This document shows positions 1-64,000 of a stretch of 64,000 nucleotides of DNA, piece after piece. The translations under genes and the position numbers were made by a program. Position 1 is the first letter of the stretch; each line of letters begins with the position of its first letter. The notes beneath the pieces were generated by a model. The model made no database searches. It was not told the DNA's origin and saw only the letters and a program-made list of their open reading frames with translations. Origin of the DNA: Takakia lepidozioides (Eukaryota > Plantae > Bryophyta); assembly GCA_030704615.1 (NCBI GenBank), contig CM060732.1:68386001-68450000 (forward strand). The letters run 5' to 3'.

Positions 1-560
1 GAAACCACCATCATACTCTTACCCTTAGACTAGTGATTTCACTCCCGAGCTTGTACAAGAAGGTCTCTAGAAAGTCCTACTTGGTCACTTCCACTTCCAC
101 TATGGTGACCATCCACCTTCTACCCATTCACCTTCCAAAGGTGAGTTAAACAAGATAGTCTCTTAGACTTCTAAACCTTTGGCCTTCAAGACTCTTAGTC
201 TTCTAGATATGTTTAATTACTTCCAACACTCTCACTCAATTAAACCATATCATTGAGCTACTTCGTTTGTCTTTGGAGAAGAGACACCAAGTAAGGCTGA
301 ACACTTCATATGTTTTGTTTGTGGTAGACTCTTCGTCAAAACATCCGCAACCATATCTCTTGTAGCACAATAGATCACCTTGATCTCTCCTTTGCAACAA
401 CTTCCTGTATGTAGTGATGTTGCACTTCAATGTGTTTCGTCCTTGAATGATACCTCGGATTCTGACTTAGTGCAATCGCACTTTGATTGTCACAATAGAG
501 AGTCGTAGATAGTGATTGGAGATGACCCAAATCTCCAAGCAACTTCCGTAACCAAATAAC
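1..560 (-). mobile_element. Ty1/copia retrotransposon remnant (RNase H C-terminus and 3' region)
   Basis: The minus strand of ~250-500 translates, with a frameshift, to YCDNQSAIALSQNPRYHSRTKHIEVQHHYIQE...DMVADVLTKSL, the canonical end of copia RNase H. Confidence 0.8.
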
Positions 561-2299
561 CTCATTTGCTACTTGTCACAAGGTAGAAGATGACATGTTT
601 CAACTTTGTTCTAGGCTGGCTGCCTGCATAAAGTAATCGGATTATATTGGAAGTAGGTGGAAGAGGCGTCCCTAAATTCCTACAGACGTAGAAAACCCAT
701 AAACAAAACGTAGGACTAGGAAACGCTAATCGCCCTGTGAAGTAGAGATGATAAGCTTTGCTTTGCCGGTAGGAAATTAGACTATTTAGATCCGTCCATA
801 GCTGCCACGGACCCTTGCACTTACCGCAGCCGGGTAGGCGGTTCGTTCAGCCCAACCTACACCGCAACTTGCCACGAACCCCTAGGCTAGTAAGCCGTCA
901 CCCTGGCCGCGCGCGACCGGGGCTCGTCACTGGGTCCTGTGAATGTCCTTCTAGCAGCTCTGGGTTTGGTACTGGGCTTCGATTCTGCAGGTAGACTGGC
1001 GCGTTTGCTGTCACATTGGGAAGGGGGTTCGGATGTTGCCTCTGCTGACCTTCGTGACTTTCCCTGCGGTTGTCCGTCCAGGCTGCAAGTCGATCCCTGG
1101 GTTTGCCAAATGGATGTGCCTTCATGAACATTACGACCTATCGATTGGGCCTGGTGGGCTTGGAAGTAACCTGTACCCGAGGATGGAAGAGGGCGCTGCT
1201 GATGTCGTGGTTGTATCCGTGGCTGATCTCTCCCTTTGCCAGAGCTCTGACCGCGAGAGTGGAAAAATGAGTCGGGAGTCATTGTGCCGGCTGAGGAAAG
1301 CAAGTGCTAAAGACACTCGGAGCTGGAATGGAGCAGCGAAGCGAAACGGGTCTGCAGTCTATCCGATCACTATGCTTTCAAGACTAAGCAAACCTTCACA
1401 CTGAGAGTTCACCAGGGGTGCTGGACGTTGGTTGTGGCAAGGAGAAGGCAGTTGCGTGGGAGAGCTAAGCTTAGCTGTTGGGGAGGGGGGCATGAATCGT
1501 AATGAGATGACAGTGAACTTTGATCGAGATCATAAATGGTGACGGCCGTCAGCCAAAGGCCTGAGCTTCCCAAGATGAAAATAGATCTGATGCCTTCTTC
1601 GAAAACTTGAAAATCCATGTTTGGGCCTCGCCGTGGGTGGAGGAGAGAGACGAAGAGACCGTTGCTGTCGGCTCTCCTCTCACCGCAGATTGCGGAGCTC
1701 CATGGGCGCTCCATCCTCCACTTTCATTTATTGTGTGCACAAGAAGTTGAACGGATGTCATTCAATAAAAGATAGAATATTCTCTTGACAACTGTCTCGA
1801 TCGAATTGGAAGTCTAATCGAAAGTATCGGTGCTAAAGCAGCTGAAACCCATTGCGTAGTTCTGCCTTAGGAAGGCAGGGGCAACAAACTTACATATGTA
1901 ATCTCTCATTGAATGTAACCTAGATAGAGATATTTCACGTGCAGACCCACATATTCAACAGCAGGTGGAATTTTTTTTTTAAATTAATTTGAGTAAAAGG
2001 GCCTCCGTCCCCTTTCTCTTAAAAATTAAAAAATTAAAACAAAACAAAATAAAATAAAAAACATATTCAAACCTGCTGTAGCATGGCCTATATATGGACC
2101 ACTAGGATTATACAATGGAAACATAACGCTCAAAAGATTATCCTGGCTATGGGAGGGATACCTTTCAAATCCTTTCTATAACGTATCCCCCCACACATTG
2201 ACAATGCTTGCACTACATCATTTTAGGCTCCTTCATCGCCGTGCCCAAGACCTTCCCCCAAAATATCAAACAAGCGGCTAGTCGAGTAATGGATCCACC

Positions 2300-5210
2300 C
2301 TAAAACTCTTAAGTTGAAAATTTCCTAAGAAGGCTGACTGCCCTAATGGAAAACGAAAGAGATCCCCTGCTCAACCATTGGCAGCTCCCAGCCAGAGCTC
2401 TCTGCAGAATTTGCAGCATGCTGGTTCCAAACATATCCCGAATCCCTCCTCAGACTGGCCCCCATCACATTATCAGGCACTACCTGCGCACCAAGATACG
2501 TTGCAGTTCAAACGACCCCTCTTGAACGGCAATGTCAACTTCAAGGATTCAGTGGACCCGATGTGAATGGAGGCAGGCTACCTACTCAACAGTTGAACAA
2601 CAAAGGGAAAGCCAAGATCACTGACCGTTCTCCCCTGTCTCCTCCGAAGGTGCCCCTACTTACATCATCAAGCTGCAACAACCCAGACCCAAATGTGATC
2701 ACTGGCATAGCAAACAATTCTACATTTGCAAACATGTGTCTTGCAGTCAACACTTTCCCGGCTCTAAATTTGAAAGGTTGTTCGGCCCTGGAGATCTTTG
2801 AGACACCTAAAGCTACATGTATCACCCCCTCTCATTTTCAGGAGGGACCGTCTGCCCTCAATCCTCATCACGTCGGATGACAAGGAGCTGGTTGAATCCC
2901 TATGGGTGTCCACTTCGGATGTGAATCAATTTGTCAGAACTTGTCCTCCCAACAGCAGCCGTGACATTATGTTCAAGCTAAAAATTCAGGAATTCTTCCA
3001 AGCTTTCCCGCCACACTATTTTTTGGCCTCCTTGGTCAAAATCTCTTGTGGGGCTTACTTGGAGGACCATCCAAGTATCAGCTGCAAGCCAAGTACACAT
3101 GTTTTGGCTCTTATGGAGGAGGCGGAAATTTATGCAATTCCTCCACCTCTGGAAGCAATGTGGACATACAGCTCTTGGAAACTTTGCTGGACTCAGAGAT
3201 TGAAGAGGACATTCGCAGAATGGAAGTGCAAAGAGCCCGCGACCTCCTTTACGGTGTCCTGGCTTCAAGCCCCTCAGTCAACTCCTCCGAAGAAGGCAGA
3301 GACCCTGCACCAGCATCTCTCATGGGTACTAAACAGGACCTTTCCAAAAACGTCAGTGACCTGCATATATCCCCACCAGCAGTCATCCCAAGCTCTCCGA
3401 CACCAGCACAAGATCCCTCTTCACCCCAAGCATTGCTTCCTCTCCCTCAAGTCTCTCCAATCCAGGTTCATTCTACCCCCTCCCCTTGCATTATTTTTCA
3501 AGTCCTTTCTAGGGAGCCGTTCAAATGTTGGTTGCTTTGCAGGAAACCCCGTAGGCAAATGAAGAAATCTATCAGGCAGCACCTGCCTTCCATTCTGCTC
3601 AACAATGCAACGCCATTAGGACCTCTCTCATTGATCATGATTTCTCTAGCTCTATATCCCCTGCTACCCTCCTTACTCTCCGTAGACTTCTAATTCCCTG
3701 CCAACGTCAGTATATCCTCTGGATCTCACCCATCTCCTCCAAACAATTTCAGTCCGTAGACACCCCTCTTCCCCAGCAAAACCTTAGAGGCATTTTTATC
3801 CAGATTACCAGAAAAAACCCAAAACCCCCGGTGGACCACACGTGGATTAAATCTCTCTGCCCAAGTGACAAAAGAGTTAAATTCTTCTTCAATTTTTTGA
3901 GGTCATCAAATGAAGCTTTGGCTTCCAGCCTCCTTTCTTTCTCTAATTGACATCCACTCCTGGAATGTCAAGGACTAGGCTCAGATACAGCCTCCCTTAA
4001 ACGGGTCAAGGTGAAAACTTGGCTCAGCTCTTTCCTTCGAAGCAACTCGGTGGTGTTCCTGCAAGAACATAAATTAGACCAGAACAAGATTAACAACCTT
4101 TCTGATTTCTTCTGGCCAGCAGCTTCTGCTCTCTGGAAGCCAACCTCGGAAACAACAAAGGAGGTACAGCCATTTTGATCTCCCCCTCTTTTCAGCCATT
4201 TGTTACCTCGGAATCCTTATGGGTACCAGGCAGATTTGAGCACGGGATATCTCCCGTGGTGGGGGGAGGTCTGAAAGCACCAGCAGCAAGCTGACATTGT
4301 ATTTGAAATTGTATTTGACTTTGTATCTGACCTTGTATTTGACGGTTCAATGCATTTCGTTTGTTATTTCATGTCCTCAATGTGACAAAGATTTTTCTAT
4401 CCCTTAAGTTTCAATAATTCAAAAATATTATTTCAATGTTTCTACCAATAATTTTGAGTCACGACCCATTGTGGTTTTAAAGCTCTTACTTTGTTTCTTA
4501 TATGATATTGACATGCATTTGTTACATTTTCACGGGAAAGCTCCTCTCATCTTCTCTCCCCAACCATCATGTAGTAATCGAATGATGCGTTTCGCGTCAG
4601 TTGCAAGAAACTACCTATCGAGTGCACGGGAGATCTCCCCTCCATGAATATACTCACGAGCGATCTCCTCAAATTCAACATAGGTGTCTTGCTTGTCATT
4701 TATTTTGCAAAGGACGATGCTACTTTTCGGACCAATCCTGGAAAATTCAAAAATGTAAGCTTTAATGCATTGTTAATACCATATTTATTAATTATTTATA
4801 ATTATTTAACAGATGTCCAGATTTCATCCTTTTGTCCATATTTACTTAAAATGGTGTTATTGCAGATTCGCATTCTCTCTCTTCCCAACAGCGCCGGGCC
4901 TATCGGTCTTGTCAACATTTACGCCCCCAATTCAGCTTCAGACAGAGCTGAATTCTGGTCAACGCTCAACTCAAAAATGCAGGCAGAACCTTCAGTTGTT
5001 AGCTGGCTCCTGGCAGACGACTTTAACATGGTGGAAGTTCAACATGACAGAAGAGGCAAAGGCTCTTTTAGCCCAAACTTCTCCCTCCCATCATGGAGAG
5101 ATCTCCGCACCCCCTTCCACGATGTCCCCCGAATTCGATAGGGACGTTAACTGGAAACATCTAACGCCTTCCTCGGTTGCATCGCGTCTTCACTATAGAT
5201 AGGCTTCTTG
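2300..5210 (+). mobile_element. Degraded L1-like LINE (ORF1 remnants and APE endonuclease N-terminus)
   Basis: SWNV..LG and VFLQEHK at ~3950-4080; VNIYAPN and WLLADDFNMVE at ~4880-5040. Stops and frameshifts are present; boundaries are approximate. Confidence 0.65.
4239..4861. mobile_element. AT-rich unclassified insertion splitting the LINE endonuclease
   Basis: Flanked by GCAGATTTG (4230-4238) and GCAGATTCG (4862-4870). Near-perfect hairpin CACGGGATATCTCCCGTG at the left end, with variants at ~4531 and ~4626. Confidence 0.45.
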
Positions 5211-6839
5211 GTCTCTACAGACCTTTTAGCAAGGTCCCTTCTCCTTGTAGCATCATAAGTCTGTGTCTTAAGTGCTGTTGTTTCATGGATCACTAAATGG
5301 TAGCTTTAATGGTCCTTGGTTTTAAGGAAAGTGGTGACACTTAGTTCTTCATGACATCTCCTTTATGGAAGTATGGCTCGTTCAATCATTGATCAAGATG
5401 AGTGTGCCTTATGGCGTAAGAGGGGTTTTATTTTTTTTCCCCGACCAAATAACTTGTAAGGGCTTCGCCCCATCAAAATATTTTATAATAAAGTTAATCA
5501 GGGCTACAATCCCCCTGTTAACCAAAAAATAAAAAATAAAACAATTAAATATTGATGTATGATATTACAAAATTGATTTCAAATTTACTAGTTATTAAAA
5601 TATTGAAATGTTTAAAGAAATACTCACTGAAATATTAAAATACTGGTTGAAGAACTGGCTGAAATATTAATATACTTGCTGAAAAACTGGCTGAAATACT
5701 GAAATACTTGCTGAGAAACTTCTGAAGAGAATAGGTTTTCCATTTTAAAGTTGATAGACTACTGCACCTACAACAGACGGGCATAGATGTAGGTCTGAGT
5801 ACGAATTAATGAGGTAGTTTGCCGTTTGAGCACTGTCCTGGTTGAGGGCCACTAGTCTTGGAGATACTCTTGGTCAAAAACCTTTGTAGCTGATTCATTT
5901 TCCTGCACAAAAGCAGAGTACGATGTCTTCTCATGTCAATATTGAAACCAGAAAATTGCTTGAAAATGAATATTTCAAAATGTTTTGCTAGACTCCTTGA
6001 AACTTATAGGATTCAAATGATTTACTGTAGGTTTCCTGCACCAAAGTACAGTGTCTTCTCATGTCAAGATTAAAACCATGCACATGCCTTATAGCTAGCC
6101 CTCCCAATTAGTGTCTTAGGGAGAAGCCAGTGAATTCAAGAAATGGACAGAGAATCAGCCCAAAGAGATGAATGACGGCTGGAGAGCTTCGGGGTTTATG
6201 GGAAGCATCTTCTAAGAGCAAGAACAACATTGACTGACTGAACCCATCCCCTCAAATAGCATTGCCACGCCAGTCAAAACAGTAGCAGTGACTTGAGCCA
6301 AGTAAATTACATGGAATCACGCACTGTGTCCCAAAAACTTACCACATAAAGATGCATCAGGCTAGTGAGGTGGCACTGCATGCTCTTGGCAAAATGTTTC
6401 ATATTGACAGTCTGCACTCCATTCATCACCATGTTGAGAGTTAGATTTGTGTATAGTAAAGCATCTTCTGAGTTCCCACCATGTAGGAATAGGGGACCTA
6501 GTATCAAAGGTCACTGGTTTGGCCAAGGTTATCAAATCTACAAAAATATGCTACACATTGTTTTCAATGTTGGCAATCCCTCGGCCACTTTGGGCGACAT
6601 TGAGGCCAACATCATCCCAGATTTCACATACATCTATCCTTTAAAAATCCCCCTGTGCAATGCAAATATACGTATGGCTCTCTGAAAGATGCACATGCGG
6701 ATTGTGGTTCCTATACTATTAACAATAACTCAAGAACATACAACCGTCCCCCAACCCGCCATAACATCTTGTAGGCAGTACTCATGGCCGGTATATATGA
6801 TGCTTTGAGAACTCTCCCACACCAATTTCTTTCGACAAC

Positions 6840-9800
6840 ACCTTGAGGGATTCAGATTTGAACTGTTGCTCACCATCCTTCAGGAGTGCAAGGAACATTG
6901 GGCCATCGACGTCCGGCTGGATCTATCAATTGCATTGGTGTAGTTTTTGGTGGCATAAATGTTTTTCCAAATTTGATATTAAACTTCTGATGCATGATTG
7001 GACTTTTTCCTCGACAGATTGGTGGCACTATCCTAGGCCTCCAAGAACTGCTTTTGGACATTGTTGGTGCATCATTCTTTGCTTGCCTTAGGTGGTTATT
7101 GATCACAATACAACAGATCGTGGTATTTATGACTGTATATATGACTATTCTGCAGTCATAAACAATACATATGACTTCTATGACTGTAAGTCGTGCAAAA
7201 CAAGTCAATACAATGAGTACAAGATGGTACGGTCCGGATGACTACAGTCATATGAACCAAGTGATATCTCTCACTGCAGTCATATATACCATACTGCAGC
7301 CGCCGCTGCCGCGCCACGTGGCGAGGCGCAATTGATTTAAAAAATTTAATTTAATTTTAAAAAAACTTTAAAAAAAAATAAAAATATGTCAAACGCCGCG
7401 TCGCACCGCATTGTGCCACGTGGCATAATGCATTTTATAATAATGAAAAAACCACGTGGCAGTCCATCTAGGGTACCACGTGCTATCCTTAGCTCGCCTA
7501 CGAACCCTAGGGCCATCTTATCCATTTGATTATACTTAGAGGAGTTTGAACCTGCGATCTCTTTACTATAAGAGTTATAGTTCACTACCTGTTAACTAAT
7601 ACACCCATTAGTAATTCATATGATGATATGGTGTTTTAATTGTATTATACACACCAAATTACAAAATCCCCAGTAGTCATCATGACTATGTAACCTCATC
7701 CATGTACACTGTAGTCGTGGAAATGACTATGAATGGTGAGCTAAATCTGGTCAATTGTCGTTGACTAACCTTCCGCCCATTCCGGAGCCATGTAGCCATA
7801 CAGACGACTATTTCGATAGTCGTTCATATGACTACAGTCGTATGAACGACTGCAGGAGGTCAATTTCATATAAAAACATGGTGCAGTCATGGTCAAAGTC
7901 ATGAAAACCATGACTACCATGGTTTGGCAGTCATAACTACCGCGATCTGTTGTAGTGTCAGCTACGGGATTACTCTGTTCGTCAGGTTCAGGAAACTTGG
8001 CACTCTCTTGACCAATAGCCTGCACTTTCAGTAACACTCTTGAGGGATTCATATTTGAATTGTTGCTCATCATCTTTCAAGAGTGCAAGGAATTTGGGAA
8101 GTTCCGGTATCTAGAAGTCATGTTGCAAATCTGCCAGACCATTCACATCGTCTGGCACTCTTTTGCTGACATCTACTCTGTGAAAAATGTGGGCTAGTAG
8201 TGTTAGGTTTGTGGTTTCCATGTTCAAACACACAGATGTCATCTTCTGTGAATTTGTGTATTCTACAAAGTTCTTACCCCATCCTTTTGTTAATCCCATG
8301 TGGGTCTCGTTCTCCCGGAGCCATACCATTGGGCCATCGACGCCCGACTGGATCTATCAATTGCATTGGTGTAGTCTTTGGTGACATAAATATTTATTCC
8401 AAATTTGATTATAAACTTCTGATGCATGATTGGACTTTTTCCTCGACAGATTGGTGGCACTATCCTAGGCCACCAAGAACTGCTTTTGGACATTGCCGGT
8501 GCATCATTCTTTGCTTGCCTTAGGTGGTTATTGATCTGCTGCATGATTGATCTGTTTACCAAGTTCAGGAAACTTGGCACTCTCTTGACCAATAGCCTGC
8601 ACTTCACACTCTTGAGGGATTCAATTTTGAATTGTTGCTCACCATCCTTCAGGAGTGCAAGGAATTTGGGAAGTTCCGGTATCTAGAAGTCATATTGCAA
8701 ATCTGCCAGACCATTCACATCGTCTGGCACTCTTTTGCTGACATCTGCTCTGTGAAAAATGTGAGCTAGTAGTGTTAGGTTTGTGGTTTCCATATTCAAA
8801 CACACAGATGTCATCTTCTGTGAATTTGTGTATTCTACAAAGTTCTTACTCCATCATTTTGTTAATCCCATGTGGGTCTCGTTCTCCCGGAGCCATACCA
8901 TTGGGCCATCGACGCCCGGCTGGATCTATCAATTGCATTGGTGTAGTCTTTGGTGGCATAAATATTTATTCCAAATTTGATAATAAACTTCTGATGCATG
9001 ATTGGACTTTTTCCTCGACAGATTGGTGGCACTATCCTCGGCCTCCAAGAACTGCTTTTGGACATTGCTGGTGCATCATTCCTTGCTTGCCTTAGGTGGT
9101 TATTGATCAGTTGCAGGATTGATCTGTTTGCCAGGTTTAGGAAACTTGGCACTCTCTTGACCAATAGCCTGCACTTCAGTAACACTCTTGAGGGATTCAG
9201 ATTTGAATTGTTGCTCACCATCCTTCAAGAGTGCAAGGAATTTGGGAAGTTCCGGTATCTAGAAGTCATGTTGCAAATCTGCCAGACCATTCACATCGTC
9301 TGGCACTCTTTTGCTGACATCTACTCTGTGAAAAATGTGGGCTAGTAGTGTTAGGTTTGTGGTTTCCATGTTCAAACACACAGATGTCACCTTCTGTGAA
9401 TTTGTGTGTTTTGCAGAATTCTGACCCATCCTTTTGTGAATCCCATGTAATCAGTTCTTCTTTCTTGGCTACTAGTAATTGTAAACTTGTATATGAAGAT
9501 ATCTGGATATTTATTTATAAGGATATTCAGTCTTACACTTTTGACAGCCAGTAGAAGGTCGAATTCATCGATGACTTTGTGTTTCTATGGTGAACTACAA
9601 AGGCTCCATTTTCAGAATCTACCTCATTATCTCTTATATGGACTCGCCAGAGGTATAGTTGAGCCCTAAATTCAGTTTACTCGACAATGATTACGGAGAC
9701 CTAAGGATCCAAGGGGCACATAACCAGCTTTCTACTGGACAGAACCAAATGAGCTACCGATTCTGTGGAGCATTAAAGATCATCTGAAGACCTAGGCCCC

Positions 9801-10330
9801 TCAACGTCACAACTGCATCCAGTCCGAGTCTTCCAGTTCCATCTCCATCTCCACCTCCCGAATATAGTGGATACGGTGAATTTGGTGTGCTCACTTCAAG
9901 TTTCCACAGGTCTTGTCATTCTCCCGGAGCCATACCATTGGCTATCGACGCCCAGCTGGATCTCTCAATTGTGTGGTGTAGTCTCTGGTGGCATAAATAT
10001 TTTTCCAAATTTGATTTTCAACCTCTGATGCATGACTGGATTTTTTCGTCGACAGATTGGTGGCACTATCCTCCAAGAACTGCTTTTGGACATTGCTGGT
10101 GCATCATTCCTTGCTTGCCTCATGTGGTTGTTGAGCTGCAGGATTGCTCTGTTCGCTAGGTTCAGGCAACTTGACACTCTCTTGACCAATAGCTTGCACT
10201 TCAGTAACACTCTTGAGGGATTCAGACTTGAATTGTTGCTCGCCATCCTTCAGGAGTGCAAGGAATTTGGGAAGTTCCCGTATCTAAAAGTCCGGTCGCA
10301 AATCTGCCACACTATTCACGTCGTCTGGTA
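6840..10330. repeat. Tandem/dispersed ~575-bp repeat (about 2.6 tandem copies at 7960-9450 plus partial or diverged copies at 6840-7105 and 9917-10330)
   Basis: GTTCCGGTATCTAGAAGTC recurs at ~8101, 8673 and 9250; near-identical translated ORFs recur in the ORF track. Origin unrecognised. Confidence 0.85.
7106..7957. mobile_element. Non-autonomous CACTA element
   Basis: Ends CAATACAACAGATCGTGGTA and TACCGCGATCTGTTGTAGTG form a TIR; 3-bp TSD TCA (7103-7105 and 7958-7960); ATGACT/AGTCAT subterminal repeats. The empty site is visible in the neighbouring repeat copies. Confidence 0.85.
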
Positions 10331-10949
10331 CTTTATTAGATATTTTTATCTTTAATTTGAAAAAACATTTAGACGTCAAAATCTAGAGTTTACAACCACT
10401 TGTCTATATACCACCTGGCACCTCTAGATTATAGGTTTGTATGCCTTTTTAGTAAAAGATGACACCTCAAAAATCCAAAACATAAGATGGTATGGACTAG
10501 AGCAAATCAACATGTTTTTAGGTGCAAAATAGTCCATAGCTCTCAATCTTCAAGTTTTTTTACCTTGCTTACGCGATAAGCGGACTGTAATCGATATTTT
10601 ACATTCATCCACTCTACTTTCATCCTGATTTTTATCATATCATATTCATCCACCATTCATCCACTCACCAATCTTATTGCCAAGCCTTAATCACACTCTA
10701 GGAATACTAAGCTCCCATTTTCGACGATTAAGCCCTGCGACAATATGGCTTCTAGGAGTTCACGGACCGCGGTAATAGGCCCAACCCTAAATTCTAATTC
10801 TGAGCAACGTGAGCAGAATTCTGCTCACAATATTTTCTGCTCACAATCTAGCACGCCCCCAATGGGCCACGACAAAAACCTTTTAACTGCGGAGAAGTGC
10901 ATAGTGGAGAGACCACATAAGCCCAAATTTTTACTGTAAGTGAGGCAAG

Positions 10950-11660
10950 AAGTCAAATCGAAGGAGCCGAGTCAGGATTGGGTTGAAGGGATCTTGAAGG
11001 ATTATCACAATATGACGCCGAAGGATGTACCAAGCGACTTGCCACCATGAAGAGGAGTCGATTATAAGATCGAGGTGATATCGGGAACGAAGCCGTTTGC
11101 CAAAACACCTTAAAAGTTGAACCATAGAGAGTTGGTGGAACTGAAAGAGTAGCTCAGGGACCTAATGGTGAAATGATACATCCGCCTGTAAGTAACTCAC
11201 CTTATGGGGCCTCAATGCTATTTGCAGATAGAAAAAATGGGACGATGTGGATGTGTGTCGATTACAGGGCCCTTTACATGATGACAATCAAGAACCAGTA
11301 CCATTTGCCTATGATTGATGACCGTTTTGAACGGTTGGCAGATGCAAAGTATTTCAGTCGGATTGACCTAGGCTCGGGGTACCATCAAATTTGGATCGCA
11401 GAAGGAGATGAGGAAAAGACAGCATGCAAAACAAGGTGTTTTAGGTGATGTCGTTTGGGCTCACCAATGCATTGGTCATTCTAAGCACATTGATGAACAA
11501 CCTCTTATATGAGTGGTTAGATGACTTTGTGATTGTCTATGTTGACGACATCTTGGTCTTCTCGAAGAAAAAAGAACTCAAAGGTTGTTCCAAAAGTTAT
11601 GGAAAATAAAGCTCTACGCCAAAGTTTCAAAAGTGGAATTCGGGGTTACAAAAGTGGAAT
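10950..11660 (+). pseudogene. Ty3/gypsy reverse transcriptase remnant
   Basis: SPYGA..LF..RKNG..MCVDYRAL, YFSRIDL.SGYHQI, KTA, FGLTNA and YVDDILVFS, with stops and frameshifts. Confidence 0.85.
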
Positions 11661-12269
11661 CACTACTGCAAAAAGAGGGGTTAGCGATGACCATCCGCCA
11701 TGGCCTCGAAATGTCCGCGATGGGTATCGCGAGCTGGGTTGTGATCGACTAGCCATCGCAATTTGGTAGCAGTGTCGCAACACCGAAAGGTTGGGTGTTG
11801 GATCACGTTGCGACGCCTCCATGTCACAGGCCAGAGGGTTTTTTAGAAAATTGAGGCTGCAATGGGATGACGTCTGCATTGCAATGAGAAATCATTGTTA
11901 TTGCGATGGCAATGAGGCGGTGTTGCGACGCCGAGGGGTCGCAATGTGGATGTGAGGGAGAGATGTAGAACAAAAGGCAAACAAAAGGCAAACAAAAAAG
12001 GATGACAGGAGATGAAGGGCTTGTAGATGATAGAGGGCAATGGAGCAGGAGCAAGAGGACAAAGGCCAGAAACATCCTCCTAGCTATGGGACCTATCGAA
12101 AGGATGAGTTGACAAAGTCCATGATGCGGCACTTGAGGAAATGACATAAGTCGTAGTTCCAGTTGCAGAATGGACTGTTGTAGCACAAGAAAAACCGTGT
12201 CTATGTACTGTCGAAGGGGTGCTCAGATAAAGTCTCTTGAGGGAGTACCATGGTGGCCCGCTTGCGAGC

Positions 12270-12470
12270 CATTGCAGCAATACGCATTGCTGCACTCATG
12301 AAACAGGAGTATTTCTAACCCAAACTCTATTTCTAACGCAAACTAAGAGAAGATGCCGAGGAATATATGCAGCAATACGCATTGCTGCACTCCGGGCTAA
12401 AGCAAGAGTATTTCTAACCCAAACTCTATTTCTAACCCAAACTAAGGGAAGAGGCCGAGAAATATATAAA
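12270..12470. repeat. ~100-bp direct duplication upstream of the AFG1-like gene
   Basis: GCAGCAATACGCATTGCTGCACTC and GAGTATTTCTAACCCAAACTCTATTTCTAAC.CAAACTAAG each occur twice. Confidence 0.7.
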
Positions 12471-13059
12471 GACAAGCAACCACATGGCAGCAAAAACCAC
12501 ATGGCAGCAAAACCACAAACTACGTTGTAGTTTTCTAGATCCAAGCAGCTTTGTAATTATGAGAAAGAAAGCACGAACGCTGCCACCTCAGATTTGTGCC
12601 AAGTGTAAAGTGCACCTGAGAATGAAAATGCCGGGGATTGAGCAAATGCTCTCGTTGTAGCCCATCGCATTTCTGCACGGCATGGCGTGGCGACTCCGCA
12701 GACTACTCGCACTGATCGCTGCTCCACCCCAGCGCTATGCTCAACACAATCAGGGTGGGTGCGCTTCACTTCATGCATTGGGTGATTAGGTCTAGTGTTT
12801 AATGGGCACAGATCTTGCGATTCCAGTACCAAATACTTATAGTAAGCGATTGAATGTAAAGCCCGAGTGCCCAATTGGCTGTAACTGATTTTTTTCCCGA
12901 CATTGCACCTTTGCGCTGCTGCACTGGCCCTTAGTTGATCAGGCAACATGTTGCACGTTGAAACTGAATGACGGGCCTGCATTGGATTATGTTGAGAAAT
13001 TCCACTTCTGGTTTACACTTGGCCGGAAGGCTGGTTGATTACTCACTTCAGACTGGTGT

Positions 13060-16000
13060 GTGACGAGGTTTTCAGGCTTGCAATGTGCGAGCAGAGTAGT
13101 GGCAGTAGACGTGCGTTGGTATGCGAGTTCCAGTGCTCCTGGCCCGTTGGCGATGTACAACAGGCTTGTACAGCGTGGAGAATTGCAACCTCACAACTTG
13201 GCACAGGTACGCCGCTCGAGCTCTAGCAGTTGCGCACATGTGGACAGATTTCCTCGGATCACCATGCCATATCATTGCCTCGACAGTCTTGATTGGAACT
13301 CCCACTTCACTGATATCCATCTTTCCGTCTGGACTAACTGCCCAGACGCAGAAGGTGCGATCGCATTTAACAGAAATGACACAAGTCAGTGGGCCAATGG
13401 GGGCTGGCAATGTAATCTTTGCATGGCTCATCCAAAGTCCCCAATGCAAACATGGAGAGATTCAATAGGGAGGGTGTGACAGAGTGAGGAGTAGATTCAA
13501 TCAAGAATGTAGGAGAATGATATTGTCTATGTTTGGATGTTGTACTTCTATCTCTGCACGGCAACAAAGCCTTGGGTGCCAAAACATTTCAGAATATTGT
13601 GGTATCAACTATGTGTTGATGAGAAACAGTGGGGAACATATGAGCTGACCAATTAATATACTACTTGGAGGCTCGTAAGATTTCCCATTAGCTCACTGAA
13701 AAGGCACCTTAGAGAAGCCATTTTGTTGAAGGGCAGTTTTTCCTTGAGGTTTATGGACGCTTATTTTGATCAGGCATCGTGGGGATGAGCAGGAGAGTGC
13801 TGTGGCTGCACTAGAAACTCTTTTTCAAGAGCTCCTACAGACAGAAGATGCCAGGTATGGAGGTAGACATAAATCGACCTCCTTTTTCCTGTTCTGCAGA
13901 CCATTCTGAAGGGTAGGGTTAGAGCTTGGAGATGTGGCTTCCTAATATCCAGGCTTCTGCAGATGGTGGCAGGTTGCGACCAGGTGGCAAGACCCAAGCA
14001 GGTGTTTAGGCTTGTATATGCATGGTGCTGTGGGCACTGGAAAAACCTTTCTGATGGACCTCTTCTATGGCCAGGCCCCAGTTCGCAGAAAACATCGTGT
14101 ACATTTCCATGCTTTCATGTGTGGCCCTATCCTTGCACACATGTTGCTGCGCATACATAGTGTTTCATCTGTTTTGCTGCCCACAGTCATATTTCCTCAC
14201 TTTATAAGGGTTTCTCTCCCTGTCCTATTGCCATTGGGTGGACTTGATACGGGAGTGGATGACTGGCTCTGTGACTAAATGCCGCCCTTGTGACCTCGTG
14301 TCTTTGTTTGTTTTGACCTGAAGCGCTTTGCTTCGGGTAAGGTTGTGCATTGGATTTAGTTGGAGAGTTTGGGCCTCTCCCTCTTTAGAATATGCCTACG
14401 TGGGCCATTCCCTGCAGCTCCCTGGAGTGTGATCTCTGAATGGTAACAAGCAGACCCCTACCGCTTGGGGGCAGCCCCTCCGCCCAAATGGGCAGTTGTA
14501 TGCTCTGTCTAGCATACTCGGCACTTGGGCTAGGGTTGGTCCTTGTGCTTAAACTTATAGCCTGCAAAATCAAACACTATATTATCCCTTGTCGATAACA
14601 ACACTCCCCAGGGTGATTCCTGGGAATTGGTTACTTCTGCCAAATTTAGGGCTTCATGTGTAGTTTTTGGGGCAAATCCCAGGATGGACGATGTGTCCTT
14701 TAAAACTACATGCTCCAGCTTAGGCTTGGATGATGTGGCTACTGGCTCCATCTCGAGACTTGATAACAGAGGTACGTTGAACTTGAAAGTTTCTAACCAG
14801 TTTGATGCCTTAGAGACACCAAGCAGCCAGACAGACTAGCTGACCCTAAGTGTGCTGAGCCTGAGCGTTGTGTGACTGAAGGGTATGGTACTCCGAATGG
14901 TTTGCCCATCCTTAAAGTTTACACAAGATGAGTAAAAACTACATACGGGGTAATTGTCCCCCCTTTGCAGAACGGTTGGCTGTCCAGGAGCAACTGTAAG
15001 CTACCTAGACGGCAAACAATCCATATGCAAAGGGCTGGCTTGCAGCTGGGCGCTTTCAACTTCTCGTGGCTACTAACCAAAGGAAACAATTTGAAGTGGG
15101 ACCAGTTCAGATAGCTGAGAGACGAGTCCTCTATAAAGAGTGCTGCAATTTCAAAGCCAACAAAGGGTTAAGGGTGAGGGATGCCACCATACCAGCCCTG
15201 ATGTTTGCGGATGACTTCGCAGGCATAGGGAAGACTCCTTCCAATCTTCAGGAGTTGATTGATTGTGTGAAGAGATACTTTGACCTTTGGGGGCTAGAGG
15301 CTAACGTCAGTAAATGTGCAGTGGTGGCATTCAACGACCGAGGGGAGGGAAGAGGTGATCTCAAGTGGCAGCGGGGAAGCCAAGAGATTCTGGTCCTCCC
15401 TTCCTACACATACCTTGGCGTTAAGTTTTCCTCCAACTGTAATTGGGATGCACATATTCCAAAAGTCATTCAATCTGGCAAGCGCAAAGCGCTCGCTGAA
15501 ATTTTTCCACTGCAGAGGGATCAACTGTGAAGTGAAAAAAAACCATGCTTTGCCGCGTCATTAGGCCTGCCTTGGAGTACGCATCTGCAGTATGGGTTGA
15601 TAACTCCAACCAGGCTAAGTCTCTAGAATTCATTCAAGTGGGGGTGCTTAGGGAGTGCATGTCAGCATGCTCCAAAACAGCCAATGCCGCAAGTCTTGAC
15701 CCTGCTGGATAAATCTGACTTAGAGGCTGTAGTGCCCGAAGCCATGTCTGTTGCTCTGATGAAAATGAAGTTAGGCAGAAAACTTCCCTGAACTTGTTGC
15801 CAGTCTGTGACATGGGAGAGGCCATCATGGATGACCTCAAGGTTTACCCACCCTCAGCACTAGACTGAAGTTTAAACTCAGGGCGGGAAGCCTACCTTTG
15901 AACAGCAAACAGATGCAGAGAGGAAAGAGGGATTGCAATTGCCCGTTGTGTGTGCAACCTGAAGACAATATCATTTTCTGATTCATTGTCATGGGTACTC

Positions 16001-18742
16001 TCACGAGAGAGACGCCCTCTTCAAATCCATCAAGGGAATTGTGCCCGAACCTCTGTTTACCAACTTTGAAAGTCTCGGGGCTGAGCCAAAAGCCCAGGCC
16101 CTTTTGGGGCCTAGTTATTGGGCAAACCACACACAGCAGATTGATGCTTGTGTAAAGGGATTTCTAGAGGATATATGGAAAACTCAGATTAATTGTCTGT
16201 TCCAAGGTAAGTCATACTACCGGCGTCAGCCCCTGACAAAGGTAGTTTCTGTCCCTTTGTGTTCCTCTTAAACTGAGCGCGGGGTCAATGGCCACAAGGC
16301 TACGGCAAACAACGTCTTATGAGTACATTATTTTGTAAGGGTTTATGACATAGGATGGAAACTGGCAGGTTGGATGTGCACAAGCGACTCCATCAGCAGC
16401 GGGAAGTTGATGATGCCGTGCAAACTGTGGCCCTGCAACTATGGGAGCAAGCACATGTGCTGTGCTTGGATGAAGTGGAAGGTTAGTTTTTGTTACCCTT
16501 TTTGCTGTGTTGTTAATTGGAGGTAACATAGCTAAAGGGCCAGAGCCTATGTGTGCTGTGGGAAACAGTGACGGACATTGCGGATGCATTGATACTAAGG
16601 CGCCTCTTTGAAGTGCTGTGGCCATTGGGAATGGTGGTTGTTGCGACATCAAATCTCGCACCTGACAATCTCTACCGCAATGGACTTAATCGCCACCTGG
16701 TTGGGATTCTAACTGTTACAGTTCCTGAAAATTGCTCCAGTTTCACAACTTTGCTTGGTTAGCAAAACTAGACCTAGTAGGTGGTAAGTGAGAGGGAGGA
16801 AATCAGGATGACATTAAGCAGTGTTAAGTGCCATTCACCCTGAGGATGCAAGCCCTTGTGTGCATGGTGGACAGTTTGTGCCTTTCATACGCCAGCTAAA
16901 GGAGTACTGCCATGTCTACAGCCTAAACTCTGCTGACGACATGCAGTGTGACTATCGCCGCCGGCATCCTCAATTACACCACCTCTATCTCTGTCCGCTA
17001 CTGGAATCTGTGGATGGCAGATTGGATCAGGCATTCCTTGCTCTTACGGGTACACTTCGTCCTTGTTGCTACTGCTAGTTTGCACCCCAATTCAGAGTGT
17101 TTTTATGGCTATTTGGTATTTGGCTGCAGATGATTGAACTTTTCGTCACCTTCTCCAGGGGGAGTGCAAGGCAGGTCACATGCAGTGGTTGTAGCGATGG
17201 GCAGGGTGCTGCAAATGTTTGCAGCGGAGGGTGTGGCAAGGGCTTCGTTTGCATACCTGTGTGGATCAGCATTTGGAGCTGCAGATTATATAGCAATTGC
17301 CCACACTTTTCCTGTCCTACTCCTGGATAGGTATGCACTGAATACACCATCATGTTTGCAGAGTGTTTATGTATCATATGATTATATTCTGTACATGGAG
17401 AATATCATACCAACAGATACTGTTGCTCTCTATAGCTTTCTTTAACATTGCCCATGAGGCCATCATGGATGACCTCAAGGGTTTACCCACCCTCGGCACT
17501 AGACTGAAACTTAAACTCAGAGCAGGAATCCTACCGTTGAGCAGCAAACAGATGCAGAGAGGAGATAGGGCATTTGCCCGTTGTGTGGGCAACCTGAAGA
17601 CAATATTCATTTTCTGATTCATTGTCCTAGGTACTCTCACGTGAGAGATGCACTCTTCAAATCCATCAAGGGAATTGTCCCTGAACCTCTGTTTACCAAG
17701 TTTGAAAGTCTCGAGGCTGAGCCAAAAGCCCAGGCCCTTTTGGGGCCTAGCTATTGGGCAAACCACACACAGCAGATTGATGCTTGTGTGAAGTAATTTC
17801 TAGAGGATATCTGGAAAGCTCGGATTAATATTCTGTTCCAAGGTAAGTCATACTACCGGCGTCAGCCCCTGACAAAGGTAGTTTCTGTCCCCCACAAGGC
17901 TATGGAAAACAACTCCTTATGAGTACATTTTAACATTGCCTATTTGGCAGCCTGAAAATCTAGGCTAATTCTCTGATCCTAATCCTGCAGATCTTCCTGT
18001 GGAGAAGACCAGCACTAATGTCTGAGCCTCAAGGTCACTGGCCCTCTTCTGCGTTCATGCCAAGTCTGATAATCAAGAACTATGAACTGAGTAATGATGG
18101 ATGAATGCTCTTTCATATTTAGTCCAGTAGATGACATGCGTATGCATAGTTGGCAAGATCAAAAATTCATTGGTCATGAAGCCCGAGTTAGACCACTGCT
18201 ATTGCATCACAATTGTGGTTGTCCATGAGCATATATTGGATCAATGGATTTACCACATGAAATCAACTACAAAGAGGTGGGATTGCAGGATACCGTGGCT
18301 TGGTGATGAATCACGGGAAAATGAGGCTCGCCGCTTTATTACTCTTGTGGATGTGCTTTATGAGGCCAACACCACTTTCATCTGCTCAGCTGCTGTTCCT
18401 GCTGATCTGCTCTTTGCAGAGCCTTCTCAACCCTTGCAAGACGGCCTGAAAAATGGAGATTCTGCAGTAGAAACAGAGAATGAAGGCCTTCACATAATTG
18501 GAGAGGGAGGAAGTTCTGGAAGGTCAATGTTGATGATTGGTGATGTTGAATGGAGTGCCACAGGCAGGCAAGGTGCATCGCTTGCAAACTTAGCGGGCCT
18601 AGGCTTCACGCGAAAAGCAGCACCCCGCGCAGTCTCTCGCCTTCTAGAGATGCAAACTGATGCTTATATTGCCCGAGCTGGAAGAGCCCATATAGGACCA
18701 CTCTTGGTCAAACTGAACAGCAAAGGTTTTAGTGGACCATAA
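13060..18742 (+). CDS. AFG1: AFG1/LACE1-like (ZapE family) ATPase, multi-exon
   Basis: Exons at ~13060-13206, ~13960-14118 ([13 protein letters not shown] Walker A, RVHFHAFM), ~16369-16480 (LCLDE Walker B), ~16569-16698 ([21 protein letters not shown]), ~16874-17049 (DYRR), ~17158-17330 (GAADY) and ~18289-18742 ([25 protein letters not shown]). The start codon and some early exons are not resolved. Confidence 0.85.
14214..16331 (+). mobile_element. Internally deleted LINE in an AFG1 intron
   Basis: RT motifs LMFADD and YTYLGV (15066-15530), C-terminal C..C/HF motif, and a ~13-bp TSD TTT(A/G)TAAGGGTTT at 14201-14213 and 16332-16344. Confidence 0.8.
17453..17928 (+). mobile_element. 5'-truncated copy of the same LINE family in another AFG1 intron
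   Basis: Highly similar to 15815-16330; perfect 12-bp TSD TTTAACATTGCC (17441-17452 and 17929-17940). Confidence 0.9.
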
Positions 18743-19124
18743 CACTGCATTTCTGGCCCATTGCTCATGATGAGTCGCACAAATGCCTCTTTGCTACATT
18801 TTTTGCTGTATTTCACATTCGACGTACAGACTACCTAAGTGCATCTCTCCTGTATTGTCCCCAAGTGATTGAAGCAGATTTAAGTCCAAGCTTTGCAAAG
18901 CAGTGGAGAGAAGATGGGCTCAAGTGAATGAGGTGAAGCTGGTAGATGCCGGGGATCACAGCCTTCATCAAGAATATACCCAGAGTAGTGAACAAAGATA
19001 GTTAATTTTCCTATGAATTAATTCAAAACCTTGTCTTATTCAATGAGCATTCTCTTGTTTGAATTTCGTATGCGACCAAAACACGCGCTGTGCATGTCAA
19101 CCCTCTCTCCTCTCCCAGACGAAT

Positions 19125-19600
19125 AGCAGGATCTGCAAGCTTTGCGGCATTTCCAGGCCACTCAGGAGTTCCAATCACCTACTCAGGGTTCTTCTTGCAC
19201 TCATCGCTTCCCGCCCATATGAGGCAATTCTCATCTTCATCTTTACAGGCGTGTTCCAGCGGATTCGATGGGGGCTCATCGTCAAAGGAGCCCACACGGA
19301 TCCTACTTTGTGGCTAACCACTTTTCTTCAAGAACAGGTCGGACATCCTGTGTGTAAGATTTCCTGATCGTTAACAAAAAATGAATGCAAGCTACAAAAC
19401 AGCAACGCGTCTCCCTTTCCGAAGTTTAACAGCTATACCTCTCTTGGCACAGTCCGACCATGTGTCGTCTTTGGAGACGCCATCGGTCTCTGAAATAGGA
19501 AAAGCTGTCTCACTACCACCACTGGCTTGATTAATCCTGTCATCGAAGAAATCAGAAGCAAGGGTTGCGTGATCTCTACCCCGGCCTGTGTGCACCACAA
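19125..19600 (-). pseudogene. Prolyl 4-hydroxylase (P4H + C-terminal ShKT) pseudogene fragment
   Basis: Across frameshifts: ETAFP..KDDTWSDCAKRGIAVKLRKG/DALLF.SLH..LHTGCP..KW..IRVGSFD..CKDEDENC..WA...ECKKNP...GTPEWPG/CRKAC. Contains stops and no obvious introns. Confidence 0.75.
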
Positions 19601-19877
19601 CGGATCTCTGCCATTGGCCCTGGCAGGGTCAGTATTTCCGCATGCCAAGGCTGGGATTGAAGACTTCTGGTTAATGAAGTTCATCTAGGGTATCTACCTG
19701 TTCACTTGCAACAAGTCCGCAGGTGAAACAGAACCTGTATTGTTAAATTGTGTTAGTAAAAAAGTAATTGTAGCCAAGCAGGAATCTTCAGTAGGGAAGC
19801 TTAGTGATGTCCAGAGTCACCAACAAAATTCCATTCAAGTATTTGTCCGAACAGAAAAGGGCCGAATTTTTCAGTTC

Positions 19878-21341
19878 TCACTGTGGCACGCCTAACCACT
19901 TCGTGAAGTTCTCAAACTCTGTGTACTCACTGTCTGAGACCATAGTTTTGTACCAAGAAGCACCAGCCTTCTTCACAGCCTCCTTTTCCTCGGGCTGAAC
20001 ATTACCACGACAGTTCAAATGTAAGATCCATGTGGGATGTGCAAATTTGAGACAACAAATTTGCATGAAAACTCAGACATATGCTTACTCGTGACCCATT
20101 AGAAATATCCAACAATGAAGCAGAAGCATCCAGGACGAAGAATTTGTAGAACATGTACCTTCACAGTTTTCCTCTTGCTCTCAAGCTTCTCAGCCTTGGC
20201 CTTGGCACGCTGCTCCTGGGCCAAAAGCTCCATCCTCCTGGCAGTCTTGGCATATGGGTTCAGCTTCAGAAGGGCCCCTAGGTTCTTCAATGGATTCTTC
20301 TTCAGTGCCCGTCTTTTAATGTCCTTTCTTGCGGGGCGGACCACACTCTGGATCTCATCGGAGTTAATTATTCTAGCCAAATCTGGATTGCCCATAATTG
20401 GTCGGGGTAGAATGTAGTCCTTCTTCACAAGTGACTTCTTCTCCAGAGAACCAAAGATTGCGTCCAATTTCTCGAAAGCAGACTTTGTCCATACAATAAA
20501 TCGGCCAAGGTGACCACCTGCAGCAAAATGTTTCATTCTCAGCTGTCCACTACTGCTAAGGCCAAAAACAAGAAACTGTAAACCTAATGTGTTCACGAAA
20601 ACACTGACCTGGAGCAAGCTGAAGCAGATTCAAGCGGTCCACAGACACAATCTCCACGCCAGGGATGTTTCGGAAGGCCTTCACCAATTTCGCACCCTCA
20701 GCACCATACACAATCAGCGGGCCCCTGCGAGAGACGTACCTCCTGTTCCTCATCTTTCCCTTTCCGGCTCGGATGTTGTGGCTCGCCTTCACTTTCTCAA
20801 CATCCTCATAAGCGCCGAACTTCTTCAGCAGCTTCACAGCGGAGGATGTCTTCTCAATGCCCTCAACTGTATCGCTCAAAACCAATGGAACCTCCGGAAC
20901 CTTCTCAATGCGGTGACCCCTGGCAAGAAGCAGGGAAGGGATTGCTGACGCCGCCAAGGCAGACGCAATAGCATACCTCTTCTGGTTCAGGTTCACCTTG
21001 CGGTGCCATCGCCGCCAGATCTTAGTTGGAGCAAACATGCGACCGCCGCGACACATATTGCCAAAAGCTCCCTGGCCAGCACGATGGGTACCACCTCCAG
21101 GAACCCTCGGAATACGAGACACGGCTCTTCCCGTCCCCCATGACTCGGCCGACGTCTGGTGCCCAGCCTTCTTGCTCACAGCATAAGGCTGCCTCTTGTT
21201 CTTTGCAAGGGATGTGTGCACGGATTGCACAACATCCTGTCGAATTGGTGACAGGAACACAGCTGGGAGGGTGGCCGAGGCAGCCGCACCCTCTCCCTCC
21301 AAGGCCTGAACTGTGACCAGAGGACGCGCTGCGGCCGCCAT
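19878..21341 (-). CDS. RPL4: 60S ribosomal protein L4 (uL4), 3 exons
   Basis: Exons 21341-20609, 20517-20159 and 19994-19878 with GT-AG introns give 1209 nt (402 aa). Diagnostic [22 protein letters not shown] and GRF.VWT motifs. Confidence 0.97.
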
Positions 21342-24300
21342 GGATGTAAGCTCAGTCTGCGACACCAAAGGAATTGCAAGACACACCCCGAGAGACTTAG
21401 GGCCTACCGATCGACGCCTCTTCGTCTGAATCTGAACGAAAGCTGAGTTTATCGTCTATCTCCGAACGATACGTTCTCAGTTATAGGGTTTAGGGCCTTA
21501 GTGAGATTGTTTTTGGGGCCGATGGCAGAGGGGTCATTTTGTGTATATGTTGTCTCCAATGACTGACCTACCTCAAACGGTGAGTAGAGATGAGTTTGCT
21601 TACCATTATTCAAAGATTGAAAGCTCAATGCACTGCTGCAAGGGATAAACTTGTGCCCTACTAGAACCATTCTTCACTACTTCACTGCTTTGTTTAACCT
21701 CCTTATTATCTACCTTCTTTCCTTCTAAAGCCTCAACCACAACTCTACCTGCCTCGGATTGAGTCTGTCCTTTTCCATTCCCTTCCAAAGACTTAACGGT
21801 AGCAGAATCTGCCTCGATGTCACTCGAATCAGACGGCAATTCGACTCCACTACCCTCGCTTGTCTCTGTAGAATCAGTTGAGCTGCCATCACTTGAATGA
21901 GCAAGAAGGCGGTCAATTTTCTGCCCTGACCCCAACAATCTCGGTTGGATCGTCTTCCTGACAGAAGTTGAAATTTTGGGGTGGGTGGTTCCTCTCACAG
22001 CTTGAAAACAGCTTGCTCTCTGAGCAGTGACCTGCAAAAACGTCTGGCATCGTTCACATACCTTGGAAACTACTTCCACAAGCGTTATAAAAAGCCACAG
22101 AAAGAACGAACGAACTGCATTTGCCATAATCAAGGATCAGTTCAGTGGTGCTATAAGCTTTGCTCCACATGAAGAAAGGCAATCTATAATACTAGCTTGA
22201 CCTGTGGCCAGCCTCAGGCCATAGAGCAATTCAAGTGTTCGTGTGCCCACTGCATATGATTGTGCATAGGTAGTAGGACCATGCAGTACACAAGAATAAA
22301 CATATATAGGACCATACGTAATAAATAAGAGTGATTATATAGTAAAAAAGTAAAAAAGATTCCATTTAAAATTATCTCGAAAATCAGTACATGTCAAACA
22401 AATTTCTAAAACACTGAACAAGGTTGCATAAAAATTACGATTCCAATGTGATGACCATCGTGGAATTTGCTTGAAGAAGTAAAGCATGTCAACTGTCAAG
22501 ACAGATTTGCCACTGTGGTCGCCATGTCTGCGAAAAACCAAACATTTCAGAAAGTTCATACATAGGTGTGCAGAAAACCGTCATTCATGCAACCACGATG
22601 CAAAATTTTGGGACCCCTTAAGTGCAGTAAGAAATACATGTCGCATGCCAATCCAAGAGAAATGAATGTAAACGATTCGATTGAATTAAAGATCGTCAAA
22701 GCTCTTCAATCAGATATACATACCGAATCCCACTTCCAAACATTGCACCAATGGCTGACAAACGAACTGAGCATGGACTCTGTACAATTTGTAGTAAACA
22801 GTATTTCTCAAAAAGATAGTACTGAACAGTAGGACTTAAAAGCATAAACCTAAAATGACCGCTTATTGATTCGGACAATTCTCTCTGATAAAATGAAGGT
22901 TTCTATGTCTAGCAGAACCCATTGCTCAAAATGAAGTTCTTCCAAATCAGGATTTAACCAAAAGTAACTCAAGACCTCAGAGTACTTATTTGTGATAGCT
23001 GTAAAGCTTGCACCAATTTCTGCACACCATTCCAGAGCTACAGAATCTTGTTGTAATGAAAAGATTCACTTATCACTCTCTAAAATGTTGCTGGTGCATT
23101 ACAAAGTCCAAAAGGCATGACTTTGTATGCATAAGCACCCCAGTCTGTGATGAAAGCTGTCTTTCCCTAGTCTTCTTCTGTCACTTGCACTTGATTATAT
23201 CCACTGAAGCCATCCATGAATGAGTACATTTCATGGCTTGCCACAGTGTCCAATACTGCTTCTGTGAATGGCAAGGGAAATGGATCATTCTTCGTGCAAG
23301 CATTCAACTTCTTATAGTTCACACAAACTCTTAGTTTACCATTCTTCTTGGGAACTATCACAATGGGTGACAACCAAGTTGTATACTCTATTGGGTATAT
23401 AAACTTAGCCTCAGCCAACTTCTTGATCTCTTCTCCAACCTTCTGTGCATAGTTGGGATTCATTCTGTACCTTGCCTGCTTGATTGGTACTGATCCTGGT
23501 TCCAGTTCTGACATATTTCAGGTGGTATCCCTTTTAGATCCTCATAGCTCCAAGCAAATACATCTCTGTATTTGATGAACAAACTCTTAGCTTCTTCAAA
23601 GAATTCTGGCTCCAAATCAGCTCCTACCTTCACCATCCTTGGTTCCTCTTCAGTTCCCACATTCACTTCCCTCACCTGCTCATCAGCTGTGATTGTCCAA
23701 CCAGTCACCACTTCATCATGTAAACTCACAGTGGCTGGTTCCTCTAGGATTTCCATTTCTCCTTCTCTTTCTTCATAGAAATGTGATGGGTAACTGCTGG
23801 TTTCCTCTTCAATTGGTGTTGCTGACACTACACCACAGTAGATACCTCTTAAACAACTTAGGCCTTCCAGCCGCATCTCTGCAACCTGCTCCCACTCTGG
23901 GTGTGCAGCGAACAGGGTAGCTTCCTGCTCCTCATCCAGTCCTCCTCTCCAGTCATACTCTCTGACCCCTCGAGGTCTTCTCGTAGTAGGTAATCTACTA
24001 GATTTCTTGGTGGTAATTTGTATCTCGTGCATTCCATTATACACAGTTAGTAATTGAGAATTCTAGTCATGGAATACCTTGGCCTATTTCAGCCACGGAC
24101 GTCCCAATAATAAGGAGTAAGCCTCCATGACTTCATCCATCTTTAACACAGTTACTGTGATCATAAAGATCATCTTTTGTATCTGTATCTTTTGTATTTG
24201 TATCTGTATCTGTATCATCTTTTGCTGTTCAGGTCTGTGTTTCTTGTCTCCTGGGCAATTCGATTGATTGCTTGATACAGCCTGTGTCTACAATAAGGTG

Positions 24301-26689
24301 CCAGAGCCAATAGCTGTCCAATGGTAATCTCTGCTTTGGTCTGGCATATTACTTCAGCCAAAGTCCCTTCATTACTTTGCATGTCTGCAACTTCTTTCTT
24401 CCTTTCATCCTCACTCACTTCTTCTTCTCCATCAGAATCAGAGGAATCTGCCACAGGAATATCAGTACTCTTCTACATTTCCCTTATGGTATCTGTCACT
24501 TCCTTATGCAGTTCCTTCTCATCTCTCCAAGCCTCATCATCTTCAGGCATATCACTGCCATCTTCATTATCATCATCTTCCTCAACTACTGGAGGTATTA
24601 GTTTGGCTTTGCTTCTTGTTACTATCATTGTACTTACTTCTGGTACAACACATGGCCTAACCATGTGAGCTGCCACCACTGGGCCCTCATTCACAGAAGC
24701 TCTCATCTCATTCTGGTGTAATCTAGAACGAACAGGTTGCCTTTCGATGTCCTGACTGATTACAATAGTAACACAGTTCTTCACCATTGGGTCCTCGCCC
24801 TTGGTCTGCTCTTGGATTATTTTTGTAATCCTGATTCCCTGGCTGGTAATTCCCCCTTGGATTACCCTAATAATTTCCTCTGGAATTTCCTTGGTAATTC
24901 CCTCTTGAATTACCTCTCCCTTCCATGCCATTGTTATAACCACCAGGCCTACCATAGTGGTCCTGATCATTGTTTCTTCTTGGCTGGGGTTGCACTTGAT
25001 GCACCCTTACTTGCCTAGGTTCTCTTCCAGCTGTCCTTCTGTTGTAGTAACAATTCTCAGTAGAATGGTTATCCATCTTACAGATAGTATAGCGTTTCTC
25101 CTTCATGTGGCATTCAGTGGTGGTATGGCCTTCATTCAGGCACTTTGCACACCAAACACCCTTCCTCTAATGTGTTGCAGCCTCTGTGGCATACTTCTTC
25201 AAGATTTCTTCTAATCTTTTCTCATAGTTATCCCTCTTCAACTTCTCCTTTCTCTTACTCTTCCTTTTCAGTTCTTGCTCTTCTTCTTCATCTGACTCAT
25301 CCTCAGAGTCCTCATCATCCCTTTTCTCTCTCCTGAGCATTCCCAATTGCTCAATTCTATTTGCAGTTTCAAATGCCTCCTCCACTGTATTATGGGGTAA
25401 CATATCCACTTTCTTCTGCAACTCTGGTCTTAGTGCACTCACAAACCAAGTCTTCTGTAAACCTGGTGCTGGTACAGCAGCCAGCTTTTTCATCATCAAT
25501 TCCATCTTTTCCATATACTCCTCAACAATTTCATGCTTCTTTTGCTTTAACTGTTGTAAACTTCCATACACTTCATCCTCAGTTTTACTTGTCCTGAACC
25601 TATTTCGGAATGCTGTATTCAAGCCATTCCAGGTTAGGAAATGATTATCAGGGAATCTTGCATACCATTCACTTGCTTTCTTGATAAGTGAACAAGGAAA
25701 CAATCTCATCTTGGCATCAACGCCATTCTCATTGTCACTATACACATGTGCTCAAATTGGCTTATGTGTACATCGGGATCCCCTTTTCTTGAATATATTG
25801 GAAAAGGTGGTTTTGCCCGTGTTGGTTGTAACGCCATCTGTGGCCCTACCTTCTGCCCACTGACAGGTGCTGGCACCCTTGCCGGTGTTGGTCCTTGAGG
25901 ACCTGTTGTAGTTGTGGTGGATCTTCCACTAAGTGGTGGCCCCTGAGCACTCCTTGCTACTGGCCCCACGATATTCACATTATTCCCAGCTCCAGTTGCA
26001 CTACTTCCCACACTCCCTGTCCCCCCAGAGCCAGATCCAGGCAGCCCGCCTGATCCCCCTGAGCCGACACCTTCGTTGGCCTGTGATCCAAGTGCTCCAC
26101 TTGATCCAGGTCCAACGGGTTGGGATGTCCTGGTTGTAGTCTCAACCTCAGCTGTTGGGTCTACTTCTTCATACTCTTCCTCTTCCAATTTCTTCTCTCT
26201 ATTTTCATCCTCCAAGTTCTGCCCTTGGGTTTCTTCTTCACTCATGTAACTCAACTGCAATGGTGTTGGAGAGTCTGAACTCTCCGTTGGTTCTGCCACA
26301 TTCTCTCCTCCTTCTTCACCCTCCGCTTCAGAAGCTGGAGTTCCTGCTTTTGGTATTCCATGCCAACTCTTATCAAAGATTTCTGTCAAATCTTTTATCC
26401 AGGGATGTACCTCAAATCTTTCACCTCGTGATTGATCTTCTTCCCGTACCAATTCCCTTAATCTTTCTTTCAAAGAAAAAGAAGGAGTGGCATCCAACTC
26501 TAGTTCTTCCGGTATGGGTGATGTACTCCCTGATCTTAATGGTGTGAGAGGTCCAGATGATTCCCCTATGTCTATTCCTCTCTCCCAAAGATATGGATAA
26601 TTAGCTTTCAGATAGCTTTCTCTTTTTGCTGAATATCTCTGGAGTCTAGCTTCTCTTTCATCACTCATGTCCCATGTCTTTTATTTCTT

Positions 26690-27385
26690 TTAATGTGGCA
26701 ATAACCAAAACTCTCTTCTGTAATATCTCTCGTATATGCCTGGGTTTCTCTCAAGCTTCAATGTTCCTCTGGATATACTAGAAGTCTCCGTTACCATATA
26801 CCCATATGGTAAACAAGTCTGAAAAGCTGTTCTTGGTGTGAGTTTGATCCACAAGATATCCTTTGGAATCCAGTTCTTTACCAGTACAAGTTCCTCATGC
26901 ATATGAGTATAAACATTCACCTTTCTTTCCTCCCAGCCTTCAAACTCTACTCGCTTAATGGATAGCAATGCTATCACATAAATGAGTGTTGGTAACCAAC
27001 GTGCTCTTCCTCTATAGGCCACCTGATAAATCTTTATCACTCCTTTCTCCAGACCCCATTCAGGGTCAACATCATGCACTCTTTTAAGAATGTTTTCTTT
27101 ACAACCGTCTGGCAATTCCAAGAACCTCTGAAAGAATCGTTTGGACAATCTTTCCTTCTCAGTTTCACAGGGAATTTGATTCACATCAAATTCTTTAATT
27201 CTCCATCCACCATGATCCCACCAGATGCCTGTCACATCTGGTTGTTCATGACCCAGTTCCCCAGTATGGTCGCCAAATGTCGAGCGGCTTTTACTCACCC
27301 ATCCCTTTGCTATCCGAGGTGGGAACTCCAAGATAGAAGAGTTGGAAATCTCTAAGCACTCAGCCCGCTCAGAACAATCAGTCAT
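26690..27385 (-). CDS. Extra ORF (231 aa) between the putative PBS and gag
   Basis: Uninterrupted ATG-initiated ORF directly inside the LTR and 21 bp upstream of the gag ATG; no recognisable motif. Confidence 0.5.
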   Translation of the reverse strand: MTDCSERAECLEISNSSILEFPPRIAKGWVSKSRSTFGDHTGELGHEQPDVTGIWWDHGGWRIKEFDVNQIPCETEKERLSKRFFQRFLELPDGCKENILKRVHDVDPEWGLEKGVIKIYQVAYRGRARWLPTLIYVIALLSIKRVEFEGWEERKVNVYTHMHEELVLVKNWIPKDILWIKLTPRTAFQTCLPYGYMVTETSSISRGTLKLERNPGIYERYYRREFWLLPH

Positions 27386-27398
27386 GACCTACAACCAG

Positions 27399-28597
27399 TG
27401 TATCATGGGGGTGTTTCCTATTTGTATTCCTTCCCGTATTCATGTTAGCTAGTTACCTTACTGTTGGTATTTAAGTATCAGATTGCTTCAGCAATCTATC
27501 GGATTCCATCAACTCATCCATTCATTCCACGGCTTCACTCAGATCTCTCTACACAGTGTGAGTATGAAGTATGAATCAGATTAATATCTATCAAGTATCA
27601 GGCTGAAGCCATGAAGTCTCTAATCTGTTCTACATTACAACTCTACTGCTTGCATTCATCAAGCATCAACAGATCGTTCCCCTCCTACTCCGTGCTCTCC
27701 CTCTTTCTACTCAAAGATGCACTCTCCGCTTCATTTCCCCCCAGTGATGTCCGAAGTCCTCCAAGAAGCGATCCTCTCCCCCAGAAGTGATCCCCCGAGA
27801 TGTCCCCGCTTCCCGCTTTATCTCTTTACTAGCCATTCTAACCGCTTTCCTAACTAACCGTTATTCTGTAGTACACGTTCCTTTTTCAGATGTCGTTCCC
27901 CCATAATCGTTCCCTGCCAATGGTAACTGTTCCCCAGCTGTGCCGAGCTGTGACTGGCTGTATCAGGCTGTGGCGGGCTGTGACTGGCTGTGTCGGGCTG
28001 TGTAGGGCTGTGCAAAGCTGTGGCGGCTGTGTCGGGTTGTGACGGGCTGTGTTGGACTCTGATGGACTGTGTCGGGCTGTGTCGGGCTGTGTCGAGCTGT
28101 GACTGGCTGTGCGACTATGTCGGGTTGTGTCGGCTGTGTTAAGCTGTGACTGGCTGTGTGACTGTGCGAAGCTGTGCCGGGTGTGTTGGCTGTGACTGGC
28201 TATGTCGGGCTGTGTAGGGCTGTGCGAAGCTGTGGCGGCTGTGTCGGGCTGTGTAGGGCTGTGCGAAGTTGTGGCGGCTGTGTCGGGCTGTGACGGGCTG
28301 TGTTGGACTGTGATGGACTGTGTCGGGCTGTGTCGGGCTGTGTCGAGCTGTAACTGGCTATGCGACTGTGTCGGGCTGTGTCGGCTGTGTTAAGCTGTGA
28401 CTGGCTGTGTGACTATGCGAAGCTGTGCCGGGTGTGTTGGCTGTGACGGGCTGTGTTGACTGTGACTGGCTGTGTTGGCTGTGTCGAGCTGTGATGGACT
28501 GTGTTGGGCTGTGTATCTCCCCCCTTAAAGCCTGTTGTTGTCACCCTTAAGGCTCATGTTGGTCTCAGTCTGTGTAAAAAATTAAGGGTACCCCACA
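27399..28597 (-). repeat. Putative 5' LTR of the minus-strand gypsy element
   Basis: TG...CA ends (TGTATCATGGGG ... TACCCCACA) and adjacent CCA at 27395-27397. No partner LTR is seen, so the right boundary is uncertain. Confidence 0.5.
27937..28513. repeat. GGCTGTG(T/A)C 9-10-bp minisatellite with a ~250-bp higher-order duplication
   Basis: Directly visible; GTTGGACT.TGATGGACTG at ~28051 and ~28302. Confidence 0.95.
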
Positions 28598-29949
28598 GAT
28601 CCCGTAAAAGCGTCTAAGTCCCAAGCAGCCCTCTAACAGTAGTTGGCGTTGAGGGCCTCAATATTGCTTTGGACAGTCAGAACTCTGTTGGAGCAAGCAG
28701 TTCTGCAGCTGTAGGTGAAATACCAAAGTGGGTGAAAGCTAGGCTTGGAACACAGCCAAAGACAGCCTCGAGGACCAAGGTGTTTAGCCACAAGGCCGTG
28801 GTGTATTGGAGCAGAGGAGCAGGAGCTGCACAAGTTTTTGCAATCAAACGTGGTTGCAGCCAGACACGCTCTGCACGAGGCAACCACGAGCGGGGGTTCA
28901 TTAGCAATGAACAGTTTGTTCTGTTTGAAGTAGATGCAGTCATTCGCAACGAGGACACCCGCAACCGTCTCAAAGCTTTCGAGTTGAGAGACTGTCAGAC
29001 CCTACCTTTATTTTCTTTAGTATTCAGTGAGCGGGAGATAGGGGAGTATTGCTTTGTCTCTACCTGGCAGAAAGAGGAGGAGGGTTGGTTAGAGCGAGCT
29101 ACTGTAGCTTGGGATAAGGTTAGTGGCAGGTTTCTGGACATAGATATACCTCCCACACCTTACCATCATGCAGAGCGAGGCACTTTGAGAGAAGTCTGAC
29201 AGGTGATAGCATAGATCAGGATTAGATCTTGCTTGGTCGGGCCTCTATTCTTCCCCTCCCTCTCTTTACTATTTTCATTACTTTGTACTTGTAGTTGCCA
29301 AAGCCTCTCTTGGTGGAGGCCAGTCAGTCCGGGGTTTTTGGGCTGGGGTATTCTGCAGGAACAACACTGCAGAGGGATTTTGGTGTGGGGGTGTTGATGT
29401 TTTGGTTTCTTGTGTTTGGATCCCCCCCACACCTGCATGCTTGACTGTGCACCATGTTGGTTTTGTGTGGGCGCTTACTTTCATAGGGATTAGGCCAGAT
29501 TTGATCACCGGTCAATCCTAGAGTATACTGTCGGTGGTGAGGCTGGAGTGATGACCAGCAAGACCACCAGTGTTTCCTCTATGGTGAGGCTGGGTTGATG
29601 ACCAGCCAACCATAGGAGTTCTTGCGGTGGATGCAGGTGCAGGTGCCCTTAGCCACTAGGATATGACCCTTAATCCGCAACAGGTGCTCACCCGTGTCAC
29701 TATTAGAATTAGTACTAGAGCCTTATAGTGTTACATGGGGGAGGTGCGGGTTGTGAGTGTCATCACGGAGTCACCCAAGGGTTTTGAGGGGAGTACGGCT
29801 ACACGCGGTAGCAGTGAGAGTGGGTTCACAAGACGAGGTGCTCGGTTCAGACCATCTTCATCTCCACCCTGAACTAGTGCAGAGTCTGACACAGACTCGG
29901 AGGCTTCATCAACAGGTGTGCAGTTTCCTTCGCCATTGTTGTGGGACGA

Positions 29950-31284
29950 CATGGAGGAGATGTATGGAGCTACCAAGGGGCCTCGTAGGTACTCTGGAGC
30001 TGTGGGCATAATCGAGCTGGATGACTTTATCCAGGAGTTTGACAGCTGGTGTGATTTGCAGTAGATGCGCAATGAACAACCCCATTCATGGCGTGGAAGG
30101 GACTGTTCCAGCATTTTGAAGGCTCGCATATGGACGATTACCACGAGTTCAGGCAAGGACATGAAGCAGAGATTTGAGGAGTGGAGGATGTATTGGTCAC
30201 CTGATTACGTTTCCATTACTCGAGGCACGACGCAACCAATAGCTGCATCAGCACCAATATCTCCCACTGCCAGCACTAGTAGTGGAACAAGTAGTGTCGG
30301 TACTTCTGCAGGTGGTACCAGTTCAAAAGGTGCTACTACTCCTTCTGCCACAACTACAACACATGTGCCTAGATTCAACCCGGTGGTGGAGTTCTTCCAG
30401 GAGTTGCGGACGAACTACCAAGGCGTACGGACAGAGAAGCTTCGAAGTTTGCAAGACTTCCAGCGCAAATCCAGTGAGAGCTTGCGAGAGGCCTACACTC
30501 GTATGAGGCGCTTGATAAGTGTGACCCAAGGGTTACTAAAGCTTAGGCAATCCAGTTCTGGTATGGAATTTTGGACAAGGAGCTCAGGAGAAGGGTGCGG
30601 GATGCAACCCTGTTACAAGCGGCCCAACCCATATTAGCAGATGTGTTTCTGCTGGCTGAGCGGATTGAGTTCAACATGGTGGAAGAGCGAGTTGTTACCA
30701 TTGGATTTGGCAAGGACATGCCTGCACGAGGTGCAGCTGCCAGCCAACAGGCACAAGGGACTGCCCAACAGTGTGGTCAGGGGGGCAAGGTTGCCCAACC
30801 CAAATTCCATGGAGCTTACAGGGGACCTCAGGTGCAGAGGCCAGTAGCATCTTTTGCAGGCCAACAGCAACCAGGGGTGGTATGTTGGACATGTGGAGAA
30901 CCCCATGTCAAGAAAGATTGCCCAGAGAGTGGCAAAGGGTCGGCACAAACACAGCTTGCACAGTTGCAATGTGGGCATTGTGGCAAGTATGGGCATGGAG
31001 ATGCCCAGTGTTATGACTTGCACCCTGAGTTGCGGCGAGGCCAGTTCCAAGGGAACAATGGTGGCCGAGGGCGAGGTGGAGCACCTCAGAGAGGACAAGG
31101 TGGTGAGGCACGAGGTGCAGGACAAGGGCAAGCACAGTATGGCCAAGGACGCGGAGGCCAGGGCGTTGACCAAGGTATGGCCAACCGGCTTCAGCAGCTA
31201 GAGCAAAGGTTTGCTGCCATGGCCACAGCTCAAGTGGTACCAGCTCCAAGACCTGAGGGTCCACCTCCTGTTTCTCCTCAGTAG
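29950..31284 (+). pseudogene. gag with two zinc knuckles
   Basis: ELDDFIQEFDSWC, ESLREAYTRMRRL, CWTCGEPHVKKDC and CGHCGKYGHGDAQC; stops and frameshifts present. Confidence 0.85.
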
Positions 31285-31899
31285 CGTCATCCTGACGGAG
31301 GAGACATGGGAGGCATGGGATTTATGTGTGGGGCAGCACTACCACTAGTGCAGGTGGAGTCTGCTACAGCCGTCACTCGAGGAGCAGCACGAGTTCCTGA
31401 GCCACGAGGTGCAGAGGTGGAGTTGGATCCACAGCGTGGGGAGGCAAGCCGTAAGGCTAGGTTGCCTCAATCATTCATCTTGGCGGAGACAGGGTCGACA
31501 ACATCCATGGCACCTAGTTCTCGCCCGATAGATACTGAAGCAGAGGCCGTTATTGTGCCATTGGGAAGAGCTACACGTGCAGCACTGACACCTGCTGCCA
31601 AGGCTAGTGCAGCCAGTGTGTTGTTGGGGGCGGCCACCTCTGTGTGTCAGGCCCCACTGTTCTCGGCAACCATGATTGCGATGCCGGGGGTAAGACCAGC
31701 TGCAATGTTCAGACTAGCAGCAACACTCTGTGAGAGTGGGGAGGTCACTTCATCTTCTGCGGAGTTAGTGGAAGGTGTAGTGACAAAGGGATCCTCGGAT
31801 TTGAGGGTCAAGACTGTCACGGCTGCGCCATGGCAAGCTGCAGCTGCCAGGTTGACGGAGCTGCCAGCTAGGCCAGCCTTTGAGCGCGCCATGATGACA

Positions 31900-32300
31900 C
31901 CTGATGTTGTCTTGTTAGACAACCAGGATGACATTTTCTCTTTGAGTGGACCGGCAGGCAAGAGGTACCGGCCACTGCGGGTCTTGTTGGACTCGGGAGC
32001 TCAGCCACTGATGTTGGGCAAAGTCGGTATTGCAGGTTTGGGCCTCATAGAGGCGGATATGTAGCCTTGTCCCTTACAGATACAGACATCTCTGGGAGGA
32101 TCAGAGCAGGCTCGAGGCATGACACGGTGCGAGTTGGCCATTAGACTACAGCCGGATCATCCTATAGATGGCTCAGTGATGCGAGCCAAGGCCATTGTGA
32201 CAGACACAGTCTCTTACGATATCCTCATTGGTGGGCAGTGTTGTATCCCATGGGCTTCATCCTGGATTTTTGGGAGGAGTCAGCATCCTACAGGCCTGGA
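31900..32300 (+). pseudogene. Retroviral-type aspartic protease
   Basis: VLLDSGAQ active site and YDILIGG; stop at 32062 and a frameshift at ~32235. Confidence 0.85.
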
Positions 32301-32699
32301 TGGCAGTCAGGGGATGGTCGTCGTGTACAGCTCCATGTGACATTCATTGGGGGTGTTGCTGCTGCCCAGCGGGGCAAGATGCCAACACTAGCAGCCTTCA
32401 CAACTGCAGTTAGTTGGCCTGGAGAGTTGCTGGAGGGCAATGCCCATGCAGAGGATGTGCCACCTCCAGCAGAGCAGGATGACATGCATGGTACAGCGGA
32501 GTTGCCTGCCATGGTTGCTCACACTCCATTGTGGGGTACGAGCAAGGATTTGCAGCAGGTTGCTGATAGACGTGTGCAACAAGCCTGGGTAGATGCCTTT
32601 GTACCGTCAGGAGAGGAGGAGAGTGCGGTGATTGCACCAGAACCACCTCAGTTGTCGCCATTGGACACCATACCTCTTGTATGGCAGTGCCCGGATGAA

Positions 32700-32926
32700 G
32701 GCATATGTCTTCTGGACTTGTTTGGCGGGATCAGCACTGGATTGGCTGCAGTGTTGCAGGCAGGTGTACGAGTTCGACGTTACTTGTATGTGGAGAGGGA
32801 TGAGACTGCACGACGCGTCTCACTGCGCCATGTTGCTCAGTTGGTACAGCAGTACCCTGATTTGTTGCCAGTGTCTGCAGTTCGTGGATACCAGCAAGCC
32901 TTGCCAGCAGACATCTCTTTGCTGGG
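32700..32926 (+). CDS. C5 cytosine methyltransferase (DNMT3-like), N-terminal part, motifs I-III
   Basis: LLDLFGGISTG (motif I), YLYVERD (II), ADISLL (III); cut by the MULE at the TSD. Confidence 0.9.
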
Positions 32927-32980
32927 GGGGGCTGCTATTTCATGAGCCATGAGCCATGAGCGGCATGAGCCATGAGCAGA
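32927..32980. repeat. Left TIR with tandem CATGAGC 7-mers
   Basis: CTATTTCATGAGCCATGAGCCATGAGCGGCATGAGCCATGAGC, inverted relative to 48275-48347. Confidence 0.9.
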
Positions 32981-33389
32981 GTCGTAAGTGTGGAAAAAAA
33001 CATGAGCAGCACTATTTTCCGGAAATGAGTGTCCGCGGGAATAGGGTTTAGGGTGCCACGGTCATAGGGGGAGAAGGACCTCCCGATGAAGGAGGTTCGG
33101 CAATGTTATTTAGAATTATATATTGAAAGGCAATGTTTCGCGAATGGTAGGGTGGTACTGCTCTGTACAATGGGGGCCCATTTCAGCCTACCAGCCATTT
33201 GCAAAATTCACCCACACTCCCAATCCCAAACGAAATGAGCAATGACGCATTCTCGGAACGATGGACACAGAATAGAATAAAAAGAGGGCACAATGAGGTT
33301 TTTATTGATCCACATGAATTGCATTTGAAGCACGTCTACTGTGCTGATTGTGCCATCAAATCTTGAGCCCTGTGCCTACTGAATACAAG

Positions 33390-33953
33390 TCACGTTGTCA
33401 ATGGGACTTCGACTGCTCTCAGAACTAGCTCATGAGTCATGGGGCTCCTCCATGTAAAGTCGATTGCAGCCGTTGTACCGCCCCTAGTGATGTTCACCAC
33501 AATGTCCTGCCCTTCAATCATACCACCATCGAATATGGAAATCTTCACGTTTTCGTCGTCCACACCAATGCGAATGTCCCCATACAATGGAGAAGAGGAG
33601 CGCACTCCTCGAGGAGAATAGGTCTCTCCGATGGAGTCCACCCACGTCCAGTGGCAGCAGTTCCACCGCAACAGCATAGCAGTGCGCCTTCTTCTGCATG
33701 GGTGACCGTCGTAACTGGGAAAATCGGAATCGAGGATGCGCAGGAGCCACGGACTCCTCAGACCAAGATCGTCACCCCGCTCGAAGGCGTAGTGGCCTAC
33801 GATATACTCAAAAGCCACCAATGTTTCCACAATCGAACCAGTATCTTCTGTGTAATCTGTGTACCAGATAACAATGTCTCCCGATGTGGCCGAATACATT
33901 GCATAATCGATGCCTCCAAAGGGGCAGTCGTCCCGGTTCCGGAAGCACGGCAT
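33390..33953 (-). CDS. Orphan cargo protein A (187 aa), paralogue of 34504-35082
   Basis: Intact ORF starting MPCFRNRDDCP; alignable end to end with protein B. Confidence 0.75.
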   Translation of the reverse strand: MPCFRNRDDCPFGGIDYAMYSATSGDIVIWYTDYTEDTGSIVETLVAFEYIVGHYAFERGDDLGLRSPWLLRILDSDFPSYDGHPCRRRRTAMLLRWNCCHWTWVDSIGETYSPRGVRSSSPLYGDIRIGVDDENVKISIFDGGMIEGQDIVVNITRGGTTAAIDFTWRSPMTHELVLRAVEVPLTT

Positions 33954-34503
33954 CCTTGCAAAGGAGGACCTGAGGACGACTTGGATGTCGATGACCTTGC
34001 GGACAGCTACGAAGCCCTTAGATTTTGGAAATGATACGAAGCGGAAGAGCAGTCCGGCCTCCAATAATGGAGCATCTGGGTCACACGTACCCACCGACGG
34101 AGGTGGAACGTGTTCATCACGGCAGCGGTGGATGAAGCCATACATCTTTCTCATCAACAAGTTATAGTTTGAGATCTGCCACCGAAGTCCATCCCCCCGG
34201 ATGGAAATTCGGCGCCGCATTTACATCGAAGAGGGGATGGACTTCGTCGTGTCCAGTGGCTATCGGCCCACCTGGCAGTGACTGCCCATAGTTTGCATGG
34301 CAGGGTAGGAAACAGAAACGGCTACATTTATGCAGCAGCCAATCTTCATCGGTCCAGGATCCTGTAGGGGGGAAATTTAAATGTGCCCTAGAGTGTTTGT
34401 GAGGAATTGCAGCGTTAGCTTGAACTTTTTCCAGCCACCGCGCTGCTCCTCCTCCATCCGGGAGCTGCTGTCATTGAGCGTACTCCGCTACTCTTTTTCA
34501 AGG

Positions 34504-35082
34504 ATGCCGTGCCGCCGAAATCCAGCCGACTGCCCTTATCATGGCCACGATTATGCTATGTTCAAACCAGAATCAGGAGACATCATTGTCTGGCTCTCCG
34601 TTTTCACAGACGCTGCTGGAATCAAGCAAGAGTCTTTGCGCGCAATGGAGTATCTGGAGGGCTATTACCGCTTTGAGCGAGGTGAGGGCGAGGGTCAATG
34701 CGGTCCGTGGGTCCTGAAAATTGTTGACCTCGATATACCAAGCTGGAAAGGGATGCCGGACAGATCACGCACGGCCTCGCTTTGGCGCTGGAACTGCTGC
34801 CAGTGGACCAGGGAGGACGGCACCGGGGAAAACTATATACGTGCAGATCACTCCGCTCTTCCAGTGTATGGAGACATTCGGCTTCGTTGCGAAGACGAAT
34901 CGCACGGGCACATGAGGCCCACAGTGACCTTGTCAATGTATGATGGTGGTATCATTGATGGACATGACATTGTCGTCGGCTCCAGCAAGGGCAGCAGAAC
35001 GACCGAATTGCAGTTTACCTCGAGGTGCCGCAGCAGTGATGAGCTTGTTTTGAGGGGTATCGAAGTTCCGTCGACTTGGTGA
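34504..35082 (+). CDS. Orphan cargo protein B (192 aa)
   Basis: Starts MPCRRNPADCP; shares DYAM, SGDI, FERG, RWNCC.W, YGDIR, DGG.I.G.DIVV and ELVLR..EVP with protein A. Confidence 0.75.
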   Translation: MPCRRNPADCPYHGHDYAMFKPESGDIIVWLSVFTDAAGIKQESLRAMEYLEGYYRFERGEGEGQCGPWVLKIVDLDIPSWKGMPDRSRTASLWRWNCCQWTREDGTGENYIRADHSALPVYGDIRLRCEDESHGHMRPTVTLSMYDGGIIDGHDIVVGSSKGSRTTELQFTSRCRSSDELVLRGIEVPSTW

Positions 35083-35337
35083 AGCCCATGTAGAAGGAGG
35101 AAGGGCTTAGTTTTGTCTGCAGTTGGTAAATGTGAGACATCGTGTCTGATCAATAAACCATCGTACCTCACTTCTGTATGATTGTGTTTCATTGTGTTGA
35201 ATAACTGTCGGAATTGGCCCACTGTTTACAATTTGATGTCTCATTTCTACAATGTGTCTGTCCGGATGAATATAGCAGAGTAACCGTTATGTGAGTGATG
35301 TGTCAAGATATACCAGAGTAACGCCATGTCGGACATT

Positions 35338-36130
35338 GAAATGCGGCACCGCATTTCCATGTCGGCATCGAAATGCGGCGCCGCATTACCATGTCGGCAT
35401 CGAAATGCGGCGCCGCATTTCCATGTCGGGATCGAAATGCGGCACCGCATTTCCATGTCCGACAAGAAATGCGGTGCATCATTTCCGTCCAGGTACACGA
35501 AATACCAACACGGGTCTATAAATTGATCAGAAAACGAGGTTGGCATTGCAAATGCGGCGACGCATTTCCAGCTTGGCAATGGAAACTTCTTTTTGGACAA
35601 GGGAATGCGGTGCCGCATTTCCGTACAACACTTCGAAAAGTGTGACATTTCCGACCAGCGCGATGGAATGCGTTACCGCATTTCCGAGAGAGGGTCTGCA
35701 AATGGACAAATTGCGATGTCCGTTCTGGAAATGCGGCGCCGCATTCCATGTCCGTCATCGACTTTTTTTTTACAATGGAATGCGGTGCCAATTTTTTGCT
35801 GATGGGCCTGCAGTTCGAACAACGACCATCCCCAATACTGAAATGCGGCACCGCATTTTCAATCCGCCATCTCGACCTCCTTGTTCGACCTCGTTGTTCG
35901 ACCTTGTAAGCGTGGTGGCATCCATGCAATGAGCGGGAGAGGCCAAAACTGGCGTGTGGACAAAGGAAATTTTGGAAATGCGGCACCGCATTTCCAATTC
36001 AGATTACTTTTTACTATGCCAACATTGAAATGGAAAATTTAGTCCCTCCCCTGTTTTGGAAATGCGGTGCCGCATTTCCAAAAGAGGTTCTTAGAGTTCC
36101 CCTGTTTGGAAATGCGGTGCCCCATTTCTG
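35338..36130. repeat. Palindrome array 1 (~14 copies of GAAATGCGGYRCCGCATTTC)
   Basis: Copies at 35338, 35370, 35402, 35434 and 35466 (32-bp period), then ~35549, 35602, 35665, 35728, 35777, 35840, 35975, 36059 and 36109. Confidence 0.95.
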
Positions 36131-36314
36131 ATTTTGGGAGCGTCGTGGTTTGGACGATTGTGTGGCTGGAATGCACACTGGAGAGGGGTCACGAATGTCG
36201 GGCAGAATTTCCTTTATATACTCTGGAAGAGAATTTACATTTACAGAGACTTCATTAAAATTCTATTAATCTTGAAAATCATCCGAATCCTCATCCTGTT
36301 CTAGACTGTCCTGC

Positions 36315-39300
36315 TCATCCTCCACCCCTCAGTGCCTTCTCATCTCCAGCGGACTGCTCGTTGGCCAGGCTTTCGAAAATCCCATCTTCCCCTTGCGGAA
36401 CTGTCCATCTCACCTCCGTTGGGTCGTCTTCCTCCCTGTCTGCGTCGCTCTCATCCGCTGAATCACATATGTACTTTCGTACCCGTCTACCTGTCTGAGC
36501 TGCTGCCAACTCTTTCCTTATCCTTCTGTCCTCCCTAGCCCTCTCCAAAATCTGCTCTACTTTACTGGGATTCTCACTTCTTCTAATCGCTGTATTTGCG
36601 AGTTTAGCTGCATAACTAGGAAGGGAGTAGTCCCTCACCGGGCTCGTCATGAAAGTCGGCCCTCGCAAAGAACGGGACATTCTTCCTGGCAGGAAGTGTA
36701 GGCCCTACATGTTTCGACCCGGACCCTGCAATCCTGCACATGACAATCATCAACGAGACTAATGAGAACCACAGTCGGGAAATTCGTTTGACATAAATGA
36801 CCCAGAAGGCTTTGCAAACTTACAATGTTTGCACTCACTCGTATTCCGGGTTCTCCTCCGCATCAATGTCCACTGTGTCTTCCTCGGACTCCGACGAATC
36901 CGAGGAGACTTCCGCTCTGTCGGGAGCCTTCACATTCCGTTGCAGCCCTCCAGATGGGATCCCCACACGGATGAATCCTCTCGTAGGCAAAGAGGTGCCG
37001 GTCGGAAAACCGCCCAGCCCACATTGAGGCACCTGTTACAATGCCATCCACACATTACACATGGCGCTTCAGATGTTGCGAACTACATCCTAACGAGAAT
37101 TTGCAGAACAGCATAGATCAAGATTCTGCATACCTGTCCCACAGATGAGGTCGAGCACTGTGCCCTCCACGTCTGTGCATGTCTCCATAATTGTCTGAAT
37201 GAAGGCAGGGCTCCGAGTCCGTGAGTACCGCAGGGGTTCTTGAAGTGAGGCTATGAGGGAGAAGTTCCTTGGGAACGTTGTTGAACAGAACGTCGTAATC
37301 GAGTGGGTCGCAGTTCGGGTCAACCTTTCCTCCCTCCTTCCGGAAAGCAAAGGTGGAGTTCTCCTTCACAAAGCAGTATGCATCGAACTGCTTCGTCTGC
37401 ATACACAGGGGAAAACGATTAGAAACCGAATGCGGCACCGCATTTGAAAACACCCAAGCAAATGAATGGACGAGTGCCAGTGTCGTAATCACCTTCTTCC
37501 CTTCCGACCGAAAGGCCCAGTGTGTTGATGCACGTCCACTTCTTTTTCAGAATCGGGACGGCGCTCTTGCGGGTCCACTTCGCAATTCCTGTCTGAGTGT
37601 TTTTTCCTCTGCTCGCCAGGACAACCACACAGCCTCTGTCGTCCAACACCATGCGGGCAAGCCCGAATCCTTTCTTCCAAAAGTCCTCCGAGTACCTGTT
37701 CCAAGATGGCAAAGCTTGCAGTCCTTCCACAGGCTCTCCGTCCGGAATATCCAAGATGATCATATCGCAAGACCACTCGGTGGCATTCCGCCCCTCCTAC
37801 AATCCTTGTCTGCACACACCCTCTCAAAGAACGAGACCATATTCTGAAATCCTGGGGTGTCGGAAGGCTCTTCGGCAGTCGCCTTCTTCAGTGCTCTGCC
37901 CTTCAGACCCTCCATGGTCTTCATGTATGCCAACTTGGCTGCCCGTCCATCCAAAGCCGCCAAGAAACTCTCATTTACACACTGGACTACAGTTTCGGGA
38001 GCCACTTTCGGCCTCTTCATTTCCACCGGCTCGAAAGGGTGCCCCCCTGGGGGGTTGAAGAGTGCCTTCTTTGCCGAGCCAGTTCTCGTGCCTCTCGTGA
38101 CAACGGTGGGCACAGGGGAGGCAGCCTGCGTTTGGGGGGGTGGGCTGGTTGCAAAGTCTCCATCGGAGTCCTCTTCCTCACCCTCTTCCTGAACAGGCTG
38201 TTTCTGCTTCTTCGTTTTGGCGGGTGTCACAACAGCTGCTCCTTGCTGGCGAGTCCTCTTCTTCGACCCCTTCTGTTGGGCCTGCACAGCTGCATCCACC
38301 GTCTTTTGTGCCATCTCAGCTGCCTTTCTGGATTCTTCCAGAGCAGCAGATTCCTTTGCCGACTTTGGCCCAGCAGGGACACGTCTTTCCTTTCTCTTCT
38401 CTTCTGCCAAGGCGTGCAGATCTTTCTCAGACTCGTCAACAATACCGCCAGACATGTCCAGGTACCACGGGCATCCAACGAGATGCGCGGGATGCCATTG
38501 TTTCTGCATCTCGGGTGTGTAGACACAGCTTGGGCCCGCCACGGTCCAAGCCATGAAGAACGGGGGCTCTTGAGCCAGGGCCCCTGTCTGAAGGAGCACG
38601 TATTTCATATACCTGCAAGGCAGTCAGCATGCGTGAGCAAAAGTTGAGACCAACCTACTGGCAGAGTGCCACCAAAAACATAAAATGCGAATGCGGTGCC
38701 GCATTTCCGAGACAAACCTCGTAACCAGGCTTCGCATACAAGGGCAGCTGTGCTTCACCTGTAAACAATTCGCATTGCAGCTTTCCCGCTCCCTCCTGAT
38801 GTGTAAACTCCACGCTCCTTCTTGCTGTCTGTAGCTCTCTGGCGAAAAGGTTGTCCTTGTACGCACATCTGAAACGTGTCACGTAGTCTTCCAATGTCTG
38901 TGTTCCATCCCATTTGACGTACAAGCCGAACGAATTTGTGTGCATTACGACTTGCTCCTTCGCATTCGACATTACCTGCGATTCCCAAATGCATTGTCAC
39001 GTAGCAGTTCAGGGAATTCATGTCAGAAAAGCAAATCTGGGGAAGTACCTTGAATTACCTGGAACCACCAAGTCATACGGTTGAGCCACACATCCACTGC
39101 AGGGTCGGAAACTTCCAGTGGAAAAGACCACATTGTCCTTATGCTCTCGGATGCATTCCAGATCGACAGCCACCGTGTCTGCCATTTCCGATCCAATGTC
39201 AGGAGCTGGAAGAGAGTGGCTATTGCTAGGAAGGAACTTCAGTGCATTGAAACCTCACCTTCTCTTTCGCCTCCACACATGCCGTTGAGAGGTGATGCAG

Positions 39301-41380
39301 TTTCTCCAATTGCATGGTCGGCTGCATGGCCCGAGAATAGTGTTTTGCAATCTCGGGGATGAAGTCCTTTCCAAGTGCCGGATCTGCAATTGCCACCAGC
39401 TTCACAAGCTTTGACTTGTATTTGGTTCTGGACTTGACACCGGCTTCCTTCAAGTGCTCAGTCAATGACTGCAACGTTTTGACCTGCCCCTCACTTTCCA
39501 TGAAGAAGCGTTTGGCATGGGCCAAATCCAGCTTGATGTTTGACTGCCAACAAAAACATGCAGAAGCGTTACATTCGATTCATGTGGAAACATTACTGAA
39601 AATTGGGGAAGGATGAGCAGAGGGAAATTGGAGGACGACTTACTTCGTATATCACCTCCACCATTCCATCCATAGTGAGACGATACCATGTCCGGTCTGT
39701 TTTTGCAACGGCTTTCTGAATGAGCTCGGGCTCCAGCATTTCCGCAAACATCTGCGGATCAGTGAGACCAGTTTTCCTCACCCTGTACAGCATATGTGCC
39801 ATGTGGGTATGCACGTACGCATTTTCAGTGACCCTGCAAGGCACACTCTCCAGTTCAGTACACGGAAGCACGGAAACAAACCAGAATGGAAACCGAAATG
39901 CGGCACCGCATTTCGAACGTGCTAGGGAGGGTATGAGTATCTTACGAGTTGAGGTCCGCCATGGCATTCTTGAGCAGGGAGGAGTCTGCCGCCTTCACCT
40001 TCAGGATGACACACTCCACCATGTAATGCCAGCCAATGTGCTTGGCATGGTTCTGCTTGATGTACTCCCACCAGGCGAGAAGTCGGTGATTCCCGTCCCA
40101 CACAAAGAACATTTTACCCGACATATGGCCGAAGTCGGGATCACCCTTCAGCGTCGCCTCGAATTCGTGGTTGCGAGTGTGCCAGTGGGTATCCCACGTT
40201 GACAATTCATCGGCAGTGGGTCCACGAGTTTCGCCGTCCTCATTCTCAATGGAAACGTAAAACGCTGCCGATCCCAGACGGTACCCTTCTCGAAATGCGA
40301 ACTTGAGCTTATCCACATCTCCGGGAAGGGCCTGCCTGACGATGGGAAGGGAGACCATGCGACAGAGTGGGATTCGAAGAGTCCGCTGGAATACCCTGCT
40401 GCCCAGAACTCTGCCAATGCTACTGTGTGTCTCCTCCAACATTTTATCCGCTGCACTTTTGAAATCCTCCGGAGACATGTCTGTAGGTGCCGGTAGTGGC
40501 TGAGCAGCTGGAGCATCCTCAACTGGAGCTGCACTCTGGGGCCTGTGTGCGGGCAATTCTGCCATTGCAGAGGCCTCCTCCGGGCCTGCTTGCTCATCGG
40601 TGGTGAGGTCTTGCTGCGAAGTTGAGCGGCAGCACCCTCCTCCGGTACCAAATCGAGATCAACGGTCGATCCCATTGCCTTCGCTGCAGCAGAGTCGGCC
40701 CCAACATCTGCAGGCGGGAAATCCTCCAGGAACTGAGCTTCAGCTCGTGGAAGCGGTTTTGCGGGAGATTGTTCGCCCGTCGCCCTGATTGCCTTCTGCT
40801 TCCTCATCCTTGCAGGTGAAGGTGTCTGCTGCAATTGAATCTGTCTTCTACCCTGCTGCTTCATTCGCGTTGGGGGGGTGAATCGGCCTGAGCCGGTTCA
40901 GAAGCCAGTAGAGGGACGGGCTGCTTCTTCTTCGACTTTGCTGGAGAAGGGCCCGACCCCTGCTGGCGATTCTCCATGACCGAAGAACGCGAGTCGATCT
41001 CTGGGACTTTGAACTTGCCCTTCGAAGACGCGTCTTTGAATCGCAGAGGGCTAGGCCCGGCAGGAATACCCGCGCTCGGGGATCGGGTGGGTGTACGTGC
41101 TGCAGCTAGCTCCTCGGACTCTTCCTGCGGCTCTTCGGATTCCTGCGATCCCTCCAGCACGTCCACCTTTCCTGTTAGGCATGCAAACATGTTCTGCATT
41201 CAAGTCTCCTAGCATTCAGTCTAAGAATTACAGAAGCAAAATGGGGGGTTCGGTGCTCGATCAGCTGCGCGCAGCCCGATCGCATGGAGCTCTCACTGGT
41301 GGCTGGGTTGCCTGAGTGGCCTGCTGCTCGGAGATGGCAATCTCCTCCTGTAGACGCATCTGCTTCCTCCCCTTCGGCAT
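36315..41380 (-). CDS. Multi-exon ParB/Srx-like domain + beta-class N6A/N4C DNA methyltransferase gene (several frameshifts in this copy)
   Basis: FFVWDGNHRLLAW (ParB-N-like, ~40070-40110). MIILDIPDG (~37740-37763; DPPY-position motif IV) precedes RSPAFIQTIMETCTDVEGTVLDLICGT^GASMWAGRFSDRHLFAYE (motif I, spliced across the ~37012-37132 intron). GT-AG introns link the intervening exons; termini are low-complexity. One transcript is inferred, not shown. Confidence 0.75.
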
Positions 41381-41817
41381 TGGCCTACGTCCGAAGTATA
41401 ATTTCCGGAGCTTGCGACGAGGTCTCCTGGCTGGTGCACGAACTCCCCCCCTCTCAGGTTCGAGCATAAGAAGAACAGAGAGAGGGAAAAGGGCCAAAGA
41501 GTGCAGATGGAAAGAGCGCGAGAGGGGTGACTGAGGAGACACGACAAAAGTAGATGAAACGGCGGTGATGCACCACTTGGGTTCGAAAGGGTTGGACGAA
41601 AGTGTCTCCTCGGGAGTTTGCGTCATTACGAAATTCGAATCGTTGAGGGTACGCCTGCCGTCCGAAAAACAAACATCATTATCGAACGGTCAGGCCGCGC
41701 CGCCTCATGCCCCTTCAGTCAGATAGAGTGCCGACATGTGCAGCAATTCCGTTGCTCCACGTGTTCACATTTCAAGGTATTTCCGTCCCAGCGTCTGATC
41801 AGTTGGAGCGAAAATGC

Positions 41818-43465
41818 GAATGCGGCGCCGCATTTCCGTTAAGTACCATCACTCTGCTACACATCCGTACTTGTTGGAAGAAAATGCGGCACCGCATTTC
41901 CGTTCCACCTTCACATACCTTAGTTGTTGAACGGAAATACGGTGCCGCATTTCCGTCCCACAGCTCCAAGTATGAGATTCAAAGGGAAATGCGGCGCCGC
42001 ATTTCCGTTCTGGAATGTCGAAAGGTGCGATTGGGACGGGAATGAGGCACAACATTTCAGTTCCCGTGGTTCATGATTTTCAATGTGAACGGAAATGCGG
42101 TACCGCATTTCCGTTCCCACTTCACATCCGTTAGATGATGAATGGAAATGCCGTGCCACATTTCCGTTCGGGAAAGTATAGAGGTCTCACCTGGACAGAA
42201 ATGCGGTGCCGCATTTCCGGTCCGGAAAGTTTGAAGGTCTCACATGGATGGAAATGCGGTACACATTTTCGTAGCACAGCTCCAGGCCCAATATACAAAA
42301 CGGAAATGCGGCGCCGCATTTCCGTTCTAGAATGTCGGAAGGTGCGACTCGAACGGAAATGCGGTGCCGGATTTCTGTTCCCGTTGCGCACGATTTTCAG
42401 TCAGAATGGAAATGCGGTACCGCATTTCCGTTCTGTAGAGTATTAACGTCTGACGCTGGCGGAAATGCGTGCCGCATTTTCGTTCCACAGCTCCATGCCT
42501 CACATACAAAACGGAAATGCGGCGCCGCATTTCCGTTTTGGAATGTCGGAAGGTGCGACTCCGACGGAAATGCGGTACCGCATTTCAGTTCCGAGGTTTC
42601 AGGATATTTCATCAGAACGGAAATGCGGTGCCGCATTTCCCTTTTGAATCTAATACATTCCGTTCTGGAATGTTGGGAGGTGCGACTCGGATGGAAATGC
42701 GTTGCCGCATTTCAGTTCCGACGGTTCACGATTTTCAGTCAGAACGGAAATGCGGTACCGCATTTCCGTTCTGGAATGTTGGTAGGTGCGACTCGGATGG
42801 AAATACGGTGCCGCATTTTAGTTCAGATGGTTCACGATTTTCAGTCAGAACGGAAATGCGTGCCGCATTTCCGTTCTGGATAGTATGAATGTCTCAAGCG
42901 GTCGGAATTGCGCTGTATGAAGCTGTCGGAATCGCACTCGGCTCCATGCATCAGATACAAAATGGAAATGCGGCGCCGCATTTCCGTTCTGGAATGTCGA
43001 AAAGTGCGACTCGGACGGAAATGCGGTGCCGCATTTCTGTTCCCGTTGTTCGTAAATCTCAATCAGAACGGAAATGCGGTACCGCATTTCCGTTCTGGAG
43101 AGTATGAATGTATTTTAAGGACGGAAATGTGCTGCAGCATTTCTATCCCTCAGCTCCATGCATCAGATACAAAATGGAAATGCGGCGCCGCATTTCCGTT
43201 CTGAAATGTCGGAAAAGTGCGACTCGGACGGAAATGCGGTGCCGCATTTCTGTTCCCGTTGTTCATAAATCTCAATCAGAACGGAAATGCGGTACCGCAT
43301 TTCCGTTCCACCTTCACATACCGTGCTTGCTGGATGGAAATGCGTTACCGCATTTCCGTTCTGGAGAGTATAAAGGTTTCCCCCGGACGGAAACTCGGTG
43401 CCGCATTTCCGTCGCTCTGGTGCATGACCAAGATGCAATACGGAAATGCGGCGCCGTATTTCCGT
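41818..43465. repeat. Palindrome array 2 (~30 copies, 52-54-bp period, ~211-bp higher-order unit) in the divergent promoter region
   Basis: ATGCGG cores at 41884, 41937, 41989, 42042, 42095, 42148, 42201, 42254, 42306, 42359, 42412, 42465, 42517, 42570, 42623, 42697, 42750, 42803, 42856, 42968, 43021, 43074, 43127, 43180, 43234, 43287, 43340, 43393 and 43446 (some degenerate). Confidence 0.97.
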
Positions 43466-43892
43466 CCACCAGCAATCGAAAGAATCACTCGGGACGGGAA
43501 ATCTGGAACCTGAATGGGTTGCATTGTTCCGAAACAACACAATTGCGGCCAGTCTTGATGAGCACAACTTGGTTGTCTGACCGTTTTAACCAGCAGTCCT
43601 GGCACTTGTCAGTGCGAACGTTCCTGTCTGCACCGAGAATACTGCTGGATCCACCCTCAGGAGAAACTGTCAGGAGATGTTATTTCGTCGCCGAATCGGC
43701 CATCATTGTCATACTCACTGGCTATGGAATCAAACCTCCCACCTTCATGCATGTAGCTTGAAACAATACTTTCCACTTCAATGTGCGACTTCCAATCGTC
43801 GATGGACTCCGCAGATCCACTTAGATGGTGCCTGTGAGCCTTGGTCTGTCGCTATACTGAACCTCGCACTTGCCAACTCCGTGCGGTGTTCG

Positions 43893-46800
43893 ATGGCTCC
43901 GAATTCCTACGCTATAGTTTGCTGTCCTCCGCAACTTGGGAGAGCCTGGATCCCAAACGAGGGAGGACTTTGCAGAGTGACTGAAACTTACCTTTGTTCC
44001 AAATTCAAGCTCAAACCGGGCACAGTTTATTTGGAAGAAGAAAGGAAGGATGTTCCTGGACAGGTTGACGAGACCATTGTCGTGCTAGGTAACGACGGAG
44101 GTTGCGGAATCGAATGGCACGTTCCCCCGTCAGACACCATCCTGTACCGAGCTGTGGGAATGCCCATTCCCTTTCCGAATCAGTCGCTGCCCACACCATC
44201 CACAAAGGAGTCCGGAAACCGAGAGGCGGCCACTGCCAACAGAGAGGTATGCAACGATAATCATTCCCGACCTGGACCGTCAAGACCCTCCATAGCTTCT
44301 CGTGTGGACGTATTCGACATTTCCGACGAGGAAGATGATTGCATTGAGGTACCCATGTCCTCCACACGGTCGTTCAAATCCGGCATGGACGTCTCTGTAG
44401 GTGCTACGCATGTGCCCTCGAGCATAACTCCAACCCGGTCCATTGTGCAGCTCCTACGACAACATCACCTCGATGGTTCTCGCTCCGAGCTGGCTGCTCT
44501 CGACTATGCCAAATTCCCAGTCAGAAAGGTAACGTTTCTGCCTCCCGAAGTCGATGGCAATGTCATCTTCGAGTTTCCACCTGTTTCTTCGTCAAAGAAA
44601 GCCTCCGGGATGTTAACAGACATGGATCGAAAGCATGACGGACACCCCTGGTGTGTGACGAAGACCAGTAGCACGAAAATTGCTGATGGTGTTCGTGTAC
44701 GATATGTCCTCTGTGCGGGGAAGCTGAGGTGCCTCAATCCCACCTGCTTCCACTTTCTCTCCAAAGGAGGGCGGAGAAACGAGACGGATTGGACTGGCAC
44801 AACGCATCATCCATTCATTGTCTCCAGCCAAGCTCCTGCGGGTTCTTTCAAGTGTGCACATTGCAAAGAACCACCGACGTGCATGTCCATGTGCAGAGCC
44901 AAGCAATATTACGTTATCCATTTGCTCCCGGACTTGACTAGAGCTTGCATACACGTTGGGGTCCACTGCCACCCCTTGGCGAGAGGCAACATGCGTGAGG
45001 CTGTGCAGGAAGCACACGACATCATAAAAGAGGAGGTGAAATTGAGCCCCGGAGCCAGACCAAAGCAGATTCAGCTGAAGGCAGCCCACAAGATTGCTCT
45101 TGGCAAAATCATGTCTGAAGATGGTTCCGACCGAGAGCCCTTGACCGAAGACGAGATGCGTGACCTCTTGGAGTCCGTCTCGCACGTTTGTAGTCCGAAT
45201 GTGCGGAATCACATCGTATCTTGCAAGCAGGAGTTCGGCAGGGGGTCGGACATGTACTCAATCCTGGAGGTGAAACGAATGACTGGATATGACTACATCC
45301 AAGGTAGCAGGTTTCCAGGGCAAGGCAGCGAATCCGATCGTTGTTACATTTTCAAAATGTCGACGTGTGGGCCTGGGAGTGGAGTCGACTTGGTCACTCG
45401 CATGACAACTGGAAACTTGTCGAATGCTTGGGTGATGTTTGATCACATCAAGCGAATTACAAACCATCAGTGGGTGACTATGGGTGCGCATGTTTATGAC
45501 TATCACTCCAAGAGGCTCATGACGATTGCAATCTGCGAGATGAAAGGGACACACAGTCCGAGATGCATCTGTGGGAGGGCATAAACGAGCAGATGGCAAG
45601 GGCGGGATTGCCAGAGCCCAATTTCAGGGGATTCATGGCAGACAACGCTCAGGCCAACTGGGCAGCGGTGCGGCGTGTGTACGGTGAGGACCCCAATGTT
45701 CCAATGGAGGGGAAAGAGAGATCCTGTGGATTCCATTGGATGCAGAGTCTATCCCACTACACTACCAAATTTGTTGCTAGCTCATTCCAGGCTGAACACC
45801 GTGTCCTTTGTACGGCGTGGAAGGATGCACCCACATTTGATGACGCGGAGGTTAAGTTTGCTATCATCGAGGCTTGGTGGAACACGTCAGGTGCAGTGGA
45901 GACAACCAATCTGGGAGCATTGCACAGCTGGTTGGGGTGGTGGCATTTTCGGTATCGACAGTTCGGACAGTACATGCGGGAGGTAGGCTGCTGTCAATTT
46001 CGTTCATTTGTCTTTCTGTTACGGACATTTCGATTGGTCCCTCACCATTGTTTGTGTCCTTCTAGGAGCGGTGCTTGGATTCCGACACGGACATGCCGAA
46101 CACGAATATGGCAGAATCGGTCCACTCCTCCTGGCGAGCGTCTTCTGCCGCACATCTGGTGGACGTAGTGACGGCCACAACGGAGGACATCGACAGAGCA
46201 ATCATGCAGCAAGCCACGTACTACAAGTTCCTGAGCGGCAAACAATGGGGCTTTGGGCCGGACAGGGAGGAATTGTTGGTACGAACAGCTTCGAGGTCCA
46301 AGAATCCAGTGAAATGGGCGACAGCATTGCGAGAGAAGATCAAAGGGACGCCTCTGCACCGCAGAGGTGAACACCTAGAGGGGGACGTCCGGACTCGCCC
46401 TGTCAGGCGGAGGATTGAAGAGGAACCCGGGTGCGAAGAGGATTCCTGGAGATCCGACAGGAACATTCGGACAGCACCTCGAGGTCCCGTCATGTTGCCG
46501 CACAATGTGTCTTCCAGCAGTGGAAGCCCAAGAAATTCCAGATCGCCGTCGCCTTCAACCGGGGATTTCGTGCAACAAATTCCCACCGCTCCCTTGCCCC
46601 ACATTCCGCCCGCTGTTATGCAGTATGGCCAAGCCATTGTGGAGACGACTGTGTCTGCATCACAGTGGAGAATTGCTCGCACAAAGCCGTCGTTTCGAGG
46701 AAGGTGTTCCGCAATTCGTGTGGATACACGGCAACGTTGTTTAGAGATGATAAGGAGGAATCCAGATGGGGCTGTCCCTGCTCCTACTTTTACAGGAAGA

Positions 46801-47496
46801 TTTGTCCATGCAAAGTTTGCGGAGGCGACAACCACCCAGTTCTGGTTCTGCAGGCACGACATTATGACTTGCGTGTATGGAAAGCCCAAGTACGGCATAC
46901 AAACAATGCCAGAGGCTCCCCCGGTGTGGCCGGTGGAACCAGGCTGCGATCTGAGTCAGGTTGAGGCCGACGCCCTTACCGCCGCAGGATTTCGGATGGT
47001 GCAGCGCACTGACGTCCCCAGAGAACCATTTCCGCTTCCACAGCCTCCACCACCGACCCCTGTGAGAGCAAGAACAATGGGACACGACAGCTCTAAGCAT
47101 CCTACACACCGTTGGGGGAAACCGAAGAGGCGGCGACCTCCCTCAAAAGTGAACGAGACAAGGATGGGGAATGCACTTCGGATGAACTGTACAATCCAGA
47201 GCTCGACAGAAGTGCCCCCACCAGGATTCGGGCGTGTGTATCAAATGGCCACGGCGGGCTCAGCTGTTCGCAATGAGGTGTACACCATCACCATTTCAGA
47301 ATTACCCACCTGCAATTGCACCGACTTCCAGATCATGGCGAACAAGGGGGCATCATACTGCCCTTGCAAGCATTTGTACTACGTGTACCTAAAGAGACTC
47401 CGTTGTAATTCCACAACTCATCACTTCATACATGCACCAGGGTTGAGCCCCCAGGAGGTTCACACTCTTCTGAATATGGATCCAGGGGACCAGTGA
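43893..47496 (+). CDS. MULE-family transposase: GCM/WRKY-like Zn domain, DDE core, C-terminal SWIM finger
   Basis: DGHPW..CAGKLRCLNPTC..CAHC..C.AK..HVGVHCHP; WVMFDHIKR (D1), FMADNA (D2), CGFH (CxxH), TNMAESVH (E); CNCTDF..CKH SWIM. Intron 45983-46065; one frameshift at ~45548 in a G run. Confidence 0.9.
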
Positions 47497-48274
47497 GCTT
47501 GGCTTGCGGTCCACATACAATGGTACGCCCATCCTTTTCGGATAGTAGAACTGTACTGCTGCCAGTACCTCAGACTCTGGCCACACAAAGGTCCGACATA
47601 TGTCTTGCCTACCAGTAACCTGTTTTGCTCGAACTAAGATATTACTATATCGTTCACTTGTTTCCACGTGCATGTATTTTTGTATGTTGGAGGGTTCATG
47701 TTTTTCTGCTTTCTGAAAACTTGCTTTCCTCATTCGACCTCCGACAAGGAAATGCGGCGCCGCATTTCCAAGTATCGTCGTAGGTACCCCCAGAGGCGGC
47801 CTTCGCCAACACCAAACCGCTCCGAAATTTCGCACGTGCGAACCCTAATGCGGCACCCTATTTCCCAGTTCAGTTGCAAACCTTTCCCGCCGAATACCCG
47901 AAGAAGACAGAATTGTGAAGTACTGCAGACTGTATTGGTGCAGACTCCATTGGTTCAATCGCGGCAAAAGGGTCAGCTTCATTCCAATGTTAAGGCATGT
48001 AAAACCGCGGAATACTCTATACAGGCCAGTATGCGACGTCCTTTTGCAGTGGTATACTGGATTTCCCGTTGCACGGTCACTTATTTCCATGAGCGGATCT
48101 AAAACACCATGAGCGGACTTGTTACTGACGACATATCTTCGCCGCATTACATGATCTGGAACGTCCAAAAACGGCAAGGTCAAATAAAAAACTATTATTT
48201 TAATACTTGTTTAATCTGCCGCATTTCCAAATTTGGAGGAGTCCGCTCATGAAATCCGCGTATCTTAGACTTCG

Positions 48275-48347
48275 GCTCACCGCTCATGCGGCTCATGCGG
48301 CTCATGGCTCATGGCTCATGGTTTCTGCTCATGAAATAGTAAACCTC
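48275..48347. repeat. Right TIR with tandem GCTCATG 7-mers
   Basis: GCTCATGCGGCTCATGCGGCTCATGGCTCATGGCTCATGG..GCTCATGAAATAGTAAACCTC. Confidence 0.9.
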
Positions 48348-48356
48348 TTTGCTGGG

Positions 48357-49105
48357 GGCGCAGGATTTGGAGCGGTTTGGCCCTATTCACTTGATAGTGA
48401 CAGGTTGGCCCTGCCAAGGGCATTCATCAGCCGGGCATGGCAATGGGATACAAGACTCAAGGTCACGCCTGTTTTGGGAGATGTTGAGGGTCCTGCGCTA
48501 TTTACAGCTTCAGCAAACAGACTCTCCGGCATATATCTTGGAGAATGTGCCATTGATGGGTGATTCTCGGGCCAAGGTGATGACCAGTGTGCATCAAGTG
48601 CGATCTTGGCTTGGGTCAGCAGTATTGCTAGATGCAGCTGCAGTAGGGTCACGGGCTCATCGCCCACGACTATGGTGGACCAACTTGATGCCACCTGCAA
48701 TGCTCAAGCGTGCATTTGATGGGGTGCAGCGGCCACCAAACCTCACGGTTGATAGCATTTTGGACATAGGGAGGCAGTCTCAGTGTGTGAGACACAATGA
48801 CCGATCACCTTTGGCAGTGGTCAATAAGGTGGGTCACCCACAAGCAACATTGCCTACACTGCTCAGCTTTCCAGGATCTCATGTTTTCCGGGATGGTGGA
48901 CCTGGCCTCTTGTGGGATAGCCAGTTGCAGCAATTAGTGGAGCCCAATGTTGACGAGCGCAAGCGGGCGATGGGTTTTACCACTGGTACCACGGCGGTGC
49001 CATCTCTTTCTGAGGCATCACGTTGTCAGGTGTTGGGGCAAGCCATGGATCTCAATTGTTTGACAAGGATTATCAGCTTGGCTATGGCTGAGCAGCGCAG
49101 AGTAC
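48357..49105 (+). CDS. C5 cytosine methyltransferase (DNMT3-like), C-terminal part, motifs IV-X
   Basis: GWPCQG (catalytic PC), SRLFWE, YILENV, RAHRPRLWWTN, ERKRAMGF and VLGQAM; no stop codons. Confidence 0.92.
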
Positions 49106-49109
49106 GGAG

Positions 49110-51050
49110 TACACTTCCCTTGATAGAGAATCCTCATGTATATCTTTGGCGCCACCTTGCTCATTGTTGGCCTCAGGGTCCTCAGACACTTGATCTACAG
49201 TCATCCCTGTTGCAGGTCCAACTTGGCCTTCCGCTGCCAAGATACACAGAAATGCAGATGCATGTCATCCGGGCACCATCTCCTTGTCCGTCTCACCATG
49301 CCACCAAGCTCCAGTGTCATCCTGCTGGCTCGTGCATGGATTACGACTTAACCCATCCGCATCCCGATTGACTAGACCGGGTCGATGAACCACCTAAAAG
49401 TCATATTCCTGGAGTATGAGTGCCCATCATGCAAGCTTTCTTATAAGCTTGTCTGACTCCATCAACCACTTGAGTGGCTGGTGATCCGTGACAAGGGTGA
49501 AGAGATTGCCATATAGATAGCACCTGAAGTGTGTCACGGCCCACACTGCAGCTAAGCACTCTCCCTCATATGAGCTATACTTAGCCTCTGCAGCGTTGTT
49601 CGAGCGGCTAATATAAGCCACTACGAACTCTCTTCCCTCATCATCCACCTGTCTGAGCACCGCTCCAAGCCCCAGCATACTCCAATTTGTATGCAGCTGA
49701 AAAGGACGCCCCCTGATAGGTCGTCTCAAGATGGGCGCTGAGGTCAACCTCGCCTTGAGCTCTTGGAAAGCTCGTTCTTGCTCATCTTCCCACTGCCACT
49801 CCTGGTCCACCTTGGTCAGCTTGGTTAGAGCCTTTGCAATGGCACTAAATCCCTTGACAAACCGTCTATAATAGTTTGCCAACCCCATGAAAGCTCGAAC
49901 TCGGCTCACATCCGTGGGGCGTGGAATCTGTGCAATGGCCTCTACCTTAGTCTACTGTACCCCCAATCCTCTAGGATATATCATGTGACCCAGATACTCA
50001 ATCTGGTTGTGGAAAAACTTGCACTTCCCCGGATGTAACTTCAATCCGTGCGCCCTCAAGCGCTCAAATACCACCTGAAGGTGTCTCTCATGCTCCTCCA
50101 CCATAGCACTAAAGATGATGATGTCATCTATGTAGCACCGAGCAAACTCCACCCCTGCTAGAATCCTGTCCATGACTCTCTGAAACTCTGCAGGAGCGTT
50201 CTTAAGCCCAAATGGTAAGAATCGCCACTGGTATAGGCAATCCTTCCCGTGCTCATTGATCCCCCAGAATGCCGTCTTCTGCTTATCCGCCTCCTTGATC
50301 GGCAACTGGTGATATCCGGATCGTAAATCCAAAGTGCTAAAGACCTTGGCATGCCCAATGGCATCAAAGATCTCCTCTGGTGTTGGCATGGCATACCTAT
50401 CGGACTTGGTCTGACGATTTACAGGCCGGTAATCACCGCACATACGTCTCTCCGTCCAATTGCCATAGACATCCTTCTTGGCTGGCATCATTGTGGCTGA
50501 AGCATACTTTCCACCAGATAGCTCCACCAAACCAACCTCCCAGAGGTCCTGAGTCCTCATCTGAATCAAGGACCTCTCCATGTCACTGTATCTATAGGGT
50601 CTCTGAAAGATTGGCGTGTCAGCGGCCAATTCAATGCGAATCTCTTGACCCTTCAGTACTCCCAAGTCCTTCAAACAAAAGGCAAAGCAGTTCCTGTAAG
50701 CCCTCAAGAACCGCCGTATATGTCGTCTCTCTCCTCCGGTGACTATGGGTCCAATATCAGGCTCCCAGTTGTCCTCTGTGACTGCAACCTTGAGTCCAGC
50801 AGGCTTAGAGGTAGAAGACGCGTCCCATGGTTGCTATGCTGCAACCTCTTGAGCAGTGACCACTGCCTACTCTATCAGTGACAATGTCTCATCCTGCCCC
50901 ATCATCCCATCCTTAAGGACCTCCTCAACCCAAGAAAAATCCCCAACCTCATCCATCAACGCCGCATTGGCTGCCAACTCCCTCTGAACCTCGAGCACCT
51001 CCCACGTGTGCCATGGATGTGGCCTGCGCCTCGTGGTCCTCACCTGTTCG
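49110..51050 (-). pseudogene. RT-RNase H segment of the DNMT-gypsy element, inverted
   Basis: RMCGDYR, FSTLDLRSGYHQ, LPFGLKNAP, YIDD, FMGLANYYRRFV, YSSYEGECLA and TDHQPL lie on the minus strand while the flanking DNMT and INT lie on the plus strand. Confidence 0.92.
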
Positions 51051-51760
51051 CCCCCATTGTGTTGGACTACCTCCGCACTAGAGACACTGCAGCCATTGTG
51101 ACTGCCAAGGAGAGGGATCGGATCCTACAACGAGCCAAGAGGTTCAAGTGGGAGGGGACACACCTGCTCCGAGTGTGGGAGGATGGTCGAGTGAGGATTG
51201 TGCCTCACCCAACACAGCGGGCACGATTAGTGCGGCATGCCCATGAGGAGTTGGGGCATTTTGGGGTGCAACCCACTCATAGTCTACTGCAGGGGCAGTA
51301 TTGGTGGCGTGGTATGCACACAAAGGTGCAACAATTTGTGGCTAGGTGCATGGTGTGTGACAGGGTGCGTGCTTCATTCAACGCCCCCACTCCACAATTG
51401 CACCCTCTTCCGAACATGGGATTGGGCTACAGGTGGAGTCTTGACGTCGCAGGGCCGTTGCCACTGACCATGCGCCACAACAAGTACGTGTTGGTGATGG
51501 TGTAGCACTTCTCCAAGTGGATTGAATTGGTTCCATTGCCTGATAAGGCTAGTGAGGGAGTTGGGTATGCATTCTTGGATTGTGTGCTTAGCCGATTCGG
51601 TGCTCCAGCTGAGGTACTCATAGACCAAGGGAGAGAGTTCTTGGGGGAGTTTCAGGCGTTGTGTGACAAAGCTTTGGTAGACCACCGCACCACTTCTCGG
51701 GATCATCCTGAGGCCGATGGCTTGCAGAGAGGGTTGTTCAGACAGTGAAGAGGGGTTTGT
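51051..51760 (+). pseudogene. Integrase (HHCC + partial rve core), truncated
   Basis: HEELGHFG..CMVC, WSLDVAGP, DQGREF and EADGL; stop at 51503. Confidence 0.9.
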
Positions 51761-52850
51761 GCAACTCATTGCCAGCTCCCCCATTGAATCCACAACCATC
51801 CAAACGATCAAAGCTTCAACACTCATACCCACAATCAACCCCCTCATCATCTCCCACTCCAACATCCACAAAACCCAGAACAAGAGAGATTCACAAGAAG
51901 AGAAAAAAGATCTCTCTCCAAAACCCATGCAAATACCTACAAACTTTTTTTTCCAAACACCACTCCACAGATGATGCAATCAAATTGGCATAATCACTCT
52001 CGAGCTGCCAAGGTTGGCAAACACACACACATCTACAAAAATTTCTTTTGAAAGACCACTCCACTAGATTCTTTCTCAGGTGTAGTGGAACCAGTGCTGT
52101 TTGTTGTTCTCGTTCATGTACGGTAGCTTCGATCTTCATCAGTTTCGATCATTTTTTCTTCTTTACACTGAGTTATCCGATTTGGTGTTAGATTGATGGT
52201 CCCAGTGAGAAGCTCTGGTGTTTGCACATATCCAGTGCAAGGGTTCACCCACTCGTCAACCACACGTATATTTTCAAAATGTAGGGCAATCGAAGAGCCC
52301 GAATAAGAACCTAATCTGTAGGTTCAGCTAAAAACCTGCCACATTCGCTGAATTTTCCAACATGGGGGTGGAACTTTTTGCTAAGCACCCAGCTCGGTGA
52401 AGGACGTTGGTCAAGATGCTTCAACTTTTACAGGCAGAGTGGAATGTTTGCTGCAACGCACATGAAGTAATCTAGTGACGAGTCCGGCGTTCGTGCCGCT
52501 GATTGAGGTTTTCAATAAAAATGTGACTACACTGGTATAATCGTTCACATGAGAGTTGAGGGTGTTACGGATTTAGGTCATTAGAAGGATTGAACAACCG
52601 ACTTCTGTTAGGGTTTTTGGTAGCACGCTCTCGGATAATTTTGATAGCAGCGAAATGGGTTGGAGAAAACCTGGACCATGGTACATAATCAGATGATGCA
52701 TTTAGGGAAGTGCTGCGAGATGGTCACTTTCGAAAAGACTAACCATGTTTTTCTAGACCTAACTTACCGAGAAGATTCAAAGCCATGATCTGTTTCAGTC
52801 AAATTTCAAGCTATCGTCAAAACCTAACTCAGATTTCTCTGTGCCTAGAA

Positions 52851-55800
52851 CACTACAATAGAATCCGGCTTTTACGTCTGCTATTTTCCAGTCGTATCAG
52901 CCTTTTATGACTGCATGACTGCCCAGTCAGATAAACCCAATCAGTTGTGACAAATGAGTTATAAGCGCCATAGAGTCGTATCTGCCAGTCATGGAGCTCA
53001 CAATTGACGTTGCAACGGGGACGCCTAATCATAGTCATTGATAAGACCGTAATAAATGACTGCGAATCCATGTCAGCTTCACGTGGAACGGAAGGGATAT
53101 GCCACGTGTCACGACAAAGGGAAGGCGACAAGGTCTTCGCGACTGGCATATATGACTTCGGAGGATTAACCCCAGGACAACACGTGGAGAACACCGGGAA
53201 CGACACGTGGCATGACAAGGTGACTTCCGCAGATTAACCCCAGGACAACACGTGGATTAGACTGGACATGACACGTGGCGTGACAGGGTGAGGGAGAGGG
53301 GGTCTTCCAAGACTGGCATGTATGACTTCTGCCGATTAACCCCAGTGCCACACGTGGCGAAATGGGACATGACACGTGCCATGACAATGGACTTCGGGAG
53401 GGGCTTTCGTGATTGGCATGTATGACTTCGGACGTTTAATGCCAAGTCCACACGTGGAGTCAAAGTATGCATGGTGGGGGTGGTAATTATGACTGGAACA
53501 TATGACTTCCATGGCGCTCTGTGGAGTCTGGATATAGCACGTGGCACGCGTATGGGCAAACATGGGGGGTTAAAGTGGGCACGTGCCGAAGGCTCTGTGG
53601 ATGGGAGGTAGTCCTATACATGAGCGTAGTCATGGGCCTGACTCTAGCAGCATTCAAACATAAAGCACCATTGAAAGCACACTAAAACACCATTGAAACA
53701 TGAAAGCACATTTGAAATTGGAACATCAATTCAAATACAACGTGAGTTAATGATCAGAGATCATTTCCATAATCTAATCTGGTGCCGCTACAACAATGCA
53801 CAAAAGCTGCAAAGTCTAAGTAGACTTCCAAATGCTTGAGCAGAAAATGCATACACTGGCATTTCTTGGACTGATGCAATCCTAACACATGGCAGATGAT
53901 GCACTCAAAATTCAGGGCAGTCAAACGCTCATCACTTCACTTTCTGGATTTTCACAAACTTGTCACTCCAAACTGTAACATGATCTAGAGTGTCTCCCAA
54001 CTCTGTGTGCGCTGGCTTCATGGACTTGTTGTGATACGGTAGAGGGGCATTGGTAAGTGTCATCTGTGTGATCATGATGGCCACATACCCCTCAGGCACC
54101 ATAGGGTATCCGGCACTCGTTGAAGACCCTTGTAGACCAACAATGTGGCCAGATGCTGCGGTTGCCCTCGAAACCGTGTCGATAAGCCGGACTTGGTCAC
54201 CCAACTTCAACTGCCATCCACCCCGAAAACCCCAGAAGATACATGAGCAAGCTTTCAGGCAAAAATCAAAGCAACAACAACATATACATATGTGAAACAA
54301 ACTAACATCGCTAAGAATATGTGTAAGCACCATTACACAAACTCCATGTGTACAAATTCGAAAACTGCAGGTAGGTAGGGAACCTTTACCCCATTCTGGC
54401 AGTCAAGGACTGGAGGTTTGGGAAATGTCTTGCTGATAGGTAGCGTGGTGGCTGCCCCTTCAACTGCCGCAGATTGTGAATGGTCAGGTACCTACACACA
54501 GGAACATATGCTCCACACATTGGACTGGGTTCCACAAGTACCACTCGCAAATGGGTTGGTGATAAGCCAATGCAGATTTCATGGGGCAATGGATTAATCT
54601 TACCTACAATGCCCTGTGGCTAGAGACTTGCGTAATCCCGGCAGACACCTGCACAGACAAAGTATACTGCACGATGAGTGGTAGCGGAGATACACTGAGC
54701 TATGAGCAGGTTACAGCCATACTACTTGCTATGCTAGCAGCTTACTCCCCTACAACTAAACCTACACACAAACTTAAACTAAAACTAGACAAAAGCTTAA
54801 CTAGACAGAGCTACACAACTAGCATTCCACATTGCATTGACATACAATTCATTGTGTTTACATAAAGTATTTCCCTCTAGGCAACACAATGCCATGACGT
54901 GTAAAATCGGGAGTTACCTGCGGGTGCTGGGTTGTGAGGGTGCTATGTGAAGCTTGTCCAAACCGAGGATGGGCCCTCATATACTTTGTAATTGAGGCTG
55001 CCTTTGCTGCCCCCTCCAAGAAAGGCCACAACTTCGTATTGAGGAACTGGTCAGAAGTCGCCCCGGCAGCCCCACTTCTCCAAGGCTCTGGGAATATGCC
55101 AGTGAAGGCAAGATTATTCTTCCCTTTGTGTGGAGTGTCATCAACAAGAAGAGTGTTGTTCTCATTCCATACAGAAAATTCTCGCCATACTGTTGACAGG
55201 TTTTTGAAAAATATAGGCTTAGATGGGTGCCTGTCATTTGCACATGTCATGTACCTTAGCAATAGTTTGTGCCAGGGGGTGTGATCAATAACTTACCAGA
55301 CGTGCCTCCACAGATGCTTTCCCACCACGACCAGTTTTTGATGGATTATGTATACACAAATTTGCCTTCTTTATCTTGGCTGATACGGTGCTGAAATTTG
55401 GGGTTGACCAGTATGAAACAAGCCTAGTCCATTGCACTTCGTCCACATACAAAGGTCTGCCCTCCCCTGCCTTGAACTTTGCATACAGTTCACTTCATTG
55501 TGTCTTCAAAGCTTTGCCAATGGTGTGTCACATGTGCTCATAGTCCAGACTACGTGGAGTGTATGAAAAAGTGGATGCCAGCACGCGCTGGACTGCCTTA
55601 ATGTCCTCCTCATCCTGCTCTTGAATGGCCAATGATAAGTCACACAATCGAAACATCTGCCCTTTAAGGGTTGCATGCCAAGAATTGCGAGAAGGGCCTA
55701 CTGGCTCCCCAAACTTGTTGACAACAATGATCTGCGAGGAAAGGCCGAGCTGCTCCCGCTCCACTTTCACCTTTGTTGCCGCTGCCTTTGCTTTCCGGTT

Positions 55801-57620
55801 CTGACGCCGCAGTGCATTGGCTCTATCCTTCTTAGACATTTCAATCGGGGGCTCGGGGACATCACTAGGGACTTCATCCATTGGGGGCTATGACTGGAGC
55901 TGGGGAGATGTGACATAGGGCCCAGGGTAAGGGGCATAGGGTGGGTATGGCAGTCGCATTGCAGGTTGAGGGTAGCTATGAGGTAGCTGCTGGAAAGAAG
56001 GGATGAGGGAGTGGAGAATGGCCATAGGCTTTCTCTGCATAACCAGATGGGGGTCGGGGGTATTGAGAGTGAGGGTCATAGGATGGGGAAAAGCATGAGG
56101 GTAATGTACGAGCAACAGGCCGAGTGGGAGGTTGGAGGGTGGAGTCTTGCCAACAGTTAGGTTCACCTGTTTCAGCAAACCATGGCCCGATGGGCTGCCC
56201 TGTGTGGCAATGCTGGGTCCACCAACCGCTGGACGCTTCTTCCTCACCTATGCAACACACAACACAATGCTGGTCAAAACTCACCCAAGAAAATTGGCAA
56301 AAACTCAGCCCTCACACAACCACCAGGGAAGCACATTGGTAATGAGGATCATACAATGACAAAATAGAAATCAGGTGCCATTTACCAAGAAGTCATGCAG
56401 GACTTGGGCAAAAAATTGAGCAAATGTAATAGGCCTCAATCTTGTTGCGCGTCCGGTGCATGGTTTTAGGGAATGGTTGGCTTTCAACCTCTTTGGCATG
56501 CTACCAATGCCTCTTCCCCTTGGAATGCTAGAGAGGTCAATTCAATTTCTTCTTTTTGGCAAATGCAACCACCATATTCTCATGCACTGTGTTTGCCCCC
56601 CTGTAATGGGGTATGTATTCTTCGTCGGAGTCCACGATGTGCTCCATCGCAAGCACACAGAGGTCGTCCTCATTGTCATCATCAATTGCATATCTCCGTG
56701 TGGGGGGGGGGGGGGGGGGGGCATGACTCTATTCTTCCACTGCGTCTTGGGGGACCAGAGGGGCGGGCTGGTGGCCGTCGTCTTGCACGCTTTGGCTTCT
56801 CTCTGTTGAACTGCTGAAGTGAATGAATCAAGCACAATTCCAATTTGCAAAAAATGGTTTCATTCCTGAACAATATTTGAACTGGCCCAAGGCATACCAG
56901 CTGACAACATTGACTTGTCATTTCGTGTTTAGTGATGTATTTGCACTGCTGAGTCATGCTTTAGTGCTGCAAATTGCAGGCTCACATTATGTATGATGAA
57001 GATTCGGATGGGGAGGAAGGACCGTCCAGTCCTACACCTAAAACGAGGGGTGTGGATGAACTTGACCAAGAACAACTTTTACAACAGGAGATGCAACGTG
57101 CTTTGCAAGAGGCTTTTGAAAGGACAGAATCAAAAGGGACACAACTTGTCAAGCGAATGAAGATGAATTTGGCATTCCCCATGCAAGCACTGAGGAACCA
57201 GGCAATGCCACACTAGAAGCATTCGTGTCATTTACCACTGGGGTAACGCGTAAAAGTCAAAAAACTGGGATCGACTGGAAGTTACAAACGATTAGTTACA
57301 ACGGACGTGGTAGTTGGGTTGAACATCCAATGATTGGAGTGGTAAAGGACGCAGACGCGCGAACAACTGCTCAGCGATTAATGCGATTAATGCTGAAGAA
57401 CCACGTGGCGTAACCAGGTGTCCCGTGTGTCTGACCTTTTGGGCTGACTTTGACTTTTCCCTCCGGATGAGTGGACCGACTCACCGGAGCGCGGTGACAC
57501 ATGGACGCGGACGTGGACGTGGATGATGATGTGGACGCCGACGTGGCGGCGCCACGACGAGCAGCACTGCTGCCACGTGGTAATAGACCACATAACTTGC
57601 AGTGCTACATGCCCAGTGGC
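52851..57620 (-). mobile_element. Decayed CACTA-like element with TnpA-like remnants and a captured phosphatase fragment
   Basis: Starts CACTACAA at 52851; subterminal ATGACT and CACGTGG repeats to ~53600; minus-strand ORF pieces at 53932-54210 and 55528-55881 resemble CACTA accessory proteins. The right terminus was not found. Confidence 0.55.
54858..55262 (-). pseudogene. FCP1/NIF-type HAD phosphatase C-terminal fragment
   Basis: KPIFFKNLSTVW....NTLLVDDTPHK..NN...GIFP.PW; the DxDxT/V motif was not seen. Confidence 0.65.
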
Positions 57621-58199
57621 AATTGCGACTGTTGGCGCAACCACTGCTTTACTACTTTAAATGAAGTGCTCGAAATTACTTGAACAATCATTCATAGTGA
57701 TTCATGCTTTGGAGTTTTGGTGTTTGTAAGTGAGTCGACTAGTAATGCCATACAAGAGAACTAATCATGCATTAGAAATGCACAAACGATGAAAGACATG
57801 CCATGAAACAAAATGAAATGAAAATGAATGAAATGAAACAAAATGGTACTTTATTACATCTGCAGAAGCTCAAAGAGCTTATGGGACAAAATGAAAAACA
57901 CAAAGTAAAAAAGCAGCCCAAAAGCTATTGCTGCTCTGGGGATTGCCTAAGGGTCAAGGCCTCGTGCAAGTAAGCTGCCAAGCAGTTCTGATCCTCATAA
58001 TGCAAGACTTCAGTGAGTTCCACGGAATAGACCATCTACTAATGGAGGTTTCTTCTAGTTATTGATCCACAGGGAATCATAGGTAATCTTGTGCTTGAAA
58101 TTTGGCCCTCTAGGATGAATCTGGACCACACTCTATCCCTGCTCCTTCAGCTATCCATGCCCCTGCACAAATCATGCATTCATCCTTGCCTTGCTGCTA

Positions 58200-58600
58200 G
58201 TAGCTGACAATGACAACCTACATTTGTTCTAGGAAATACCCAACTCAGCTTATCACACTAGTTCCTATGCTCAATTGCGTCTGCTACTCTCTGAAATGTA
58301 GCAGACATTCACATTTTTGCCTCGGTTGTCCCATCATTGACTGGGGGCAGAAAAGTATTCATTCCACAGCTTCTCCTCATGTTGGTTACTTGACGATGAC
58401 AGCCTAGACTTGTTCTAGGAAGCACCCAACTCAACTTATCACACTAGTTCCTACGCTCAATTGCATCTGCTACTCTCTATAATCCAACAAACATTCACCT
58501 TCTTGCCTCGATTGTCCCACCATTGACTGGGGTTAGAAAAATATTCATTCCACAACTTCTCCTCGTCTTTGTTACCTGTTTCTGATACTTTCCTGTTGTC
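58200..58600. repeat. ~200-bp tandem duplication, with related pieces at ~58116-58230 and ~59348-59600
   Basis: TTGTTCTAGGAA..ACCCAACTCA.CTTATCACACTAGTTCCTA.GCTCAATTGC occurs twice. Confidence 0.8.
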
Positions 58601-59616
58601 ACATTGGCAGAATCATGTCAAAGTCACTCAGAATCGCCCCTAATTATTCATGTCTGAATTCTGCAAATTAGCTGGTTGAGTGAAGCTTTGATAGTTTGGG
58701 GGAAAACAAGGTGCAATTGAAGAAGGTGCCTTCATTAGCAGTCATTAGCATATAACTATGAAAGCTATCAAAACATAACTGTTCTAAAGCCAGACATTTT
58801 AACACGCGTTTATGGATGAAACTCATTAAGCACCCAAAGGGGAATAGTCCCTGCTCTACCAAGCCAGCCTTGAGGTTCCATTCTAAGCTTGAGATTGCGA
58901 CTTGACACAGCTAACAGCAATCATGTCAGCTGATTGAGTGTTCCTGAAGATCTTGAAAATAATCAATCATGGTAATATCAAGTTGTTGCCCACACAATAA
59001 GAGAGGGTGTGATGGTAACTCAGGCAGGGCTACTTCAACCCTACATGACAGGATTCTGTTTCAGAGTGAAAATGAATATAGCGTAGCATTCTGGTAGGCA
59101 AAGAATTGGTATGCTCTTGAGAAAACGAGCGGTGTACTTTGTGAGGGGACTGCTTCTCATCCAAAGGCACTCCAGCTTGTGGATGTACCATCATGCCTAC
59201 CATGACAAAGAGGTGAGAATATGTGAAAAGCCTCATGTCAGCCATGAAGACAAAATATTCAGTCCAGATCATACCTTATCAAAGTGTCAATCTTCTTTGT
59301 CTGGATGTCGATCGTACATCTTCTTCACTTGAAATCCGGCCCTCTTATGAATCTGGACCCCACACTCTATCCCTGGTCCTTCAGCTATCCATGCCTGTGT
59401 ACAAACCATGGATACATCTTCAGCCTTGCTGCTAGCAGCTGAAGCAGCTGACACTGACGGCGTGAAGTTCTTCGAGGAAACACCCCAACCCTACCTACAG
59501 TAACATGTCAAAATCACTACAAAACCACCATAGATTCACCAACAAGCTTCTCCACATCTACGTTATCTGTTTTTGGATAATTCCTGCTGTCACATTGGCA
59601 ATAACTCCAGGTTAGG

Positions 59617-60107
59617 TGTCAAGTTAAATAAACACAGTGTGAAACTAACTAGAATAAAACTAGTTATTTGTATTTAACACTTGGATTTAGTTCAAGTGTT
59701 AAGTCAGGTGTCAAGTTTGAGCTTGACACCTGAACCATCTTATCTTCACGAGAGCGTCAGTCGTGCAGCTCATCTCTCTCGAGTTGAGCCTGCGCGACCG
59801 AGCTCCTTCATCGCTTCAGATCTGAGTGTGCTTATGTAGGGGTATAGGTTGTTGTGGGGTGGAGTCCCCATAGCTTGGGGTGCCCCTGGCTCGACTATTA
59901 TCTTAAAGAGTGATGCTGTTGGATTCATGTTGTTTCTTGTGTGAACAGTGTGTTCTTAGCTTTCTTATCACTCGAGAGAGATGCGATGTATCTAGTTTTC
60001 TAGTGCTAAGCTAGATGTGACGTTTTTGTTTTTAAGCACTATTATAATATAGCTTGGTCACGAGAGCCTGCAGTTAGACTGGCTATGTGTGCCTAGTGGA
60101 GCATAAC
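59617..60107 (+). mobile_element. LTR-like sequence (possible solo LTR), same family as 63562-64000
   Basis: Starts TGTCAAGTTA; shares GTGTGAAACTA.CTAG, TTATCTTCACG, CTCGAGTTGAGCCT and TTATCACTCGAGA with the 63562 copy. No TSD found; the right end is uncertain. Confidence 0.55.
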
Positions 60108-60591
60108 ATGAAGGCGGGAACCACTCGAAGTGTCGCTGCAGCAGTTCAAAGCCGACAATAATCGCCCTCAATGGCACATGAGGGGCTGTCTCCGTCAGCC
60201 TGTCTATCCATCAAACCAGCTTTTGCTTTGTGTGTACGCATTTGACTTCTGGTCACAATGAAGGAGACGAACTTCGGAGGAATGCTGATGTCGCTGAGAT
60301 TTTGCGCCGGACCACTTTCCCTCGTTCAGTCAAGCTTTCGGGAATAGAGCTCCCTGAGACAATAATCGCCCCCAGAACTTCTTCAACTGTTTCCAGATAA
60401 CAGAGTGCGAGTTTCTGGAGGAAATGAGCTCGCAAGTGATCAAATCTGTGTAGTGAAGGAGTATTCTTTGAACAGGAGATGAGATGAACTACTGTGCAGC
60501 ACTATGTTCGCGAGTGACGATAGTCTTCGTTTTGGCAGCCTGTCTATTTGCAGGAAATCAGGCGACCAATCAGACCCAAGCATAATATTGA

Positions 60592-60925
60592 TTGGGTGCA
60601 AGCCTTGTCCCTGGTCAGAACCCCTGGATTTCATCTCCTAATGGCACCTTTGCATTGGGGTTCTATGCCTCTGGCACGGTACATACTGCCTACAATCTTG
60701 GCATCCGGTATGCAGAGTTCTTGCTTCAAACTATCGTGTGGACCCTGAACGCAACATATCCGGTGGATACGACGGGTGCGTTGGAGCTTAAATCGGATGG
60801 TGACCTAGTGCTGATTCAGAATTCCTCGCAAGCTGTGATTTGGTCTAGCAACACAAGCCAGCTAGGGGTTGTTGGGGCCAGTCTCTTGGACTCTGGGAAC
60901 TTTGTCTTGCTAAACGGCAGTGGCG
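60592..60925 (+). pseudogene. Bulb-type (B/G-type) lectin domain fragment of an S-domain receptor kinase
   Basis: SPNGTFALGF..IVW..LELKSDGDLVL..IWSSNT..ASLLDSGNFVL; homology ends soon after and no kinase domain follows. Confidence 0.8.
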
Positions 60926-61199
60926 CATTTCGTGAATTTCTGAGGCCCGAAGGCCCAACTTCTGAAGCTCTGCCGTTGTTCTTGTTTCCGTGAAGAAGGG
61001 CTGAAGGAACTCGTCATGCTCTAATTGGCCAATGCTCCAAGTGTGTGGAAATCAGACCAGTTGCAGATCACACAGATTACTCAACTGCACGATTTTTGGA
61101 GGAACAAATGACCTACAGATACGACACACAAAAGGTCACATCAACAGATCAAGGCTGAGAGTGGATTAAGTGTGGGTTTCGGAGATATATGAGCGATTC

Positions 61200-63561
61200 G
61201 AGGTTTACTATTTCATGAGCAGAAACCATGAGCCATGAGCCATGAGCCGCATGAGCCGCATGAGCGGTGAGCCGAAGTCTAAGATACGCGGATTTCATGA
61301 GCGGACTCCTCCAAATTTGGAAATGCGGCAGATTAAACAAGTATTAAAATAATAGTTTTTTATTTGACCTTGCCGTTTTTGGACGTTCCAGATCATGTAA
61401 TGCGGCGAAGATATGTCGTCAGTAACAAGTCCGCTCATGGTTTTTTAGATCCGCTCATGGAAATAAGTGACCGTGCAACGGGAAATCCAGTATACCACTG
61501 CAAAAGGACGTCGCAGACTGGCCTGTATAGAGTATTCCGCGGTTTTACATGCCTTAACATTGGAATGAAGCTGACCCTTTTGCCGCGATTGAACCAATGG
61601 AATCTGCACCAATACAGTCTGCAGTACTTCACAATTCTGTCTTCTTCGGGTATTCGGCGGGAAAGGTTTGCAACTGAACTGGGAAATAGGGTGCCGCATT
61701 AGGGTTCGCACGTGCGAAATTTCGGAGCGGTTTGGTGTTGGCGAAGGCCGCCTCTGGGGGTACCTACGACGATACTTGGAAATGCGGCGCCGCATTTCCT
61801 TGTCGGAGGTCGAATGAGGAAAGCAAGTTTTTAGAAAGCAGAAAAACATGAACCCTCCAACATACAAAAATACATGCACGTGGAAACAAGTGAACGATAT
61901 AGTAATATCTTAGTTCGAGCAAAACAGGTTACTGGTAGGCAAGACATATGTCGGACCTTTGTGTGGCCAGAGTCTGAGGTACTGGCAGCAGTACAGTTCT
62001 ACTATCCGAAAAGGATGGGCGTACCATTGTATGTGGACCGCAAGCCAAGCTCACTGGTCCCCTGGATCCATATTCAGAAGAGTGTCAACCTCCTGGGGGC
62101 TCAACCCTGGTGCATGTATGAAGTGATGAGTTGTGGAATTACAACGGAGTCTCTTTAGGTACACGTAGTACAAATGCTTGCAAGGGCAGTATGATGCCCC
62201 CTTGTTCGCCATGATCTGGAAGTCGGTGCAATTGCAGGTGGGTAATTCTGAAATGGTGATGGTGTACACCTCATTGCGAACAGCTGAGCCCGCCGTGGCC
62301 ATTTGATACACACGCCCGAATCCTGGTGGGGGCACTTCTGTCGAGCTCTGGATTGTACAGTTCATCCGAAGTGCATTCCCCATCCTTGTCTCGTTCACTT
62401 TTGAGGGAGGTCGCCGCCTCTTCGGTTTCCCCCAACGGTGTGTAGGATGCTTAGAGCTGTCGTGTCCCATTGTTCTTGCTCTCACAGGGGTCGGTGGTGG
62501 AGGCTGTGGAAGCGGAAATGGTTCTCTGGGGACGTCAGTGCGCTGCACCATCCGAAATCCTGCGGCGGTAAGGGCGTCGGCCTCAACCTGACTCAGATCG
62601 CAGCCTGGTTCCACCGGCCACACCGGGGGAGCCTCTGGCATTGTTTGTATGCCGTACTTGGGCTTTCCATACACGCAAGTCATAATGTCATGCCTGCAGA
62701 ACCAGAACTGGGTGGTTGTCGCCTCCGCAAACTTTGCATGGACAAATCTTCCTATAAAAGTAGGAGCAGGGACAGCCCCATCTGGATTCCTCCTTATCAT
62801 CTCTAAACAACGTTGCCGTGTATCCACACGAATTGCGGAACACCTTCCTCGAAACGACGGCTTTGTGCGAGCAATTCTCCACTGTGATGCAGACACAGTC
62901 GTCTCCACAATGGCTTGGCCATACTGCATAACAGCGGGCGGAATGTGGGGCAAGGGAGTGGTGGGAATTTGTTGCACGAAATCCCCGGTTGAAGGCGACG
63001 GCGATCTGGAATTTCTTGGGCTTCCACTGCTGGAAGACACATTGTGCGGCAACATGACGGGACCTCGAGGTGCTGTCCGAATGTTCCTGTCGGATCTCCA
63101 GGAATCCTCTTCGCACCCGGGTTCCTCTTCAATCCTCCGCCTGACAGGGCGAGTCCGGACGTCCCCCTCTAGGTGTTCACCTCTGCGGTGCAGAGGCGTC
63201 CCTTTGATCTTCTCTCGCAATGCTGTCGCCCATTTCACTGGATTCTTGGACCTCGAAGCTGTTCGTACCAACAATTCCTCCCTGTCCAGCCCAAAGCCCC
63301 ATTGTTTGCCGCTCAGGAACTTGTAGTACGTGGCTTGCTGCATGATTGCTCTGTCGATGTCCTCCGTTGTGGCGTCACTACGTCCACCAGATGTGCGGCA
63401 GAAGACGCTCGCCAGGAGGAGTGGACCGATTCACCCATATTCGTGTTCGGCATGTCCGTGTCGGAATCCAAGCACCGCTCCTAGAAGGACACAAACAATG
63501 GTGAGGGACCAATCGAAATGTCCGTAACAGAAAGACAAATGAACGAAATTGACAGCAGCCT
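61200..63561 (-). mobile_element. Second, inverted copy of the MULE right arm (equivalent to 45985-48347)
   Basis: Near-identical reverse complement including the TIR, palindrome and transposase last exon (62051-63481); scattered substitutions and a 1-bp deletion at ~63373. Confidence 0.95.
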
Positions 63562-64000
63562 TGTCAAGTTATTTTACCACTAGTGTGAAACTAGCTAGGA
63601 AATAGCTAGCTTTTACATATTGACATTTGGGATTGGCCCAAGTGTCAATCCAGGGGTCAAAGCAGATTTAGGCCCTGGAGTGGTTATCTTCACGGCAAGC
63701 GCGGGAGGCTCATCTTTCTCGAGTTGAGCCTCACCGCGCCTAGCTATGGCGCCGTAGTGTGGATTCCCCATGGCGTGGGGTGCACTTGGCTTGACTTGTA
63801 TTTGAGTGATGAGGTTATATATGCATGAGTTTATGCTTCAGCTTTGTGAGCTCGCATGAGCTCGTGCTTGTATTCTTCTTCTTTATCACTCGAGAAAGAT
63901 CAGCTCGTATCTGTGAGTGCCAGATACGAGTTAGTTGTAGCACTTGTGGTTTTTGCTTGAGAATGAGAGAAACCAAGTTGTTATGCAAGGAGCACCGTGG
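63562..64000 (+). mobile_element. LTR-like element inserted in the transposase intron of MULE copy 2
   Basis: Identity with copy 1 stops abruptly at 63561 and is followed by TGTCAAGTT; similar to the 59617 element; runs off the window. Confidence 0.7.

Follow-up and report, generated by a model that had tools for sequence, protein, structure and literature searches.

A Mutator-like transposon of the moss Takakia lepidozioides carries a predicted ParB-methylase fusion gene and arrays of palindromes

A Mutator-like element inserted in a Gypsy element

The window analysed here, a 64,000-nt stretch of T. lepidozioides contig CM060732.1, contains a Mutator-like DNA transposon of 15,421 bp (32927..48347), which interrupts a Gypsy element within its C5-methyltransferase region and whose ends and target duplication were read directly from the letters. 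Mutator-like elements (MULEs) are defined by a 9-11 bp target-site duplication together with terminal inverted repeats. Both are present: the left 9-bp duplication (32918..32926, plus strand) is identical to the right one (48348..48356, plus strand), and the terminal inverted repeats (32927..32977, plus strand; 48282..48347, minus strand), short and imperfect, agree at 17 of the 21 outermost nucleotides and share a 7-bp unit, which follows the left repeat in tandem and is also carried by the right one. With the element removed, the host Gypsy reading frame is continuous across the empty site, and a Pfam search of window pieces gave a PF00145 match to the right of the insertion. The right end of the element occurs a second time, as a partial, inverted copy (61200..63561, minus strand) that is 99.5% identical and departs from the main copy exactly after 48347.

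Two main genes lie head-to-head and divergent within the element. The plus strand carries a probable Mutator-type transposase (43800..47496, start approximate) with one intron, one frameshift near 45545 and a Cys/His-rich N-terminus. By eye, using MULE patterns for the DDE, CxxH and SWIM residues, we located candidates for D (MFDHIK, 45435), D (MADNAQ, 45635), CxxH (45725), E (NMAESV, 46105) and SWIM (47311). Searched as split pieces, the transposase gave a SWIM match under the Pfam cut-off (E 0.063) and no match to a MULE family in Pfam. The other main gene, on the minus strand, is described below; the element also holds two divergent paralogous ORFs of no known family (33390-34220, minus strand; 34381-35082, plus strand), 47% identical to each other.

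The pairing of the minus-strand gene with a transposase recurs among its relatives. Of the 25 loci whose upstream sequence reaches 8 kb or more, 10 show a related transposase (10/37 at 4 kb or more; about eight distinct), which was not seen at the other 15 long loci; in all ten linked loci it lies on the strand opposite the gene. Repeat arrays, of other sequences, stand between the two genes in three of four loci examined. The gene is almost certainly transposon cargo.

Genomic copies were assessed from sequencing-run contigs. The element is a complete, multi-copy, apparently young land-plant member of a class of transposons with ParB-methylase cargo. CpG content is 0.72 in the cargo gene and 0.78 in the transposase versus 0.22-0.46 in Gypsy segments, an ambiguous sign because it is confounded by the element's younger age. 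A bacterial contaminant was ruled out by the introns and by a plant ribosomal protein L4 gene within the window.

The cargo gene

The methyltransferase-like stretch that drew attention to this locus is the 3' end of a nine-exon gene of about 1,200 aa, whose N-terminal domain has a predicted ParB/Srx fold. Our model stays open for 970 aa across seven GT-AG introns, with six small indels read through. On the minus strand, a probable first exon (41297..41380, ATG at 41380) would be followed by an exon (39946..41166) encoding a low-complexity N-terminus, frameshifted in the window copy, and then the ParB/Srx-fold domain. Four internal exons with GT-AG junctions (39833-39644, 39543-39259, 39178-39059 and 38975-38759) together encode the middle of the protein, which belongs to no known family. 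The next exon (37493..38612) closes with the N-half of the methylase fold, comprising motif IV, the conserved PxWN (37709-37698) and motifs V-VI; within motif IV, the DIPD codons of IILDIPDG lie at 37751-37740, with GAC at 37742-37740. After a 96-nt intron between motifs IV and X (37492-37397), an exon at 37134..37396 encodes motif X and opens SAM-binding motif I (DLICGT at 37152-37135), which the last modelled exon (36833..37032) completes before motif II (FAYE, 36991-36980), an acidic tail and the stop.

The original prediction had placed an intron inside motif I, and the letters bear this out: SPAFIQTIMETCTDVEGTVLDLICGTG runs up to a GT donor after 37134, and a phase-1 GT-AG intron of 101 nt (37033..37133) precedes ASMWAGRFSDRHLFAYE. 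Both methylase introns occupy identical positions and phases in a relative whose domain is 25% identical (L001), in keeping with the long eukaryotic residence that had been proposed. Two middle-region introns are joined in a contig from run X9. Joining across the two methylase introns was found in no run contig; one X11 contig reads unspliced into the 96-nt intron, and no contig of run X8 matched the motif IV stretch. We take X9 and X11 to be RNA runs, which is a guess.

The cargo model is colinear, from end to end, with two annotated hypothetical proteins of Ceratodon purpureus, M758_1G295400 (P0016) and M758_11G066700 (P0017), with E values of 2e-102 and 4e-55 and identities to the 970-aa model of 28% and 25%. 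Exon structure and head-to-head layout are preserved among relatives that are only 25-45% identical.

The window copy has many frameshifts, and most metagenome copies are broken, as would be expected of a passive, decaying passenger in the Pack-MULE style with DIPD as a loss of function. Against this, the 1-2 nt frameshifts are missing from an independent run, and an X4 contig restores the cargo frame. Over 36300-38593 the window copy differs from that contig by 11 gaps and four substitutions, and we read this excess of gaps as long-read errors. Comparison with a diverged X11 paralog gave 16 synonymous and nine non-synonymous changes among the 25 of 35 differences listed (pN/pS about 0.16, p 1e-5), and the methylase domain is, judged from these changes, under purifying selection. 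Together with the preserved exon structure and layout, these observations largely refute the passenger explanation, which we regard as very improbable.

The ParB/Srx-fold domain

The N-terminal domain (about 40460-39946, minus strand) was modelled by AlphaFold with a pLDDT of 87.7. Its best fold match is KorB (Z 8.0, rmsd 2.5, 90 residues aligned), followed by Srx (Z 7.1), PadC (Z 7.0) and then SerK, ParB-N and Spo0J; unrelated rows reach Z 2.4 at most. ParB/Srx kin make up the top ten of the 14 fold rows. The domain thus has the ParB/Sulfiredoxin N-terminal fold with its G-x-x-R signature, with DGNHR at 40097-40083, and WDGN is invariant in 27 of 27 rows.

No Pfam match was found for the domain. 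Searches for relatives of the ParB exon gave none in viral contigs (0/30 and 0/57) or in prokaryote genomes (0/16), negatives that are weak because only one or two short patterns were used.

The methylase domain

The beta class of amino-methyltransferases is defined, motif order included, in the available text of PMC7544214. The predicted N6_N4_Mtase order, with IV before X and I, is real and is seen on the minus strand. The expected resemblance of the spliced product to PF01555-like profiles was also found. Compared with a profile built from 33 phage beta-class methylases, the exon-joined window domain, with X at the breaks, reached 15.3 bits (best of 1000 shuffles, 3.9); this profile is not fully independent, because it was seeded by a match to a relative's exon. 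PF01555 is assigned to 22 of 30 ESM Atlas matches of the motif IV exon. The full-length Ceratodon homologue P0016 reaches 30.4 bits against PF01555, over the 26.7 cut-off, and P0017 falls under it with 24.1. The cargo family profile matches DpnA (E 6e-5) and CcrM (E 0.039).

Shorter queries were less informative. Window pieces alone matched no Pfam methylase family, and eight exon-level homologues gave no Pfam methylase or ParB match, with PF01555 reaching only E 0.049 in exon b of L001. A word-based search with the motif IV exon gave no match among 57 candidates, and a first metagenome scan for relatives none in 118 stretches. Searched against PDB sequences, A2, A4, exon b of L001 and the N-half of the transposase gave chance matches only. 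In a fold search, the 88-residue motif IV piece matched a mixture of methylases and small alpha/beta folds (best Z 6.2; MboII, Z 4.8), which is uninformative on class. One phage match to the motif I piece was set aside as chance, as it lies on the strand opposite the annotated methyltransferase.

The cargo domain resembles prokaryotic PF01555 enzymes (DpnA/M1.HpyAVI-type, CcrM, M.RsrI, M.MboII) in its IV...X-I-II order and in profile similarity; it differs in its spliceosomal introns and in a motif IV of the form D-h-P-x where the prokaryotic enzymes have (D/N/S)PP(Y/F/W). By motif order and profile similarity, the stretch encodes a beta-class methylase fold, placed at the C-terminal end of a spliced gene that also encodes the ParB fold.

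Motif IV and the active site

The window's DIPD departs from the pattern (D/N/S)-P-P-(Y/F/W). The original prediction had left two explanations, decay of DIPY in this copy by a single base or an altered site throughout the family, and the evidence favours the second. DIPD is fixed in same-species contigs, which excludes copy-specific decay: no substitution reaches 1% among 1101 X1 contigs over 37680-37830, an X6 contig across the stretch has zero substitutions, and C>A at 37742 is absent from the X4 contig and also from the diverged X11 paralog. Among relatives, counted without a helicase (P0015) that was a chance match, the motif IV aromatic is missing in 24 of 26: position 4 is non-aromatic in all eight HMMER hits, in one of the two Ceratodon proteins and in 15 of 16 locus rows (one a stop). 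The residues found there are D, E, S, T, N, R, G and M, some of which may be post-mortem changes, since many locus rows are decayed copies. The aromatic is kept in two relatives, as DTPF (P0016) and DIPW (L038), and a TAG in L027 may come from TGG. The ParB tree (23 rows, six short rows dropped) does not resolve at its base, so neither the order of events nor the direction of the aromatic change can be read from it.

This aromatic stacks against the target base in the enzymes described in PMC7544214 and PMC10406627. The methylase site is likely weak or dead, as predicted from these residues. The main rival explanation, which we consider possible, is that the domain works as an amino-methyltransferase in spite of its variant site. 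Guided by the ParB domain to the element's palindromes (described below), it would place 6mA there, or 4mC at their CG sites, as a self mark; another aromatic, for example the Trp of PxWN, would do the base stacking. That Trp is invariant (14 of 14 rows), and the first Asp/Asn and third-position Pro of motif IV, the Asp and Gly of motif I and the Glu of motif II are kept, which favours activity. Purifying selection on the domain and the existence of the DTPF and DIPW relatives are in line with activity, and tRNA m1A58 methylases act with a D-x-P motif that lacks the aromatic. An Ectocarpus protein of similar make-up has likewise been read as self-modifying (PMC12477816, in the text available). 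On the other side, position 4 varies freely, unlike a selected catalytic residue; the usual His of motif X and Phe of motif I are replaced; and abundant genomic 6mA is said to be absent from streptophytes (bioRxiv 2026.05.21.726589, available text).

Palindromes

All 44 palindromes in the window fall inside the two element copies, 43 of them in the main element and outside the exons of both main genes; neither the cargo exons nor the coding sequence of the transposase contain any. An array of 25, with the 18-bp core AAATGCGG-N2-CCGCATTT, occupies the space between the divergent genes (41818..43461, no strand assigned), mostly at 53 bp spacing. Thirteen more lie downstream of the cargo gene (35339..36127, no strand assigned), with four spacings of 32 bp. 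Single palindromes occur in three cargo introns (37428..39913, no strand assigned; starts 37428, 38689 and 39896), and others near both element ends (34205 and 47750). Spacings of 53 and 32 bp correspond to about five and three helical turns, so the sites would share one face of the DNA.

A short motif is thus multiplied in the non-coding parts of its own element, 43 times over. Similar placement is described for VANC sites (PMC5735166) and, as tandem inverted repeats, beside the red-algal gene PAG3 (bioRxiv 10.1101/2025.02.11.637652), in the parts of both sources available.

The helical phasing, the sites near both ends and the short, imperfect terminal repeats would suit a transposition cofactor that binds internal palindromes and helps the transposase to bring the two ends of a 15-kb element together, much as TnpA serves Spm, with the methylase fold a mere dimer or DNA-binding module. 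ParB domains are also known to bridge DNA. We think this role unlikely: most palindromes lie well away from the ends, and introns account for three, a pattern that fits chromatin-wide action better, and similar cargo is described on the unrelated Sola, Plavaka and Zisupton elements (PMC12477816; bioRxiv 10.1101/2025.02.11.637652; available text of each).

Relation to known systems

ParB and methylase domains as transposon cargo are already published for Ectocarpus Sola1 and for red algae. As far as PMC12477816 describes it, the accessory protein of Ectocarpus Sola1-1_Ec32 joins a ParB-like domain and an N4C/N6A methylase in about 1,100 aa and has been put forward as binding and modifying the element that encodes it; that description mentions neither motif IV nor palindromes. 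The Takakia cargo, likened to it by description, is the same fusion in a single protein of similar size, and in both cases the gene runs opposite to the transposase gene of a giant DNA transposon; the carriers differ, being a brown-algal Sola-1 element with a 4-bp duplication and a land-plant Mutator-type element with a 9-bp duplication. In red-algal Plavaka elements, PAG2 combines PF01555 with SET and PAG3 combines ParB with a 2OG oxygenase, and homologues are mentioned in Chondrus Mutator elements (bioRxiv 10.1101/2025.02.11.637652, text available). Both kinds of domain are there DNA-transposon cargo, and tandem inverted repeats adjoin the ParB gene; each domain has a gene of its own and different partners, whereas in Takakia they are fused. 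What is new is the land-plant Mutator carrier and an active site eroded across the family. A literature search that reached few subscription journals and repeat databases turned up no description of ParB-methylase cargo on a Mutator element of a land plant.

Marchantia DN4MT1a/b and rotifer N4CMT share with the cargo a eukaryotic beta-class fold of bacterial origin. As their motifs are described (TSPPY in DN4MT1, SPPY in N4CMT; bioRxiv 10.1101/2021.02.12.428880 and PMC10406627, available text), they are set apart by SPPY, by being host genes and by demonstrated 4mC activity; 'ParB' is not a word in the Marchantia preprint. The 27 rows, window included, have D/N-x-P motifs with no Ser at position 1. 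The suggestion of a mobile source of 4mC writers stands for the mobile carrier, given the element ends and duplication; a tie to DN4MT1 or N4CMT, judged by motif IV, is not supported.

VANDAL/VANC of Arabidopsis offers a similar arrangement, an accessory protein with a short motif multiplied in introns and in intergenic and terminal non-coding DNA, the target motif varying among families (PMC5735166). Binding and a demethylating effect were shown by experiment for VANC and are inferred for the cargo; the available portion of that paper mentions no ParB or methylase domain in VANC.

Proposed mechanism

By analogy with VANC, the cargo protein is likely a self-recognition accessory protein. The methylase fold is eroded in a key residue yet conserved, which makes palindrome binding more likely than an ordinary methylase role. 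We suggest, with a probability of about 0.5 for the mechanism as a whole, that the protein recognises the element's palindromes and keeps copies unsilenced, its methylase site being weak or dead. It would dock at the palindromes as a dimer, and its ParB domain would then let it spread or bridge, in the way ParB itself acts from parS. The methylase fold, with its SAM-pocket residues kept, may serve as a scaffold for dimerisation or DNA binding (METTL14-like), and the bound protein would protect the element against cytosine methylation by the host, in the manner of VANC on VANDAL. The palindromes may just as well be sites for the transposase; the AtMu1 transposase by itself confers anti-silencing (bioRxiv 2026.08.24.746577, available text). 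A bolder version, in which land-plant Mutators run a parS/ParB-style self-recognition system, with a nucleotide-gated ParB clamp that loads at the helically phased palindromes and takes a non-canonical D-x-P methylase along the element to write a non-5mC mark blocking silencing, seems to us rather doubtful. If true, writing by a D-x-P site would represent a methyl-transfer chemistry not yet recognised, and land-plant DNA would have a local source of 6mA or 4mC.

VANC is described as the sole transposon protein for which binding to its own element, and an epigenetic change there, have been demonstrated (bioRxiv 10.1101/2025.02.11.637652, in the text available). ParB-methylase cargo would be a second such class, proposed from algae on prediction alone, and the Takakia element gives it a defined candidate target, the phased arrays of palindromes with an 18-bp core, as well as homologues in a model moss. 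With a complete element, a candidate target and these homologues, binding, anti-silencing and catalysis become directly testable, and a palindrome-plus-protein module that lifts silencing could serve transgene expression. The Ceratodon proteins form a natural DxPD/DxPF pair, which offers a test of writer versus scaffold: motif IV is DTPD in P0017, and P0016 retains DTPF.

A ParB-methylase cargo in a moss Mutator-like element

The methylase feature is real, and the gene that contains it, a minus-strand fusion of a ParB fold and a methylase fold, belongs to a kind already proposed from algae. Three traits are new: the carrier of the fused cargo is a land-plant Mutator, the cargo has a defined candidate palindromic target, and its methylase domain is conserved with the catalytic aromatic residue gone in most of the family.

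A mobile carrier for this gene, as raised originally, is found in a 15,421-bp Mutator-like element (32927-48347) with a perfect 9-bp duplication on both flanks and an inverted second copy of its right end only (61200-63561; 99.5% identical, 12 differences in 2,363 bp). One end of this copy falls at the same base as that of the main element, and at 63561 the other gives way abruptly to unrelated repeat-like DNA. The two element ends agree at 17 of 21 nt and have a 7-bp tandem unit in common. The insertion lies within the C5-methyltransferase region of a Gypsy element, and the Gypsy frame is continuous over the empty site. The transposase lies head-to-head with the cargo and carries D, D, CxxH, E and SWIM motifs (read by eye), a set we take to be of Mutator type; Pfam reported SWIM alone (E 0.063). 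The ParB exon was used to fetch metagenome loci, of which the best 80 of 238 were compared. Of these, 25 extend 8 kb or more upstream, and 10 of them (about 8 distinct, as the ten include duplicates) have a related transposase, in every case on the opposite strand. The gene is almost certainly transposon cargo.

The Cys/His-rich transposase N-terminus (44600-44800; HDGHPW...CAGKLRC), which presumably resembles a GCM-type zinc domain, had no match in Pfam or PDB. Two divergent paralogous ORFs inside the element (33390-35082; 47% amino-acid and 63% DNA identity) had no Pfam hit and no match among the 80 related loci (best 80 of 238); they are a third cargo of no known family.

Gene structure and domain identity

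The methylase domain is the end of a gene beginning near 41380, with an inferred first exon. Modelled from 40460, the cargo has 970 open codons and seven GT-AG introns of 80-146 nt when six small indels are read through, and stops at codon 444 when they are not. Two annotated Ceratodon purpureus proteins align with the model end to end: M758_1G295400 (P0016; 28%, E 2e-102) and M758_11G066700 (P0017; 25%, E 4e-55). The first large domain has a confident predicted fold (pLDDT 87.7), and this model matches the ParB/Sulfiredoxin fold: KorB was the best hit (Z 8.0, rmsd 2.5 over 90 residues), followed by Srx, PadC, SerK, ParB-N and Spo0J; unrelated rows scored no higher than Z 2.4.

The methylase motifs lie on the minus strand as originally described. 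Motif IV, DIPD (37751-37740), is followed by PSWN, a 96-nt intron and an exon with VLDLICGT at its end; a 101-nt phase-1 GT-AG intron interrupts motif I, past which the sequence reads ASMWAGRFSDRHLFAYE. The pieces are mutually out of frame in the window copy, and a Pfam search of single window pieces matched no methylase family. The joined domain, read through with X, scored 15.3 bits against a profile made from 33 beta-class methylases of phages (best of 1000 shuffled sequences, 3.9 bits), a partly circular profile built out from a weak match to a relative's exon. Support independent of it comes from ESM Atlas, where PF01555 appeared on 22 of 30 matches to the motif IV exon (best 0.91, with just 144 features in common) and on the top three matches to a relative's motif X-I exon; from a PDB search with the family profile (DpnA, E 6e-5; CcrM, E 0.039); and from P0016, a full-length homologue above the PF01555 cut-off. 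The expected resemblance of the spliced product to PF01555-like profiles held.

No run contig joined the two methylase introns, and one contig of run X11 continues unspliced into one of them. One contig of run X9, RNA by our guess, joined two predicted upstream introns with 0-2 mismatches. Both methylase introns recur at identical place and phase in the related locus L001, with a domain identity of 25%. Directly downstream of the modelled stop lies another minus-strand frame (36315-36704, about 129 aa, acidic end); X9 contigs from a paralog hint at a splice acceptor near 36522, which would make the frame a possible additional or alternative exon. In two related loci (L010:11797-11967 and L039:3766-3939), one cargo exon runs in the opposite orientation to the other exons.

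A single contig from another study (run X4) spanning 36300-38593 differs from the window by 11 gaps and only 4 substitutions. The same indels recur in run X1, so the family consensus is an open reading frame. With 1-2 nt indels in such surplus, the window frameshifts look like long-read consensus errors; because error density is uneven, with 1 gap in 2,363 bp between the two copies of the transposase end, real decay of this copy is a possible alternative source.

Loss of the catalytic aromatic

In the consensus (D/N/S)PP(Y/F/W) the last residue stacks on the flipped base, and in METTL14 an eroded EPPL marks a non-catalytic subunit (available text of PMC7544214 and PMC10406627). DIPD had been attributed either to copy-specific decay or to a family-wide altered site, and the second stands. 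Across 37680-37830 no substitution reached 1% among 1101 contigs of X1, which may be the window's source sample, and none was seen in an X6 contig across the site; an X4 sequence and an X11 paralog (differing from the window at 35 of 205 bases) both lack the change required for Tyr, Phe or Trp. A non-aromatic residue occupies position 4 in all eight HMMER hits (DVPS, DIPD, DLPE, DVST, DCPN, DMPT, DVPT, DLPT; a ninth, a helicase, was excluded) and in P0017 (DTPD). The same holds for 15 of the 16 locus rows whose motif is complete; many locus rows are decayed copies. One of these 15 has a TAG stop at motif IV that may derive from Trp. The aromatic is retained in P0016 (DTPF) and in locus L038 (DIPW). 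Of the family, P0016 is the likeliest to be active or domesticated.

The methylase domain is constrained despite this loss. Between window and X11 paralog there are 16 synonymous and 9 non-synonymous changes (pS 0.53, pN 0.086, p 1e-5; counted on the 25 differences listed out of 35). The residues kept are the first Asp/Asn and Pro of motif IV, Asp and Gly of motif I and Glu of motif II, and a Trp is invariant in 14 of 14 rows. That the cargo gene is a dead passenger, frameshifted as its window copy is, seems to us highly improbable beside such constraint.

Palindromes and proposed function

Allowing at most 2 mismatches, the window contains 44 copies of a palindrome whose core spans 18 bp. Of these, 25 lie between the two genes, 13 are downstream of the cargo and 3 sit in its introns; the other three are single copies at the orfA frame's 5' end, close to the right end and within the second copy. 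Cargo exons have none, nor does the transposase coding sequence or window DNA outside the two element copies. Spacings of 53 bp (16 cases) and 32 bp (4 cases) are the most frequent. VANC sites likewise occupy intronic, intergenic and subterminal DNA (PMC5735166, in part). Three of four relatives examined have arrays of different sequence between transposase and cargo, tandem and palindromic (L007:4879-5385 and 7482-8305; L074:8130-9200; L059:6176-6554 and 8648-9220), which is consistent with family-specific divergence of putative target motifs.

We put at roughly 0.5 the probability that the cargo is a self-recognition accessory protein, one that binds the palindromes and shields the element from silencing. 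The protein would dock as a dimer on the phased palindromes, might spread or bridge via its ParB domain and could keep host silencing off the element; its methylase fold would act chiefly as a SAM-binding DNA or dimer scaffold. CpG content is 0.72-0.78 in the element versus 0.22-0.46 in adjacent Gypsy segments, the element also being younger. The main rival, tentative in our estimation, is an active variant enzyme that puts 6mA or 4mC on the element; the kept motif residues would suit it, and the missing aromatic would weigh against it. A cofactor of transposition only is unlikely, with palindromes also in cargo introns.

Self-recognition of this sort has a proposed precedent in Ectocarpus, where Sola1-1_Ec32 carries a 1,104-aa ParB-like and N4C/N6A methylase gene opposite its transposase; such proteins, mentioned also for green and red algae, were proposed to bind the element that encodes them and modify it (PMC12477816, available text). 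Red-algal Plavaka elements place PF01555 and ParB domains in separate genes next to inverted-repeat arrays (bioRxiv 2025.02.11.637652, in part), whereas the Takakia cargo fuses them. Chlorophyte Dam enzymes linked to ParB, and inactive DIRS methylases, appear in Iyer et al. 2016 (PMC4738411, in part). A 2026 DAM-retrotransposon preprint concerns retroelements and, in its accessible portion, mentions neither MULE nor ParB; the Takakia carrier is of Mutator type. The suggested kinship with the 4mC writers DN4MT1 and N4CMT was not sustained, since both, in the descriptions available, have SPPY, a motif absent from the cargo family. The literature covered, to which repeat databases and most subscription journals did not belong, contained no land-plant Mutator with a ParB-methylase cargo or eroded motif.

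Surrounding sequence

The interrupted Gypsy retroelement (halves 28618-32926 and 48348-52000) carries a C5 DNA methyltransferase between a gag/protease-like region and the RT (PF00145, E 6e-11; RVT_1; integrase zinc finger) and resembles KnitGypsy-Dnmt3 as partly described in PMC5890265. A 10-bp unit with the consensus GCTGTGTCGG is repeated about 60 times at its edge (27927-28514). A further decayed Gypsy-like element occupies 23460-27388 (minus; CpG observed/expected 0.22). Two host genes are apparently intact, one we take to be a plant-type ribosomal protein L4 (20099-21455, minus) and the other presumably part of an AFG1-type ATPase (18131-18742, plus). At 6842-10337 a unit of about 570 bp is repeated four to five times (84-96% identical), possibly a repeated exon block.
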